Assembly (NCBI GenBank): GCA_050084515.1 | Contig: CM114271.1 | Coordinates: 12,834,001 to 12,898,000 of the forward strand | Length of the DNA stretch: 64,000 nt | From: Blasia pusilla | Lineage: Eukaryota | Reading direction: 5' to 3' | Shown here: piece after piece, positions 1-64,000 of the stretch | How the letters are laid out: every line of letters begins with the position of its first letter | Position numbering within the stretch: the first letter of the stretch is position 1 | Made by a program: the position numbers and the translations under genes | The notes under the pieces: generated by a model | What the model saw: the letters and a program-made list of their open reading frames with translations, nothing else | Database searches by the model: none | Told to the model about the DNA's origin: nothing

Positions 1-3000
1 AGAACTGTATGATCTTGTCCTCTCAAGACATATAACGTGGAGTCAAAATCACATACTCTAAAACCCAACTCTTGAAGGACGTATGTAATCTTGCCATACC
101 AAGCTCTTAGAGCTTGTTTGAGCCCGTATAGAGCTTTCTTCAACCTGCATACACGAAATGGAAACTTGGGATACTCCTATCCAGGTGCTTGAGTCATATA
201 TACCTCCTCGTATAGATCTCCATTCAAGAAGGCATTCTTGACGTCCATGTGATGTAATCTCCACTTCTTACTTATTACAACTGCAACCACTGTTCTCGTA
301 GTCGCCATCTTTGCAACATGACTAAATGTTTCCTCATAATCGATACCATATTGTTGTGCATAGCCCTTAGCCACCAAACTCGCTTTGTATATGTAAATTG
401 TACCATCTTGATTGCGCTTGATTTTGTAAATCCATTTGCAACCAATAGCTTCCTTAGCGGAAGGTATATCAACCAGCTCCCATGTTTGTTGATGTCTTAA
501 TGGAGCAAGCTCTTCCTCCATAGCTTCAATCCATTCGGCTTTACTCATAGCTTCTTCAAAACAACTCGGCTCTTGCTCTTGAAGGGTAGTCATCATATAT
601 GCATGATGTGTCGCAAGGAAACCTTCATTTATGAATCTATAAACTGGATATGTAACTCTACTTGATCTACAAAGTTGTTGTTCAAAGGTAGATGCCTCTG
701 ACACCTGACTCGAGTTCTGTCTAGTGTTAACAGATTGAATATGTACTCTTCTCATCCATGGACTTACAGATTTAACCGATGAATCTAGGACCTCTCCTAA
801 TCCTACACTAGTACTTAGGGAAGTTGAAGACAATGTCTGTTGGTTTAAAGTCATATTCTCCATGGAACAGACAAGTTTAGAGGTGGAATAGGCTTAGATG
901 GAGCATAACATGACTTTAGCTGATCAAAGACAACATCCCGACTAATAATAAGCTGCTTAGAGGATGGAATGTAGCACTTATATCCTTTAGTTCCATCAGC
1001 ATAGCCAATGAATATACATCTTTCAGACTTGGGGTCTGATTTTTGACGTCTCTCAGAAGGAACATGAGCATAAAAAATACAACCAAATACTTTCAAGAAG
1101 GAAAAATCAGGTTTACTTCCTGTGAAGACTTCGAATGGAGTTTTATCATGAACTTCTGCGGTTGGAGTTTGGTTGATTAAGAAGACTGCACATGCTACAA
1201 CCTCTGCCCAATACACCTTAGGCATGTTCTTCTCATTCAACATAGCTCGTGCCGCTTCAGCAATTTGTTGATTCTTCCTCTCAGCCACTCTAATTTATTG
1301 TGGAGTGTAACGGCAAGTCACTTGACGTTGGATGTCATTCTGACGTAAATAGTCATCAAACTCTCTTGAAAGATACTCTCCTTCTCCATCACAACGTAAT
1401 TTTAGAATGTGTTGTCTAGTCTGCTTCTCTACTAGAACTCTAAATGTTTGGAACACTGAGAATACCTCTGACTTGGCTTTCAGATGGTATACCTATATAT
1501 ACTTAGAGAAGTCATCAATAAATGAAACAAAGTACTAGCAACCACTAAGGTTATGTTGTGATGTTGTCCACACATCAGTGTGGATCAATTCCAATATCTT
1601 GGATGCTCTTCTACCTTGCTTTGGAGAAGGAAATCTAGCTTGTTTTCCAAATTGGCAAGCTGGACATACCTCTAACGTAGCAGGACTCGCTAATTTAGGG
1701 AGTCCTACTACTATATTAGATGATAAAAGATTATGTAATCTTTGAAGATTCATATGTCCAATTCTTTTATGCCACACATTTAGATCTGTGATTTGTTGGC
1801 CGGTTTGACCATACATTGCTATTTGAATCTCTGGCATAGAAACATCTAATTTGAACATTTTGCTAGATCTATTTTTTTGGCTATCATAGTCTGGTCATCT
1901 ATTATTTCAATGAAACAACCATTTGCATTAAACTTCACTTGATAACCATGTTCTACTATGTTTCCTACAGAGATCTGATTTCTTGCAATGGTAGGAACAT
2001 AGAGAACATTTCCAAGAGCACAAAGACCATCTGATGCTATTGGAACTTTACCGGTATGCGTGATATGATGTTGAGTGTCATCTCCTGTAAGCACAATTGG
2101 AGGATATTTCACCGACTCCAAACTACTGAACCATTTCGCTTGTGAGATCATGTGATTTGATGCACCGGAGTCAATGTACCAATCTGGTGTCGAGTCTTTC
2201 TTGACCATTGCTCCCATATGATGAGTCATGACCAAGAGATGCTCCGTTTGTGAATGTTGTTGTTCTTGGTACTGCTCTTGGTGTTGTTGCTCCACATAGT
2301 TTTGTTGTTGTAAGGCTCATGTTTTCATATCTGCCTTTTTCTTGAAGCAAAACTTTGCATAGTGACCTTTTATCCCACAATAATTACAAGATCCAGGGAC
2401 CCTCTATTGCTCATCTCGACCCCAATGGTTTACACCGTCATCACCTTGTGATTATGTCTAGTACTGGTTCGTAGTTGATTGAGTGACATTATATTCAGTG
2501 TCTCTTCCTCCATATGCTTGATATCCACCACGACCACGTAAGTTTCTGCCACGACTCCTGCCTTTGTTTGATCCATAACCTACAAATAGCGCACTCTCTT
2601 ACAGACTAGACGAGCTACCGCTGCCTACTAGGCACATCTCTTCACTGATCAACAGAGGAACTAACTCTTGAAAGGTTGGATACTTCTCTCTCACAGAGAT
2701 AGAGGTCTCAAAGGACTTGTAATCCTTTGGAAGGCCTTGAAGAGTGAATAAAATCAGATTATCATCTTCTACTTTCACTCCAATGCTATTCAACTGATCA
2801 ACAATATGTTTGATATTCAAAATAGAATCATTGATGCTCTACGATCCTTTCCTCACTTCGTTCAATTGCTGTTTCAATTGAAGCTTTGTGGCCTTTGTAG
2901 ATGTCTGGAATAACTTTTCCAATGCATCCCAGGTGTCCTTCGGAGTATCAACATCTTGGATGTGACCCATCATTGGCGAACTGATCGTTATTGAAATGTA

Positions 3001-3160
3001 GTGGATAACTTACCTTGCGCGTTTGTTCCAAGCGCGAACATTCAAGTCTGTTGAGTCACCTTCTGGCTTGGCCTCATCACCTGTGACAAGCTCCCTAGTT
3101 CTTGACCCATGAGAAATTGTTTCATGCGAAACTTCCAGACATTGTAATTATGCTTGTCTA
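1..3160 (-). pseudogene. Copia gag-pol polyprotein, frameshifted and with stops
   Basis: Broken into ORFs 177-863, 851-1288, 1535-1858, 1846-2295, 2599-2820. Confidence 0.9.
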
Positions 3161-3700
3161 GCTTCTCGCATGTGATTGTTGTTGAGAAATACTCCATGAC
3201 AAACGATTTAACTCACGAAAACAAAATTTTAGGCTTTCTACTGCTCCAATTGAAGCATAGAACACTCCTACATAAAAATTGACCTGAAATTTTCCAAAAT
3301 TGATCAACTGTATGAAAGAACTAGTCGAAATTGGCCTGTAGAGAGCAAACTGCACAACTTTTCTTCACTAATTGCACTTTCCTACACTGAAATTGCTGCT
3401 ACAAGAGCTCAAAGTGTCAGAATCAAAAAAAATTGGGTGTGTTGGAAAGCTCTCAACGAGCTCTACAAGACCGGTAGAGTAAGCCATTGGTATCATTCTA
3501 GCCGAAGCAGACCCAGACGGCTAAATCGGTCGGGAAAGCCCTAAAAAATGCCTCCAAAGTTTTATCACCGTCAAAGCTCTACATGAAATCTGCACCCACT
3601 GAGTTCTGAGTAAAATTTCCTTCTCCCAAACTGAAATTGTGCTTCTCTTTCCTCTCTTCTCTCTTCAAACACCAAGAATTTCAAGTGATATTCTCCTCCC

Positions 3701-3712
3701 GCTCTAATACCA
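3701..3712 (-). promoter_or_regulatory. Primer binding site (tRNA-iMet type) of the copia element
   Basis: Minus strand TGGTATTAGAGC, one mismatch to TGGTATCAGAGC, directly after the LTR end ...CCACA. Confidence 0.85.
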
Positions 3713-4024
3713 TGTGGAAAACTGCTAAACAAGCATAACTGGTGGAAAACGGCTCTTACACACACACACCACCATGGAGAATGAAATTTGCAATGAGAGA
3801 ATGAGTGGAGGCTAGTCCTCTTCTCAATTATCTAGGGTATGTACAAGCAACCCTACGGCTAGCCTTAACCATAGTCTCGAGTTAGACTAACTACGATTAA
3901 CTAATCCTATTTAAGATAATCGTGCTTAATTGACTAACCAAGATTAAGCTTCCCTACTTCGTGTGAGTACCAAATATAGCAGTTCAAGTGTCTTATGAGC
4001 TTGACTGTAACTCAATCTTCAATA
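3713..4024 (-). repeat. Copia 5' LTR (~312 bp)
   Basis: Abuts the PBS; minus strand starts TATTGAAG (TG>TA) and ends TTCCACA; Gypsy homology starts at 4025. Confidence 0.7.
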
Positions 4025-7000
4025 CTTGGGATGTGTTGCAGGTACGTCGGGAGATGGTAGCCACAACATCAAGTCTGGTTAGGACTGCACACGTAGGAGA
4101 TGAGAGTTTGGGATCGACTTCCGAGGAGCAATCAAATTCTGTTGTCCGAGATAGGGTTGCGCTATAGTAACCACAGATATGCGCATGTGAGAGTCCTACA
4201 GTAGTTATGATGGAGACTTAGGAGGTAAACATGGGCCCTTAGTTGACAAGAGGATATCGACAGTCAACTCCAAACTCTCATCTCCTCTTTGGGATCCGCA
4301 TTGAGTTGTCTAGCTACTTGTCGATCTTTGGACAACCCTACAGGTATAGTGATATGGAGAGAGAGCTCTGATTTAGAGTAGGAGCTAGGACTTGGTTGGA
4401 CCAAGACTTGTAGAGATATGGCATGGAGAGTATATATCTGCCACTATCATATGCATGCTCATCATGAAGGATGTGCATGGCAACTAGACGGATAGGTGAA
4501 TGTGTGGAGATTACCGACCTATCAATTGACAAACAAAGTCCGATAGGTATGGCATGCCCACTTTGAAGATCTTTGATGCTGTTGGGCATGCAAAGATCTT
4601 CAGTTCGTTGAATCTTTGAGCCATATACCATCAACAACCTATTAGATTGGAGGACAGGTAGAAGATGGCATTTTGGGGCATCAGTCTTCACGGGAGGGAT
4701 TTTTTGTACAACTGGCGGTTCTTACCCTTTGGGTTAAAGAATGCCCCGGAAAAGTTTCTGAGGATTATGGATAGGATCTTGATAGGTCTGAATTTTTCTA
4801 CATGTTACATTGATGAAATTGTAGTCTTTAGCACCACGATTACGTCGGTTGGGGAGCTTGAGCAACATCTAGAAGAGATGTTCGATGATTGTAATTACAT
4901 AGGTTGAAACCACATCTAGGCAAGTGCAAGTTCTTCTACGACCAGATTGAGTACTTGGGTCATATGATATACCCATGTGGCCTTGGTGCTTAGCCAATGA
5001 GGATGAAGGCTATCTCACGCATTCCACGCCTTATTGATGTGAGTGAAGTTTGTGCATTCATGCGATTGGTGAACTTCTATCGACAGTACGTCCAGGGTTT
5101 TAGTTTGATTGCAAAGCCACTAACCTTGCTAACCAAGGTGGATCACAAGTGGCACTGGGGGGATGAGGAAGAGAGAGCATTTCATATGTTGAAGAACATA
5201 TTGACGTCCGCGCCCACATTGAGGAGACCTATCAAGACATCCTTTCCAGTTGCATATTGATTGAAATATGTTGGGGCTTGGAGTGATGCTCATCCAACTT
5301 GACAATGAAGGTAGTGTGTTTGTAGTGGATTACGCTAGTCACTCAAATGATGTTGTAGAGGCGAATTCAAAGTATAGCTCATATGAAGATGAATGTTTGG
5401 CTGAAGTGTGGATTGTTGCATATTTGAGGTGTTATTTTTTCGGCTATCCCCTTACCATAATCATTGATCATCAAACACTTAAATGGTTGATGGAGGCCGA
5501 CAAGCTTATAAGGAAGCTTGTGAGGTGAGCTTTATTGTTGCAAGAGTATGATTTCCAAGTGGTACATCGATCTAGGACGCTCAACCAGGATGGATATGGG
5601 TTGAGTCATAACCTAGGTCCAAGTCAACGAGATGTGACTAGCACTCGTTGGCATGGAGAGATTGAAGAGGAGTTGGTGCTTGGATGGCACGCGTAAGACT
5701 ATTTGGGCTTGTTGGCTATGGAGAGCCAGAGTGTTGAGACTTGGATAGCGAGGTCTAAAAGAGAGTCCTTAGATCCTAAGGTCGGTAAGGAGACGTTAGG
5801 TGGTCGAGATATTCATGAGAATGGAGTAGTCTTGGAGTACTTGCGTACTGGCAGCGTCATGAGCATAGTGGGTGCTAGAGAGCGGGATTGGATCCTAAAG
5901 CCAGCCAAACAATTTTGGTGGGAAGGGACACATGTGTTCCGAGTGGGGAAAGATGGTAGAGTATGCGTAGTATCTCATCCTTTGTAGAGAGGATGTTTGG
6001 TGTTGCATGCCAATGAGGAGTTGGGTCACTTTGGAGTGAAGTGAACATAAAACTTGCTTTAGATACAGTATTGATGGCGAGGCATGTAGACTGATGATCA
6101 AGAGTTTGTTGCCAGGTGCATGGTATATGATCGGATCTGGACATTGTTCAATGCTTTGACTCCGTATTTGCACCCACTGCCAATTATGGGTTTAGGTTAT
6201 AGATGGAGTTTGGATTTTGCATGGCCTTTATCTTTGATAAAATGTTGTAGGCGTTATGTGTTGGTGATGATTGAGTACTTCTCAAAGTGGATAGAGTTGG
6301 TTGCATTGCCCTAGGCGTTGATAAAATAGGAGTTTCACGGGGAGTTTCAAGCCTTGTGTGATCAAGAATTGATTGACCACCGCACCACTTCACAAGATTA
6401 TCCTGAGGCACATGGACTATCAGAGAGGGTTGTGCAGACGGTGACAAGAGGGTTATGAAGTATGGCTTGTAGAGAGGCCATCTAGGAGATTAGGACCTTG
6501 AGTTGCCGTGGTTGGCGATGGGATACAAATTTAGTAGGCAGACATCCTCAACGTCTTTCTCATCGTACTTGTTGCTTTACATGGCTGAGAGCCGGATTTA
6601 CCTACAGCCAATCGTCAAGATGCTGGTGAGATGTTCAACATTAAAGACCTTGATGTATGAATGCAAGCATATTTTCAGAGGACAAAGTTTTTTTGAGAGC
6701 TTGGTGATTGTGCAACATAGGGATACTTTGAGGTATGCGACTATTCATGGAGATAGTTATCGATTGACTATCTGGAGGTTTCATAAGGAAGACTATGTCT
6801 ACTTGTACCAGATGATACCTACAACATTGGATATGATTGCAAAGCGCACTATCTTGAGAGTGCGAGATGTATTGCCATGTGGTGTTCTCTTATTGGAAGG
6901 ACGCGATGGTATGGTTAGGAAGGACCATATGAGTAATTGTGAACCATGCCACCTTCATAACATTAACAGTACAGTTGATCCAAGCTTAAGAGTAGTGCCC

Positions 7001-7910
7001 ACAGATTTCTCGGCAGATTTGCATATATGTTATGTGATTCTGCTTGTGGTATAGCTACTATGCTAGTGTATGATGGGTGTTTGAGAGGATGGCATATGAC
7101 ATGTCTGATGCCACCTCTCACAAGGGTTCCTTGGGGATGATGGATGTGCCCTAAATGTACATAGAGTAGATGCTAGGTAGTTTTAGATTCCCACTTGTGT
7201 CTATGACATGGATGACAAGAAGGCAACTAACAATGGGGCTATATGAGCACCCGGCCTTTTCGCTTTTAGTTTCCTAGAGATATATATGCTATGATAGGTA
7301 GTGATAGATAGCTATCTAGAGTTAAAGGGACCTAACCACCAACAAGGGAAGTAATTGGAGATATTTTGGAACTTATTGTCTCGATGTTTGGATGCCATGA
7401 GTTAGCATGGGATCTTGTATGTTTGCGTCTGTGTGTGCTTGGGGATCTCGCTTCAGCGGAAGAGATCCATCACGTACGACAAAGAATAGAGTTTTTCAAT
7501 TCGATTTCAGGTAAGACTAATAAAGTTTTGTGGAAGAACTTAAGGTTATTTTTAATATAAGGAAATACTTATAATAAAAATAGGGCATTATTAATTCTCT
7601 ATATGTACATGGAAGATGTGCAAGGAAGTAAGGGCTCGTATGTGTGTGTTCGGTAGTAACAATGTGTATACATACGATAGCTGTCACATCTTTTTTGGAT
7701 AGATCAACTAGATCTACTATAGTGCCTTCGAGGATAGTGGAGGACACCCTCAAGAGATTGAGGAGAACCTGCTGAGACCACGGGTAACGTTACAAAGCAG
7801 GTTTTCCATTCATTTTGGCTCATTTGAAGCCACAGAGAGAAACTTATTATTTAAGGTAAGTTACGGTTTTGAGTATAGTTGACTTTCCACTTTGAGAATA
7901 GGCCCTTGAT
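4025..7910 (+). mobile_element. Decayed Gypsy copy of the DNMT/PHD family: pre-RT, RT, RNaseH, integrase, PHD, repeat B1, junction, partial A2
   Basis: RT LPFGLKNAP / CYIDEI, RH YSSYEDECLA, IN YRWSLDFA, PHD remnant ~7020-7160; B repeat ~7354-7679 with a ~200 bp insertion; junction ACGATA-GC-TGTCAC at 7674-7687; A homology to ~7910. Confidence 0.9.
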
Positions 7911-8924
7911 GTTATCTTAGGTCTAGGGCAAAAATCTCAAGTAGTGATGCGTGATGATAGACTACCTTTGGTGGTAGCCAAAAGGGTTGGGGAGTTGAGG
8001 ATAGCCTTACCTACAGAGATGAGATTTTTGGCATCCCATGCCTTACATCATAGAGGACCAAACATGATATGGGATGAAGAGATCCGAGCATTGGACGAGC
8101 CTACTGTTGATGATGACAGTTGAGCAATGGGGTTTTTTTACTAATATGTGGCAATGCCACAAATGTTAGAGATATCATAGAGAGAGGTGTTTTGTTAGGC
8201 GATGGACCTAAATTATCTCACATAGATAGTCCGCCTAGATTTGGCTAAAAAATCATGAATGCAAGTGTCATATATGTTTTCACGTCCATGAGTTAGTGCA
8301 TTGCTTACACAATTTGTAGAGGTATTGGTTGGGGGCAAGATGAGGAGAAATAGACACCCATGGACTTTGTGGGATATTGTTTGAGCAGAGAGTGTAGAGT
8401 TGGCCAGAGTAGCACATGTTCATTTTTCAGATATGGAGCATGATGTGGGAAGTATGGGATGACTATAGCAAAGGTGACTAGGATTACTACACAACAACCA
8501 AAGTATGAATCTGCTTCTTCTTCGAGTGAGATCACGATGGACTCAGATAAAGACTTAGGGAGCCTTTGGTAGGTCTTAAGTTGACAAGAGGAGAAAGATA
8601 GTAGATACAAAGATCCCTGAGAAGGCATGTGGTATGAGAGACTTGATTACTTTGAAGGGTCTTAGAATCTTAGTATACAAATCGATTTGGCCAGTGATAC
8701 GGCGATCTTCTATTAACCCTTAGTTTTTTTTAACCTGGAGAGAGCCTTAATTTGGATTAGGATTCAAAACTTGTGGGAGGTATGGCTTGTGGAGTTATTG
8801 CATGGACAATATGTATTTTCCACAGTCATGTTGACAAAGAAGGATATTTTTGGAAATTGGACGGATTGGCAGATGTGTCGAGATTATCGCCTTATCAATC
8901 GACATACAAGGTTAGATTGGTATG
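7911..8924 (+). pseudogene. Older relative of the same Gypsy family: C-terminal DNMT half followed by the RT N-terminus
   Basis: Reads SQVVMRDDRLPLVVAKRVGELRIALPT...IWDEEIRALDEPTVDDDS*AMGF, matching RHDDRPPLTVVNKVGKPRAAFPT...VWDDQVQRLVEPNADERERAMGF of 41406-41885; then KKDIFGNWTDWQMCRDYRLIN (RT), resuming YAM at 9555. Confidence 0.75.
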
Positions 8925-9554
8925 TGTCATGCACATACACATCGCTACAAAACCCACATCGCTGGTCACATCTACACACCACATAACACCGATCTTCCCC
9001 AACATACGGGTACATCCACACATAAACAAAATACACTCACGCATATATACCGAGACCCCACAACAAAATCAAGAGTAGTAAAAACGGCTCACCCGGCCTA
9101 AAACTCCACTCATGAATCTACATCGGCATATCAAACCACACATCCATCCTCTACTATGAGGGAATCCCGATGCTATCACCCTAACTCTTACACACCCACA
9201 CACTTCTATGCAAGAGAGGCGCTCCTAAGGCTCAACATGAGAAAGATGGCTTAAGAAAGCCATCTCTCTCACTCTTACACCCTTGGAAAGAGCCAAAAGG
9301 CTCTTCACCCAAAAATAGCCCTCCCAACGGTAACCTACATGCACAGGTTACGGGATGACCGTTGATTCGGTCAACAGGTCACCTTACGGACTAAGACCAA
9401 AATAGGCAAATTGCCAAAAATGATGTTCCCAAGGCAACAGACCTGTCACCAACCTCATCCGACATCTCAGGATGAAGTTACACCCAAATAGCTCGCTGAC
9501 TCTCTGTACCGTCGACACGATAGAACTCTACCTACGTCAAACTAAGATGTGACA
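8925..9554 (-). mobile_element. Solo terminal unit (A+B type, 630 bp) of a related subfamily, with 4-bp TSD
   Basis: Begins TGTCATGCACATACACATCGCTAC (B-like), ends AAGATGTGACA (A-like); TATG at 8921-8924 and 9555-9558; excision restores RT text DWYAML. Confidence 0.8.
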
Positions 9555-9614
9555 TATGCCATGCTAATTAATATTATAGTTGGGTTAGATTTTGTAGAAT
9601 GTTACATAGATAAC

Positions 9615-10631
9615 ATGGGTGAATATGGTATCTTGTATTATTTGAGTGTGGATGATGATAATGATGTATGTTGTGTATTGATGTGTATACGCACAAAAAA
9701 TGTCATGACTTGTGTTGTGGATCAATGAGTATTTGTATGGTGCCTTCAAGGCGGTTGGAAGACAACCTTCGTGAATATGACATCTTGTGTTGATATGAGT
9801 GTGGATGGTCATAGCGGTGTATGTTGTGTAATGATTTATATGCATCCGATAAGTGTATGAGACATTCGATCCATATGATTACAAAGAGAGAATGAGTGTG
9901 CTCTATAATATGGGAGTTGAGTGTGTTTGCTGGTTTTTTAGGTTAGAGACGATGTTTCCCATTGAATGACTCATGGGAGTGCTCACGTGAGCAAGAGCCG
10001 ATGGTTTATGTTTGTTTGAGAGGAAATTTTTGGCCATCTATGGGTGCAGGTTGGCCGAGCCCCAGTCTACATTACGGGTGGGGCAGGCTTGTGTACATAG
10101 GCCCACACGGACTTGTCTATCTTAGGGACAGACATATGTATGTGGACATGGACATATCCGTAGACATAAACTTTGCCAGTGTGCAACCTTGGTATTTTGT
10201 GTTTATATATATATGGATGGTGACAATGATGTACGTGTATAGCGATATGTATACGTACGAGAAGTGTCATGTCTATTGTAGGGGATTGACGAGTATCCAT
10301 TGGGTGTCTTTGAGGAGGTTGAGTGACAGTCTTAAGAGGTCGAGGTTGACGTGCTAAAAACTAGGGTAACTAACCTTTGTATGCAAGTTACCACCTATTT
10401 TGGGCTCATTTGTATCCATATGGTGGAATTTATCATTTTGAGTAGATTTCAAGGCTGCACAGAAACCGACTTGTTGGAATAAAAGTATGTTGCACAGAAA
10501 CGAACTTGTATTCCAACAAGTCCGTCCCATTGTACATGAAAGGCACACAAGGCATACACTCTCGAACATGAACCAACCATGCCCTAGGTAGGGGATGCCG
10601 CTACCCAAGGAATGAGACCGCCCCCCACTCT

Positions 10632-10703
<72 letters not shown>

Positions 10704-10850
10704 ATTTTGATCCATTTGATTAATTGGATCTATTTTGGTACATGTATGTAGATGTTAATAAGTGAGAATAGGATTGTATGTTTATGTGTGTATGGATGGT
10801 GATAGCCATGTTTGTTTTGTAACAAATTATGTGTATGTGCATGACAACTA
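9615..10850 (+). repeat. Cluster of decayed B/A-type terminal fragments plus hAT-MITE fragments
   Basis: B-like GATGTATGTTGTGTA..GATGTGTA tracts at ~9620-9698, ~9770-9851, ~10200-10262, ~10780-10846; B|A-like joins at ~9700 and ~10264; GTGCAACCTTG at 10181-10191 and CAAGGCTGCAC at 10450. Confidence 0.5.
10635..10698. repeat. (AG)32 microsatellite
   Basis: Perfect AG run. Confidence 0.98.
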
Positions 10851-12352
10851 CATATGACGGACGTCCTCCTTGAATCTTATATCAACTCAAAATTGGAATA
10901 AACCATGTTTAGAAACCATTAAGTATTAAGAAAGGAATGAACTCTCACTAGCACTAAACCCTAAAACAAATGCCAACCTCCCATAGTGTGATTAACTATC
11001 CTAATAAAACCGATCCTAATCATCAAGGGGATACGACATGAGCACCCATTGGAAATCCTAGGAAGTTTCAAAATTTGAAATCAACACATTGGCATCCTAG
11101 AATCGAAAATAAAAAGGATTCCTCTTATGATGACACATGACATAAACCCTCACGTTGTTCATCCTAGTTAGTTTACCGTGACTTGTCGTTGGGATTCTCC
11201 TTGGAAGAAAGAATAAAAATTTTATGTTCCGCTACTTGACGTGCACGAAAATAATGAACTTCCATAAATATGCATGATGGAAAACCCATCAGAAAAACAA
11301 AAGAGGGGGACTCAAAGAGTCGAGTATGCAAAGGCCCCAACCGGCCTTGAAAAAGAAGAAGGGGGCATTCCCCCCTATCGACTAAACTCACCAACAAGAG
11401 AGACAATATCAGCAACTCCTAGAGGACTATGACTACTACCAAGTGGGCCTCTAGCGTCGGTGTCTCCCACAACAACCTGAGCCCACCGCGAAAGCCCATC
11501 AACCTGGGCACGTTGCAAAGCTATGGAGACCCGTTGCCTACAACAAAGAATCGCAATAGTTTAGGACAACCCATTTCTTGACTGGAGATGATGAGCGGAC
11601 GTACAAGAGGCTGTAACATAGTGGACAACTTCTCCCTTGCTACTAAGCTGATCGTAAGTAAGTCCAAATCCGATCTTGTGCACTTCATGTGCCCAAGTAA
11701 TCTTCCTTGGTTTACTCGACTCTTACCCTCCTTGATCCATCCTGAAAATGAATAGGCCCAAGAACATAGACTTGTTGGATCACAATGACCAATGTGAAGA
11801 GAAGAGAAGTTATAGAAAGTAAAGAAGGTGTTCTCCATTGAGCGGTGACGCCCTCGTTAGGAAAATGACCGGGGACAAAGGAAATTACAAGACTAGTCGG
11901 GGCCACGGAGTCGACCTTGTGCTTTACCGGTAGGGGGTAACCGAGGAGAAGTTCGTCCTCTGTGAAGAATTTCACACGGCATTACGGATCATCGAACATG
12001 GATTGAACGAAGAAACAAGAGCCAACGAACCAAGAAACTAAAGAGAGTGACAGGTAAGGGGAGAGGCACCGAGGCGGGATCCGGGTGTAGAGAGCTGAGC
12101 CGACGACGGCGGGGTACTGAGAAAAGAAAAGCAGGGGAGAGTTCGAGCACGACAGGCCGTACCGACGGGAAATTAAAGATAGTTATTAATAAAGGAAAGG
12201 CAAATTGATGGCTTAGAGGCCCACCGGCGCGAGGGGCGAATGGTGGCAGCTTTGTTGCCCTCGCCCCCCGCCCTCCAATCACGGAGGGAGGAGCGGAGGT
12301 TGTCGCTGGCGTCGGCGGCGTAGCGAAGTGCGAAGACCTCTGGAGTCTGGAG

Positions 12353-12360
12353 CTATATAG
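12353..12360 (+). promoter_or_regulatory. Putative TATA box of the expansin gene
   Basis: CTATATAG ~335 bp upstream of the ATG, followed by pyrimidine-rich 5'UTR-like sequence. Confidence 0.5.
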
Positions 12361-12692
12361 TTCGCGGCTCCTCCAGAAGTTTCCTCACTCTCACAGGAAG
12401 TTCTTGTGCCCTCACTTGTCTCATCCTTCATACGTCTCTGAGCCACCATCTAACTTCCGCATACTGACTCCTTCCGAGCTCTTGTCTGAGGAGCATCGCA
12501 CGGGCAGGGACTGGGAAGTTGGAGCCGAAGGAGGGAGGGAGGAAACCGGAACCAGAGACGACCTGGTCTCGGAGAGTTCTTGGCAGAGGGTGGACCGCTG
12601 TCGGTCGGACCGTGGGAAAGCGATCGAGATCCGTGGAGAGGAAGCTCAGGGCCCGTTCCTGCCTGCATTCGGAAGCAGTGCGTTCTGTCGAA

Positions 12693-13778
12693 ATGGAGGC
12701 GGGGACGAAATCTATTTTGGTTGCCATGACTCTGCTATTTTCTTTGGAGAGAGCGATTTGGAAGGTCGATAGTTGGTCTGATGCACATGCCACTTTTTAC
12801 GGAGGAAGTGACGCTTCCGGCACGAACAGTAAGTAATCTACCTGCAGTCTCTCTGTTTCACGCTTGAAGCTATGTCGTATCGGATAGTGGTGACCATCGA
12901 AGGTTCGCAGTTTCCTTCACTCTCATTCTTGTCATAAACTTCATGATCCTTATAATTAGGCAAGGAAATCTCTTAAATGGTATGTTGGATAATGTGCATC
13001 AGTTTTTTGGACTATTCTGTAGTACGAAGCCGCTGCTGAGCCTGCTATAGAAGCAGATCTCGAAATGGGCACGTGCCCGAGCCACTTCGCGGCAAACTGC
13101 TTAGGGCAAAATTCGTGTAGTAGGCTTCATAGCATTCTATGCGGATCGCAAGTTGCTGATATTCGTTTGCTCTCCTCAGATGGCGCCTGTGGATATAGCA
13201 ATGTGTTTTCTTTGGGCTATGGAACACTTACCGCCGCCCTGAGCGCCCCCCTTTTCAATGGGGGATCCACGTGCGGTGCGTGTTTTCAAATTCAGTGCAG
13301 CGGAGATCCAGCGTGCTACTCAAACTCCATCGTGGTCACGGCCACCAACTTGTGCCCTCAAGGTAGTAACGGTGGCTGGTGCGATTCCCCCAAAGCTCAC
13401 TTTGATCTCTCGCAACCCGCCTTCTCCCAGATTGCCAAGACGATTGCGGGCCATGTCAGTGTGCAATATCAAAGGGTGAACTGCAACAGGATGGGTGGAA
13501 TCCACTTTCAAATCAATGGGCATACCTACTTCATGCAAGCGCTCATTTACAACGTGGGGGGTTCCGGGGATGTTGTTTCCGTCTCCGTGAAGGGAACTAA
13601 CAGCGGATGGATCAACATGGTCAGAGGTTGGGGCCAGATCTGGCAGACCAGTGAAGTTCTTGATGGTCAAGCTCTCTCCTTCGCCGTGAAAGTTAGTGAC
13701 GGGAGAACCGTCTATAGCAACAACGTAGCGGACGCGAGCTGGAGATATTCTCAGACCTTTGAGGGATCGCAGTTTTGA
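12693..13778 (+). CDS. EXPA: Alpha-expansin, 2 exons (12693-12828, 13180-13778), 244 aa
   Basis: Signal-peptide-like N-terminus, [55 protein letters not shown]-terminal WGQIWQ...QTFEGSQF; phase-1 intron GTAAGT(12829)...CTCAG(13179); spliced CDS is 735 nt, in frame. Confidence 0.95.
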
Positions 13779-16700
13779 AACTCATTTTAGTGCTGACTGA
13801 AGTGAAGTGTACGAGTCAGATATTTGGAGTTCGTTCGGCCTCGACTGTCTGCTTGTCATGGTCGGTGTTTCACAGGAGTAGAACACCACATCGAATCGTC
13901 TACTTCAGTGGTTTTGAGGTTTGGCTAATGCCGCCCGTCTCAGTGAGGTTTGTAAGTCACATTTGTATTGCAGCTCTGGTGGCTCGCTGATACCGAGGCA
14001 CTGGCTTATGCCGCCCATTTTAGCCAGGCTGATTGTACGATTATATGAAGAAATTGTTAAGACGCGAGATTTCCGAGGTGTGCCAACCGTGTCACCCGCA
14101 TCTCCCGCCGAAGTTGAACGAGAATGTTGAGGTGTGCGGATTGTGCCACCCACTTCTCATACCTGGGGTAGGCCCCAAGAACGATTGTACTCTAATGATC
14201 ATGGACGAAATAAAAAAAGTTTATACCTCGCTTTTAGTGTTCAAATATTATCTTTTCTCGTTTTCGTCAACAATCTCATCGGCCATTTCGTTCCGTCCGC
14301 ATGAGCGAAGAGTAAGCAAAAAACTTCGGGGGACCGCACCAGTTTGCTCTTAGTAGCTACATGCCGAGATCGGCGGTGCCATAAGAGTTTCGTCTAATTT
14401 TCCCCAACCCACAATGGAAAGTTGGGTCTGCCCAATTTTCTATGCAGCGGAAGACCTCAAAATATCAAACTGTTAAACACTTGTTTGCAATCCTCCTCCC
14501 GCACTTTCTCACTCTTGTGCAGGAGCATGAGGACTTCGTAAGCTGTGGTTGATGGTAAAGATTATCTGAGAGGTCCCGCTTGTCTCGCTGGTGATAACTT
14601 TCTACAGCGAAACCTTTCTCCTTAGCATGTGCCTAGCTAGTCTGGGCAATGAGGAACGGCTCAGACAGATGAAGAATAGAATATTTACTGTTCTTGATTT
14701 TCTGTGTGCCCAATTCTTGTCCCCTCTTCGCAAATTGTCCAACTCAATTCCAGAAAAATGAGCCAAATATTTTCTAAATCACTCCTCATACCAGTCGTTA
14801 CCTTCAGAACCCCAGTGTCAAGACTTGAGTCCTGATGGGTTCTTTCTGAGAGGGCTTTGACCGTTTCCCTTTCTGCGTTTCAGTCCATCCATTGATTGGA
14901 GGAACGTCGACAGCCACTGAACACTGAGCGTCGGAATCATGCTTGCGGTGGAGGTTTTGAAGTCCTAATTTGTGGATCGTGATGAGCCAGTAGAGATTGC
15001 TCTGTGACCTTCCGTGTCGTCAATTTCTCTGGGCACCACAAACTTTATTTCTTCATGCTCATTGGTCCATTCTTCCTACACTTGTTTTATTGGCCTCCGG
15101 CTCTCATCGGTGGAGTGAAATCCAGATGCTCTGGTTCATCATGAGCTGAGGTAGGGGCGATTTGTGGGATTTTAAAAGAAGTCTGCGATGCATGTCGGGG
15201 TTGCCGAAATAGCACTCGAGGAAATGGCACGGGTTGATTTTGAGCACAGCGAAGTAGACGCGCGCGGCTACCTCCTAGTCTTTCTTTCGCTTCAAAGGAT
15301 AAATTCATCGCGGCTTGCGCGAGTAACTGTGGACCAGACAGCTTTGGCGAGATTGCAGAGCAGAAAAGCCTGCATGTCGTCTTTGAAGGACACTTCCGTA
15401 GCTGGACGCTGTCGTAATTCTATCCAGAGCTGCAATGCTTTGCAAAGGCTGCCGCCAGTTCTTTAGGTTTCGAATCCGTAATCGCCAATCGATGAGAAAC
15501 CTAACTCGGCCGACCACTGGCGCCTGTGCGATCAGAGGAGGTCAAGGAGTGATGAGGTGCATGAGAGGAGAGGCCGAGGCCGACGTTGCCGCCGACCGTC
15601 TGAGAGGGCCCAGATGACGGGTTGATCCTTGGCTTCTCTGCGTGGCAAGAGGCAGACAGGCAGGGCCCAGTCACAAGGGTTGCAGTCACAAAGTGTCCAG
15701 GCGTTTCTGTACGTCTCCCTCTCTTTTCATTCCATTCACTTCTTAAATGCCCCCCTCACCTTACCTTACTGTGTCACTAGAGTTACGGAGTACTACCGAC
15801 TCCGTCTCGCGTGTGAATATATTGCTGTGGCAGTGTGCCCCACGCGTGTGCCCCGAGCGAAGAAGCCTTGCGAGGACAGGAGAGGCAAAGCCGCAGGTTC
15901 GGGAAGAGCCGAAGACGGCAAGACGGAGTGAATCTGACCAGTGCTCGGCAAGGAATTTTGTGCATACCGGTAGCTTTCCGAGAGAACTCTCAAGGTAGCG
16001 GCAATTTCTCCATCCTAGCCGGTTTTTTTAAATTTAACAAATAAAACTCACTTTTCTCGTCGGGAAGTTTCCAAAACTTTCAGATTTGAACCGGAAATTG
16101 TACGTTCTCAACCGGCTGTTTTAACAACGAATGCCGGTTCTTGCCGAGCATTGAATCTGACTGACCCACTCCAGTGAATCTCGCACCGCGAGCGCAGGGC
16201 AAGGCGAGACCATCAACGATTTTGATTACCCTCTCACCGGGGGTGGTCAACGTGGGACAGAGTGGAATCAGTGGATTTCCTGAGCTCTCCGTTCCCATCC
16301 GTAAGTAAAGTCTCTGGAAAGACAGGGCTGACGAGAATCCACCAACTCTTACCGTTAGCAGGTGTGCATCGCCCCTGAGTTCTGCCCTGCCTACACTAGC
16401 AGACGTGCATTGGCCGTGCCCAGCTTTGGAATGTGAAGTCGGGGTCGTAATAACTCATGATCACGAGCAAAACTCCAGGTTCAGAACTTCGGGCAACAAA
16501 TTCCCAGCGTACCCCATCTGGGTTTTGTTGATGGATGCGTTCATTCGCACCCCTCTGACCGGCCAGACGCATTCCCTTATTCATCCGGTCGTACATTTGT
16601 AGCGTGACCCTGTCACCCTGCAGAGGAAAAAGGAATGAATGAAGGAGATAAGGCTGGCACGCCCCAACATGTTTCGAGCTATGCGTTTGTCCTTTCGTAG

Positions 16701-19700
16701 CAAAAAGCAGAAGGCAGACAAGCACAGGTTCAAAATTAATATTACTAGTGTGAGCATAGGTTTAAACTATCTCATGATTAATTTTCAGCGATCAAAGTTG
16801 GTTGAAAGTGCCAAATGTGTTTGCAGCATGAACGGACATTCTATAAAAATAAAAATTTTATTATCTTAAATTGATCGGGATGTTATAAGGGCTCTATAAA
16901 AACTCACGACTGGACAGCAAAATATAAGATTAGCGAGATGCCCATGCTAGTTAATTAATGTCGCCAAGTATGATAAACATTTCAAGAGGGGAGAAACCAA
17001 TGTTAAGCCCTTTGAGAGGAGGGGATGAAAAAATAATTATCAAACACAGGTGGATAGGTAAAATGAAGAGAAAAAAATGGACGAATGTTGAGAAGAAAAT
17101 CAAAATTTTTAAAGATATTTACTCATTCTTGCGTGTTGTGGGGGGGGAAGTCTCCTAACAAAGGCCTTGAAAATAGTGAAAAAAACCAGCTTCAATTTTA
17201 ATTATCGGGGATGTGGTGCCAACGAATAATGTATGTCGACTGAATAATATATTCGTGACGAAAAAAGAAGAGTACCATCTCGTTAAAGAGGCCAGTTTTT
17301 GTTGCTTGTAAATTCCCAATCCCCACCATGAGAAAAAGGAAAACATATTATGTTTATCATCAATTGTAAACACTAGTAAGAGGGTCCGTGCACTGCGCTA
17401 GCATCCATATTTTTCTACTTTACAACACCATTTAAGATTCTAAGTTCACACAACTATTCTTGCAGCATTCTGCCACATCTTCATGAGGCTCTCTTGTCTC
17501 CACATTTTGAGATGTTAGCCGATGTTGAAGGTCCAATGTGAATAGAAATTTGTTTGGAAGTTAGAGGAGGTCCAATCTTAATCTTGGAGAAACCATTCTA
17601 ATCTTAACAAGTGTCAAAACTGCGTTTTAAAAGATCTTAATTTATTTTGGAGCAGAAGTAAAAAAGTAAATTTATCCCCCCTCCTCTCATATGGCATATA
17701 TGTGATTTACAACCTGCAACTCTTTATTTGGAGTGGATCGTTTTGGACGACGCCACTAGAGTTAGGCGATTTTACCAGAACTAGCATACGGACATAGCTA
17801 TGCAGAAGACAGAAATCTCGACTGGGGCAGCGGATTTTTCTCCTCCTTCTCCGCTGTGCAGGTACGTCCATGACTCACCCACTGACTCCCAATCCATCCT
17901 GACTGACATGATGGATGATCCTGCTATGCTGAGCTGAAGTTGCTGAACATGTCACAGCACCAGCTAGTCAAGTCACGATCCTCATCTCTGACAGATCTCA
18001 ATCACCACCGTTTTCTCGTACTGTAGTCGGCTGTCAGCAGGCGAGATGAGGGATTGGCAGGCCCAGGAGAGATAGAATACTAGACTAGAAGATCGCTAAA
18101 TGTACATAGCTCCACTCGAGTGCTCTAACAACACAGCAGCGATCCTTTCGGAAGGGGGAGTCTGCACTAGGCTACGATGTAAGCGTCACATATTCTGTCG
18201 AGGGCTGTGCGCCACAATATCATGTATCGTTCTGCTCCGCTCATTGCGATACTATATCCTACTCGTGATTCCGAGTCTCGACTCAGCCACGGCGAATTCT
18301 CGATCTCTTGGTAGAATCTGCCGGGCCGGTCTCTCGGTCTTCTAGTTTCCAACTTTACGGTACTGTACGTATCTACCCTACCTTTGTCTCATGGGGGTGA
18401 TGAATAAATCCACTACTTCCCTTGGTTTTAAAAAAATTGATCCAAGCTGTCTCGCCAGACAGTTTTAGTTTCTGTGAACACTAACTGTCCAGCACATTTG
18501 CTCGAGAGAAATACTGTAAAAAGTGGCTGAACTTTCCCGTGTAATTTCAGTCAATTTTCTAATTCGTACATTTTATCTTTACTTTTTATTATCAAATCAA
18601 TTAATTATCCACCAATTTTACTCTTTTGCCAATATTTCTTCACTTTCTAAAATCTCCGTTTAGTTCCAAAATTATGGATAATGTAACTGGATCGGCTCAT
18701 TGATTTGATAGGAAATCCAATTCGAGAAAACCCATTTTTGAACCGTCGACTTTTATATTTGAGCTGATTTATTCTCGGTTTAGGAAAAGCCGAGGTCGAA
18801 TTACTCAAACCATGTGTTCGGACGGAAAATAAAAATAAAAATTTACTGTTTCCAAATATTTAATGGACAAGATGCCCCCTATCACACTTGGTAGATGGCA
18901 GAACCCAACCTATTCTGACCTCTCCCTCACACCAACCCGACGATGAGTAAGAGGGAACTTTTACAGCAACTTTACCAGGTCGGTTTTGTGTCCGAGCCTT
19001 GGCACGAGTTCCTTAGTCGGGGACCCGGGGTGGGATGCTGGTTTTTTGCAGCCTTTCTGATTACTTTTGGCTTTTCCCTTCTCGACCTTTGTGGCTCGTC
19101 ATTCGAATTTGGGAACGTTTGCTTCGCAGTTTCTCATTCATAATTGCTACTGTTAATTTAATTTATGCTGAAATCGAAACGATGAGGCTCTGCGTTTTCC
19201 CATCAGGAATTTACTGTGACAGTGGTGACATGGCGTATAGACGTACATTACGGGATTGAAGTTTTTGTCTCATTTGGTCATGATTGGATGACTCGACGTC
19301 GCGATTTATTGCGACTTACGGCGACGCGTGTGATATCGCGATTCGCGTTGTCCATGCCACTATCGCTTTCGGTTTCCTGTTTCGCGAACTCCCCTCCCTT
19401 TGGTACAGCTCTGGACAAGAATACTCTCAATTTCTATAGTATTTTATTCGGTGCCGTCGGTCACTCGTGGGTATGGGACGCGTGTGATACCAAGATTCGC
19501 CTTGTGCATGGTTTTCCTTTTCTCGAGTCCACTCCTGTTTTCCAAACTTCCTCCTTTAGTATTGTCTTAAGACAAGAAGATTCCCGATCTCAATCATTAT
19601 GGCTTATTTTATTCGTTTCGCTCGACCACTCGTGGGCAAGGCTCGGGGAAACGCTCGAGGTACTACTCCGTCGGATGACTCGGATCCTGGATGGGTCCAT

Positions 19701-21117
19701 GTCCACGTAGGTTTACCATAACCTTAATACTTAAGTTTCTTTACTCATACTCTTTCCTTCATATCGACGGTCGATAGCTAGTTCAGGCTTAGTAGATGAC
19801 ATGAGGTGATTCCGAGTTAACGCGGGGTTTAGGGTTTAGTATGTTCTTAAGCGTCTTCTCGCCAAAAAGCTTTGTTATGTTGTGAACTTATGCACCATGT
19901 GACACCTTTTAATACCAGTTATACTCAATCGTATTCGTTCCGAAAGGATATTAACATAATTCTTTTGAAAACAACCACTGAAGTTAACAAACATCGCAAT
20001 ACTCCTCAACAAGGATAATATTCCCTCAAACTCTAATGCTACACTTTTTTATGTGATAAAGATCAGCGTGAAGCTCTTCATAGATTCTACCTCTTGCCTA
20101 AACCCGTGTATATACCCTTGAAGCACAAGAGTATGGCCTGACCCGAAATCTTTATTAATCCATTACTATCTTGCTCAATTTTGTAATCAATCTTTGCCTA
20201 TGAAGAAGTACAAATGAGTTGGATTCCAATGTATTCACCACTCTTCCTCCAAATTTTCTCTTCACGAAGTCGAAAATGAAACTTGTCACAACAAAGATAT
20301 TCTTTCCAACAACTGGAACTTCTTAGCCCCACCAAAATAAAATATCTGAATCGATGCACATCCTTTTCTTAACCATAACACATTGTGCAGTCTCCTTGAT
20401 ATCACAGCGCAGGTCCTGTCACACAACAACGTCATTCATGCAACACATACACACATTGAAGAATGTATAGAATTTACTTAATTTAATACCCAAGGCACAC
20501 TCACACAAGGGATCCAAACTAAGTACTTGGATCCTTTCACAAGGAAAAGATCAATAATTGGTCTACTACCCTATCTTCACTACTCTTACTGCCATTGGTC
20601 CTAGTGTAATATCTCACTAATTTCCAAATTCACTATTTAAGTCATTTAATATTTATTTAGTTCCCCAAGAAGACGGAATTATCACTCAACTATTCAATTC
20701 AACCTACAACGAGAATTTTCTCGCTAGTTCTTCACATACAAAGATCTTCACTTATAACAAGTGTATTCTCACGTCAAGTCTTCCTAGTGGAGTTATTAAG
20801 TGGAGCTCAAAACCCTAGCTCAAAACACAATCTCCAATGAGGATGATATCTCTAACAAGCAAGAAAATCAAGTTCGTCAACAAGGAAAATGAGATCTATC
20901 CATAATTTTGTGACCTCTATGATGTCTTTCTACTATTGTAGCTATATATGTCTTCATAGGTTACTCTCAATCCAACAGATTTTAGTCACCAAATTCCTTT
21001 TGAAGAACACTCCTCTTGAGCCAACTACTCTCAAGTAGTCTACTCATGCATCTCCAATAAAATTAAGATCAATACCTCCAAATATATAGCAAAAAAATAT
21101 AGAAATTTTTTTGCCTC

Positions 21118-24100
21118 TGTCGTGCCCATACACATTGTTGCACAACATACATCGTTGTCACCGAACACACACACAAACACGCACGATTCCATGCTAACTC
21201 ATGGCATCCAAACAACGAGACAAGAAGTACCAAAATATCTCCAATTGCCCCCCAAGCTGGTGGTTAGGTCCCTCTAACTCCAAATAGCCATCTATCCCTA
21301 TCTACCATGATATACATCTCTCGGACGCTAAGAGCAAGAAGGCCGGGTGCTCATGTGGCCCATCGTTAGTCGCCTTCTTGTCATCTATGTCACAGACACA
21401 AGTCAGAATGTAGAACTACCTACTCTATGTACATCTAGGACACATCCATCGTCCCTGAGGAACCCTAGTGAGAGGTGGCGTTAAACATGCCATGTGCCAT
21501 CATCTCGAACATCCATCACAGAGTATCATAGTGGATGCACCATGGACAAAACCACACAACATACATCGCAATCATGCAGGAACTATAGCTAAGCTTGGAT
21601 CAATTATACCGTCAATGTTTGGAAGGTGACACGGCGCATAATTATGCACATGGTCCTTTCAAACCATACCATCGCGTCCCTCCAATAAGAGAACAGATGA
21701 TGGCAAAACCTCACGCACTCTTACGATGCTGCGCCCTTCAGTCGCATCCAACGTCGTGGATGCCATTTGCTGTAAGTAGACATAGTCTCTCTGATTCAAC
21801 CTCCAGATAGTAGGTCGATAACCACCTCCCGTATAGTTGCATACCTCAATGTATCGTGATGTTGCGCAATCGCCAAGTTCTCAAACGCCATGGGCATCAC
21901 TCTCTGAAACAATTCAGCCCTCTGAGAACATGCTGCATCCATACATCAGGATCATTACGATTCAACACCTCACGAACATCTCGACGAATGGCCGCATGAA
22001 TCTGGCTTTCGGCCATATAAAAGCAAGTACGGTGAGAAAGACGCTAAGGATGCTTGCATGTTGAATGTGTATCCCATCGCCAACCATGGCAACTGGAGGT
22101 CCCAATCTCCTAGGTGACCTCTCTGCAAGTCATATATGCGTAGTCCTCTCTTCACCGTCTGCACAACTCGCTCTGCTAGTCCATCCGCCTCGGGATGATC
22201 TCGCGAAGTAGTACGATGGTCAATCACTGCCTGATCACACAAGGCCTGAAACTCCCCGCAAAACTCTGTACCCTGTTCCTCACCTGGTGCGCCGTAATGA
22301 CTCGGCACTTGATTTAAGAAGATATACGCTACTCCCTCACTCGCTTTGTCAGGAAATGCAACCAACTCTATCCACTTCGAGAAGTACTCGACCATCACCA
22401 ACACATAACGACTATGGAGCTCCGTGAAAGGCAAAGGTCCTGCAAAATCCAAACTCCATCTATAACCTAAACCAATGATTAAAAGTGGATGCAACTGTGG
22501 AGTCAGAGCATTGAACGATGCTAGACTCGGTCACACACCACGCATCTGGCAACAAACTACTGAACGTCAGTCTGCATGCCTCGCCACCAATATTGAATCT
22601 GGAGCAAGCTGTATGTCAGCTTCACTCCAAAATGACCCAACTCCTCGTGGGCATGACGCACCAAATGCGCTCTCTGCAAAGGATGAGGCACTACACACAC
22701 TCTACCATCCTCCCACACTTGCAACACATGTGTTCCCTCCCATTGGAACCGTATGGCTCGCTCTAGGATCCGATCCTGCTCTTTAGCACATACTGTACTC
22801 GCAACGCTGCCAGTACGCAAGTACTCCAAGACCACTCCATCGTCGTGAATGTCTTGGCTACCTGTCGTCTCCTCACCGGCCTCTAGATCTAAGGAATCTC
22901 CATCAGACTTCACTATCAAAGTCTAAGCAATCTGGCTCCGCATAGCCAATAAGCCCAAATAGGCTGACCCATGCCATCTTGGCACCAACTCCTCATCACT
23001 CTCACCATGCCAACGAGCTCCAATCGCATCTCGCTTACTCGGGCATGGGTTACGGCTCAAACCATCTGCATCCTGGTTGAGCGTCCCAGGTCTATGTACC
23101 ACCTAGAAGTCATACTCGTGCAACAAAAGAGTTTACGTCCCAAGCTTCCTTGTAAGCTTGTCGAACTCCATCAACCACTTAAGTGGCTGATGATGAGTAA
23201 TGATGGTAAAGGGATTGCCTAATAGATAACATCTGAAATGTGCGAGAGCCCACACTGCACCCAAGCACTCATCCTCATACAAGCTATACTTTGCCACTGT
23301 AGCGTTGTTCGAGCGACTAGCATAAGCCACCATAAAATTTCTACCATCATCGTCATGTTGAGTGAGCACGGCTCCAAGCCCCAATATGCTCCAATCAGTA
23401 TGGAAATGGAAAGGACATCCCTTGATCGGTCCCCTCAGTATGGGCACGGACTTCAATCTATCCTTGAGCATTTGAAATGCTCGCTCCTGCTCATCCCTCC
23501 AGTGCCACTCCTGATCCACCTTGGTCAGCAAGGTCAGGGGCTTCGCAATCGACCTAAAACCCTTGACGTACTGTCGATAGAAGTTCGCCAATCCCATGAA
23601 TGCACAAACTTGATAAACATTTGTAGGGCGTGGAATGCGTGAAATAGCCTCTACTTTTGTCTGCTGTACATCAAGGCCTCTTGGGTTTATCGTATGACCC
23701 AAGTACTCAATTTGGTCATAGAAGAACTTGCACTTGCCTGGATGTAGCTTCAGCCCATATAACTGCAATCGTCAAAATACCTCCTCTAGATGTCGCTCAT
23801 GCTCCTCAATCATGGCACTAAGGACTACGATGTCATCAATATAACACCTAGCAAAATCCAGACCTGCCAAGATCCTATCCATGACCCTCTGAGATTAAGC
23901 CGGGGCGTTCTTTAACCCGAATGGTAAGAACCGCCACTAGTACAAAAATTCTTCTCGGGAGGATCGATGCCCCAAAATTCCGTCTTCTACTGTCCTCCAA
24001 TCTGATAGGCACTTGATGGTATCCGGCTTGCAAGTCCAATGAACTGAAGATCTTTGCATGCCCAATCGCATCAAAGATCTCCTCAGGGGTGGGCATGGCA

Positions 24101-27100
24101 TACCTATCGGACTTTGTCTATCGATTGATAGGTCGGTAATTTCCACACATCCGCCTATGCGTTGAGTTACCATGCACATCCTTCTTGGCGGGCATGAAAG
24201 TGGTATATGCATACTCTCCATGCGACATCTCCACTAGTCTTGCTCCAACCAAATCCTAGCTCCTGCTCTTAATCAAATCCCTCTCCATGTCACTATACCT
24301 ATAGGGTTGTTGGAAGATCAGCGTGTCATTCGACAACTCAATGCGGATCCTTGGACCCTTCAACGTACCCAAATCATGCATACTAAATGTGAAAAAACTG
24401 CTATAACTCCTAAGGAATTGGTGTATTCGGCGCCGATCTCCTCTTGTCAACTTAGGGCCTATATATGGCTCCCAAGTCTCCATCGTGACTACGGTAGGAC
24501 TCTACGGCACAGATGTCGGTGGTTGCTATGGTGCAACCCCATCTCGGACAAAAGAACTCTCATCGCCAGGTGTAGTACCCGGGACTAGGCTCAATGCTGT
24601 GGCTATCATCTCCTGGCGTGTCTCTCTCGATCACCCCTGGTGTGTCGATCTCCTGAGATCTTGCCCCAAGCCACTGCCTCAACCGCCTCGGTAGGCATAG
24701 GGCTCACCAATGCAACCTGGACTGAGAGTCAACTAATCTGCTATCTCGTCTAGCACTCAGCTGGCCTTGACATGGCCAACCAGCAATGACCAAGTCTATG
24801 GTCCCTACCCGCTCCAAGTCCTGCGCCCCCAGCAATGAAATACCCCGCGGTAGGGAACTCTAGTATCCTTGGACTGCGGACGCAGCCAACAAGTTGAGAA
24901 AATGGAGGCCTAATTGCGCCACATGGTGAAGTGAAGGGCGCCTTGCAACATCATCAATCTCCACATACAGATACTGTTGCACGCATACTCCTGCTTGCAA
25001 AACAGCAACTAACCTAGTGCTGATTCCTCCAAAGAGATCCAACACCCGAATACCCCCCTCAGGGATGCGCCACACAATGAGTGTGGTATCCAAGGGCGTC
25101 ATCATAGCACTCTCGGCTACCTCAGGTTCCTCTCACTTGCCACGCCCAGGTGCAAACGTCTCACTCCACACGATCTGCACATGCTCAGTGGCTAAGCGTC
25201 GAAGCTCCTCAGTCGAGCCCCAAAGCGGCACCTCTCCTCCACAAAATAATGCAGCTACCATGACACTCCTCTCCATAGACATGTCAAGAATGGGAATGTC
25301 CTATGCATGGACATGTCCCTCAATCAAATCACTAGGCCAAGTGATGGCCCTACAAAATGCTGCTAAGGTCTCCATCTCTCCTAGCCGTCGCTCGATCACT
25401 GCACCTGTGAATCGAATGTGTAATGAGCCAAGGCATCCATCACTAGAGTGCCATCTTGGTCTATAGGACGCTCACTCCTCCCAATAATCCATGGAAAACC
25501 CCATCGGGTACAACACTGCTCCCCTTACCAAGACGTGGTAAGATTGTGTATCAATCGGTATCGCCTTGGCTCGCACCACAGACTCATCTGTAGGATGTCC
25601 CCAGCGAATCCTCAACACGACCTCTTGTCGGGTGATATACTGGGTGTTACTTGCTCCACCCAAGGATGTCTATATCCGGAATGGACAACACTCCACATTG
25701 GCTCTCGTCAAGCCCTAATCCTCTAAATGACGCTTTCCCCAACATCAAGGGTTGCGCTCTTGAATCCAACAAGATGCGTTGCGGACTAAAAGCTCTACCT
25801 CCCAACTCACCAACTGGAAGACCTCTCGACTGGTTATCCAGCAATACAACACCAAGAGAAGCCATGGCACGCTCTATTGCGGGGCTAGCCGGCATCTCAG
25901 CCATCCTAGTAGTCGTAGCCTGCCATGAATCTGATGTGGACGACCTGAGCATCCGCTCCAAGGGCAAGTCCATCACCTCTGAATATAATGCAAGAAATCC
26001 AACTCCACGCTCACAAAGCGTAGCGGCCATCCAAAAAACTTTGGCGCGTGTACCTCCCAATGTCATAATATCGGAAGCAAAAAATAAAGGAGCACGGTAC
26101 ACAATAGTGGCCGCCCCCAACAACATGCTCGACACATGCTCCTCCTGAGCATGAGCAATAGGAGTCATCGCACTTGCTTCCCCCATTGCCCTTCATGCCT
26201 GCATACCAACAACATCACCCACTCTCTTGGAACTCCGATCACGACCCATTGATGGGGTCCTCATCGCCTCAGACAACGTGAAGGACTGAGGAAGCTTGGT
26301 CTGTTTCTTGGCTTCTCCTCGCTGTGGATCCAACTCTATGTCTAACAACTGCGACGGCCTCCATCTAGGCAAACCCGCACATCCAACTAGGATCCTCCAC
26401 ATCTCTGGCTGCTCCGTATGATGTTAATGTGATGGATCCGGCATGGGGTAACCTCAATGCCATAGCGGCAATCAGCTCATGTAGCTGCTGTATCAAATTC
26501 GCCATCCCAGCCTCACGCCCGACGTCTTCCTCGATGCGTCTAGGTGGTGGGCAACTCCAGCTCCTCGTCCCCCAACGCGACCACCTAGTGCACGACCTCT
26601 AGGCCCACCTGGACCGGCTTCTCGCTCTTGTGCCCTCTCTAACCCTCGCTCTTGACGTAACTCAGGGTGTAAATTGAAACACCTTGCGCGTGTGTGACGA
26701 TACATCTCACAATAGTCATATTGATAACCTCCTAATACAACACCATCTCCTTCTCCATGTTGAGGCATATGTCCATGATCCTCACGAGTGCAATCACGCT
26801 GATGATGGGCTCCACCACATGACCAACAACTAATTGTAGGCGGCTATTGCTGAGCCGCATATGAAGGCGCAGGTCTCTGTGGCATGGCCTCTTGATATCC
26901 TCTCTAAGCTCCTGGTGCCACAGTCAACCTATCGTGGAGTCCACGTTGCTGCATTGGTGGTGCAAAAAATCGTGATTGCTCTTGCCCAGAACCCATGATG
27001 GCTATGCTCTCCTCCGCCATGTTGCGCTCAATGTTCTCGGTGGTCCTAAAAAGATCTGTCAACGTAGGGGAGGTGTTCATAAGAAGCACCCCCTCCCGCA

Positions 27101-27325
27101 CCCATGTCCGTAGGGTCCGGTCTAGCATTGCGTACCATGATTGGATAGCTTGAGCCTCTGTCACCCTCTGAGTGACATTGATCAACCGGCGCAAGTGAGT
27201 GTAAGCCTCACGCAAACTCTCACCCGTGCGCCTCAAGAAGTCGTGGATGCTCCATAACTTCTCCGTCTGTACCCCTTGGTAGCTCTCCCTCTACTCAGCG
27301 AAGAACTCAACCATGGGGTTGAACC
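21118..27325 (-). mobile_element. 5'-truncated Gypsy copy of the DNMT/PHD family, ending in a single B repeat (21118-21245)
   Basis: gag knuckles, protease ILLDSRAQPLMLG, DNMT N-half, RT CYIDDI (~23830-23848), RH, IN WSLDFAG...DGLAERV, PHD ~21425-21570; collinear with 37864-44650. Confidence 0.93.
24715..25060 (-). pseudogene. C5 DNA methyltransferase N-half (motifs I-IV); C-half deleted
   Basis: IRVLDLFGGIS (motif I), YLYVEIDD (motif II), DLVIAGWPCQG (motif IV, ~24765-24795). Confidence 0.85.
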
Positions 27326-27583
27326 AGCTAGTCACATTCAAAATCTGGTTCTCACCTCTTTGGCAACCAACCTTCCTAGACTTGACTCATCTCAAGTCTT
27401 AGTTCGTATTTGGTACAGGATTTTTGCTTGCGACCATAAACGCAAGAAATACACAAACTCTATTCGCGCGTTTCGTGTGTTGGATTCTTCCAAGAGACCT
27501 CTCAAAAGCGCAACCATCCTAGTGTGAGCTCGCTAAAGTTCTACTGTTCCGCCTAGCGTTCATTTGGTTTTGAGGATCGCGAT

Positions 27584-27760
27584 ATAGGATATGCAATGAC
27601 AATCCATAAAAGCCAAGGATGTACAGTTAGTGATCCATGTCTGTTAGTTATTAAGTCGGTCTATGCCATTGGTTGAACATATGTTATGTTATCACGTATT
27701 CGAAGACGTGATCACCTAAGGATACTTGGTGCACTTGCTCCATCACATTTTACTATTTTT
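27584..27760 (+). pseudogene. Pif1/RecD-family SF1 helicase C-terminal fragment (probably a Helitron RepHel remnant)
   Basis: Manual translation IGYAMTIHKSQGCTV...VYAIG*TYVMLSRIRRRDHLRIL = helicase motifs V and VI; not in the ORF track. Confidence 0.75.
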
Positions 27761-30700
27761 TTCAAGCGACATAGTAGGTTTACTCTTGTGAATGACATAA
27801 CATGGAGTTATTATTAGGAGATGGTTTGGTGCAACCACTCTAGTAGAGGTCGTGGTCCAAGAGCAACACATAACAACAATCAACATGAGGAGTTGCCATT
27901 GTATGAGCATGCGCCTAATCCTACCATTGTGCCACATACCCATTCCATCAAAGCACCATAATGCCAAGATCAAGCTGTCACACATGTTAAGAACTGAATC
28001 TCTATCCTTGTATTGTGTAACGATTCAGTGTATGTGGTTGCTAAAGTGTTTTTAGTAGGTTCCCACCAGTTACTTGGACTTCACAAGCATGATTCTGAGC
28101 GACGTTCATGCCCAGCCAAAAGAGTTCAAGCCTAAGTTCATCTTTATAATAGAGAACCAAATATAAATATATGGAAAACTTGGGCATGGTACCCACTTTT
28201 TTTGGAGCAGGGAATGACAGGAAGGCAAATCGAGAGTTTGATTGGTTAGGGCTAGCTTTGGGATTCCAAGTTCCGGAGGATCAATAAGGAAGCATCTACT
28301 TCACATATACTTCATTTTCCATAACTATTTCCATTTCTAAATTGTATGATTTTTTCTTCACTTTGCTACAATTTTAATTTCATCTTCCTTCATCCAGGTA
28401 TCCAAAAAGAGGTCCTAAATTTCAAAAAAATTGACTTGAAAGAGACCACTCTGACCAAGAAGGACGCAACAAAGTTGTTAAGCTTGGTATTTGGTGGAAT
28501 GAGGATAGACCAGCTTTGTCTTGAGGCATAAAATGCACTTTCTTGTTATTTTGACGTAGGTTGCAGGTGTGCGACTTAATCCACCTCCACAAAGGTTCAA
28601 TTTTGGTGTAGGGTAGTGTACATCACATACAACATCCAACAACTATGACAATACTCCTTTGCGTTGCCACCGTCAACATGGATCTATTGTTGCTTGTGTT
28701 TATGATTCCATTTCTTATGCACTAGATGAAGTAGAGAAACGTTCTAATCGCTTGTCTATAGAGGTTTCTATTCTTACAAATATGTTAAGATCAGCTTAAG
28801 AGGATGCTTGGTCAAGTGTGGCTACAGTAGTTGAGGCAAAACATAAGTTAGCATAAGCCAAAGCCGAGCTCAAAGATTTCTGCAAAGACATCAGATCTTA
28901 CATAGATAATGGTTGGAAACTCCGCTTGTGAGTATCTATAATAGAATTGATGCTCTGATGATAGTTTTGGGAGCTACCCTTCTATTGCCTATTTTTGTCT
29001 TACTGCATTTAAGGATCCGAGTTTGTGCTTTATTTCAAGCACCCCCAATTTTTGGCAGATCTCTTTATTAGATGCTAAGGACCTTGATTTTCACTTGTTG
29101 TTTTGTAGCATCAAAAATCAGAGTAGCAATTTAGGTTCACTCGTCATAATATGACAACATCTCAATCTCTACCATGATTGTTGTAGACCAGAGTTTCACT
29201 TGCTGTTTCGTAGGAGCACTTTTGCTTACATCGCCAACAAATGCAAAATTTTGAATTACTCTCATATTAGCTCTTTTGTTTTTCCAATGAATGGTATCTC
29301 CACTCGCATTCTTTATGCACATTTATTTGTTCCTACATTGCTTGCTTGTAGCATCTTACTCAATTGCCTATGTGATGATCTCCTATTCCCAGTACCATGC
29401 ATATATAAGTCTCAATTTATCTATGTTTCTCTTAGCCACCACAGTTTTAATTCTAAGGTTAACAAAACCTTCCACAACTATTCATTAATCTGTTCCACGA
29501 GGAGACTTCACGAATCACCAATAGTATCAACCATTATTTATTCCAATTGTACCATTCATTAACACTATAGATGTATGCAATATAACACATATTTTAACTT
29601 TCATCTCCGATTAGTGCTTTGCAGTTGGTGCCCACGTACTAAGAACCGATTTCCTTGTTCCACGATGCCCCATTTGTCTAAGTCATTTCAACCATACTAT
29701 TGTCATAAGTTCTCAATCCTATAACTTGTGCCTTGTATTCCTTGTCTTGGAAAAAAGAAGTTCTTTTCTGCCCAACTTTCCGGTGTCTTATAAAATGGCC
29801 AACATTCCATCATTTAAATGGATTATTATGGGCCTCACACTGAATTATTTTTTATGAAAGAAGAAAGATTTTTATTAGTCGAAAGAAAATCCTCCATGGA
29901 TTTTCTTTTGACTAATAAAAATAGGAAGAAAATTCGTAGAGGAGGATATGAAATTTAAAATAAATAAATTTGAAGTGCAATTATTTAAATATAAACCCTA
30001 CGTTGTTTAGAAGACTTCAGAGTGAAGCCTGAATGAGGGGGAAGGTGTCTTAGTTTGGGGAACATGCATGAGGGGTTGAAAGTTGTAACTTGAAAGCTCG
30101 ATGCCTATCTCGCACCTTTATTCACCGAGCGGGTCCATGATGACTCTCTAGGTTTCTTCTGCTCACGGTGCTCTCACGGATGTGAAGCTCTCATCATGAG
30201 TGGTGAGGCCCTCGTGTCACATTCGTACAGAAGGGGGCCGGAGGAGGTTGAGGAGGCGGAGGCCTTGCGGCCTTAGGTCTTTCGACTCTTGGGCGATAGG
30301 AGCCACAAGGAAGGTAGGAGGCTCGATTGATATTTCGTTCGGTGCCCAAGGCTACTAACTACCTACAACTAGAATGCGCACTGTACGCTACAATAGTACA
30401 GGAGATAGGAAAGGACGCAGCTACAAACATGCACACGAAGCTGAGAAAAAGCGGTGGACGCGTCGAAAAGAAAAGAGAGAGTATCTCCGGTGTACGTGGC
30501 TCGAGGTAGAGCGGACATAGTCATACCCCATGTGCCATCGGAAGAGGACCCAAAAGTGACGTTCGCGCCTTGCTAAAGGAGACTCATGAAACGATTACTG
30601 AATTGTCACCGATACCTTCGGTGCTAGCACAGCCAAACAGTAGCAAGTAGATGAGGGATTACGTTGATCTCTTTCGCTTTCCCAATTCCCTTGTGGACCC

Positions 30701-33700
30701 GCTATCATGTTCTCTCCTCGTGACGACTGAGATCGGCTTGACGTAGGGGCCATGAGGAGCGTTGTCTCCTTTTCAGCAGCAGTACACCCCGTGTCCCCCG
30801 GCAACAGAGCACGACATGAGTCCGCAGGAAAAGAGAGGAGAAAACCCGCAAGATCTACGCTCGTGTACTAACCTAAGCAAAAGAGGAAATGACTACTCTA
30901 TCGCCGTCCCGCTTTCTGAAACCTCCCTGCACCCTAACCTCTCCATCCATCTATCCATACCGAATCGCGCGTGTCCGGAAACCACTCGAATATGTTCTTG
31001 CGCCCTTTTTTCCTAGCTCTTGATCTTCTTGGGAATTGGAATACATAGCTGTCGCTCTAGCTTTTCTAAGAGTCGGAATAATGCGCTCGATTCCCGGTGA
31101 AAAGAGGCAGATTAGTTTAAGTCGGTGACCGAACATAACGACGAAGGACTCAAGGAGGCGGCTAATTCCTTGTAGGAATTTGACGGTTCCCGTCAGATAC
31201 TCACGGACGAACAGTTTGGATGGATTGATAATAGTAATAAAAGTGTCCGCAAACTGGGGTGTGCGTCCATATTCCACCAGTGAGTTTGGAATAGTAGAGA
31301 GGTGGGATCGAGCATGGTAGTCATTCGTAAGGAGGAGATCACACACGTGCATGACGAGAGGAAATGCGCAACGCACGTAAATGAAATGATACGGGTTCCA
31401 GTGAGGTGCGTCTGCCAAGGGAAACCACACCAACGTAGGAAGGTAGATCTTAAGGGTTTAAGCGAGTTGGTCAATGACAGCAAGAAATCCAAGATTTTGA
31501 GATTCCTGGGATCAAAATAAGTTTTCCACTGAGTTCCTACGAAAACGATCGGAGAAAGTCGTGGAAGACTACACCATAAAATGCTAAGTCCCCACTACCG
31601 AAAGCATATCCTTACTATGCAGTCGTACAAATCCCTTGACGTGAACCGCATGTTACCCTCCAATGAGGATTACTGAAAGAAACAAAACTCACCGCTATTA
31701 TATGGGCAGGAAACGTCTCGCAATATCCTCCCACAATCCCCTCCTTGATTTTGGGGTGAGAATGTGGAGGGTTGGAAATCACGACAAAGAGCGCACTTCT
31801 GAGCCTTACCATTCTCTCGATGCGGACAACGAGGCGCCCCACCGGAAGTCATTCAGCCCGTTACGACAAAGCACATAACCGGACTCAATTTGAACCTCCC
31901 GTCCCCTTGTCTCGGACCCCACCAACAATAATGAGCCCAGTTTCAATTAATTCTCCATGTGATTTGGCCTCCGAACGAAACTCCACTTGACCGATTGGAA
32001 GTTGGAACACGGTGGGGAAAGTGTGCTCATCAATTTCTCACCTCGAACTCCCCCGAAGTAACAAGTTTATCGTGAGAAGACCCAGTCAAACCTCGAAGAC
32101 CTAGCGTCATCATGTCGGAAAGGATCCCTGAATCGTGGGCGTCGGGGCGCTTTAATTTAGGGTGGGCACTAATTTAATTTAAACGAGGAGAAAGTAGGAA
32201 AAACTAAGAACCTAAGAATTGCACGCCCCCATGAAAAATAACTAAACACGGAAAAGACCAAGACAGATTGTGGATGCATGATGATGAATCGCAGATCAGA
32301 AGGAACAACGATTTTGAATAATTTTGCTAGAACTCATGAGTTTTAACCTGTAGAAATCCACACAGAGCGCGGGAGTCATGCGTTTTCTTCCACCCTCGCG
32401 CACTATATTATCGTCGACTGGACTCCAGCCATTGCTCGATGACGGCAACCCCGGAATCAGTGCGTGTTCTTCATCTCGGATCCGCCGCCCGCCACCTCCT
32501 GCTCCCCAACCCGAATCGTTCGCCTACAGTGAGAAAGAAACAACAATGTCCATGATCTTCTAGGTCCCGGGCTTTGAGCGTGCACATGATCGCTATTTTC
32601 TATATATATATATATATAGTTCATTTTCTTCTCACATGATCGGCCCGGGAGCTCAGGCGGCGCTCTACGGCGGCGAGTTTAGACTCCCGATGCATGTTGG
32701 CTCTAGTGGAATGAGAATCCACGCCCTGCGTGCGTCAAGCGCCGAGAGCATGCATTTGTTTGTGATCGGGGAAATGTGAAGACTCCGAAGAGTTGTTGAC
32801 CGAACCACGACGTTATAATACCATGGAGGCTAAAACATGATCGTTTCCTGTGCATGTGTATAACATAGCCAGATTGAGCATGTTCCATAGCGACCGAGAG
32901 CGTGAGCGCGTTTTAACAAGTTCCGTAATATGAATTCCTCAAATTTCTCGAAACTCTAAATCTTCCGAGACGCCACTCGAAATGTTTGAGCATACTCATC
33001 GTGGGGTTTAGTAGAGAATAATAAAATTAATCATTATCCTCTGGTTGAAGCATTCGAGGATCCCTACAAACTACAGGTGGTAATCGAGGAAATTTGAAAT
33101 CGATAGAAATAATGGGTGATTGAGTTTGTTTACCTTACAATTGTTAATTAAAAATTAGGTTCACGGGTGTGGAATTTTATTTTTTTGGAAGCGGCCGTTT
33201 TTTTTCAAAGTGTTCTCAGCCAATAATTGTTGGATTTCTCAACCACTGGAATTATTATAAATTGATTTAATAAATTCTCAAAATTTTGGAGGTTAGTCTT
33301 ATTTTTTTAATAATTTTGATCTTTACTACCCCAAATATAGTGAGATTTTTTTAATATATTTTTTTGAGTATGCCACAACAACCCTTTAGTCGAGCGGTTC
33401 TCTCAACATATAGCACTATGGTTTGACTCCAAATTTAGGTTTGTTTTATATTTAGAGGTTAAAAGTGTTCTTATTAGACCTTCTAAGCGAGCCTCGTAAG
33501 CAAGTCTCGTGGCATTTTGACTGTTGCCTATCTTACAGTAGTAGTTTGCTTTTGTTCCGCGGCTCTCTTTCTTCACACCTCATCTTCGCTTTGATTAAGC
33601 CTAGTGTCGACTTCATGGAGATGATGTTGAAATCTCTACTGCCAGCCATGTGTGAGTTTCTGCCCATCTTTAAAATTTTCATCGAATATTGTATGTAGAT

Positions 33701-34779
33701 TTTGATAACGATCAAGCATTCTAGCTAATTCGGCTCATCGTATCGTACGAGATGAAAGTGTTATCTCCTCCCGTTTTTCTTGAGCTATATGAATGAGTGA
33801 GTACCTAAACTAAACTCGAGCATGAGGCCAAGAAACCTTCATCTCCCATTCTAAATTGCAATGCAGCCTAGTCTTGCACTCTATAGTCGCCTTCGTATTC
33901 TTACACAATGACCTATACAAACCGCAAAGCCTACACTTGAGCTCTGAAAGATTTTTTCTAGATCAATGGTAGAAAACTCCAGCCCTTGTCTTTAGAGTGG
34001 TTGTCTACACTCTGAATTTATTTCTTTAGTCTTTGATTTTCTATCTTAAACCTTTAGAAGTCCTTTATGTTCATTTTTCTGCTTGTTGTTTTTTCTGAAA
34101 AAGTTTGCATAATGAAGATGGAGGATAAAGAACACAATCATGCATAGAGGAGATGAGGCAATGTTTTTGTGTTTTCAATATTGATACGATATTAAACTAA
34201 ACATAAGTCATAACCACAAGAGACTAAGTTGTGGATCACATCGATTCGCCAACAGTTGTAACCCTTCTATGAGAGCTAAGTCTCTGATGAGATACTTAGT
34301 TTACACCACATGATTAAATGACATATCCATTTCACAAAAATCTTTCCCCTTGATTGGCAAACCACCAATAGATCTTGATCCATTTAGAGAAGAGTGAGTT
34401 GCTCCCGTAATGGATCTTAGAGAAAGTTCTTGGATTTTTTCACAACATGTGGATAGTTTGGAGAACAATGTACCTTTCTATGAACCCATTCTCTAAATGC
34501 TTCACACTACTATAGATAATAATGACCTAGTCATTACAAAAGCCATGATCACGCCCGAACTTCTAACACTCCCACTTCATGACTCACTTCTTATTAATCA
34601 AGTCCCAAACTCAAACAATGTTGATGATACTTCGATCTTGGTAGCGCCTTTGTAAAAATATTCGCCACCATCTCTTCTATTGGAAAATACTTCACTTGGA
34701 TTTCTCCATCGGTCACATTGTCACGTACAAATGATGATGTATTTCGACATGTTTCATTCTATCATGAAACCTTTTGGCA

Positions 34780-35960
34780 CTTAACAAAGCTACAGAATCT
34801 TATTAACACACTGAATTATTGGTGATTCTTGAGCAAAGCTGACTATACTCAGTAGCTTCTTCAACCACATTGCTTCAACTCTTGTTGTTGTCAGTGCACC
34901 ACACTCAGCTTCACTACTTGAAAAAGCATCATTATTTTGTAACTTTGAGTTCCAGCTACTACTTGCATTGTTGACTAGAAAAACTCCCTTAAGTGGATTT
35001 TCAAGAATCTAACTCTCGGGCCGAGTCCACATGAGAATAACCATGAAGAATCACACCTTTTTTTTATCTCTGATACTTGATTCCAACTTCAGCAGTTCCT
35101 TTGAGGTATCTAATCACCCTCTTCACTCTTGTCCAAGGAATCCTTTCTAGATTGTGCATAACATGATGTATGCTGCTTAGTACAAAAGCCACGTCACGGT
35201 GAGTGCAAATAGTAGCCTACATCAGACTTCCCACAACACTATGATATGGCACGTCATCCATATGTGCCTTGTCTTCTTTCAACTCTAGACAAACATCCGA
35301 AGATAACTTATGTCCAGCTTCTATGGGAGTAGTTATCATGGTTGCACGGAAACAGACAAGTCTTGACATGTAGACGAACAAGCTTGTGCCTAGCCCGACT
35401 ACCCGCACGGCGGGCTCGATGCAGGCCTAGAGCCCACGCCCAACCCGCCGAGGGCCCGCATGCGGACTCACGGCTTGTAAAAATTGGTCCGCATGACCAA
35501 ATCTTGCGGGCCCTAAGCCCACACCCAAGCTGGGTTGCGGGCCACGCAACGGGTGTAGGCTCCGAGCGGGCTTGTGTGCGGGCTTAGATATGGGCTCAAG
35601 TACCCAGGCCCGCACAGACATGTCCATCCATAGGATGAACATAAGTCTACGGACACGAAATTTGTCCTTGTGCAACCTTGGTAGTTACATGTTTACAACC
35701 ATCCATTCAAAACTTATTCAGAATTCGTGAAATGTATCTCCTTTGACTCAACTTAATCCATCCCTCATTTCTATTCCTCAAAACTTCCATGGCAAGATAC
35801 TGAGTGATTTCACTAAGATCTGAGATTTCAAATTCTCAGTTGAGTAGATGCTTTACTATTTAAAGTGATTGTTTATGATTATTGACGAGGATAGTATCAT
35901 CCACATATAAGGCCATCGGCACAAATCTCTTTGATAATCTAGCAAGTACCATGACAAGTA
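34780..35960 (-). mobile_element. Degenerate Ty1/copia RT-RNaseH remnant
   Basis: LYVDD (~35897-35911), MDGCKHVTTPIEAGHKL, VPYHSVVGSLM, SSWNSKLQNNDAFSSSEAECGAL...EAMWLKKLL. Confidence 0.85.
35337..35680. mobile_element. hAT-type MITE inserted in the copia RT remnant
   Basis: TIRs CATGGTTGCAC / GTGCAACCTTG; 8-bp TSD GTAGTTAT / GTAGTTAC (7/8); GC-rich GCCCG subterminal motifs. Confidence 0.85.
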
Positions 35961-36559
35961 CCGTGAATGTGCTTGTTTATGGGCTTCAATGGGCGTGGGC
36001 TCACATGCCTTACATGCACTGGGCTTGGTTACTAGACAACCATGTTCTCCTCAAACATTTAGGAGGGAGTATTTACATTTAGGAATTGAAGGGCAATTTT
36101 TAAAAGGGGAAGAGTGTTCCTAGTAGGGAGTTTTAAAGTATTTGGTGCCTCGTATTAGACCGAGCTTTGATCACTCTCGATTTCCTTTCTGGTGCGTGGC
36201 TGATCAAATCTTGTGTGGAGAGAAGGATGGGGCAGAGACAGGGAGTGTGAAATACTATTCCTTCCTCTCATCACGAATGGTTTTTCAAAAACATGATGGG
36301 AGCCATATGAGGGGTGCACATGGCTTGCTTTACATGAGACCTTCTTATTGAATGAGGTCTTGATTTTTAAAAAATCAGTGTGATACAAACCTAGATGTGG
36401 CTTTGTTTTAGGTATGTGCAAGCTAAGTATATCAACTTGTAAATGAGGCACTTGAATGTATCACAGAGGGTGAAGTATTCACTCGTTTTCCATACTTGAA
36501 CATAAATTTGTCCAAAACTGACAATCATGCCAAGTGTCTCTGAGAGATAACGATTGTCG

Positions 36560-37219
36560 AGAAAACTTTGACATGTTCTTGAATCCTATATTTTATTGGA
36601 GGATTCCACTTCACAGTCAGATTCATCTGATTATGATATTCCCTCCCTCGAGGATGACGATATGCTCAACGTTAGTGACACCATTTCCTCCGATTTGAGC
36701 TTACATAAGGAAGATCATTCTGAGGTTGATGAAGATATGTGGCAACTATATGAAATGGTATAGGGAAGTAGATTTTTAGGGGATCGAAATGGGGTGCCTA
36801 AATCCAAAGACTTTATGGATAACATCTTCCTTGATTTACCCCCAAATTCATTGAGGCAAGTAACCCAAATGTTCACGAGACTTTCCAAAAAAATTGAGCC
36901 TAATAGAAGACCATTCTATCTTCTACTCGAATGCTTTGGATACCCAAATCTTTGTAAAATTCCAATTGCAATTGGATGTAGCCCTTGACAGGCTAGGGCA
37001 TAACAAAAACAATGCTTGCTTAGTGCACATTCTATTCTTATGGGGCACATCCCATGGTTCTGTTGTGAACTATAGTAGAAGAGTTGTCATTGCTTTGGTT
37101 GATAGACTATCACAAGAGCTACAATGGCCCAACTCACAAGAACGCCAAAGGATCTCATATGAATTTAGAAAACATGGATTCACATGATGTGTTGGAGTGA
37201 TTCATGGGACTTTATTCCC
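36560..37219 (+). pseudogene. PIF/Harbinger transposase, 5' part (interrupted by the Gypsy insertion; start approximate)
   Basis: QLQLDVALDRLGH...WGTSHGSVVNYSRRVVIAL...QWPNSQERQRIS..F..HGFT*CVGVIHGTLF = HARBI1/DDE_Tnp_4-like, up to the first catalytic motif. Confidence 0.8.
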
Positions 37220-37347
37220 TGTCGTGCACATACACATCGCTACACAACATACATCGCTGTCACCAAACACACACACAACCACGCACGATCCCATGTTAAC
37301 TCATGGCATCCAAACACAAAGGTGAGAAGTACCAAAATATCTCCAAT
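37220..37347 (-). repeat. Terminal repeat B2 (128 bp)
   Basis: Direct repeat of 37864-37991, ~12 substitutions by eye. Confidence 0.9.
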
Positions 37348-37861
37348 TAAAGTAAGATCCAATCTCTTTCTACACCATCTCACACCATAGCTCTCAAAGG
37401 TGTGCACTCTCTCTCATGTCAAACCAAACCCACTCTCCTAATGAGAGGCTTGGGTTACACTCACAAGGCAAGGGACCATAGCTCCGTCGCCTCATGCCAA
37501 GAGGTTCAACAAAGAGAGAATGAGCTTTCAAGCTCTCTCTCCTTGAGGTATACTCCTCCCCTCACCCAAGCTCTCTCCATGGTAACCTATTCTCCCAAGT
37601 CACCTCCTTGGCTCCTGATCTGATGCATGAGGTCAAGAGCCACTTACCAAAAATAGAAAGTTGATCATATACTCAAAATGGTACTTACCTAAAATAGTTA
37701 GTTCCTCAATATGGCTCCAAATGAGCCGAAACGAAGGGGAAACTTGCTCTCTAAGGTTTCCTGGGGGCTCACCAGGTCATCCTCAACCTATTGAGCCCGT
37801 CCTCCACTACTCACAAAGGCGCTCTACTAGATCTCACCGATCTATACTAAAAGACGTGACA
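37348..37861 (-). repeat. Repeat A2 (514 bp)
   Basis: Direct repeat of 46796-47309, ~26 substitutions and no indels by eye. Confidence 0.93.
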
Positions 37862-37863
37862 AC

Positions 37864-37991
37864 TGTGGTGCGCATACACATTGTTACACAACATACATCG
37901 CTGTCACTGGACACACACACAAACACGCACGATCCCATGCTAACTCATGGCATCCTAACACAGAGGCGAGAAGTACCAAAATATCTCCAAT
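37864..37991 (-). repeat. Repeat B1 (128 bp), preceded on the sense strand by a PPT-like AGGGGGGTG
   Basis: Direct repeat of 37220-37347; plus-strand CACCCCCCT at 37992-38000. Confidence 0.9.
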
Positions 37992-38177
37992 CACCCCCCT
38001 AGATGGTGGTTAGGTCCCTCTAACTCCAGATAGACATCTATCCCTACCTACCACGACATACATCTCTAAGACACTAAGAGCAAAATGGCCGGGTGCTCAT
38101 GTGGCCCCATCATTAGTCGCCTTCCTATCATCCATGTCACAGAAAAAGAGGGAACTGAAACCTACCTAGTATCTCCT

Positions 38178-38325
38178 CTATGTACATCTGGGACACATCC
38201 AGCGTCCCCGAGGAACCCTAGTGAGAGGTGACGTCTGAGATGCCATATGCCAAGCTCTCGAACAACCATCATATACTAGCATCGTGGCCGTACCATAGGC
38301 AAAACCACACAACATGCAACGTAAG
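38178..38325 (-). pseudogene. PHD finger at the integrase C-terminus
   Basis: CMLCGFAYGTATMLVYDGCSRAWHMASQTSPLTRVPRGRWMCPRC = C4HC3 pattern; the two mutated Cys are intact in the copy at ~21425-21570. Confidence 0.88.
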
Positions 38326-39460
38326 CCTGCAAGAACTACAACTAAGCTCGGATCTACTGTACCATCAATGTTAGGAAGGTGATATGGCGCAAAATTATGC
38401 ACATGGTCCTTCCATACCATACCATCGCATCCCTCCAGCAAGAGAAAACCGGATGGCAAAACGTCACGCACTCTCAGGATTATGCACCTGCAGTCACATC
38501 CAACGTCGTCGGCGCCGTCTGCTGCAAGTAGACATAATCTCCTTGATGAAACCTCCGGATAGTTGATCGATAATCACCACCCCGAATAGTCGCATACCTC
38601 AACGTATCCCGATGCTGCGCAATCGCCAAGTTCTCGAACGCCATGGGCATCACTCTCCAAAACAACTCAGCCCTCTGAGAACATGCTCGCATCCATACAT
38701 CTGGGTCATCAAGGTCCAACACCTCACCAGCATCTCGAAAAATAGCCACAGGTAAATCTAGCTCTCCGCCATAAAGTGGCAAGTACGGTGAAAAAGACGT
38801 TAAGGATGCCTGCTGCTGAATCTGTATCCCATCGCCAACTAGGGCAACTGGAGGTCCCAATCTCCTAGGTGACCTCTCTGCAAGCCATACTTGCGTAAAA
38901 CCCTCTTCACCGTCTGCATAACTCTCTCCGCTAATCCATCCGCCTCACGATGGTCTATCGAAGTCGTGCGATGGTCAATCAGTGCCTGATCACACAAGGC
39001 CTGGAACTCACCGCAAAACTTGGTACCCTGGTCTGTCAACACCTCAGCTGGTGCGCCATAATGACTCAGTACTCTGTCAAGGAAGGCATAGGCTACTTCC
39101 TCACTCGCTTTGTCAGGCAATGCAACCGACTCGATCCACTTCGAGAAGTGCTCGACCATCACCAAGACATAACGACTATGACGCTCCGTCAAAGGCAAAG
39201 GTCCTGCAAAATCCAAACTCCATCTATACCCTAAGCCCATGATCGGTAATGGATGCAACTGTGGAGTCGGAGCATTGAACGATGCTCGGACCCGATCACA
39301 CCACATGCACCTGGCAACAAACTGCTGAACGTCAGTCTACATACCTCGCCACCAATACTGAATCTAGAGCAAGTTGTACGTCCGCTTCACCCCAAAGTGA
39401 CCCAACTCCTTGTGGGCATGCTGCACTAGTCCTGCTCTCTGCAAAGGATGCGGCACTACG
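38326..39460 (-). pseudogene. DDE integrase (HHCC + rve core)
   Basis: HKELGHFG zinc domain; WSLDFAG, VLTDQG, DGLAERV catalytic triad. Confidence 0.93.
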
Positions 39461-39879
39461 CGTACTCTGCCATCCTCCAAAACCCTCAAAACATGTGTCC
39501 CCTCCCAACGGAACCGTCTGGCCTGCTGTAGGATCCGATCCCGCTCTCTAGCACCCACGGTGCTCGTAATGCTGCCAATCCGAAGGCACTCCAAGAATGC
39601 TCCATCATCATGAATATCTCGGCCATCTGTCGTCTCCTCACTGGCCTCGGGATCGAAGGACTCTCCACTAGACCTCGCCATCAAAGTCTTCACACTCTGG
39701 CTCTCCATAGCCAACATGCCTAAATAGGTTGACGCGTGCCATCCTGGCACTGATTCCTCATCACTCTCTCCATGCCATCGAGCTCCAATCGTATCTCGCT
39801 GACTCGGGCATGGGTTACAACTCAACCCATCTGCATCCTGGTTGAGCGTCCGAGCTCTATGTACCACCTGTAAATCATA

Positions 39880-41030
39880 CTCCTGCAACATCACAACCCA
39901 TCTCGCAAGCTTCCCTATAAGCTTGTCGGACTCCATCAACCACTTCAGTGGTTGATGATCAGTGATGATGGTAAAGGGATTGCCAAAAAAGTAACATGTG
40001 AAATGCGCGACAGCCCACACCGTAGCCAAGCACTCACCCTCATACAAGCTAAACTTTGCCTCTACAGCATTATTTGAGCGGCTAACATAAGCCACCACAA
40101 ACTATCTACCCTCATCATCATGCTGGGTGAACACCGCTCGAAGCCCCAACATGCTCCAATCTGTGTGCAACTGGAAAGGATGCCCCCTAATTGGTCTCCT
40201 CAAGATGGGCGCGGATGTCAACCTGTCCTTGAGCAACTGAAATGCTCGCTCTTGCTCATCCCCCCATTGCCACTCATGATCCACCTTGATCAGCAAGGTC
40301 AACGGCTTTGCAATCAAAGTGAATCCCTTGACGTACCGCGGATAGAAGTTTGCCAATCCCATGAATGCGCGAACACGGCTCACATCTATATGGCGTGGAT
40401 TGCCTGAGATAGCCTCTACCTTTGTCTGCTGAACACCAAGGCCCCTTGGGTATATTGTATGACCCAAGTACTCAATCTGGTCGTAGAAGAATTTGCACTT
40501 GCCTGGATGTAGCTTCAGCCCATGTAATTGCAATCGTCAAAACACCTCCTCTAGATGTCGCTCATGCTCCTCAACCGTGGCGCTAAAGACTAAGATGTCA
40601 TCAATTTAACACTTAGAAAAATCCAAATCAGCTAAGATCCTATCCATGACCCTCTGAAACTCATCCGGGGCATTCTTTAACCCAAATGGTAAGAACCGCC
40701 ACTGGTACAAAAAATCCTTCCCGTGAGGATTGATGCCCCAAAATGCCCTCTTCTGCCTGTCCTCTAATCTGATAGGCAACTGGTGATATCCAACTCGCAA
40801 ATCCAATGAATTGAAGACCTTTGCGTGACCAATTGTATCAAAGATCTCCTCACGGATGGGCATGGCATACCTATCGAACTTCTTGTGCCGATTGATAGGT
40901 CGATAATCCCCACACATCCGCCTATCCTTCTAGTTGCCATGCACATCCTTCTTGGCGGGCATGACAGTGGCAGATGCATACTCCCTATGCAACATCTCCA
41001 CTAATCCTGCTCCAACCAAGTCTTGGCTCC
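39880..41030 (-). pseudogene. Gypsy reverse transcriptase + RNaseH
   Basis: MCGDYRPIN, LDLRVGYHQL, LPFGLKNAP, C*IDDI, KCKFF..IEYLGH, FQLHTDWS, YEGECLA, ITDHQPLKWL. Confidence 0.95.
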
Positions 41031-41589
41031 TACTCTAAATAAGAGCCCTCTCCATATCACTATACCTGTAGGGTCGTCGGAAGATCGGCGTATCACTCAA
41101 CAACTCAATGCAGATCCCCGGTCCCTTCAGCGTACCCAAATTCTCCATGCTAAACGCAAAGCAGCTCCTATAACTCCTGAGGAACTGATGTATTCGGCGC
41201 CGCTCTCCTCCTGTCAACTTAGGGCCCATATCTGGCTCCCAAGTCTCCATTGTGACTACGGTAGGACTCTCCGACGCGGATATTGGTGGTTGCTATGGTG
41301 CAACCCCCTCTCGAACAACAACACTCGACCGCTCTCCTACAGCCAACTGCAAACTCTGATCTCCTCCACATGCATTTCCCGGAACCACGCTCGATGTTAC
41401 GACTATCATCTCCTGGCGTACCTGCAAAACATCCTAAGAAGTCCAAGGGTGTCTCTCTCGATCTCCCCTGGTGTGTCAATCTCCTCGGGTCTCGCCCCCG
41501 CCATTTCCTCCACCATCTTGGTAGGCATGGGGCTCACCAACGCAACTACTCTGGTCTGTCGCGATCTCAACCGACGCTGCTCAGCCACT

Positions 41590-42540
41590 CCCAAGCTAAA
41601 GATCCATGTCAAGTAGTTCAAGTCCATCGCCTGACCCAAGATATGGTGTCGTGATGCCTCTGATATTGACAGGAGTGGCGTCACTCTTAGGGGAAATCCC
41701 ATCGCCCGCTCTCTCTCATCGGCGTTGGGCTCCACCAACCTCTGAACCTGGTCATCCCAAACCAAGCCAAGACCGGCCTCCTTGTATGCATAGGAAGCGG
41801 GAAAACTCACAAACGTGGGAAAGGCTGCCCGCGGCTTGCCTACCTTGTTGACCACAGTCAACGGTGGTCGATCATCGTGCCTCACTGCCTGTGATCATGA
41901 GCGACAACCTAGATCCACAATGGAATCCACTAACAAATGGGAGGGGCGCTCCACTCTCGCATATGCCCTCCGTAACACCGCATGGGGCACCAAATTGGTC
42001 CATTATAGACGCGGGCAATGGGCTCTAGAACCTACACTCGCCGCATCCAAGAACACTGCTGGGCCGATCCAAGCATGCACCTAATAAGCACTCGTCACCA
42101 CCCGTGACCTGGAGTCTCCTAAGATGGGCACATTCTCCACAATGTAGGCTAGAGAATGAGATTGGTGCTCTCGCAACTGCCTCAACCTCTCCCAAAACAA
42201 CCTGGACCGAGTATCAGCCAACCCGCTGCCTTGTCGAGCGCTCAATTGGCCCTGACATGGCCAACCAGAAATGACCAAATCAATGATCCCTACCCGCTGT
42301 AAGTCCTGCGCCCCCAGCAACGAAATATCCCTCGGTAGGGAATTGTGGTATCCTTGTACCGAGGACGTAGATAATAAGTCGGGAAAATGTAGGCATAACT
42401 GCGTCATATGTCGTAGTGAGATGCGCCTTGCAACATTGTCACTCTCCACATACAAGTACTGTTGTACTCGCACTGCTGCCTGCAAAACAACAGCTAACCC
42501 GGTGCTAATCCCTCCAAAGAGATCTAACAGTCGAATATCC
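41590..42540 (-). pseudogene. C5 cytosine DNA methyltransferase domain (DNMT3-like, unpermuted motifs I-X) inside pol
   Basis: I LLDLFGGI (42507-42530); II YVESD; IV DLVISGWPCQG (GWPCQ 42252-42266); VI YIVENV (~42130); VIII PAVFLDAASVGSRAHCPRL*WTNL; IX ERERAMGFP; X SRHHILGQAMD. Confidence 0.92.
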
Positions 42541-42929
42541 TCCTCCGAGGTACACCACACAATGGGGGTGGTATCCAAGGATTTAATCGTAGCACTCCTT
42601 GCTACCTCGGGTTCCTCAGACCCGTCATGCTCCGGTGCAAACGCCTTGCTCCACGCGGTTTGCACGTGCTCATCGGCCAACCATCGAAGCTCCTCAGTCG
42701 AGCCCCACAGCGGCATCTCTCCTCCACAGAATGAAGCGGCTACCATAACACTCCTTTCCATAGAAATATCAAGAACGGGAGTATCCTCTGCATGGACATG
42801 TCCCTCAATCAAATCACTAGGCCAAGTGATGGCACTGCTAAGTGCTGCTAAGGTCGCCATCTCTCCTAGCCGTTGCTCGATCACTGCACATGTAAATCGA
42901 ACGGGTAATGAGCTAAGGCACCCATCACC

Positions 42930-43298
42930 TCACTGCCATCTTGGTCTGTAAGACGATGACTCTTCCCAGTAATCCAGGGAAACCCCCATCGAGTATAACA
43001 CTGCTCCACCAACCAAGGCGTCGTAGGACTCTGCATCAGTCACTATCGTCTTGGCTCGCACCACGGACTCATCTGTAGGATGTCCCGGGCAAATCCTCAC
43101 CACAACCTCCTGTTGGGTGATATACTGTGTGGTACTCGCTCCACCCAAGGATGTCTGTATCTGCAATGGACAACGCTCCACATCGGCTCTCATCAAGCCC
43201 AATCCTCTGAATGACGCTTTCCCCAACATCAGGGGTTGCACTCCTGAATCCAACAAGACGCGCTGCGGACTAAAAGCTCTACCTCTGGGACTCACCAA
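42930..43298 (-). pseudogene. Retropepsin-type aspartic protease
   Basis: VLLDSGVQPLMLG and YDALVGG motifs. Confidence 0.85.
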
Positions 43299-43873
43299 CT
43301 AGAAGACCTCTCCTCTGTTATCGAGCAACACATCACCAGGAGAAGCCATGGCACGCTCTATCGCGGGTCTAGCGGGCATCTCCGCCATCCTAGCAGCCGC
43401 AGCCTACCATGAATCTGACGTGGACGGCCCGAGCATCCGCTCCAAGGGCAGGTCCATCACCTCCATTGCAATCACCTCTGAATGTGATGCAGGAACTCCA
43501 ACTCCACGCTCACATAGCGTAGCGGCCAGCCAAAAAGCCTCAACGGGCGTACCCCCAACGTCATAACATCGAAAGCAGAAAATAAAGGAGCGCGGTATAC
43601 AATGGTGGCTGCCTCCAACAACGTGCTCGACACATGCCCCTCCTAAGCATCAACAATAGGAGTCGTGGCACTCGCTTCTCCCATCGCCCTCCGTGCCTGC
43701 ACACCAGCAACATCACCAACTCTCCAAGAACTCTGATCAGGACCCATCGATGGGGTCCTCATCGCCTCGGACAACATGAAAGATTGAGGAAGCCTAGTCT
43801 GTTTCCTGGCTTCCCTTCGTTGTGGATCCAACTCTGCAACTGCTCCACGCGTCACAACTGCGGCTGCCTCCAT

Positions 43874-45111
43874 CTAGGAAACCCCGCTCATCCAACCTGG
43901 ATCCTCCATCTCTCTGGCTGCTCCATATGATGTCGATGCGATGGATCCGGCATCGGATAATCTCAATGCCATAGCGGCAATCTGCTCCTGTAGCTGATGT
44001 ATCTGAGGAGCCATCCTAGCCTCATGCCCGGCATCTCCCTCGACGCATGTAGGTGGTAGGACACTACCTCCCCCATGGGCAGCTCCACCACCCTGTCGGG
44101 CAACTTCAGCTCCTCGTCCCCCAACAGGACCACCTGGTGCACAATCTCTAGCCCACCTAGACCGGCTACTCACTTTGGTGCCCTCTCTGGCCCTCGGTCC
44201 GGACGTAACTCAGGATGTAAACTAAAACTCGTGGCGCGTGTATGACCATACCTCTGATAATAGTCACACTGATAACCTCTTGGTGCAGCACTATTTCCTC
44301 CTCCATGCTGAGGCACATGTCCATGACTCTCATGAGTGCAATGGAACGCTGATAATGGGCTCCACGACATGACCAACAAGTTATAATAGGCAGCTGCTGC
44401 TGAGCCGCATATGAAGGCGTGTGCATATCACTCAGGGTCCGGTCTAGCATCACATACCATGACTGGATAGCCTGAGCCTCTGTCACCCCCTGAGTGACGC
44501 TGAATTTCCGGCGCAAGCGAGTGTAAGCCTCATGCAAACTCTTACCCGGGCGCCTCCGGAAGTCGTGGATGCTCCGCAACTTCTCCGTCCGTACCCCTTG
44601 GTAGCTCGCCCTCAACTCAACAAAGAACTCAACCACACGGTTTAACCTGGGATGAACCCGACTAGACGGTGCAACTGCTCCCGTGCGAGTGATCCCTCCT
44701 AAAACGTCACTAGTGGAAGAGGAAGTAGCCTCTTGTGACTCCTCCTCCTCATGTGGGAATGGCTCCGTCCATGACATATAATGTGGGTCACAGTTGAGCC
44801 TCCACGCCTCGATTTCACGTGCATATCTCTGAGAGAACTCATGGTAATCGTCCCTCTAAATGCTGGAACATACCATTCCAAGGTGTAAACGGGTTGAACT
44901 CTCTAGAGTTCCTTGCTCGTTGGAAGTCGCACCAACTCCTAAACTCTGCTATGAAATCGTGCAACTCAATCGTACCTACTGCACCTGAAAACCTACGCGG
45001 TCCTCTACCCCAATCGTCCATCTCGTACGCCCAAGTGGTAGGACCACTCACAATATGTGGCGATGTGCTCACAAACTCCTCTACACGCTCCCCCTTGTTT
45101 GAAGACGACAC
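43874..45111 (-). pseudogene. Gag with two zinc-knuckle remnants
   Basis: RRFSGAVGTIELHDFI, FRRRPGKSLHEAYTRL, CWSCRGAH and CDYYQRYGH knuckles. Confidence 0.8.
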
Positions 45112-46795
45112 AGAAGGAGATCGAGGTGGTCTCTCACGTGGAGATCCTTGAAACCTTGCACCAATCCGGGTAAACCGTCCAGAGCTACTCTCTCGTCCAC
45201 TACCTCGCCTCTCAAAATCCTAAAAGGACGCCGTGATGGCCCTCGTGCCCCTCTCACACGATCACTCTCAACCTTGCAAGTAATCCCTCAATCACTCATC
45301 CCAAACATGCGTCACTTGATCTACACTCTCCCCGAGACATGTAACGTGCGGCAACAAGCGGCGTGGGGCGGAAAATCGACAAGGCTTTCATCTCATCGAC
45401 AACCTACCCTCAACTCCGGACATCCCACACAAGTCTATGTCCCCTAAACCACATACATAGATGATGCTCTCAGCATCCACATACCCAATATCCCCAAATA
45501 AACTACCCAAATCCCATAATCCCTCACACGTGCAGGGTAAAGGACCAGAATGGGTAACCTGAACACATGTCGATGTCGCTCCTCAGCAACTGCAAATCTC
45601 GACATCAACTCGGTCATGGAGACAACTCCTCCAATCAGCAAGTCATACTCCTCCCGTACTGACGCTGCTTAAAACTCCTTGATGGACAGTGTGGTTCCAG
45701 CGGAACGATGCGGCGTTGTAGGCGGTACGGAACGGCTACGAACGACACAACCCTCGATGGTGGGATGCGGCACTCGGAGGCATACCCTCCTCAATCAACA
45801 ATAAACCCACACTCTACTCCACAATGATGGTGCGATTCCGCGATCGAGACGGTGCAAAGGCGCCACGAAGCGCACGGGCGCAAAGAATCGGGCGCGCTGC
45901 GTTTTACGGGCGTCAGAGCACGGTACTCGATCGTCGTTGAGCGGCTACCAATCACAACATAGCAGCATGAAATCAAAACTCAACCACCATAAGCGGAGGT
46001 CATCTGCCATCACTGGATGATGACGAAACTTTGATGACGGTGGCGGCCAAAACAAAGTATGTGGTGGCGACGCAAGTGAGAGAATCAAAAAATGTCGTGG
46101 AAGACCCTACACTCCGTAATGGTGGCAATGGCAACCAAAGGGTGGACAACGGCCGAATGTGGCTCTGAGCAACGTTGGGCAACGGCAATAGCCGACGGTG
46201 GCCGGTGGACCGTTGACGGTGAGTATGAAGGTGACGGCTGCCGCCGGCATGGCAGCTGGTTTAGGGTTTAACCCTAAAAATCGCCTAGCAATGGAAATTT
46301 TGCAAGATTGACCATAACTTTTTACTTGCAACTCCAAATTAAGCACCGTTTGTTGCACAACGTGCATAGCTTCATGATCTAAAATAGTGTCAAAAAATAT
46401 TTGGAATTGAACATTCCAAATAACGGAGACTGTCGTAAAGCCCAATATCTCTTTCTCCTACACAAAATTTGGCAGCGCTTCCGTGCTGATTTCTCCCAAC
46501 CAAAACGTAAAACCTGTAAAAATACAAATCAGCAAGCTACATGGTGCTTCTGAGAGCATCAGAATGGGGCAACCCACTTCCATGATCAATCCCTATCAGA
46601 AATTGGGCAGCACTTCCGCACGCCACTCTTCCACACGAAAAATCGGAAAATGCAAAGAACAATCAAAGCAACCCTTGCTCTGGTGAGCACTCTTCATGAG
46701 CTGCTGAACGGGGAACACGATCCCCAACCTGAAAAAATAGCAAGTGACCAGCGAGCTCCCCCATGAAGTTCTCTCACTCTCTCGTTCTCTCTTTG

Positions 46796-47309
46796 TAAAG
46801 TAAGATCCAATCTCTCTCTACACCATCTCACACCATAGCTCTCAAAGGTGTGCACTCTCTCTCATGTCAAACCAAACCCACTCTCTTAATGAGAGGCTTG
46901 GGTTACACTCACAGGGCAAGGGACCATAGCTCCGCCGCCTCATGCCAAGAGGTTCAACAAAGAGAGAATGAGCTCTCAAGCTCTCTCTCCTTGAGGGATA
47001 CCCCTCCCCTCACCCAAGCTCTCTCCATGGTAACCTATTCTCCCAAGTCACCTCCTTGGCTCTTGACCTGATGTAGGAGGTCAAGGGCCACTTACCAAAA
47101 ATAGAAAGTTGATCATATACTCAAAATGGTAGTTACCTAAAATAGCGAGTTCCTCAATATGGCTCCAAATGAGCCGAAACGAAGGGGAAACGTGCTCTCT
47201 CACGTTTCCCGGGGCCTCAACAGGTCATCCTCAACCTACTTAGCCTGTCCTCCACTACTCACAAAGGCGCTCTACTAGATCTCACCGATGTATCCTAAAA
47301 GACGTGACA
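46796..47309 (-). repeat. 5' terminal repeat A1 (514 bp)
   Basis: Sense strand starts TGTCACGTC; direct repeat of 37348-37861. Confidence 0.93.
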
Positions 47310-47313
47310 TCCC

Positions 47314-47900
47314 CTTCCGTCAAAGACCATGAGACTCTCATCAGACATATTTTGATAGGAAATCAAATTATTCTATCAATGCATAAGTAGTCTACGACAA
47401 GCGAAGGAGGATAATTTTACTCTTCATTGGTATGTATGTTACTAATGCTTTCATATTCAACAATATTATTTTTCTTCTATAGTTCAGATGATCTACTCAA
47501 CCAAATTTGATATTTGTGTTTGACAATGCAGTATGTCTCGATCTTGCCATGATTTCACCTGCTTCAAGAAATCAAACTTGTGTAGAAACATGGTCAACCC
47601 TGGTACATTTCATGAAGATTAGTTCCTACTTGGGGACAGTGGGTACTCTCCACTCCCAAATTTGGTCCCCTCCTATCGCATAGCATGTACGAACTTGGAC
47701 GTTCAGGATTTCAACAAATATGTCACCCACACAAGAGTAATGAATGAGCATTTTATAGGTGTCTTGAAATCTGGATGGAATTATTTTTGTGAAATACGGA
47801 TTCAATTGAATAATCCATGATGCAATCATAGATTGGTGAAATGAATCACATGTTGTGCAATTTTGCACAACGTTACTTTGTGATTAATCGGAATGACCTT
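47314..47900 (+). pseudogene. PIF/Harbinger transposase, 3' part (probable intron from ~47430)
   Basis: FRQRP*DSHQTYFDRKSNYSINA*VVYD; GDSGY; FNKYVTHTRVMNEHFIGVLKSGW; CCAILHN. Confidence 0.85.
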
Positions 47901-48266
47901 CGGACCAATGATGATCATGAAATAGAATTGTAAGGAGACAAAGGTTTAGACAATTACCCCTTGTGAGCACCGGCAAGGGTGAGAGAGTTGGGCAGGGCAT
48001 TCTTGTCTAGAATTCAATCGGAAACTTGGGGGGTTCCTTGCCTAAGACATCACTATGCCTACCCAAATAATAAAGAAGTAAAATCCATTTGAGAGCAATG
48101 GCCAAGTAGTAGTAGACAAGTTATTTCAATTTTGAGTTAGTAGTCAGATTGAGATTTGAGAGATGATTCATGTGTTTGCTATCCCTCACATTTCAATAAA
48201 GCAAGTATGTTATTGTTATCATTCTGATGGTGTCCACTTCTTACCATGAGTGACATTTAAATTGTC

Positions 48267-48672
48267 TTATTAGCTTACTCTGAGTTAGGGTCAGCAAATA
48301 CCGCATGATCGGAAGGTGCTTAAATTCTTGCGAATTATTTCTAGCAACCAACAATCAAATGAAGAGGATTGTTTCATGCATAATATATTGTTTGATGAAC
48401 TTGAACTCTACTAAGAGTTCAAAGGTAGGAGTTGGTGCCTCATGATTCATCTTTTAGATCCTCCTACTAGAGACCATATTTACAAGTTGTGTTCAACAAC
48501 TATCTTTGCCATCTATCAGCAGACGACATACCAAAATACCCTTTCAGATGGAGGTGACGACCTTGATGAAGCTCTGTAACCACTTCCAACTATGGATTCT
48601 CTATCTTGAACTTGGGCAAGCACCTTCCGATCATGTGGTGTTTTCTGACCCTAACTCATAGTAAGCTAATAA
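48267..48672. repeat. Fold-back / MITE-like element with 55-bp inverted arms
   Basis: 48267-48321 is the reverse complement of 48618-48672, 4 mismatches by eye. Confidence 0.85.
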
Positions 48673-49244
48673 TCTCTCTAGAACAAGTAGCCAAGAAACT
48701 GCCAATCAGTGCGTTCTTCCAATCAGTGCACGACACTGCAGAAAATTCACTTGGAAAGTAAGTTCTTGCATTGGAACCTACCTTAGATATATGGTTGCTA
48801 CAAAGCATAGGTACAAACTTGAAGATTTAACCATATGCTCATGTTGTTGATCCATGTCATCATATGCTATTGATCTATTTTTGCACCAAAGCACAAGAGC
48901 AGGAGAGACTACCATAATAAAACTAAAATCATAAGGTTAGTTCTCTATATAAGAAGTGAATTCTAATAAATCTAAGCATTCCTCTCCACCTTAGTAAGAA
49001 TGACCACATAGTTTTGTCTAAGCACATCAATTAATGAATCCATAGCATCAAAACATCAATTCACATTCAATTCTTCAAGAGTGGCACACGAAATGCATAG
49101 CAACTCGATGCGTAGGAAAAAAATGAGCATCTTATGAGACTGGAAGCATTCACATGTCACGAGAGCAAAAGCTCGTAAAACAAAATTGTCCTTATGGGAA
49201 GAACACTTGTACTAGAGAAATTTCCTAAAGGTCATGACTTCACT

Positions 49245-50494
49245 TTAATCTACATTGGCTGCCCTAGCTTTCTCTTTAGGCGTGTCAAGCAAATCTAAAA
49301 TACGCTTAAGCTCATCTACAATTTTTCCACATCGAGTCATCTCAAATACCGCTTGGGTTGTCCTTGCTAGCTTGGCAATTGCTTTTTTCTCCTCAAATTT
49401 CAATATCTTCCATCTGTCTCTACTCTTTAGTGATCGATTCAGGTCTTCTACTTTGAGACTCATGGTCTCTTGGTAAACAGAGATGAGAGTTGGCTTCACT
49501 GCTGCAACATGATATGAGACATTGATCTTCCGTGCACGGATGCTTGATTCTGGTGAAGGAGGACAATCTACAGAATATGTGGCTGGTCGTTTGCTCTGCT
49601 TGGGTTTAGAAGGCGCTTGATGAGCAACGTGCTTGTTTATGACTCCACATTTCTGGAGTTTGAGGCCGTTCTTGATGGTGCAATTCTCTAGTTGGACTGG
49701 AGAAGTCATCAGCTTTGTTCAGGAATTCTTCACGGTTGTCTGTTGGAACGGATGGATTTGGCATCTCAACCCAATTTTGGCTATCCACCATAGGGGAATC
49801 GATCTCATACGAAGTAGGAACTATGATCTCATCGGTATCTTCTGCACCATGAGCATATTCAAAAAATCTTGATTTGGAAAATTCACTAGCGGCCTCCATG
49901 TCGTGCTCACCTCCTTATGGATTGCTACCTGCATCCATAGTCTTGCAAGATGGTATCCCAAACCCAAGATTCACAATGGCTAGAGGTATAATGTTGGGAC
50001 ACTCACCAAATAAAGCATGCATAGGGAAGAAGCAAAGGCAAGTTTTCTCTAATTTCTCTTCTACAATCACACCAGATTGGAGTTCAGCTGCACTCAATCT
50101 TGCACGTGTGCTTTGCATCATCATGAAGGCACGTTTGTAGGCATCTAGATACTTGTCAAACTTATTTTGCAAAATGGAACCTGTTACTAAGGGAAAATCC
50201 GCCCCATGCAAGTGTGTTGCCATGATACCAAAGGCTACAACCTTTGATTGATGCTTCACTCCAATTCTGGTCTTCCTTCCAGCTGCCGCACCCAAGGAGC
50301 GCATCAAAATTCATAGGCTCCTCAAGGTAAGCTAACATCTTTTCATAATACACTTTCTTCATTCGAAATCCTCCTCCCTTCTTCACTACTCCAGAGGGTC
50401 GAGTAGGAGTAGGAGCCATGGTGTTTGCACTCAACAATCCAAGAGTGTCAGTGCAATTAGAACTCTTTCTTAGGCCCTCAGATTGCAGGTCCAT
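49245..50494 (-). pseudogene. Harbinger accessory (Myb/SANT-like) protein, frameshifted, convergent with the transposase
   Basis: LQNKFDKYLDAYKRA...EEKLEKTCLCFFPMHALFGECPNIIP, an acidic linker and a coiled C-terminus; position fits the two-ORF Harbinger layout. Confidence 0.6.
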
Positions 50495-52149
50495 TTCTGT
50501 TTCTCCATGACCTACCTGAGTAAAGTTTGTAGAGATGGTGAGTGGCGACGCTTGATGGCTCGGTGCAAATCCCCGCTCCTAGTGTTGTGGTAGGCCGGAA
50601 TGAAATTTGCTACTCCCATTTGTGACTTTGAAATGAGGGGATTCAAACTCCGAAGCGGGATTTCAAACGGGTATTTTTTTCTCGGGACGTAGGTGTGTGG
50701 GCTGTTGTAAAGCTCCTGCCCCCTCCTCTTCAGGTAGTAGACCGGATGGCTTTCCAGGCCGGCCCCCTTAATCCGGGGGATTCGGGATAGGCCGGCCTTT
50801 TGACACCCCCTATTCTTTCCGAAGTCGGATTTTGAAAATTTCTGAATTGATTTAAAATGAACCCGGTAGCAAACTGGTGAGTAAATGTGCCGAAGCGGAA
50901 AAATATTGGATTGATAAAAAATATACTAGCCGACCCCTGAGATGTATGCTGGACGGACACGTATGAAAAGTTGGAAATCCCCTTCCACTTCCATAAAAAC
51001 TCATAAATTCTTACATTAAATAGAACTTCCAATTAGGCAGTGAGAATTAACTCCCTAAAATAGCAAATTAGGAAGATTGGACATGAACCAGGTTTAGGAC
51101 ATTGTACTCACATAATTACTATGTACCGTACATACTGAGAAAGCGTCTGAAAGCAGTTGGTGACACAGGAAAGGACACGAGAAGCAGAAGCGACGGAAAG
51201 AAAAGGAACGACAGCGTAGCCCCTAACCGGATGTAAACTTCAATGCGAAGCTGTGAGCGATTAATCTAGTGATTCTAGTCAGTGTAGGTAGAGAGTTCCT
51301 TGAATCTTTAGAGAGGGCAGCTGATGCGGGCATTGTCTGGCTGTCAAAGGCAGGGACCGTGGAAACTTTTGGCGCGTCTCGCAAGCTGAAGTGGCTCGTC
51401 AACCCGGGCTCTACGGTTGTGTCAGAATGTCACCTGGCTTCCTCAATTCCCGTAGTGGCGCGCACTGTCCATCTGACTAACTCTGTCCGTACGCACCCCC
51501 GATTCGCTGCTTCCGAGGGCTTTTCACGACATCCACGGATCTTGATTCCTCTCGGCCGCCGCCCCAGTCACGGCCTCACGCACCAATGAGGTTAGTGGAT
51601 TTGGATTAGTCTGTACAGTGTGCCGAAAAGCGCTTGCGCCTTTCGCGTGACGTTAACTGTTGCTAATCTTGACTTAAGAATCTGACGGGAAATCCAGGTC
51701 GGCTCTCGGGAGTCGGATGTCGGGAATGACGGTGATATTGCTTCAAGATGTGACATAAAGGAACCATAATTAAGCTCTGAATCTCGCTTCTCGGAATGAC
51801 ATTAACTATGCGAGATATTCTTGCGTATTAGGTCTTACCATCAGTTTGAATTCTTCTTATGCCTTCTCCTCGATTTTCAGTCCATGCGCATCAAACTGGC
51901 TTTTCTATGCCGTTGGTGAGTTTGATAGATAGGATCGTTTTCTTTCTTCATACGCACCTCTTTTTTCATCCGATGGATTTTTCATCCAAATTTCTATTAA
52001 AATTTATATTTATTATTATGAATGAGATTCTTACGCTCCTTTTGGAGAATTGTGATCCATATTAGAATAAGTTACCAGTAAATGATTTTTACCGATATGA
52101 TTGAAATGAAAAATGGAATAACAAAAATATCATGTGAAATTATTGATAC

Positions 52150-54745
52150 ATCATATTTCTAAGCCTTGGCTAAGAAGTTCGCGGTGAACGCCACATATGA
52201 AACCGGTCAGATATTAGTTATTGTTTAATTTTTTTATACTACGCTAAGATTTGAATGAATCGAAAACAGGTTTCTATATAATAATTATTTTTTGACATAT
52301 AATAGCCATATTCTTTCTATTTTATTTTTCCCTTTCAAATTAGATCGGGGGAAATGTAATCCCTCTTTTGGGATAAAAATTCATCAAAATAAGAAATTTT
52401 CTTCTATTTATTGAAAGACTGGGATTTGGTTTAATTTTTAAAATTATTAGAAAAGATAAATTTTTATAATACATTTAACTTGGCTCAAGACATCTTTTCA
52501 TAGATTTTCCTTTATTGTTAAAATTTTTATTTCAGCATTTAGGAAAAAAATTAAAAATTTTAATTTCAAGTTAATTTTGGAAGGGAAATTATATATTACT
52601 TAAGAAATATGTAATCAATTTACTAATTAAAATTTTTTGGAAGACCTCAATCAAATTTGTCTACGAATTCATAAATTTTTTAATTTTACAAGAATCAAGA
52701 ATAAATTAAAGGCGTTATCCCTACTTGAGAAGCTCCCTTGAACGCCGAGTGTTTAATTTTCCCTATTCTAAGCTAAGATTTGAATAAAAAACCAGTTTTT
52801 AAAATGATTTTTAAATTGTTTTTTTATAGATTTAAATTAAAAAATATAATCCCAAAAAAATTTACCTCTTTCTCACATTAAAGTTTATTTTTTCATTTTC
52901 GAAATTAAAATTTTCATTTCAACATTCAGGAAAAATATTAAAATTTTTAATTTCAAGTTAATTTTGGAAGGGAAATTACATATTACTTTCGAAATATGTA
53001 ATTACATTACTAATTGAGAAATTTTGAAGACCCCTCTCAAAGTTATCCATGAAATCACGAATTTTTGAACTCTACCCTATACTAAGAGAAAAGGACTCGA
53101 TAAGGTTTTCATAATCATATTATTAAGGGCTTTAGCCTTGGCCAAGAAGCTCCCTTGATTGCCACGTTTGAAACCAGTCAGATACTCAATTATTGTTTAT
53201 TGTTTAATTTTTTTTCTGTACCAAGTTAAGATTTGATTTGAATAGAAAAGAGGTATTTAAATAATTATATATTTTTTGTTTTAAGATAAATTTAAATTAA
53301 TAATGTAGAATCCCATAAATAGATTTACCTCTTTTCATTATCTGTTTATTTTTCATTTTAGAAATTAAAATAATTATTTAAAAATTTAATAAAAAAACTT
53401 TTAATTTCAAGTTAATTTTGGAAGGAAAATTATTATTACTTTAGAAATATGTCATTTAATCTATTTTTCAAGCTTTACTTGTAAGGGACTTTTAAGAACA
53501 TTTAGGCACAAACTTTGGATCAAAATGAATGAATTTTTGTACTAATTCAGAATTCGGAGACCCCTACTATATTTTTCCATGAATGCATGAATTTTTAAAA
53601 TTTTACCCTATGCTTAGCACGAAACAAGAATGGGTAAGGTTTTCATAATATTTAATTATTTATAATTAACTCAAATTCAAACATCTTCCTCAATGAAATT
53701 TTCTAGAGTCTCTTTCTTTTTTTTAATCTTTCCTCATTTGAAAATTTCAAAAAATAATTTCAAGATTAATGGAAATGAAATTTAAAGTTTAGTTTTGAGG
53801 GGAAATCAAATTTTCTTTTGGGAAAAAATGAAAAGGATAATAGGATACTAACGAGACACGAATTATTATTCAAAATAAAGGAAGACATACTATTTCTATT
53901 TTATTTTTACTTTTCAAGTTAGACGGGGAAAAAATTTAATCCCTCTTTTGGGAAAAAAATCATCAAAATCAATGATTTTCTTTTATTTCTTGAAAGACGG
54001 GGATTGGAAAAGGGATAACTTATTTTTTCCATATTAAGAAAGGAAAATCTATGAAAAATTCTCTTGAGCCAAGTAAGATGTATTATAAAAAAATAAATCA
54101 ATCTTTCTTATTTTTTGTCATATTTTTTAAGATTAAACTTTATTCATCGTGCGGCCTTCTAATTTCACATTCTCATCCTCCAGATGTGATTTTTTTCATT
54201 CCCAATCAACTCACCCCAAGTTGCCCAATGCATCGCATGGGCAAAAAATTACTAGTATAAAATTAAAATGTTGAAATAAAAACACATTATGTGTGGTGTA
54301 TTTATTAAATTAAAAAGCCTAAATTTTTTTTAATAATAATTTTCAAAACATTTATTCTCAAGTTAAAAAAAGGGGGAAAAATCTATGTGAAACACTTCTC
54401 AAAGTTTTATCATGGAGAATCACCTCCATTTCTTAAGATTTAAAACAATCTAAACTTTCAAGCTTATTTTAAAATATGTTCTCAAATCTAATGTCCAACT
54501 TCTCCAACATCAGTACTAGTACTGAGTCTTTGATATGTTAGATATCCTTTGCAAGTCTCAAGTTTAGAAAAGGGAAATTTTTTTGGTGTGAAAACCTTCT
54601 CAAAGTTTTATCATGAATAATCACCTCCATTTCTTAAAATTTTTAAATAATCTACACTTTTAAAGTCATTTTAAAAGATGTCCTCAAATCTAATATCCAA
54701 CTTCTCCAACATGAGTACTTTGATAGGTTAGATATCGCTTGCATG
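52150..54745. repeat. AT-rich degenerate tandem repeats (~400-450 bp units) plus a ~200 bp duplication
   Basis: TTAATTTCAAGTTAATTTTGGAAGG at ~52560, ~52947, ~53401; 52310-52430 resembles 53890-54005; 54385-54550 resembles 54585-54745. Confidence 0.8.
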
Positions 54746-54787
54746 AAAATTGTTCACCATGCACTTACATCGAACGTCGTTAGTGTT

Positions 54788-55023
54788 CAAGGTTGCATAT
54801 AGATAAAGTTTGTGTCCGCGGACATAGACATGTCCGCAGACTTACGTCCTTCCTATAGAAGGACTTGTCCACATGGGCCTCATCTCCCCCTTCTTCCTCA
54901 TCACCCCAATTGCCTTCCACCATGAACTATGAGTGTGGGCCCCACCTTTTGCAATCCATGTTAGTGGACATGTCCAAATTTGTCCGTCCTAGGGACGGAC
55001 TTGTCGGTTTTTGTACAACCAGG
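54788..55023. mobile_element. hAT-type MITE (same family as 35337-35680)
   Basis: TIRs CAAGGTTGCA / GTACAACCAGG; flanks TTAGTGTT / TCAATGTT (6/8). Confidence 0.6.
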
Positions 55024-55845
55024 TCAATGTTGTGTGTTGTAACTACATATACTCTCTAAGATGAAATCAACTAATCCTTTTAGCATAGCCTCTTCCATGA
55101 ATAGTTTCATATCTCCATGAATCCCTATGTTGAGTAATTATAGCCAAGTTCCCATACAAGAATCATCTTTTCCTTTTCAAACCATACATGCACCCATCAA
55201 AGTTCAACAACTTTATCATATCACGAAACACATTGAATAATTGCAAGCAACTTTTTCTCTCTCATGGTGAGTTATCGGGGAGTTGTGGGGAGGGGATGAG
55301 GTTAGAGGGAGAAGGGGACAAGGGGGAGGGTAGGGGACAAAGACGGAGAAGCAACAAGCATGAGAGGTAGCGTTGGGTGCACGAGGTCCACAATAGGGTT
55401 GGAGGTGGGGTAGGAGCAAGGAAGTGGGAGGGAAGGAAGAAGGTGGGAGAGGGAGTAAGAATAGGGGAGAGAGGATTTGTGCGGCACGAATTCACATGGG
55501 GTAGATGTGGAAAGGTGCTAGCATGGGCAAGGGCGGGCAAGAGGGAGTGTTTTGTGTTTAGAGAGTGGGGGGTCATGGCAGAAAATCAAAGGTGCACAAG
55601 AAAAATCCTTGCACAGACAAGTCCATCCCTAGGTCATATTTAAGTATAAGGACTTGGACATATCCGTTGACTTACATACGTTCTATACAAGGACTTTTCC
55701 CTATGGACCCCACCTCCGGGACCTCCCTCCTTCTCATCCCCCCACTTTCCCTCATGTCCCGTACTCTGTCCATTTGTCTTGCCTCCCACAAGTCTTGACT
55801 CCTACTATGAATCAAGGTTTTCTTCATATCAAAATACATATAGAT

Positions 55846-57035
55846 TCATAAAAAAATTGGCATATCACTGGCCCAATCTATCCATATACAAGGATACTTC
55901 AAATTTCCTAGATCCTTCGTACTAAAGGAAACAAAACTTATGCACCCTCTCTTGAACAAATTTATCCTTTGTCTTTTTTTTCTTGTCAAATTGAAACCTA
56001 CCAGAGGCTCCCAATTATCTATATATTGTGATTTCATTCAAAGAACAAGGCATAATTTGTGGTTGCTCCTCATTACCCTGGTCACCTCTACTACAAATTA
56101 ACACCCCACGTTGATCTGCATTATTATGCTCTACATCTAAAAAAATAGCATGTGGTTCATGAGACATTTTTGCATTCCACTCAAAGGATGTCTTAGGAAT
56201 TGAAGTCTATGGGTGCCCATCTCTCCTTGTCTTGTCCCCAACCAATGGCTCAAAAATATCTATAGCAATGTGTCAATATATGGACGTGATCAATTGGATG
56301 CCTCTAACATTCATTATTACTCATCTAATCCTACATTTACTATCCTTGTGAGAAAATTCAAATTGATAGGCTCTTTGAAATCCATCATAAGCTCACTTCA
56401 ACACCTCTAATGGTCATGGTTGCACAGAAATGGGCTTAACCAATGGGTTTCCCCCCCCCCGGTCGGGTTTTTTTGGTACCCCGTAGGTTGCACGGGCTTA
56501 GGACACAAAAACGAGAATAAGTTGCCTGCGAGCTAGAGTTCGCCTTGCGGGCTCAAGGCAGGCCAGTTAGGACTACAAAATCGGCGACAGATTCTTAGAG
56601 TACGTGCAGGCTGGTCAAGCCCAGGTCTACGTTATGGGCGGGGAGAGCTCGGGTGCAGGCCGTGGGTAGTAGGGTAGGGCCCGCACGGACATGGTCACAT
56701 GGATGATGGAACTGTCTGTAGATACGAACTTTGTCCGTGTGCCAACCCTATTTAAATCATGTGCTCCGGAAAATGAAATCTTATGGGCAACGTTTGCTGG
56801 GATTTATGTACTTTCCATACCAATAACAATTCAAGATACTTCAAGACCAACCTTATCACATATTGTAATGAGACTTATGATACAATCTCATCTTTCCCAA
56901 CATATAGATATTTATGTACTGATATATTGTTTTATAACACTATAACCAACCATATGCCAATCTCTTGGAAGAAATCAAAAAATCTCACATCCTCCTCTAG
57001 ATGATACCATACAACGAGTGTGGTATCCAAGAATG
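55846..57035 (-). pseudogene. Very old remnant of the DNMT-Gypsy family: DNMT N-terminus (56752-57035) and pre-RT segment (55846-56037)
   Basis: LDTTLVVWYHLEEDVRFFDFFQEIGIWLVIVL*NNISVHKYLYVGKDEI aligns with LDTTPIVWCTSEEDIRLLDLFGGISTGLAVVLQAAVRVQQYLYVESDNV; DNWEPLVGFNLT...KDLGNLK aligns with ETWEPDMGPKLT...ENLGTLK. Confidence 0.75.
56415..56750. mobile_element. hAT-type MITE copy
   Basis: Starts CATGGTTGCACAGAAA, ends TTTGTCCGTGTGCCAACCCTA; no clean TSD. Confidence 0.55.
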
Positions 57036-57343
57036 CCAAAATCATCACTCCAACCCCTCCTTAGCATCAACAAGGAAAATCACTCTATCTTGGGGGCTTG
57101 GGATGAACTTACTTGTGATGTCATAAGTAAACTTAAGGACTCGCCTATGTCAAACTCAATAGTGATCCAAAAGTAATATGTCTTATGGACCTTGTAAATA
57201 GGTGGGATGTTTACGTGTTGTGAATAAATGAAGTCTTAGGTGGCAAACTTAGCTAGTCAGCTTATTAGGATAACTTAGATTAGCGTGACGAAGATGATCT
57301 AGGTTTACCTAAGAGGAGAAGCTCAATGTTTCTAAGCGGTGCA

Positions 57344-58501
57344 TGTGACAACCTAAGTATTAATTAAACACCAAATTAGGAATTGCGGATTAGATATTAG
57401 AACACACTTTCGGTGTCGAGGGGTTGGATTCCCAAAATACTTAACATAAAAAGGTTTGCATTGATGATGGAATCAACCTCTAAAGAAGGGTGAGTGTCAT
57501 GACCCTCATAGCCAAACGTGCAATGATGCGAAAGATCATAGCTCTAGCGGGCTCACACTATGATAGAACCACGTCGGAATCTCTAGAATGAGACATGATT
57601 TGTAAGCGAGACACGAGCCTTTTCACGCATCTGAAGTGATGATGGTTATGATCTAGTAGGACAAGACCAAATGCCAAAAAGGTCTAGAGAAGAGCTCAAT
57701 TCCCACAAGAGTTGGGCGCCGAGGGACTTGAAACAATTACTTAATTAACTAAGTGTTTGCAGTTTCTCCACATTTGAGGTCATAACATCTAGACTCAAGA
57801 TGCATTTGGGATGAATAAGGGGGCATTGAAAATATGATTCCAATGCACTAAAGATCTAGACAAACGCGTGAGGAGAGATCAAGAAACCACCCCTAAACTA
57901 TCAGAACGATAGTTGGGTTGAGGGCCACAAGGAGCGCCCTAAGAGGACTTTCCCAAAGGTAGGGAAGGGATGGAGATGTGTACAACTATATAAAAGGAGA
58001 AGGATCGTCAAGGGATTTTGGGACTCAAAACCTATCTTTGTGAACCAAGGGCACAAGATGGATCGAGAGGTTGGCTTCTAGGTGCAGACATGCAGCAAAC
58101 CAAGTTCATGGGGATTTATTATGCCTATCAACCTTTAACCTTGACCTATGATTCAAATATTGGGCCTAGCTAGAGACTCATTCAAGCTCCATTAGGCAGT
58201 TAGGATTTCCATGTGCGTTTATGCCATTTTGGGTTCCTAGACTATCAAGAAAATTTGTCCCAAGTCTTGAAGGACTTACTTGTGTTGGGAAATGAGAGGT
58301 TATGATGGTATTTGACCACTTTAATCTATTGAGCTTGAAGAACAGCCAAAGTCCAGGACTTGGGAGATGTGAAACTAGTTGATCCAAATAGTGGCTAACG
58401 TGAGTGTGTTTAGGTGCAAATCAGTAAGGAGAGCGTGACCGACTGAACCTACGCTTCTGCAATACTTGAGATTGACATTCAAAAGGAGTTGGTATGTGAC
58501 A
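57344..58501. repeat. Possible solo LTR of an unrelated family
   Basis: TGTGACA...TGTGACA ends, internal CTATATAAAAGG (~57987); flanks GTGCA / ATGTG differ only by transitions. Confidence 0.3.
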
Positions 58502-58877
58502 ATGTGGTTGACTAGGAAACACAGTGTGTCATCTATAGTCCCCTCATGTGGGTCTAACTCAACCTGATCTCAAAGCACCTTAAGTCACCATAAAATTGGC
58601 CTACAAAAGTGACACACTACACAAATCTCATACGGTTAAAATTGACCTCTTGTTAAAATCCAACCTACATCTAGTTAGATGTCAATTTTGTTATGACTAG
58701 CCAAGTCTATGGTTCTCATGCTAATAGGGACCTGGTAAGTGAGTCATGGTTGTGGGTCCAAGGAGAAAAGACCTTGGTGTGACCCACCAAAGTCAAAACC
58801 GAGACTAAGAGGGGTGGCGGAACTAGCCACGGGACTAACGCTTCGGGTGGTGTGAGCGTGTCTTGTGACTAACCTTA

Positions 58878-59260
58878 GGGCCCTATCCCATGGGCCCGCC
58901 TTGTTGAGCAAAGCATGCCATTAGACAAGATGGCATTCATCCAACAACGTGAAACTTGTCAAAATCATCCATTTGATGCTGCAGTCACAAAATTCTTGCA
59001 GGGTTGCCAAAATTCTTGCACCCAAAAATATTGGGCGCAAGAAAGGGGTTTGGACTCGTGCCCTCCCAATCAAGAAAAATTTCCAAACAAACGGTTTTTC
59101 TCCTTCTTGTCGTACGTTGAGTGGCAGGCATTCCACAAATGATAAGCTACGTGCTCAGTTTGAAACCGATCGACAACTGCTGATTAGCTGACGGTTCCAG
59201 TTGGAGGGCCATTTGTTGGGTCACGTGCGACCCTACAATGCAGCCCATGGGATAAGGCCC
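58878..59260. mobile_element. Tourist (PIF/Harbinger) MITE
   Basis: TIR GGGCCCTATCCCATGGGC, 17/18 match; TTA TSD at 58875-58877 and 59261-59263. Confidence 0.9.
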
Positions 59261-60100
59261 TTAGATGAGAAAGGGTCCTAAATACTCAGAAGAACAAAGG
59301 CAAGTCAAGAAAGGTTCGAGATGTTGGAGCCAAGCACCAAGTCAAGCGCGAGGAGCAAGGGATACGTGGGTAGTCAAGATGGGTGAGACGCCATGAAAGT
59401 AGTCATGAAATGCAAAGGATGACAAGACAACCATGAGATGCCAAATGGGGAGTCAAGATGGGCACTAGCGAGGAGACACAAAAAATGTGGATGCAAGCTC
59501 CAAGATGCGTTTGGGGAGCCGAGAGTTGCTTAAGCTAGTAGAAGCCTCCGCCAAGCCATCTTGATGGATAACAAGTCAAACGTTAGTCCGCACGTCGCAA
59601 ACCATATTTGAGTTGAAGGCCAAAAATAAGGGCTCAAGGGGAAAATAGGAAAGATACCTATGGTTCCCTCATAGAACCCCAAAAGTACTTAAAGGGGGAG
59701 ACACTCTCCCTCTCTACCCCGTAAGCCCTTGAGCCAATAACTAACCTCGATACTGGTTTGGTCGTGTTTTAGGTTTGAGTTAAGAAATGCACCTCAAAGA
59801 ATTAACCAACACGCTCTGGTGAAGGAAAAAAACTTGGGGAGATTGGTGAAAGCTTGAGAAGGAGGCTTCCAAGGGAGACGATACACACTTTGGGAGACTC
59901 AACCTGATTAGCGCTTGGCGGCTTCTCGGCAACCTACGAAACTTTCAACCAATTGAGTGTTTGGGACTCAATCTAAATCCTTTGCTTGCAAAGCTTGAGG
60001 TTGGGAGTACTTGGGATGAAGCTAGATGAAGTAGAGGATGGATTCTATGATGTGGTATGAGAGAAAGTCACCAAATAGGTCACGATAAATGGATGATTGT

Positions 60101-62487
60101 TGTCGTGCGCATACACATCGCTACACAACATATATCGCTGTCACCAAACACACACATAAACACGCATGATCCCATGCTAACTCATGGCATCCAAACAATG
60201 AGACGAGGAGTACCAAAATATCTCCAATCAAATAAGGTCAAATCTTTCTCACAGCACCATAGCTCTCACATGTGTGCACTCTCATATGTCTCTCTCAATG
60301 TCAAACCAAACCCACTCTCCTAATGAGAGGCTTGGATTACACTCACAAGGCAAAGGACCAAAGCTCCGCCGCCTCGTGCCAAGAGGATCAACCAAGAGAG
60401 AATGAGCGTTCTACTAGATCTCGCAGATCTATCCTAAAAGATGTGACAGTTGTCGTACACATACACATCGCTATACAACATACGTCGTTGTTACCAAACA
60501 CACACATAAACATGCACAATCCCGTACTCATGTGGCCCCATCGTTAGTCGCCTTCTTGTCATCCATATCACAAGACATAAGTCAAAATCTAAAACTACCT
60601 ACTCTATGTACATTTGGGATACATCCATCATTTTTGAGGACCCTAGTGAGAGGTGGCGTCAAACATGCCATATGCCACCATCTCAAACACCCGTCATAGA
60701 CTAGCATAGTGGTTGCACCATGGGCGGAACCACACAACATACATTGCAAACCTGTAGGAACTATTGGTAGGCTCAGATCAACTATCACGTCAATGTTAGG
60801 AAGGTGACATGACGCACAGTCTTTTTCCTAAATGTTGAAATAATAATTTAAATTATAGAATAAAAAACTAAATTGATAATGAAAAAAAGGTAACTTTGAT
60901 TTTGGGATTCTATTTTTTAATTTAATTTCATCTTTAAACAAAAATTAATTATTATTTAAGAAACGTCTTTTCTATTCAACTCTCAACTTAGTATAGGGAA
61001 AATTAAACAATAATTGAGTATATGAAGGCTTCATAAGTGAAGTTCACGGGGAGCTTCTAAGCCAGGGCTAACGCCCTTAATGAAGCTCTCTCACTCACTC
61101 ATTCTCTCTTTGTAAAATAAGATCAAATCTTTCTCACAACCCTATAGTTCTCACATGTGTGCACTCTCACATGTGTCTCTCAATATCAAACCAAACCCAC
61201 TCTCCTAATGAGAGGCTTGGGTTACACACACAAGGCAAGCAAGACCATAGCTCCGCTCCTTCATGCCAAGAGGTTCAACAAAGAGAGAATGAGCTCTCGA
61301 GCTCTCTCTCCATGGTAACCTATGCTCCCAAGTCAACGTATACAACAAATTATGTGGTGGCAGCTCAAGTCAGAGAATCAACAATCGTCGTGGAAGACTG
61401 TCCACTCCGTAATGGAAGCAATGGCAACCAATGGCGGAGAACGGCCGAACGCGGCTCTTAGCGGCGGTGGCCAAAAATTGACGACAGACAGCGGACGGCG
61501 ATGGTGGACCATTGATGGTGATGGTTGACCATTGATGGTGACTATGATGGTGACGACCGTCGCCGGCACGGCGGCTAGTTTAGGGTTTTAGCAATTTTAC
61601 CGTAAAAATTGCCTAGCAATGGCATTTTTGCAAGATCAACCATAACTTTTTGCTCACATCCTAAAATTGTGCACTATTTCTTCCATAACGTGAAAAACTT
61701 TGAGATCTACGAAAAGGGCTAATTTTGGTTTAATTCAACTTTCCCACAAAAACTGACGGGAACTATCATGCAGCCCTTCAAATCTGCACTCCTAAGACAA
61801 TCGGCAGCGCTTCCGCGCTAATTTCTTCCACAAAAAACTTCAGACCTATAAAATCACAAACCAACAAGCTACTTGGTGCTTCCAAGAGCACTCAAATGGG
61901 GAAATCCGCCCCCAAAATTCATTTATACAGAAATTTGGGCAGCGCTTCCGCACGCCACTCTTCCACACAAAAAATTAGCAATGGAAAACGGTAAAACAAG
62001 TAGCGCTTGCTCCGGTCAGCACTCCCATGAGCCGCTGAATGGGGAACACGGTCCCCAACCCGCACCAAAAATGAGTAACCAGCGAGCTCCTCCATTGAAA
62101 CTCTCTCCCGCTCTCATTCTCTATTTGTAAAATAAGGTCAAATCTCTCTCACAACACCATAGCTCTCATATGTGTGCACTCTCACATGTCTCTCTCAATG
62201 TCAAACCAAACCCACTCTCCTAATGAGAAGCTTGGGTTACGCTCCCAAGGCAAGGGACCATAGCTCTTCTGCCTCGTGCCAAGAGGTTCAATAAAGAGAG
62301 AATGAGCTCTCAAGCTTTCTCTCTTGGAGGTATACCCCCTTCCCTCTCCCAAGCTCTTTCCTCGATGACCTGCTCTCTCAGGTTACCCGTGGCCTCAACA
62401 AATGATCCTCAACCTCCTAAGGCTGCCCTCCAATATCTCCAAATGCGCTCTACTAGATCTCGCCAATCTATCCTAAAAGACATGACA
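60101..62487 (-). mobile_element. Internally deleted derivative of the split-repeat Gypsy, 4-bp TSD TTGT
   Basis: B2 60101-60228, A2 60229-60448 (internally deleted), spacer, B1 from 60451, PHD remnant 60582-60788, extra partial A ~61113-61330, 5'UTR, A1 62128-62487; TTGT at 60097-60100 and 62488-62491. Confidence 0.9.
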
Positions 62488-63369
62488 TTGTGGTGGCAGC
62501 GATGGGCATGGCCAAAGAAGAGGACAAGCCCCGTAAGGGTAGGAAGGCCCTATCTTGGGGAAGGTTTGAGGGATGTGGAGAATAAGCCTATTGGGCCCAA
62601 TCTCCTTAGTAACTTCAAGGATATAGGTGAATTCAACAAGTTACCCGATCAAGATGAGGGTTTGGGGGACGAAATGGCCATCGGCAACAACTGTATGCCC
62701 TAGACTTTACGCTCTAGTATGCAAATGGAGGGTGGAAAAGTGGAACTTTCTTTAGTAAGTACAACCATCCCAAAACTAGTCATAATTTGGTGGAGTTGGC
62801 TAGACGAAAAGACATTGTTGTGATCCATTTTTCTTTGCACTAGAAGGTTTGAAATGGACATTCTGCTTTCATACTAAAATTTTAGGATGTTGATTTTAAG
62901 GTAACCAAGCCTAAGAAAGTTCCTCAACGTTCTAGTGTGCAAATATTCTTTTCACACTCATAGTTTAGGGGGGTAAATATAAGTCAACTCAACTCAAAAA
63001 AATAGTTGCAAAAAATGTTTTAGGGTGTAGATTTTTTGTACTTTGTTTGAATGAATGTGCTTATTATTTGGGGGAATGGGTTCATTAGGGCTAGAATTGC
63101 TAAGATTAACCATGAGTTATTTCCCATCATATGAATTTTTTCTTGAAATGTTGCTATATTCTTTTTGGTACAAAGAATCATTGAAGATGCCAAGTATCTC
63201 GAGCATATTAGGGATGGGAGGGCATAAGAAAATATTCTGTAAGGAGGAAAAATTTTCAACGTCATACTATGTCCACTCGAGAGATATTAAGCCGAATCAA
63301 AACTACCACCTTTTGTGCTAAACTCAAACCTAAATCCCAAGGACCACCACACCCTATTCCATCATTGTT

Positions 63370-63373
<4 letters not shown>

Positions 63374-63409
<36 letters not shown>
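63374..63409. repeat. (TC)18 microsatellite
   Basis: Perfect TC run. Confidence 0.97.
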
Positions 63410-63412
<3 letters not shown>

Positions 63413-64000
63413 CTTATTTTATGTTAGAACTTTATTTCCATGAAAAAATGCTCTTAAATGGAGTGAGATATTTTGAATCTATAAGGAAGGATTTTATCCT
63501 TTTTCAAATGTGATCTAGGAGACTATAATATACCCAAAAAAATTTAATTCTTTAGTTATCTTAATTCATTAAAATTCATTTTGCTTCTAGTCTTTTACGA
63601 AGAAAGCTCATTTTGGGAGAGAAGATATATTTTCACAATTCACTTCAAGCGTGATATTTTGTCCTTCTCCACTTATCATGGGTATCTCTAGATACATGGG
63701 TCATATAATCCAAGTTTTCTGGATTAAGTGTTTATGGCTCTTCAATACAACTAAGAGCCAACTTCCTTCCTCTCTTTGATAGAAAATCCAATTTTTTATA
63801 AAAAAAAAATCAAAAGACAAGGAAAGGAATTTATGGAAAGAATATCCAAAGAAGGGAAAAAGTCGAGAAATACAAGGAAAATGGCAACAAGAAAACACAA
63901 AAACCAACTCAACAAGCTATGCAAGTAATAGTTTCAAAGAAATCCAATGCAAAACACTAATGGTTTGTTCACATAACAAGGTCAACTCGTTCATGAGAGG

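Follow-up and report, generated by a model that had tools for sequence, protein, structure and literature searches.

A decayed Ty3/Gypsy retrotransposon with split direct repeats and a C5 DNA methyltransferase in the liverwort Blasia pusilla

Split direct repeats in the order A1-internal-B1-A2-B2 are described for the PAT-like, Toc, Kangaroo and Ngaro retroelements, which carry a tyrosine recombinase, are reported without target-site duplications and can be read topologically as molecules that contain two B|A joins and were opened at one. Where a methyltransferase is present in elements of this DIRS order, it is Dam-like. A Gypsy-type element, KnitGypsy-Dnmt3 of Klebsormidium nitens, has a Dnmt3-like C5 DNA methyltransferase (DNMT) within Pol and is stated in a legend sentence to have repeats of the DIRS type, A-coding-B-A-B (de Mendoza 2018, PMC5890265). 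The paper regards the DNMT as a gain confined to the lineage of K. nitens, and its section 9 and Fig. 4 legend give no duplications, no register of the primer-binding site (PBS) and polypurine tract (PPT) and no mechanism. The initial annotation of the locus reported here knew of no described Gypsy like it; that legend sentence already contains the arrangement, and the split-repeat Gypsy layout is not unpublished. Moreover, Gypsy-7a_cRei of Chlamydomonas reinhardtii is described as a Gypsy with a PHD finger beside the integrase (Craig et al. 2022, PMC9940879); its domains are listed there without a DNMT, and its equivalence to our element, likened by description only, is a lead. A volvocine (Tetrabaena) Pol is also among the relatives of our integrase.

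Identity and domain content of the element

We analysed a stretch of 64,000 nucleotides (the window), whose element at 37220-47309 on the minus strand is a decayed, frameshifted Ty3/Gypsy retrotransposon with split direct repeats. The domain order is gag, protease, C5 DNA methyltransferase, reverse transcriptase (RT), RNase H, D,D35E integrase and PHD finger:

44166-44855, minus strand: gag-region ORF fragment, 229 aa, no Pfam match
42930-43298, minus strand: protease-like ORF fragment with an LLDSG motif, without Pfam match here
41406-42929, minus strand: C5 cytosine DNA methyltransferase region, split over two ORF fragments (PF00145, E 1.9e-7)
40102-40929, minus strand: RT fragments and start of the RNase H-like domain (RVT_1, E 5.4e-11)
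39364-40101, minus strand: RNase H and start of the integrase zinc-binding domain (RT_RNaseH, E 2.7e-22; H2C2 match weak)
38839-39336, minus strand: integrase catalytic core (rve, E 1.6e-15) with D42, D102 and E137 (D,D35E)
38178-38573, minus strand: C-terminal PHD finger (E 1.3e-4; 22.3 bits, slightly below the Pfam cut-off of 24 bits)

Relatives have a gag with a CCHC knuckle at the site of the first fragment and an Asp_protease_2 match at the position of the second, and PF00628 (PHD) is precomputed on many relatives. The FGG, PCQ and ENV methyltransferase motifs are legible in 42081-42929, and the DNMT part of one relative (P0012) matches DNMT3A chains (E 2e-6). The best protein matches come from liverworts (integrase core, Calypogeia 86% and Riccia 85%; DNMT, Marchantia 52%). 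The sole K. nitens match is an integrase+PHD protein with 57% identity, and kinship with KnitGypsy-Dnmt3 was judged by shared features; on these, the element counts as a new member of the KnitGypsy-Dnmt3 kind, probably a liverwort one, residing in a land plant rather than in K. nitens. Its C5 DNMT, the marker of that kind, was not noticed in the initial annotation. Decay was seen in every copy examined, the longest open frame among 80 loci being 957 aa.

Since the order A1-internal-B1-A2-B2 defines PAT, Toc, Kangaroo and Ngaro (PMC4157794, PMC8969392), the element could belong with these or be mobilised in trans by one of them, its Gypsy integrase being incidental. We regard this as very improbable. 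A Pfam profile search detected no tyrosine recombinase (Phage_integrase) in the 20 ORFs of the element, and the profile is absent from the Pfam lists of 146 related proteins. The integrase residues D42, D102 and E137 are conserved across 10 aligned integrases, the RT-RNase H of a relative is nearest to the Ty3 RT (4ol8, E 4e-48), and TG..CA inverted ends with perfect 4-bp duplications, found in all eight complete elements (see below), contrast with DIRS elements, which are described without duplications. The DDE integrase and lack of a tyrosine recombinase first read from this locus thus hold.

Split repeats and priming sites of copy 1

Repeats were delimited with a repeat finder and self-blastn. 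On the sense (minus) strand, the element (copy 1) reads A1 (514 nt), internal region, B1 (128 nt), 2 nt, A2 (514 nt) and B2 (128 nt). From 5′ to 3′, the features are:

47310-47313, minus strand: 4-bp target-site duplication, 5′ copy, with sense-strand sequence GGGA
46796-47309, minus strand: A1, 514 nt, starting TGTCACG, an integrase-type left end
46958-46968, minus strand: 11-nt segment TTCTCTCTTTG in A1 (A positions 342-352), complementary to the bases just 3′ of A1
46785-46795, minus strand: candidate self-priming PBS CAAAGAGAGAA, directly 3′ of A1
37992-38000, minus strand: PPT AGGGGGGTG, adjoining the first base of B1
37864-37991, minus strand: B1, 128 nt, ending ..CCACA, an integrase-type right-end sequence
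37862-37863, minus strand: 2-nt spacer GT, separating the B1 CA from the A2 TG
37348-37861, minus strand: A2, 514 nt, from repeat finder and self-blastn
37220-37347, minus strand: B2, 128 nt, flush with the last base of A2 and ending ..CGACA, the right end of the element
37216-37219, minus strand: 3′ copy of the target-site duplication, GGGA

A1 (46796-47309) and A2 (37348-37861) are 94.9% identical over 514 nt without gaps, and B1 (37864-37991) and B2 (37220-37347) are 90.6% identical over 128 nt. The junctions read ...GGGA|TGTCACG at the 5′ end, with A1 starting at 47309, ...CCACA-GT-TGTCACG between B1 and A2, ...CTTTA|ATTGGAG, flush, between A2 and B2, and ...CGACA|GGGA at the 3′ end; the element thus ends TG..CA. 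All junctions of the A1-ORFs-B1-2 nt-A2-B2 structure initially proposed, including the TG...CA ends and the duplication, are thereby borne out on the minus strand. In retroviral terms, B1 would be the first part of U3, and A1 would hold the 3′ part of U3 plus R-U5.

A purine or G-run tract lies directly 5′ of B1 in every copy with an intact B1 start, including window copies 1-3, where copy 3 has AAGGGAAGTA and no pure G-run. No TGG adjoins A1, and the 64-kb window contains no tRNA gene with which a primer site could be compared; a tRNA-type primer is therefore still conceivable. Inside A, ~120-180 nt upstream, lies a segment complementary to the 10-16 bases that follow A1; the 11-nt complement of copy 1 was reached by 6 of 2000 shuffles. 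Perfect complements of 10-16 nt occur at five of eight A1 ends, each matched by at most 8 of 2000 shuffles, while a significant perfect complement is missing at the other three, which fit only with mismatches or G.U pairs. With mismatches and G.U pairs allowed, a duplex is present in 21/21 locus rows (~12 distinct insertions). The sequence of the PBS duplex takes three unrelated forms, CAAAGAGAGAA, CTCAAAGAAC.. and TCTAGAAAAA, and one insertion (L075/77/78/79) retains it via two G.U pairs. In MFE folds, the 5′ segment pairs with the PBS in three of four sequences; in window copy 1, whose PBS is of low complexity, it pairs with a GA-rich U5 stretch and not with the PBS.

These complementarities suggest that the site 3′ of A1 is a candidate Tf1-like self-priming PBS, and that the complementary segment in A may serve as transcript start and minus-strand primer, as in Tf1 and Sushi. 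The Tf1 primer is 11 nt long. Our element resembles Tf1, Sushi and Tcn1, as these are described, in having no tRNA-type PBS and in the complementarity of the bases after the 5′ repeat to a segment ~120-180 nt upstream, with a conserved core of ~10-11 nt; for the Tf1/Sushi-related Tcn1 elements of plants, self-priming has been predicted (Neumann et al. 2019, PMC6317226). However, those elements are described as chromoviruses with ordinary paired LTRs, whereas ours has a PHD finger in place of the chromodomain, and its integrase ends lie away from the PBS/PPT boundaries.

The layout in other copies and across the lineage

Three further copies lie in the window:

60101-62487, minus strand: copy 4, internally deleted, A1..B1-AC-A2-B2, with its own duplication ACAA (62488-62491 and 60097-60100)
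21117-27325, minus strand: copy 2, 5′-truncated, ending internal-PPT-B-CA|flank without A2-B2 (single-B form)
4025-7909, plus strand: copy 3, truncated, with pol region, purine tract, B1, GC spacer and the first 228 nt of A2

Copy 4 had been annotated as sharing the layout and having its own duplication, which is found as the 4-bp ACAA, and copy 3 (given as 4025-7910) as showing the B1-A2 join, which reads B...TA-GC-TGTCAC; the B1 of copy 3 is interrupted by a 220-nt unrelated insert. Copy 2, the fourth window copy, was not discussed in the initial annotation. Copy 4 carries an additional partial A at 61113-61335. A multi-unit array lies at 9548-10846; the partial A and this array are examples of nested and rearranged copies nearby.

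Our scan for relatives gave 126 matches, of which 80 loci were kept, and covered metagenome contigs beside the window copies. Six distinct complete insertions have the order A-int-B-nn-A-B, namely window copies 1 and 4 and four on metagenome contigs with the layout seen in the window (L045, L059, L074 and L078), and two are complete A-int-B insertions (L014, duplication TGTT; L024, duplication ATTA). Perfect 4-bp duplications flank all eight (GGGA, ACAA, AAGG, CCTT, CCTA, AAAG, TGTT and ATTA), with a chance expectation of 1/256 per match. Canonical paired LTRs occur in none of the eight, and B is found upstream of A1 at none of 16 distinct 5′ ends. At 12 distinct 3′ ends we observed B1-nn-A2-B2, always with exactly 2 nt from the end of B to the start of A; the spacer is bordered by CA and TG, with TA instead in two decayed copies. 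The spacer itself is variable (GT, AC, GC, TC, TT, AT), and the integrase-type ends TGTCAYG...CRYGACA abut inside each B-nn-A as the near-palindrome CRYGACA-nn-TGTCAYG. Because the order recurs in independent contigs and 8/8 complete elements have perfect duplications, chance is excluded, and the layout is a lineage trait. This agrees with the initial annotation, which had argued for a family trait rather than a nested insertion and had named ordinary AB...AB LTRs in most copies as the contrary case.

An ordinary Gypsy modified at its 3′ end by a nested solo-LTR, unequal crossover or misassembly might be suspected from the rearranged copies nearby, such as the partial A of copy 4 and the array. 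This explanation is scarcely credible, since the order, the 2-nt spacing and the outer duplications recur in the six distinct complete insertions, across two independent data sources and three sequence subfamilies, A2-B2 has no flanking duplication of its own, and no complete element is canonical. The recurrent layout with outer duplications already contradicts a nested solo-LTR or misassembly.

Single-B 3′ ends were found at six distinct sites (window copy 2, L014, L024, L009 at 14890, L038 and L057=L058=L067), two of them in complete elements with duplications. Most insertions could accordingly be A-int-B, derived from linear cDNA or 1-LTR circles cut at both internal junctions, with A-int-B-nn-A-B as a rarer side product or a result of later recombination between copies. 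We consider this doubtful. RNA from an A-int-B copy lacks a 3′ R and would be unable to complete first-strand transfer, so this form could not sustain the lineage; B1-nn-A2-B2 ends outnumber single-B ends two to one (12 vs 6 distinct); and in these copies the divergence of A1/A2 is similar to that of B1/B2, which dates both repeat pairs to insertion. Moreover, deletion between B1 and B2 accounts equally well for single-B copies.

Proposed route of integration and RNA evidence

Given a PPT at B1 and a self-priming PBS at A1, reverse transcription should make a linear (B-nn-A)-PBS-internal-PPT-(B-nn-A), whose outer ends, the start of B and the end of A, would be neither TG..CA nor inverted repeats. 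Integrated copies have A at the start, B at the end and 4-bp duplications. The repeat defined by RT (B-nn-A) and the ends used by integrase thus appear to lie in two registers that do not coincide: with RT defining the LTR as B-nn-A and integrase using the inner abutted ends, integrated copies would be the expected cDNA in circularly permuted form. The likeliest route, we infer, is a U5|U3-joined, 2-LTR-circle-like intermediate cut by integrase. The cDNA ends would first be joined head to tail, either as a 2-LTR circle or in an equivalent manner, and the A2|B2 join would represent the U5 end fused to the U3 start. Integrase would then cut 3′ of both CAs at one internal junction, whose nn would be lost, and the permuted molecule would be inserted with a 4-bp stagger to give A-internal-B-nn-A-B. 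This product would retain A1 with its promoter, and B1-nn-A2 would provide a complete U3-R, allowing the cycle to repeat. Single-B copies may arise from a cut 1-LTR circle, from cutting at both junctions or from later B1 x B2 deletion. The initial suggestion of a (B-A)-internal-(B-A) molecule that was opened again at one B|A join is strengthened by the PPT at B1 and the PBS at A1; the circle itself is something we infer. Overall, we lean towards window copy 1 being a decayed member of a streptophyte "Gypsy-DNMT3" lineage with offset repeat registers and permuted insertion of joined cDNA.

In the ATACATG subfamily, the A2|B2 join is short by 1-2 nt in four of six distinct insertions, with intact A1 ends (4/4) and B1 starts (5/5 readable, that of L068 being lost), a pattern that would result from re-making of the join in each cycle. 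These losses lie in an AT-AT context, and post-insertion slippage would look identical.

It is also possible, although rather unlikely, that RT alone builds a linear A-int-B-nn-A-B by extra template switches without ligation or a circle, for example by a plus-strand jump from the end of A to the start of B, integrase merely trimming 3′ tails to each CA. Such a scheme is compatible with the same PBS/PPT register and with the A2|B2 join, since template jumping can produce joins that are flush or off by up to 2 nt, and DIRS-1 cDNA is reported as mostly linear and single-stranded, not circular (PMC7192593). On the other hand, to form the left end, B-nn (115-190 nt) would have to be removed from the 3′ end of the minus strand, far more than the usual 2-nt processing, and we could derive no ordinary strong-stop scheme that copies B after A2.

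Cleavage of a joined intermediate has parallels elsewhere. Insertion sequences of the IS3 and IS30 type transpose via circles with abutted ends, and the substrate of their DDE enzyme is a junction in which a few bases separate the right end from the left; being DNA transposons, they involve no reverse transcription, and the resemblance is mechanistic only. In retroviruses, the foamy-virus (PFV) integrase is reported to cleave the palindromic LTR-LTR junction of 2-LTR circles (PMC1180852), with a counterpart for HIV-1 integrase (PMC1905944), so that a DDE integrase acting on abutted CA-(n)-TG ends regenerates a processed linear molecule. However, the retroviral palindrome is made by ligation of cDNA ends, whereas that of our element is encoded inside each LTR, and its ligated join (A|B) would not be the integrase cut site. 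Junction cleavage is accessory or disputed in retroviruses but would be obligatory here.

Two RNA runs contain sense-strand transcripts of the family, most reads being 85-95% like window copy 1, and reads span both the B|A (17) and A|B (5) joins; no cluster of read starts in A was seen in these runs. One expressed subfamily departs from copy 1 precisely where the PPT meets B1 (37994) and again 5 nt inside A2 (37857), and still matches it between 37903 and 37857, a stretch made up of the final ~40 nt of B1, the spacer and 5 nt of A2.

Overall, our analysis adds to the described split-repeat Gypsy layout a PPT at B1 and a candidate Tf1-like self-priming site after A1. The element has a cut-and-insert integrase, yet its repeats are arranged as if its DNA had been circularised and then reopened elsewhere.

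Split direct repeats in the window element and its relatives

The element at 37220-47309 (copy 1, minus strand) carries direct repeats of two kinds, A and B, of which A1 and B1 denote the first and A2 and B2 the second copies on the sense strand. The repeats of copy 1 were located with a repeat finder and self-blastn.

Terminal repeats of copy 1 and further copies in the window
46796-47309, minus: A1, 514 nt
37864-37991, minus: B1, 128 nt
37348-37861, minus: A2, 514 nt
37220-37347, minus: B2, 128 nt
60101-62487: copy 4, order as in copy 1, spacer AC, own duplication ACAA
4025-7909, plus: copy 3, showing a B-GC-A join
21117-27325, minus: copy 2, ending in internal region, B, CA and flank, without A2-B2

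A1 and A2 are 94.9% identical over 514 nt without gaps, and B1 and B2 90.6% over 128 nt. On the sense strand, copy 1 reads ...GGGA/TGTCACG... from the 5′ flank into A1, ...CTTTA/CAAAGAGAGAAC... from A1 into the internal region, ...CTAGGGGGGTG/ATTGGAG... from there into B1, ...CCACA-GT-TGTCACG... from B1 into A2, ...CTTTA/ATTGGAG... from A2 into B2 and ...CGACA/GGGA... from B2 into the 3′ flank. The repeat finder, self-blastn and junction reading agree throughout with the repeat lengths, 2-nt spacer, TG..CA termini and 4-bp duplication described in the initial annotation. All reading frames of copy 1 are disrupted.

To follow the layout across the lineage, metagenome contigs were scanned with a DNMT alignment, which confirmed 126 relatives, and 80 loci (L-numbers) were kept. 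Layouts were read from junction sequences and motif scans, and from self-blastn of those 38 loci that were 8 kb or longer; loci sharing flanks were counted once, and the tallies rest on the window and the 80 metagenome loci.

Layouts of distinct insertions (the equals sign joins loci with the same insertion; nn, the 2-nt spacer between CA of B and TG of A)
A-internal-B-nn-A-B, complete (6): copies 1 and 4; L045 (=L046); L059 (=L061, L062, L080); L074; L078 (=L075, L077, L079)
A-internal-B, complete (2): L014 (=L013); L024
3′ ends with B1-nn-A2-B2 (12): copies 1 and 4; L045; L019; L023; L064; L059; L060 (=L063); L074; L078 (=L079); L009 at 16936; L068
Single-B 3′ ends (6): copy 2; L014; L024; L009 at 14890; L038; L057 (=L058, L067)

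All eight distinct complete elements, six with A-internal-B-nn-A-B and two with A-internal-B, are flanked by perfect 4-bp duplications (GGGA, ACAA, AAGG, CCTT, CCTA and AAAG; TGTT and ATTA in the two A-internal-B elements) and have the termini TGTCAYG...CRYGACA, the final CA being TA in L074. None of the eight has equal paired LTRs, and B lies upstream of A1 at none of 16 distinct A1 starts, a count outside which fall two further rows, L034 and L080, with no A1 start located. The gap between CA and TG is exactly 2 nt in every one of the 12 distinct B1-nn-A2-B2 ends, with the spacers GT, AC, GC, GC, AT, AC, GT, GC, TC, TC/TT, GT and GC; copy 3 has GC. A further six distinct 3′ ends have a single B, and in L040 and L041 the sequence stops before the form can be decided. 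Self-blast had suggested that L014 and L024 lack terminal repeats altogether; this was rejected, as both are A-internal-B copies with duplications. On the question of spacer inheritance, a tree of eleven 3′ regions had internal branches that were too short. The layout had been proposed as a family trait, the alternative being ordinary AB...AB copies whose 3′ end is explained by a solo LTR with its own duplication. No such copy is among the eight complete elements, and the family trait stands. In a search of the 80 loci for intact relatives the longest open frame was 957 aa, and L045, L059, L074 and L078 are all broken.

Two loci show additional repeats. In L074, an 85-nt repeat (1339-1423 and 12202-12286, 85% identical) lies outside both element ends, beyond the 4-bp duplication; the target of this insertion may have been a repeat already in place. 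L018 contains an ordinary 786-nt direct repeat pair (1398-2183 and 8444-9228, 94%) that begins 300 nt past the DNMT match and is probably another LTR element nested within the DNMT-Gypsy copy. The window itself also carries an expansin gene (13023-13778, plus), whose intact ORF of 251 aa encodes DPBB_1 and Expansin_C domains and lies in a GC-richer island amid transposon remains, as well as a Ty1/Copia reverse transcriptase fragment (177-893, minus; RVT_2, E 3e-30). By these features the host is a land plant, and to judge from the best protein matches probably a liverwort. The stretch at 52000-54000 is very AT-rich (24% G+C) and has direct repeats of about 122 nt (52304-52426/53883-54005 and 52518-52639/52905-53026).

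Coding content and known relatives

Pfam was run on 10 sense ORFs of the window element and then on 10 more from both strands, all of at least 90 aa. Along the minus strand the sense ORFs encode, in order, DNA_methylase (C5, PF00145; E 1.9e-7, on ORF 42081-42929, upstream of RT), RVT_1 (E 5.4e-11), RT_RNaseH (E 2.7e-22), a weakly matching Integrase_H2C2, rve (E 1.6e-15) and a PHD finger slightly below the Pfam cut-off; the 10 additional ORFs gave no Pfam match. A tyrosine recombinase (Phage_integrase family) was found neither in the 20 ORFs nor in the precomputed Pfam lists of the DNMT-ORF and integrase-core relatives. The window integrase retains D42, D102 and E137, residues that vary little or not at all across 10 aligned integrases, and the spacing of 35 residues between D102 and E137 makes it a D,D35E enzyme. 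The window's own broken RT was assigned by Pfam alone, and structure-database comparison was made with the Marchantia relative P0012, whose RT-RH part is closest to Ty3 RT (4ol8, E 4e-48) and also matches Ty3 Gag-Pol (7q5b, E 1.4e-47), both ahead of retroviral RTs; the closest match of its DNMT part is DNMT3A.

The DNMT ORF has its relatives among gag-PR-DNMT-RT-RH polyproteins from Marchantia polymorpha (up to 52% identity), Calypogeia, Sphagnum and Closterium. Single proteins of relatives combine PF00145 with RVT_1, RNase H and rve, and several of them also carry the PHD finger. The integrase core has relatives in Calypogeia fissa (up to 86%) and Riccia sorocarpa (85%), among volvocine Pol proteins, and in Klebsormidium nitens, where one integrase-PHD protein is 57% identical to it; no K. 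nitens protein was among the 26 DNMT-ORF matches, in a search covering lengths of 495-2000 aa. A scan of viral contigs with the integrase alignment gave 84 pattern matches, none of which was confirmed.

The Pol order is that of Ty3/Gypsy elements, with a CCHC gag and Asp_protease_2 upstream in relatives, and the 4-bp duplications of all eight complete elements are within the short (4-6 bp) range of this class. The two equal, TG..CA-bounded LTRs adjoining PBS and PPT that also characterize Ty3/Gypsy are missing from all eight. The domain beside the integrase C-terminus is a PHD finger, whereas Tf1/Sushi elements carry a chromodomain there. Split repeats A1-B1-A2-B2 define PAT-like and Ngaro elements (PMC4157794, PMC8969392), which are described as making no target-site duplication (PMC8969392). 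The window lineage has these split repeats in common with them, but they use a tyrosine recombinase and leave no duplication, whereas it has a DDE integrase and 4-bp duplications.

The initial annotation knew of no described Gypsy with this layout, which proved wrong: the legend to Fig. 4c of de Mendoza et al. (2018, PMC5890265) gives KnitGypsy-Dnmt3 a DIRS-like repeat arrangement with Gypsy-like domains. It is the only earlier Gypsy with split direct repeats found in openly searchable full-text articles; a fuller account may exist in subscription journals, Repbase or supplements. A 2026 preprint (10.64898/2026.05.21.726589) names a streptophyte “Gypsy-DNMT3”, with no discussion of repeats in the part of the text available. 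The window element and its relatives have the Dnmt3-like C5 domain inside Pol and the DIRS-like order A-coding-B-A-B of this group. The kind is therefore already known, and the window holds a decayed, probably liverwort, member. In Gypsy-7a_cRei, a Chlamydomonas element that combines PHD and integrase and is active in laboratory strains, the left LTR is described as missing 8 bp that stand at the end of the right one (Craig et al. 2022, PMC9940879); this element may have the same layout with a very short B.

Registers of reverse transcription and integration

Wherever the start of B1 is kept, a purine-rich tract (PPT), mostly a run of G, lies directly 5′ of its first base, reading AGGGGGGTG, TGGGGGGCA and AAGGGAAGTA in window copies and GGGGGGCGAG and GGGGGGGG in metagenome loci. 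At the other end of the internal region, the TGG of a tRNA-type PBS does not adjoin A1, and there are no tRNA genes in the window. Instead, the bases directly 3′ of A1 find their complement within A itself, some 120-180 nt short of the A end (duplex spacing 122-177 nt; 173-181 nt in window copies). Perfect runs of complementarity extend over 11 nt in copy 1, 10 nt in copy 4, 15 nt in an extra A of copy 4, 16 nt in L045 and 13 nt in L059, each matched by at most 8 of 2000 shuffles; the runs of L074, L078 and L080 are not significant in this test, and their duplex appears only with mismatches or G.U pairs. When these are allowed, the duplex is found in 21 of 21 locus rows that have the 5′ end (about 12 distinct insertions), with 10-16 Watson-Crick pairs and 0-2 G.U. 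It occurs in three unrelated versions (CAAAGAGAGAA/TTCTCTCTTTG, CTCAAAGAAC../..GTTCTTTGAG and TCTAGAAAAA/TTTTTCTAGA), and one insertion retains it via two G.U pairs. The minimum free energy fold joins both segments in three of four cases, copy 1 being the exception.

The anatomy of this candidate PBS is that of Tf1/Sushi-type self-priming, which has also been predicted for the plant Tcn1 clade (PMC6317226). We infer that the complementary segment would be the 5′ end of the RNA; no read-start cluster in A is listed for the two RNA runs. In the register of reverse transcription the LTR would then be B-nn-A, with U3 made up of B, nn and the first two thirds of A, and R-U5 of the last 120-180 nt of A. 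The linear cDNA would be expected to read (B-nn-A)-PBS-internal-PPT-(B-nn-A), and its outer ends, ATTGGAG.. and ..CTTTA for the window element and ATACATG.. and ..TTTAAT or TTGTGG.. and ..TTTTCA for others, are neither TG..CA nor inverted repeats.

The integrase register is a different one. PBS and PPT adjoin the end of A and the start of B, while the TG..CA ends flanked by target duplications are the start of A and the end of B, which form a near-palindrome, CRYGACA-nn-TGTCAYG, inside each B-nn-A LTR. The two sets of ends are offset by 113-190 bp. At the A2-B2 join, the PBS-defined end of A is fused to the PPT-defined start of B. This join is flush in copy 1 and L045-type copies (one base ambiguous). 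Within the ATACATG subfamily, L074 and L060 have a flush join, L059 lacks 1 nt there, and L078, L009 and L068 lack 2 nt; the A1 ends of this subfamily are intact in four of four cases and B1 starts in all five that are readable, that of L068 not being preserved. To judge from these junctions, the pattern fits a join that would be re-made in each cycle; it also fits slippage in the AT-AT context.

The last 40 nt or so of B (..AGCGATGTATGTTGT..ATGTGTAT.CGCAC.ACA) are well conserved between the window (37864-37903) and L045 (10310-10350), subfamilies whose DNMT proteins are only about 50% identical. Such a length exceeds the usual need of an integrase end.

A short decayed relative at 9548-10846 (plus) contains several integrase-type units in tandem: a 32-nt A remnant, B, AA, 62 nt of A, B, AG, a 28-nt A remnant and PBS-like CAAAGAGAGAATGAG, followed by about 320 nt of internal sequence, B, AG, A (about 460 nt, with a long (GA)n expansion at 10632-10700), B and flank. 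It includes a B-nn-A-PBS arrangement, which occurs at none of the true 5′ ends. Reading it as a copy with B upstream of A was set aside: no duplication borders its outer flanks, and unequal crossover would account for the structure just as well. The array may have arisen by such a crossover or as a product with multiple LTRs.

Expression, proposed end joining and implications

In two stranded RNA runs that share a species label, 6110 and 6425 reads of at least 85% likeness fell on the element, overwhelmingly in one orientation, consistent with its sense strand. No more than 2-3 reads reach 99% likeness to copy 1, so that other copies are the source of the RNA. The B-A join is spanned by 17 reads and the A-B join by five. 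Many reads cease to match copy 1 precisely at the end of the G-run (37994) and 5 nt inside A2 (37857), yet agree with it from 37903 to 37857, over the spacer, the preceding 40 nt or so of B1 and the following 5 nt of A2; the junction of integrase-type (att) ends therefore seems, at the sequence level, more conserved among subfamilies than the remaining repeats. In two DNA runs from different studies the summed depth over the element is very high, and elements of this layout are abundant in the source genome; the summed contig depth of A is about 5-10 times that of the internal region, pointing to numerous solo or short derivatives. In 7 RNA reads of one run and 17 of the other, position 40050 is connected to 41125, with 1074 nt left out and 3 other letters in between. 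No DNA contig contains this connection, and its boundaries, read in sense orientation, do not have the form GT..AG; an expressed deletion derivative may be its source.

In textbook LTR retrotransposons and retroviruses linear cDNA is integrated, and the ends set by the primers are the integrase substrates. In the present lineage, the observed order could not be derived from ordinary strong-stop transfers with any primer placement tried, so that some joining step seems required; on the evidence of the two registers, the primer-defined ends seem to have to be joined before the integrase finds its own. The initial annotation had proposed a Gypsy that integrates through a circular intermediate. 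Its logic of a permuted molecule is supported and has been sharpened by the PBS/PPT register, while the circle itself we can only infer: the cDNA ends would be joined, as a 2-LTR circle or head to tail, and the integrase would cut one internal junction 3′ of both CAs and insert the permuted molecule. The rival to this reading is template jumping with no ligation involved. Cutting of abutted ends by an integrase has been reported for foamy virus (PMC1180852) and HIV-1 (PMC1905944).

The product of such a cut would retain the promoter-bearing A1 and a full U3-R (B1-nn-A2), B2 being required only as the right att end, and could thus replicate again. The A-internal-B copies would come from a 1-LTR circle or from cutting both junctions and, as they have no 3′ R, would be dead ends; deletion between B1 and B2 would account for them equally well.

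Taken together, we advance tentatively, as a reading that is possible rather than probable, that the whole lineage (liverworts, mosses, zygnematophytes, probably Klebsormidium and perhaps the PHD-bearing chlorophyte Gypsy) consists of DDE-integrase retrotransposons with an obligatory end-joined cDNA, for example a 2-LTR circle, that is cut at the LTR-internal att palindrome. Split direct repeats would then be a general signature of joining cDNA ends and reopening the molecule elsewhere, by a tyrosine recombinase (DIRS, PAT, Ngaro) or a DDE integrase, with 2-LTR circles productive and 1-LTR circles leading to dead-end A-internal-B copies. 2-LTR circles are usually viewed as dead ends, and their role as an integration substrate in retroviruses has been argued for decades.

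The layout is already published and copy 1 is dead; the value of this analysis is its mechanism-level anatomy and not discovery of the layout. In openly searchable full-text articles we found no account of the duplications, the PBS/PPT register or the internal att palindrome of such a Gypsy, nor of the single-B form, the bryophyte and zygnematophyte spread or any mechanism. For annotation, LTR finders that assume equal paired LTRs would be expected to mis-call or miss elements of this layout. If the joining step is true, the lineage would be a natural example of a DDE integrase whose productive intermediate is end-joined cDNA, and the step would account for the odd repeat layout common to this Gypsy lineage and tyrosine-recombinase elements. 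The idea is testable because relatives occur in the genetic model Marchantia polymorpha; the anatomy makes the old question of end-joined cDNA as a DDE integrase substrate directly testable in a lineage with a model species.

Follow-up and report, generated by a model that had tools for sequence, protein, structure and literature searches.

The joint between the internal B and A repeats of a DNMT-bearing Ty3/gypsy-type retrotransposon with split direct repeats may be the attachment (att) site of the element, opened by integrase. Judging from the repeat layout, the ends of integrated copies and the putative replication signals, we give this reading about an even chance of being right.

Results

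A Retrotransposon with Split Direct Repeats

Self-comparison of the window (the whole 64-kb stretch of DNA that was analyzed) revealed a minus-strand element of 10,090 bp, 47309..37220 (unit 1), with two pairs of direct repeats in the order A1-coding-B1-NN-A2-B2 (Table 1). This is the split-repeat order (A1...B1A2B2) of the DIRS order. In place of the identical LTRs of Ty3/gypsy elements, A alone stands at the 5′ end and B-NN-A-B at the 3′ end, and the integrated ends are different (A and B). B1 ends in ..CCACA in unit 1 and in ..CGACA in other copies, and the joint between A2 and B2 (..TTTA/ATTGGAG.. in the 37k copy) is near-identical in two other copies (three in all). Two other origins of this layout were considered and rejected. 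A nested insertion or an assembly artefact does not account for A...B-A-B, since the unit recurs with its own target duplications and is also found in Klebsormidium. An LTR consisting of A+B, into which the coding region had been inserted, would have only 2 nt between the LTRs and hence no room for a primer site or a polypurine tract.

The internal region follows the Ty3/gypsy Pol order of protease-like ORF, RT, RNase H and rve integrase, with the DNMT inserted between protease and RT. All element copies in the window are decayed, with stops and frameshifts. The tyrosine recombinase expected of the DIRS order (PF00589) was found in none of the 50 ORFs of at least 70 aa in 37200-47400 that were searched with Pfam, and an rve domain is present instead. 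The DNMT ORF has 26 longer protein matches, the named ones coming from Marchantia, Calypogeia, Sphagnum and Closterium at 33-57% identity, and there is no Klebsormidium protein among these 26. The relatives that were scanned carry the DNMT domain, some of them together with protease/zinc-knuckle or with RT and RNase H matches, and relatives combining DNMT with RT/RNase H occur in Marchantia. The window also contains an expansin-like gene and a copia fragment. These contents and the protein matches identify the host as a plant, probably a bryophyte.

Table 1. Positions of the parts of unit 1, of its coding and putative replication signals, and of related copies in the window
Feature	Position	Strand	Basis and remarks
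A1, 5′ terminal repeat, 514 bp, starts TGTCACG	46796..47309	minus	94.9% identity to A2 over 514 bp
Internal region	37992..46795	minus	ORFs broken by stops and frameshifts
B1, internal copy of 3′ terminal repeat, 128 bp	37864..37991	minus	12 differences in 128 bp from B2
B1-A2 joint spacer, unit 1	37862-37863	minus	sense ..GCGCACCACA-GT-TGTCACGTCT..; direct sequence reading
A2, internal copy of 5′ terminal repeat	37348..37861	minus	self-comparison
B2, 3′ terminal repeat, ends ..CACGACA	37220..37347	minus	directly after A2 (TTTA/ATTGGAG)
Unit 1 target duplication, 5′ copy, sense GGGA	47310..47313	minus	flank comparison
Unit 1 target duplication, 3′ copy, sense GGGA	37216..37219	minus	flank comparison
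gag-like ORF	44166-44855	minus	manual reading of translation; no Pfam match
Protease-like ORF	42930-43298	minus	manual reading, DSG motif; no Pfam match
C5-DNMT	42081-42929	minus	PF00145, E = 1.9e-07; between protease and RT
RT (RVT_1)	40102-40929	minus	PF00078
RNase H	39364-40101	minus	PF17917/17919
Integrase core (rve)	38839-39336	minus	PF00665; D..D-35-E by manual reading
PHD finger	38178-38573	minus	PF00628
CT-rich motif, A positions 338-352, putative RNA 5′ end/self-primer	46958..46972	minus	twin in A2 at 37510-37524
Primer-binding-site-like sequence	46781..46795	minus	immediately after A1; conserved after A in 4 copies
Polypurine-tract-like G-run, sense AGGGGGGTG	37992..38000	minus	immediately upstream of B1
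Second complete unit, non-autonomous, rearranged	60101..62487	minus	A1 62487-62128; B1 60528-60451; spacer 60450-60449; A2 60448-60230; B2 60228-60101
Joint spacer, second unit	60449-60450	minus	sense ..GTGTACGACA-AC-TGTCACATCT..; direct sequence reading
Second unit target duplication, ACAA/ACAA	62488-62491 and 60097-60100		flank comparison
Third copy, 5′-truncated	4025..7932	plus	internal region, B1, spacer GC 7680-7681, partial A2 7682-7932
Joint spacer, third copy	7680-7681	plus	sense ..ACATACGATA-GC-TGTCACATCT..; direct sequence reading
Fourth copy, ends in B (..CACGACA/GAGG), without A2-B2, 5′ part missing	21118..27325	minus	
Solo A-B unit, 630 bp, TGTCAC...ATGACA	8925..9554	minus	perfect 4-bp duplication, plus-strand TATG 8921-8924 and 9555-9558
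Diverged-subfamily array, first part	9581..10846 (whole array)	plus	B, AA, A′ 9701-9770, B 9771-9851, AG, A″ 9854-9880
Diverged-subfamily array, remainder	9581..10846 (whole array)	plus	primer site and 5′ leader 9881-10018; other sequence 10019-10173; B 10174-10262; AG; A 10265-10722; B 10723-10846; flank ACTA

The B-A Joint Has a Spacer of Fixed Length

A sequence-only reading of this stretch had located three joints, with spacers GT, AC and GC, at which the ..CA end of B meets the TG.. start of A, and its positions and letters are exact on the element sense strand. Plus strand 37857-37868 reads TGACA-AC-TGTGG, that is, ..CCACA-GT-TGTCACG.. in the sense of unit 1. The second unit has ..CGACA-AC-TGTCACA.. 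on the minus strand, and the third copy has ..CGATA-GC-TGTCACA.. on the plus strand. A sensitive search of the window with the joint region found three more joints, which belong to a diverged subfamily and have the spacers AA (9699-9700), AG (9852-9853) and AG (10263-10264); the two element subfamilies are ~65% identical. The spacer is exactly 2 nt long in all six joints of the 64-kb window and in both subfamilies, in agreement with the fixed length that had been predicted, the three subfamily-2 joints sharing one locus and possibly counting as a single lineage. The GC consensus predicted alongside it applies to subfamily 1 only: the spacer letters are GC-like there (GT, AC, GC), whereas they are AG-like in subfamily 2 (AA, AG, AG).

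GACA-NN-TGTC stands at all six joints if decay is allowed for. Abutted CA and TG with a short fixed spacer and an inverted repeat are the features of a foamy-virus-type junction, although the inverted repeat of the element ends is perfect here over only 4 nt (TGTC/GACA), and beyond these the arms differ in states inferred as ancestral. The motif alone is weightless: CGACANNTGTCA with at most two mismatches occurs 52 times in the window versus 54 expected, with no over-representation, and motif enrichment was dropped as evidence for the joint. The feature beyond chance is the position of the joint, which falls exactly on the boundary between the A and B repeat families and coincides with the termini of integrated units.

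Integrated Ends Are Flanked by 4-bp Target Duplications

Each of the three two-sided units has perfect 4-bp duplications at its flanks, directly abutting TG and CA (GGGA, ACAA and CATA in the sense orientation), with a chance of ~1/256 for each such match. Neither other lengths (3, 5 or 6 bp) nor ends displaced by 2 nt gave a flank match in any of the three. All three units have the TG...CA termini and a target duplication within the 4-6 bp of Ty3/gypsy elements. DIRS-order elements, by contrast, have no staggered-cut duplication and share with their target, at either flank, a short core from the junction; here the duplications differ from one unit to the next, and in the three bounded units the 2-nt spacer is absent from the integrated ends and is not repeated at the flanks. 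Integrated copies thus start at the TG of A and stop at the CA of B, having been inserted by a 4-bp staggered cut as with DDE integrases.

We looked for a primer-binding site or a polypurine tract at the TG/CA ends of the joint and found nothing purine-rich before A2 and nothing primer-site-like after B. As no such signal adjoins these ends, reverse transcriptase is unlikely to define them, which leaves integrase. The proposal of the sequence-only reading that the joint is an integrase cut site is partly supported: the fixed spacer length, the TG/CA ends, the 4-bp duplications in 3/3 units and the rve integrase agree with it, but its GC palindrome is not kept in subfamily 2.

Putative Replication Signals Suggest that the Joint Lies within the LTR

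The CT-rich motif of A is complementary to the primer-binding-site-like sequence that follows A1. For the 61k and 9.85k copies the match is perfect over 15-16 nt, and the 47k copy, with a single change, matches over 11-12 nt. In the whole 10-kb element, the site after A1 is the only complement to A of at least 12 nt that lies outside A, and no TGG-type tRNA primer site occurs within 30 nt after A1. A TATA-like sequence, GTATAC, is located 28 nt upstream of the CT-rich motif in two of the three copies holding that part. A deletion variant of A that breaks near position 338 was discarded as a mark of the RNA 5′ end, its breakpoint lying in a short direct repeat.

When the putative R-U5 was folded as RNA together with the primer site, three copies gave mixed results, which are used as weak support only. 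Pairing between the CT motif and the primer site is part of the minimum-energy structure for the 61k copy (z = −3.8; one of three copies), occurs in the centroid only for the 62k copy, and is absent in the 47k copy, whose site is mutated; the motif is of low complexity (CT versus GA). LTR retrotransposons of the Tf1 type self-prime, the RNA 5′ end being complementary to a primer site directly after the 5′ repeat. The present element is like them in having a complement of the putative RNA 5′ end after the 5′ repeat, and it may self-prime too, to judge by the complementarity and the mixed folds; Tf1 has ordinary LTRs, however, and the present element does not.

At the boundary between the internal region and B1, a G-run (A/T-GGGGGG-YR) is found in 3/3 copies keeping it (37k, 21k and 7.3k), a polypurine-like tract that is short, with 7-8 purines. 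If the primer site after A1 and the G-run before B1 are real, ordinary strand transfers would give an LTR of the form B-NN-A, in which the joint is plain U3. The joint therefore appears to lie inside an LTR made by reverse transcription, 128 nt into U3. Provided that these signals are real, the predicted cDNA tips would be ATTGGAG.. and ..CTTACTTTA, and the TG/CA ends used for integration would be internal. The sequence-only reading had taken the joint for a secondary fusion of the element ends. The positions of the primer site and of the tract speak against this, suggesting that the joint is continuous U3 sequence and that the chromosomal ends are derived from it. With the joint inside the LTR, cutting at the joint would be necessary, not optional.

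A Model for Integrase Cutting at the Joint

In the model that we propose, the RNA would start near A position 338 and self-prime on the site after A1, and plus-strand synthesis from B1 would lead to a cDNA with a B-NN-A LTR, in which the joint lies 128 nt inside U3. The tips of this cDNA (..TTTA and ATTGGAG..) would not be substrates for integrase and would instead be joined, A to B, as in a 2-LTR circle, giving the A2-B2 joint that is seen. Integrase would then assemble on one B-A joint and cut after CA on each strand, producing CA-3′OH ends with 2-nt 5′ overhangs. The opened molecule would be inserted with a 4-bp stagger and the overhangs would be lost during repair, while the second, uncut joint would persist inside the element as B1-A2, the site being passed on via U3. 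In this model the spacer counts by its length, and its sequence seems not to matter. Joining the cDNA tips and then opening the joint of one LTR would yield exactly A1-coding-B1-NN-A2-B2. No other product retains a U3-R copy at its 3′ end, so none but this one can replicate again, which would account for the split-repeat form being standard. A point against cutting at a joint is that retroviral integrases usually require DNA ends. The wider proposal, that a streptophyte Ty3/gypsy lineage moved its att sites from the LTR tips to a U3-internal joint, with obligatory circle-junction cleavage by a DD35E integrase, is advanced tentatively, as a possibility that we do not ourselves regard as probable.

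Other Copies and the Divergence of the Repeats

Other copies in the window provide further views of the same layout (Table 1). B1 of the third copy is split by a 208-bp insertion (7435-7642). The fourth (21k) copy fits recombination between B1 and B2 or a dead-end product, and the solo A-B unit with its duplication fits the recombinant expected from A1 and A2; solo AB repeats are also left by Ngaro elements (PMC8547959). The order A-B-NN-A-primer site-leader in the diverged-subfamily array can, we reason, be yielded by joined LTRs, whereas it cannot be yielded by one unequal crossover between standard copies. The cut-joint model also predicts a free-standing permuted form, A-B-NN-A-coding-B, with its own duplication, and none was seen in the window. 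Large post-insertion deletions are common among the copies, and recombination is also rife.

The repeat pairs of unit 1 have diverged unevenly. A1 and A2 differ at 22/337 sites (6.5%) in A positions 1-337 and at 4/177 (2.3%) in A positions 338-514, B1 and B2 differ at 12/128 (9.4%), and the comparison of B plus A positions 1-337 with A positions 338-514 gives p = 0.014. This counts against the cut-joint model, because LTRs that are identical at integration should diverge equally. Within one element, B1 and B2 resemble each other no more than do B copies taken from separate elements (12-15 differences in 128). Of the 12 B differences, five fall, on manual reading of the alignment, at sites that are CpG in the inferred ancestral state, which explains part of the B excess. 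In the B alignment, derived states are common to B1 and B2 of the 37k unit, yet the two differ at an AGCG/AACA site that is variable in many copies. The remaining B excess may reflect a B2 that is not copied anew from B1 every cycle, as in the DIRS-like bridge model (PMC7192593).

Alternative Explanations

According to such a bridge-template model, as for DIRS, Ngaro and PAT elements, the joint would remain uncut and act as an internal template for rebuilding incomplete cDNA ends, B2 would be copied from the RNA 3′ end, and integrase would handle the finished ends as usual. The A1-coding-B1A2B2 layout defines Ngaro and PAT elements (PMC8547959, PMC4157794), and the internal junction copy of DIRS-1 is reported to be experimentally needed for retrotransposition (PMC7192593). 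A separately inherited B2 would also fit the divergence between B1 and B2, which is as large as that between elements and larger than that of A positions 338-514. B1 lacks its 5′ part while B2 is of full length in two non-autonomous copies, although truncated B1 copies are weak evidence where large post-insertion deletions are common. We nevertheless consider the bridge template unlikely. With a primer site after A1 and a tract before B1, strand transfers would run through the joint, with no stop at TG/CA; extra divergence would be predicted in A positions 338-514, which are observed to be the least diverged; and no function would be left for the 2 nt, whose number is nonetheless constant.

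The sequence-only reading had favored a stricter form of the integrase site, in which GACA-GC-TGTC, as a perfect 10-nt palindrome, is what integrase recognizes, GT and AC having arisen from GC by deamination after insertion. Each subfamily-1 spacer is one transition away from GC, CAGCTG contains two symmetric CHG sites, and in foamy virus the junction palindrome is required by integrase (PMC1180852). The reconstructed ancestor is parsimonious for the three subfamily-1 copies, but it is present in no single copy (the 7.6k copy has GATA-GC-TGTC), and an ancestor cannot be fixed from as few as three copies. Deamination is plausible for such single transitions, but the case is a weak one, with a moderate bias (338 transitions in 531 substitutions), a CpG observed/expected ratio of 0.71 and three copies. 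Furthermore, AA, AG and AG in the diverged subfamily would require a second-base transversion from GC, and the arms outside the perfect 4 nt were already different in the inferred ancestral states. The difference in spacer sequence between the subfamilies (GC-type versus AG-type) makes a palindrome requirement weak, and we find the strict form quite doubtful. A last explanation treats the joint as a passive relic, left by recombination among copies or by an old integration of tandem or circle-derived origin, with TG...CA as ordinary LTR tips and with no present function. The motif frequency, which is no higher than chance, and the recombination and deletion that are rife among the copies would suit such an origin. 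Against it, no fewer than four loci, differing in their flanks and having duplications of their own, show the layout, which is also common to both subfamilies and to Klebsormidium (PMC5890265). Without A2-B2, the 21k copy would have no 3′ R and could not replicate on the standard model, which makes the joint region necessary, as U3 at the least. We judge a passive relic to be very improbable.

Discussion

Whether retroviral-type integrases use the end-to-end junctions of circular DNA as real substrates has been debated since the 1980s, and work on foamy virus and HIV has reportedly reopened this debate. An element family whose integrated structure can hardly arise without a cut at the joint would make the question testable in a plant or an alga. 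If integrase does cut the joint, the element would represent a natural system in which circle-junction cleavage is obligatory rather than a side reaction, and a DDE-integrase counterpart to the split-repeat elements with tyrosine recombinases. The model suggests a route by which split direct repeats, a layout so far tied to tyrosine recombinases, could arise with a DDE integrase. In practical terms, LTR finders that expect two identical terminal repeats will mis-annotate such elements in bryophyte and charophyte genomes, with consequences for their ends, ages and copy numbers.

Among known systems, the circle or dimer junctions of the IS3 and IS30 families consist of abutted ends with a spacer of a few bp and are active substrates of a DDE transposase. 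These are bacterial DNA transposons, however, in which the spacer comes from flanking DNA in each round and no reverse transcription takes place. KnitGypsy-Dnmt3 of Klebsormidium nitens has A-coding-B-A-B repeats, described in a figure legend (Fig. 4c) as "the same as that of a DIRS retrotransposon" (de Mendoza et al., 2018; PMC5890265). The present element has the same two characters, a DNMT inside a gypsy-type Pol and the A-coding-B-A-B repeat order, a likeness of layout and domains. The host is different, the best protein relatives of the present element being polyproteins from liverworts, mosses and Closterium, and the accessible parts of that paper contain no analysis of the joint, the spacer, target duplications, the primer site or the integration route (PMC5890265). 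Within the literature searched, as far as its accessible text goes, the layout is mentioned only in that paper and an analysis of the joint was not found; a later paper, in its corresponding passage, only cites the earlier Klebsormidium report (PMC12344493).

Ngaro/PAT/TOC-type elements of the DIRS order share with the present element the A1-ORFs-B1A2B2 layout, solo A-B units (PMC8547959) and an internal copy of the end-to-end junction. They encode a tyrosine recombinase and are described as being without protease and DDE integrase (PMC3783388), whereas the present element combines an rve integrase with a protease-like ORF and 4-bp target duplications. Furthermore, the junction trinucleotide of DIRS reappears at both flanks (PMC7192593), and the 2 nt of the present element do not. 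In prototype foamy virus, integrase cuts the palindromic LTR-LTR junction after CA in vitro (Delelis et al., 2005; PMC1180852), a precedent that the sequence-only reading had given correctly. The likeness comprises the CA..TG junction, two processed ends in one reaction and the loss of 2 nt between junction and provirus (PMC1180852), cleavage being predicted for the present element. The foamy virus junction is formed from the LTR tips and is absent from the provirus (PMC1180852), whereas the present joint appears to lie inside the LTR made by reverse transcription and is kept in integrated copies. The element resembles foamy-virus-type junction cleavage in its predicted working and Ngaro/PAT in its looks, and it belongs to neither family.

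Terminal repeats of the element and their deletion variants

Within the single element at 37220-47309, a decayed Ty3/gypsy-type retrotransposon, the repeat pairs diverge unequally: the two copies of B, its 3′ terminal repeat, differ by 9.4%, and those of A, its 5′ terminal repeat, by 6.5% over A[1-337] and by 2.3% over A[338-514], the stretch that would form the R-U5 part. Between elements, B copies show unusually high conservation. Three deletion variants of A (60230-60448, 61113-61335 and 62128-62487) all retain the first 42-120 nt, together with all the sequence from the CT-rich motif at ~338, the putative RNA 5′ end and self-primer, through the end of A. This pattern of retention is what one would expect were the functional pieces the outer end and the R-U5 part.

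An inverted repeat, TAGATC-N5-GATCTA, is found ~18-34 nt from the A start. Across the copies of subfamily 1, to which the element belongs, the stem is conserved and the loop differs (GGTGA, TGCGA, AACTA, GGCGA). The repeat could serve as a binding site for a protein or form a hairpin in the RNA.

Features located in the window
Feature	Position	Strand	Remarks
Copia-type retrotransposon fragment	177-2316	-	RVT_2 and Pol beta-barrel domain
AT-rich insertion, 208 bp	7435-7642	+	Interrupts B1 (a B copy) of the 4-7.9k copy
Solo A-B unit, 630 bp	8925-9554	-	Third, more diverged subfamily
Head-to-tail array	9581-10846	+	Three B|A joints, each with a 2-nt spacer
Expansin-like ORF, 251 aa	13023-13778	+	DPBB_1 and Expansin_C domains
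Inverted repeat TAGATC-N5-GATCTA	47276-47292; 37828-37844	-	Equivalent place in other A copies too
PHD finger	38178-38573	-	Downstream of integrase in Pol; domain match
C5 cytosine methyltransferase (DNMT) domain	42081-42929	-	Flanked by protease and RT in Pol; domain match
Very-low-GC block (24%)	52100-54000		Built of internally repeated units
Deletion variants of A	60230-60448; 61113-61335; 62128-62487	-	

Solo unit, joint array and surroundings

The solo A-B unit is flanked by a perfect target duplication of 4 bp, and its host site is a diverged pol remnant. The array reads, in order, B, AA, A′, B, AG, A′′, primer site and leader, B, AG, A, B, and the large deletions in A′ and A′′ are not the same. 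The expansin-like ORF is a host gene surrounded by repeats. Comparison of the window with itself places a piece related to the very-low-GC block within the non-autonomous unit, at 60818-61081.

Accessory domains in Pol

In the DNMT domain of the element, the FGG, PCQ and ENV motifs are recognisable when the translation is inspected by eye, and a protein search found relatives with the same DNMT among proteins of Marchantia, Calypogeia, Sphagnum and Closterium.

Follow-up and report, generated by a model that had tools for sequence, protein, structure and literature searches.

Organization of the element

A 10.1-kb element of the Ty3/gypsy type was identified on the minus strand at 47309-37220 of the 64,000-nt stretch of DNA that was analyzed (the window), and was found to host a cytosine methyltransferase-like (DNMT) domain. 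The coding order of this element is Gag-protease (PR)-DNMT, an in-frame TAG-CAA-CCA, and reverse transcriptase (RT)-RNaseH (RH)-integrase (IN)-PHD. Repeats are arranged in the order A-coding-B-A-B, the ends are TG..CA, and the target duplication is 4 bp. The window as a whole is a pile of nested transposons.

The boundaries were defined as follows, with all features on the minus strand. The target-site duplication is GGGA, present on the 5' side at 47310..47313 (where the flank ...GGGA precedes TGTCACG) and again as the four bases after the 3' end (37216..37219). Terminal repeat A1 (46796..47309; 514 nt) starts with TG and is 95% identical to repeat A2 (37348..37861), with 26 differences in 514. 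Repeat B1 (37863..37991; 129 nt) ends with CA, is 91% identical to B2 (37220..37347) and is directly preceded on its 5' side by a polypurine tract, AGGGGGGTG (37992..38000). B2 carries the end of the element, ...CA at 37220, and this position was taken as the true end of the family since 4549 DNA reads break there into varied flanks (agreement 0.34). A second element, L016, was found to have the same A-coding-B-A-B order, the same tract at the same place and a 4-bp duplication (CATA) at equivalent ends. Read joints that 'go back' or 'skip 8805' were also observed and probably stem from other copies, whose internal junctions B1-A2 and A2-B2 were mapped to the equivalent outer repeats; circles or tandems were considered as the source of these joints and were not adopted.

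An untranslated leader (45031..46795) follows A1, and homology to a Marchantia ORF1 protein (P0003, from residue 9) begins at about 45006. The Gag part of ORF1 (43299..45030) is frameshifted at several points and its CCHC knuckle is degenerate; tblastn matches of P0003 residues 9-546 are spread over three frames, and CWSCRGAHY is present in an ORF. The aspartic protease (VLLDSG; 42933..43298) is in the DNMT frame, and Asp_protease_2 was detected at the equivalent place in L022 ORF1, P0059 and P0035. Pfam gave no matches on the gag and protease ORFs of the window, and both parts were assigned by homology to relatives; zf-CCHC is present by Pfam in relatives. The DNMT domain (41589..42542) is followed by the ORF1 tail (41296..41588), which in the window copy is out of frame with the downstream stop; among 1079 DNA reads derived from other copies, 196 carry an additional base behind 41494. 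The in-frame stop TAG CAA CCA (41287..41295), a candidate leaky stop that is kept in relatives, separates ORF1 from ORF2. Reverse transcriptase (RVT_1; 40450..41292) starts ORF2, to which residues 6-824 of L022 ORF2 align in one frame at 60% identity, and is followed by RNase H (RT_RNaseH and RT_RNaseH_2; 39877..40266) and by an integrase with an H2C2 zinc-binding domain and a DDE core (rve; 38959..39438 by Pfam). A degenerate PHD finger lies at the integrase C-terminus (38184..38318); its PF00628 match (E 1.3e-4) is under the cut-off, and the finger is clear in L022 ORF2, P0036, P0058 and P0079.

The PR-RT-RNase H-DDE integrase order of the Ty3/gypsy type was thus found, the DNMT being placed after PR and before RT, and TG..CA ends, a short target duplication and a polypurine tract were present here and again in L016. 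Two identical LTRs, one per end, are a further mark of this type, and an A ... B-A-B arrangement was found in their place in both elements. By inspection only, no TGG-type primer-binding site was seen after A1 here or in L016. Tyrosine recombinase had no Pfam match in any scanned ORF, the rve DDE integrase being present instead.

The methyltransferase domain

One-frame translation of 41406-43298 revealed a collinear C5 cytosine methyltransferase domain at 42542-41589, in agreement almost to the base with the 41590-42540 of an initial annotation made from the sequence. Along this frame, motifs I, IV, VI, VIII, IX and X follow one another as LLDLFGGI, GWPCQ, ENV, LDAASVGSRAHCPRL*WTNL, ERERAMGFP and SRHHILGQAMD, and all motifs quoted in that annotation were recovered in order. 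Pfam PF00145, proposed as a check on the frame, scored 29.6 bits (cut-off 22; E 6e-7), with relatives scoring 24.7-51 bits. The best match by phmmer against PDB was DNMT3A (E 5e-9), collinear across motifs I-VIII and then IX-X. In the library, 1537 proteins match the domain at E<=1e-3, of which 144 reach E<=1e-30. Chance cannot account for matches of this strength. An AlphaFold model of the domain (pLDDT 89.7, pTM 0.88) was compared with solved structures by Foldseek, and the catalytic domains of DNMT3A/3B/3C were on top (E 2e-16, TM 0.77).

A family profile searched against PDB matched DNMT3A at 2.5e-26, DNMT3B/3C at ~1e-23, DRM at 1e-14 to 2e-11, M.HhaI at 2e-9 and DNMT2 at ~1e-6, and matched zero DNMT1 or CMT chains at E<=0.01. 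By these measures the window domain appears nearer to DNMT3 than to DNMT1, CMT, DRM, DNMT2 or M.HhaI. The proposal that the domain is DNMT3-like and not permuted as in plant DRM is supported by these matches, that to DRM being weaker and a half-alignment only. Neither PWWP nor ADD was detected by Pfam in the PR-DNMT read-through or the gag and protease ORFs of the window, or in P0003 and L022 ORF1; the integrase PHD finger was the sole reader domain detected in the element.

Reading frame and decay of the window copy

From the protease motif VLLDSG through the DNMT, the minus-strand frame runs 1.9 kb unbroken by indels or introns. The earlier observation that the protease and DNMT ORFs share one frame with point stops only was confirmed over 41406-43298. 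In-frame stops in PR-DNMT were located at 42932-42930, 42083-42081, 42005-42003 and 41897-41895, and the frame terminates at 41408-41406. Three of the stops fall inside the DNMT domain, one of which replaces a Tyr, Phe or Trp of relatives, and the first Arg of motif VIII, an Arg in 145 of 148 relatives, is a Cys. The motif VIII R-x-R and an open frame, both needed for activity, are thereby absent from the window copy and present in relatives. Frameshifts were found in gag, the ORF1 tail and the integrase, and ORF2 also has stops. The window copy is a pseudogene and the element is dead. Because of the four PR-DNMT stops, the Arg-to-Cys change, the frameshifts and the ORF2 stops, this copy is incapable of the activities proposed below for its relatives.

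Methylation-driven decay was considered and rejected. Of the 26 differences between A1 and A2, 14 are transitions, 12 are transversions and 6 lie in CpG context, and CpG observed/expected is 0.75 in the element versus 0.57-0.86 elsewhere in the window.

Copies and transcripts in the host

Three DNMT-bearing remnants were found in the window besides the main copy. The first is a second copy of the family (21117..27325, minus strand) with about 82% nucleotide identity and 69% amino acid identity across PR and the N-half of the DNMT; motif I and GWPCQ are kept in this copy, and about 650 bp with motifs VI-X are lost. The others are a fragment of a more distant DNMT-bearing element (7911..8339, plus strand; C-half of the domain with stops, 36% amino acid identity) and a short fragment of a further DNMT N-terminus (56857..57030, minus strand; 41% amino acid identity over 58 residues).

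Hi-C DNA reads from the same organism (1.9 Gb read) covered the element at a depth of about 1000-3800 when at least 90% likeness was required, and the depth of the DNMT bins (1068-2111) was comparable to that of the gag bins (1349-1843). Three RNA runs yielded about 3100 reads each on the element, with 10-40 times more on one strand, which by usual library chemistry we infer to be the sense strand. Nearly all RNA reads were 90-95% alike to the window copy, and a likeness of only this level assigns them to other copies. In the host the family is very abundant and transcribed, though the window copy is dead. A land-plant host had been proposed from an adjoining expansin, and the closest relatives of this expansin were indeed from liverworts (Marchantia paleacea 81%, Riccia fluitans 79%, Apopellia 73% and Calypogeia 71%), by which the host is placed in this group.

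Relatives and the conserved stop between ORF1 and ORF2

Relatives were found in Marchantia, Calypogeia, Sphagnum and Closterium, and with another domain order in Scenedesmus. The window copy at 21117..27325 has the PR-DNMT arrangement too, as do 25 metagenome loci and proteins of Marchantia, Calypogeia and Closterium. The Gag-PR-DNMT proteins of Marchantia are 1278-1281 aa long and form one cluster (18 members, >=90% identity), and the Closterium protein P0035 is CCHC-PR-DNMT. Metagenome element L022 is intact, with an ORF1 of 1369 aa (PR and DNMT), a TAG, and in the same frame an ORF2 of 1047 aa (RT-RH-IN-PHD). Two types of element were distinguished: type 1, Gag-PR-DNMT / RT-RH-IN-PHD, in Closterium, mosses and liverworts; and type 2, RT-RH-DNMT-IN-PHD, in the chlorophyte Scenedesmus and metagenome relatives. 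Because the domain occupies two positions in related elements, the DNMT module has moved at least once.

Protein searches for host DNMT3/DRM returned transposon-type relatives only. Klebsormidium was not among the named matches of the protein and cluster searches, and vascular plants were not among the named matches listed (all 47 in one case, the best 120 of 161 in the other), the latter by a word-index search that is weak evidence of absence. The host gene MpDNMT3b of Marchantia is a separate locus, Mp5g09290.

An in-frame stop was present at the ORF1/ORF2 border of 17 loci, as TAG in 11 and TAA in 6, and the context after the stop was CAA CCC in 14, CAA CCT in 1 and CAG TTA in 2. Both window copies have TAG CAA CCA, and the Marchantia ORF1 proteins terminate at the equivalent place. 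Under the UAG-CAR-YYA rule for leaky stop codons, the TAG may, from its context alone, be read through. The DNMT had initially been assigned to a pol polyprotein. Its position in frame behind the protease and between PR and RT agrees with this assignment; however, the domain is the C-terminal part of ORF1 (Gag-PR-DNMT), and with a conserved in-frame stop before RT-RNaseH-integrase there is no single uninterrupted pol.

Given the heap of nested transposons in the window, and stops in the window copy that make reading frames alone weak evidence, a host DNMT3 gene or pseudogene interrupted by, or nested between, gypsy fragments might have produced such a locus as a chance chimera. This explanation is highly improbable. 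The DNMT frame is continuous with the protease with no indels or introns, the junction of the two is repeated in the second window copy, the 18 near-identical Marchantia proteins, Closterium and the 25 metagenome loci, and L022 has this junction in an intact element. In addition, DNMT depth equals gag depth in host reads and MpDNMT3b sits elsewhere. The chimera is effectively refuted, and the domain is treated below as part of the element.

Relationship to published elements

A DNMT3-like domain has been described in a gypsy-type element of the alga Klebsormidium nitens, KnitGypsy-Dnmt3, with A-coding-B-A-B repeats 'as in DIRS' (de Mendoza 2018, PMC5890265). According to the available text of that paper, the domain is intronless with conserved catalytic residues and is under purifying selection (Ka/Ks below 0.2), and few copies in K. 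nitens are stressed. The citation of this work in the initial annotation was apt, as the Klebsormidium element has, by that text, the same unusual A-coding-B-A-B repeats as the window element. The name 'Gypsy-DNMT3' of streptophytes was taken from bioRxiv 10.64898/2026.05.21.726589. A full-text search, with subscription journals and supplements outside its scope, found no paper in which elements of this kind are named from a liverwort, a moss or any other land plant.

A DNMT tree was built from 44 rows picked from >400 proteins, comprising all named taxa with enough coverage and sampled metagenome rows, and was rooted by midpoint only. The copies of each host genus were monophyletic (support 100/99 to 100/100). 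Sphagnum was grouped with Marchantia, such that the liverworts were not together, with a support of 90/86. The liverwort and moss elements might not belong to the Klebsormidium lineage at all, if DNMT3 was captured independently by another gypsy lineage or if the elements spread horizontally among bryophytes. Such a separate history is consistent with the two domain positions, PR-DNMT-RT in streptophytes versus RT-RH-DNMT-IN in Scenedesmus and the metagenome, and with the place of Sphagnum beside Marchantia, which has just the support given above; the likeness to Klebsormidium was judged by description, not by sequence. Against it, the DNMT domains of the two architectures fall into a single family at E<=1e-30, and the rare A-coding-B-A-B order on an element with a DDE integrase is common to the Klebsormidium element as described in the published text. 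The genus-wise monophyly fits long residence better than frequent transfer. We regard a separate origin or spread of this kind as unlikely, and retain the Gypsy-DNMT3 lineage as the source of the window element.

Constraint on the domain

Conservation was examined in 148 distinct relatives: of 211 matched proteins, 57 were partial and were set aside, and the 154 that cover the domain included 6 duplicates. The catalytic Cys is retained by 144 of the 148 and the Glu of ENV by all 148; the Asn of ENV is found in 141, and of the two motif VIII arginines the first is found in 145 and the second in 143. The Pro before the catalytic Cys is a Glu (GWECQ) in 54/148. Such a Glu is unusual among C5 methyltransferases and could mean altered chemistry.

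Selection was estimated from dN/dS, as had also been suggested. The DNMT of L022 versus L028 gave a dN of 0.036, a dS of 0.233 and a ratio of 0.156, a low value that derives from one near-intact pair in a sister clade 47-49% identical to the window domain; 29 of the 83 differences in this pair were non-synonymous versus 75% expected (binomial p 6e-15). Coverage of >=80% was passed by 25 (DNMT) and 24 (RT) of 82 sources, and the 19 loci with both regions, all decayed and of one family, gave just 0.51 for the DNMT, 0.40 for RT and 0.64 for the tail, with a ratio that drops as dS rises. Among the decayed copies dN/dS is only moderately under 1.

The domain might be kept and yet not be a DNA methyltransferase, either as a module for binding DNA or chromatin or for oligomerizing, like DNMT3L, or by methylating RNA like DNMT2. 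DNMT3L-like proteins have lost catalytic and SAM-binding residues, whereas the conservation found here for the Cys, the ENV Glu and both arginines of R-x-R is beyond structural need. The profile likewise prefers DNMT3A/B (1e-26 to 1e-23) over DNMT2 (about 1e-6). The relatives with Glu in place of Pro would suit a different role, as would the location of the domain in the Gag-PR frame, adjoining the RNA-packaging part. So would the yeast experiment with the Klebsormidium domain, in which methylation was not detected and which its authors judged inconclusive (PMC5890265). On balance a role other than DNA methylation is rather improbable, and in intact relatives the domain is probably a working SAM-dependent C5 DNA methyltransferase.

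Proposed function and significance

The window element is, with high probability, a dead Ty3/gypsy-type copy of the Gypsy-DNMT3 lineage that was inserted in a liverwort genome and whose intact relatives would work in the following manner. Ribosomes would mostly halt at the TAG, yielding Gag-PR-DNMT in Gag amounts, and RT-RH-IN-PHD would be made through occasional read-through of the TAG only. The methyltransferase would be freed by the protease or would stay tied to Gag. The closest solved relatives of the PHD finger were the PHDs of CHD4, PHF12, PHF21A, KDM5, AIRE and UHRF1, which read unmodified H3 tails, and the finger on the integrase may direct the element to insert where chromatin carries an unmodified H3 tail. 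As to the target of the methyltransferase, we tentatively suggest the new DNA of the element itself, in the particle or at integration; host DNA in a broad sense is an unlikely target.

A retrotransposon with a cytosine methyltransferase of its own turns round the customary view of transposons as targets of methylation by the host. The sole plant-lineage case in print, as far as its available text goes, is the alga K. nitens with few copies, and to this is now added a liverwort with very high copy number and sense transcripts. Close relatives with open frames already stand in the databases for Marchantia polymorpha, listed as 'hypothetical proteins' with no comment, so that a tractable land-plant model is at hand for tests of what a DNMT3 borne by a transposon does. 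Counts of bryophyte 'DNMT3' or 'DNA (cytosine-5-)-methyltransferase' genes need checking, since some are Gag-PR-DNMT proteins, e.g., Mp_8g17980. In the broadest reading, which we consider doubtful as a whole, Gypsy-DNMT3 would be an old green-plant-wide lineage and no peculiarity of Klebsormidium, still transcribed and proliferating in liverworts, that makes its methyltransferase in Gag amounts ahead of a leaky stop, marks its own new DNA before or at integration by means of this enzyme along with the H3-tail-reading PHD of the integrase, and so helps shape bryophyte methylomes. This old-lineage reading is directly testable in Marchantia, a carrier of near-identical open copies such as those of the Mp_4g09160 cluster.

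Comparison with known systems

KnitGypsy-Dnmt3, as far as its published text describes it, shares with the window element an intronless, non-permuted DNMT3-like domain in a gypsy coding region and A-coding-B-A-B repeats, and kinship of the two is argued from this architecture and these repeats, compared by description. Purifying selection is likewise common to both families (published Ka/Ks <0.2; here 0.16 for one pair). The two differ in that the one is described from an alga with few copies and the other is found in a liverwort with very many. The stop between ORF1 and ORF2, the integrase PHD, the TG..CA ends, the 4-bp duplication and the polypurine tract are added here beyond the text of that paper, some of which may be in its figures. 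SymbioDIRS-Dnmt3 of Symbiodinium is also a retrotransposon with a DNMT3-type domain and A-coding-B-A-B repeats, and its domain was reported in the same text to perform de novo CG methylation in yeast (PMC5890265). By that description it belongs to the DIRS elements and encodes a tyrosine recombinase, whereas the window element combines a DDE integrase with TG..CA ends and a target duplication.

Among cellular enzymes, animal DNMT3A and DNMT3B resemble the window domain in that motifs I-X are collinear, and they are the best matches by sequence and fold, at an identity of about 20%. The window domain differs from both in a longer motif VIII-IX stretch and in its fusion behind Gag and protease with no PWWP/ADD by Pfam. 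Plant DRM1/2 are de novo methyltransferases that are also DNMT3-derived, with a match that is weaker yet significant (1e-14 to 2e-11); by contrast, DRM is circularly permuted, and the alignment with the C-terminal half of DRM2 takes in just the half of the window domain that holds motifs I-VI. Chromoviruses, like the window family, have a histone-tail reader fused at the integrase C-terminus, which is a chromodomain in chromoviruses and a PHD finger here. On its sequence features, the window element is of the Gypsy-DNMT3 kind, and would represent a new member of it in a new host group and no new system.

A DNMT3-type methyltransferase domain in frame with a retrotransposon protease

Translation of 43298-41406 on the minus strand revealed a single frame encoding an aspartic protease (VLLDSG) and, about 130 residues on, a complete C5 cytosine methyltransferase domain (42542-41589). 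The motifs of this domain were collinear, namely LFGGIS (I), GWPCQ (IV), ENV (VI), LDAASVGSRAHCPRL*WTNL (VIII), ERERAMGFP (IX) and LGQAMD (X). No indels were present across the 1.9 kb of the protease-methyltransferase (PR-DNMT) frame, which was interrupted by in-frame stops at 42932-42930, 42083-42081, 42005-42003 and 41897-41895 and ended at 41408-41406. By single-sequence search of the PDB, the nearest solved structures were DNMT3A chains (E 5e-9, two collinear stretches). When a profile of 43 family members was run against the PDB, matches were obtained to DNMT3A (2.5e-26), DNMT3B/3C (about 1e-23), M.HhaI (2e-9) and DNMT2 (about 1e-6), with no DNMT1 or chromomethylase chains at E<=0.01. DRM of tobacco and Arabidopsis (1e-14 to 2e-11) aligned over one half only, as DRM is a permuted enzyme. 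The window domain itself was modeled by AlphaFold (X at stops, 43-row alignment) with a pLDDT of 89.7, and each of the best Foldseek matches of this model in the PDB was a DNMT3A/3B/3C catalytic domain (E 2e-16, TM 0.77 on target). The DNMT match is, thus, beyond chance. The initial annotation had read these motifs at 41590-42540 and proposed a PF00145 search; both motifs and position were borne out by the one-frame translation, the structural matches and the PF00145 score itself, which at 29.6 bits lay above the curated Pfam cut-off of 22.

Element anatomy and a conserved stop codon

The domain was found to sit within a decayed 10.1-kb gypsy-type element on the minus strand (47309-37220), with downstream Pfam matches to RVT_1, RNase H, an integrase zinc domain, the rve core and, weakly, a PHD finger. 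Gag-PR-DNMT was delimited at about 45030-41296 by homology to Marchantia ORF1, and RT-RH-IN-PHD at 41292-38181 by homology to an intact metagenome ORF2. The terminal repeats differed from a plain two-LTR layout. A 514-nt repeat A (A1, 47309-46796) formed the 5' end, while the 3' end was composed of repeat B1 (37991-37863), a second copy of A (A2, 37861-37348) and repeat B2 (37347-37220), all on the minus strand. A polypurine tract adjoined B1 on its 5' side, and the element ended in TG..CA with a flanking 4-bp duplication, GGGA. An independent metagenome element (L016) displayed the order A-int-B-A-B, TG..CA ends and the same polypurine tract, and its flanking duplication, CATA, was likewise 4 bp long. 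In host DNA, 4549 reads broke at 37220 and continued into varied flanks, a signature that identifies this position as a true transposon terminus. Reads of both DNA and RNA also ran from 47309 back into 37220, in most cases with two additional letters at the joint, and from 37990 into 46796; these joints probably represent B-A and A-B junctions in other copies and, less probably, circular or tandem forms.

Gag, protease and DNMT of the window copy shared one frame and RT-RH-IN occupied another, which started directly after a TAG at 41295-41293 (context TAG CAA CCA). An identical stop context was detected in copy B, another family member lying within the window. In relatives, ORF1 and ORF2 were in the same frame with exactly one stop between them, as in the intact metagenome locus L022, where an ORF1 of 1369 aa (protease and DNMT) is followed by TAG and an ORF2 of 1047 aa (RT-RH-IN-PHD). 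The stop was present at 17 loci (TAG at 11, TAA at 6), with a 3' context of CAA CCC at 14, CAA CCT at one and CAG TTA at two, and Marchantia proteins of 1278-1281 aa terminate at the corresponding position. The ORF1 tail of the window copy was out of register; one extra base at 41494 was carried by 196 of 1079 DNA reads of other copies. Thus, of the earlier placement of the methyltransferase inside pol, its in-frame linkage to the protease with RT downstream held, but a conserved stop separates the DNMT (ORF1) from RT-RH-IN (ORF2).

Leaky stops of plant viruses have the motif UAG-CAR-YYA. The TAG CAA CCA context resembles this motif, making it, on sequence grounds, a candidate leaky stop. If so, the methyltransferase would be produced in large amounts alongside Gag and protease, and RT-RH-IN solely by read-through.

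Relatives in bryophytes and algae

An all-library protein search returned 1537 matches at E<=1e-3, of which 144 reached E<=1e-30. Among the matches listed, relatives of the DNMT domain at 50-62% identity were from Marchantia polymorpha, Calypogeia fissa and Sphagnum species, and those at 34-41% from Sphagnum fallax and Closterium. The Marchantia matches included a cluster of 18 members at >=90% identity, several on the V chromosome. No vascular plant appeared among the named matches listed, which is weak evidence as the search was by word index. One match of the all-library search was a chlorophyte protein annotated 'pol' (P0079, Scenedesmus sp., 3225 aa).

Two architectures were distinguished. 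CCHC-PR-DNMT / RT-RH-IN-PHD was common to the window, Marchantia, Closterium, L022 and protein P0059. The order in P0079 of Scenedesmus, as in two metagenome proteins (P0036, P0058), was RT-RH-DNMT-IN-PHD. This arrangement of domains indicates that the DNMT module shifted position within PHD-bearing gypsy elements. A DNMT tree was built from 44 selected sequences. In it, the window copy, Calypogeia, Sphagnum and Marchantia formed one clade (support 100/100) in which the latter three were each monophyletic; Closterium and the second architecture fell outside. Moss and Marchantia copies were equally close to the window copy. A large decayed family among the metagenome loci L001-L032 grouped with Sphagnum proteins in this tree (95/80 with S. 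fallax).

The Marchantia transposon proteins were distinct from the host gene MpDNMT3b, which is Mp5g09290 (bioRxiv 10.1101/2021.02.12.428880). One of them, Mp_8g17980 (P0006, 1248 aa), is named 'DNA (cytosine-5-)-methyltransferase' in UniProt, and such entries can wrongly raise counts of host DNMT genes.

Constraint on the domain

Among 148 distinct relatives, 144 retained the catalytic Cys, all 148 the Glu of ENV and 141 its Asn; the motif VIII arginines were present in 145 and 143, and ERE..G of motif IX was near-invariant. GWECQ replaced GWPCQ in 54 of the 148, with Glu for Pro before a retained catalytic Cys. The Pro-Cys catalytic dipeptide is otherwise near-universal. When 17 ORF1 sequences were aligned, invariant columns clustered in the protease and, most of all, in the DNMT. 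The DNMT of a near-intact pair (L022/L028) gave a dN of 0.036, a dS of 0.233 and a ratio of 0.156, with 29 of 83 differences non-synonymous compared to 75% expected (p 6e-15); this single pair, from a sister clade to the window copy, is the sole source of the strong value. For 19 decayed loci of the Sphagnum-like family, ratios were 0.51 (DNMT), 0.40 (RT) and 0.64 (ORF1 tail) and dropped as dS rose, as expected if neutral decay after insertion dilutes selection on active lineages. The evidence for constraint is therefore mixed, given the one pair behind the strong value and the 54 relatives with Glu before Cys.

Abundance, transcription and decay

Raw host reads were mapped to the element at >=90% likeness. 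With about 1.9 Gb of Hi-C reads (about 1% of the run), depth on the element was about 1000-3800, both orientations summed, and 226,829 of 278,060 DNA reads were just 90-95% alike to the window copy. Thus, the family is very abundant and the window copy a diverged member; from depth, we infer hundreds to thousands of copy-equivalents for any genome size of 0.3-3 Gb. Depth over the DNMT bins (1068-2111) matched that over the gag bins (1349-1843), so most members do not lack the domain, an absence that the initial annotation had named as counting against its reading. By RNA-seq, about 3100 reads mapped to the element in each of three runs, with the first mate 10-40 times more often on the plus strand. 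Assuming the usual stranded library chemistry, this RNA is of the minus strand, the sense strand of the element. Nearly all RNA reads were 90-95% alike, and so derive from copies other than that in the window.

The window copy is a pseudogene. Its PR-DNMT has four stops, one at the position of an aromatic residue in relatives, and the first motif VIII arginine is Cys. Frameshifts were found in gag, the ORF1 tail and integrase, stops also in ORF2, and A1 and A2 differed at 26 of 514 sites.

Three further remnants were detected in the same 64 kb by tblastn with the PR-DNMT read-through. Copy B (21117-27325, minus) had 69% protein identity over PR and the DNMT N-half (about 82% nucleotide identity); motif I and GWPCQ were kept, and motifs VI-X were missing together with some 650 bp of internal sequence. 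The deletion junction has an overlap of about 10 bp. Only one B repeat remains at the 3' end of copy B, a layout that could have arisen through recombination between B1 and B2 with loss of A2. A C-half DNMT fragment (7911-8339, plus) and a short DNMT fragment (56857-57030, minus) had just 36% and 41% protein identity with the main copy; thus, more than one DNMT-bearing subfamily is present in the genome. A 5'-truncated copy starting just behind the DNMT, from RT onward (4025-7877, plus; 77-80% nucleotide identity), and clustered fragments of the A/B repeats and leader (60101-62495, minus) were also found.

On the 47310 side of the insertion lies a PIF/Harbinger-type DDE_Tnp_4 transposase remnant (47623-47820, plus; E 2e-5, just under the Pfam cut-off), and on the 37219 side an ORF (36864-37187, plus) with no Pfam matches. 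The gypsy element may have inserted within a DNA transposon represented by the former, perhaps with the latter. Elsewhere were a Ty1/copia fragment with RVT_2 and a retroviral SH3-like integrase domain (177-2316, minus), and an AT-rich stretch (52001-54000; GC 0.24 compared to 0.38-0.53 in the rest of the window). An apparently intact alpha-expansin gene (DPBB_1 and Expansin_C, at least one intron; about 12770-13778, plus) was nearest over 13182-13775 to liverwort sequences (Marchantia paleacea 81%, Riccia fluitans 79%, Riccia sorocarpa 74%, Apopellia 73%, Calypogeia 71%). These matches place the host among the liverworts, probably as a complex thalloid species distinct from those listed.

Proposed mechanism and comparison with known elements

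Beside the architecture, conserved stop, catalytic-residue conservation, and family abundance with sense transcription, all directly observed, stands a proposed mechanism in which intact copies would read through the conserved stop and encode an active DNA methyltransferase. The closest solved relatives of the PHD finger were those of CHD4, PHF12, PHF21A, KDM5, AIRE and UHRF1, which read unmodified H3 tails; the integrase PHD finger may target chromatin. The substrate of the methyltransferase might be the cDNA of the element itself or its newly inserted copy, as proposed by de Mendoza et al. 2018 (PMC5890265). Against an active enzyme, the only assay of the domain from Klebsormidium, carried out in yeast, detected no methylation, a result that the authors of that study consider inconclusive because human DNMT3B failed too.

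Elements of this kind are already known from PMC5890265, and later work refers to 'streptophytes (Gypsy-DNMT3)' (bioRxiv 10.64898/2026.05.21.726589) and to retrotransposon-embedded DNMT3s 'in streptophytes and dinoflagellates' (PMC12344493). In searches of the running text of openly available papers, none was found that names them for liverworts, mosses or any land plant, and a liverwort-transposon paper (PMC9985172) did not mention a methyltransferase. What is new here is the host group, a liverwort, together with useful anatomical detail. The window element has the same repeat order on a gypsy domain set as KnitGypsy-Dnmt3 of Klebsormidium nitens (PMC5890265).
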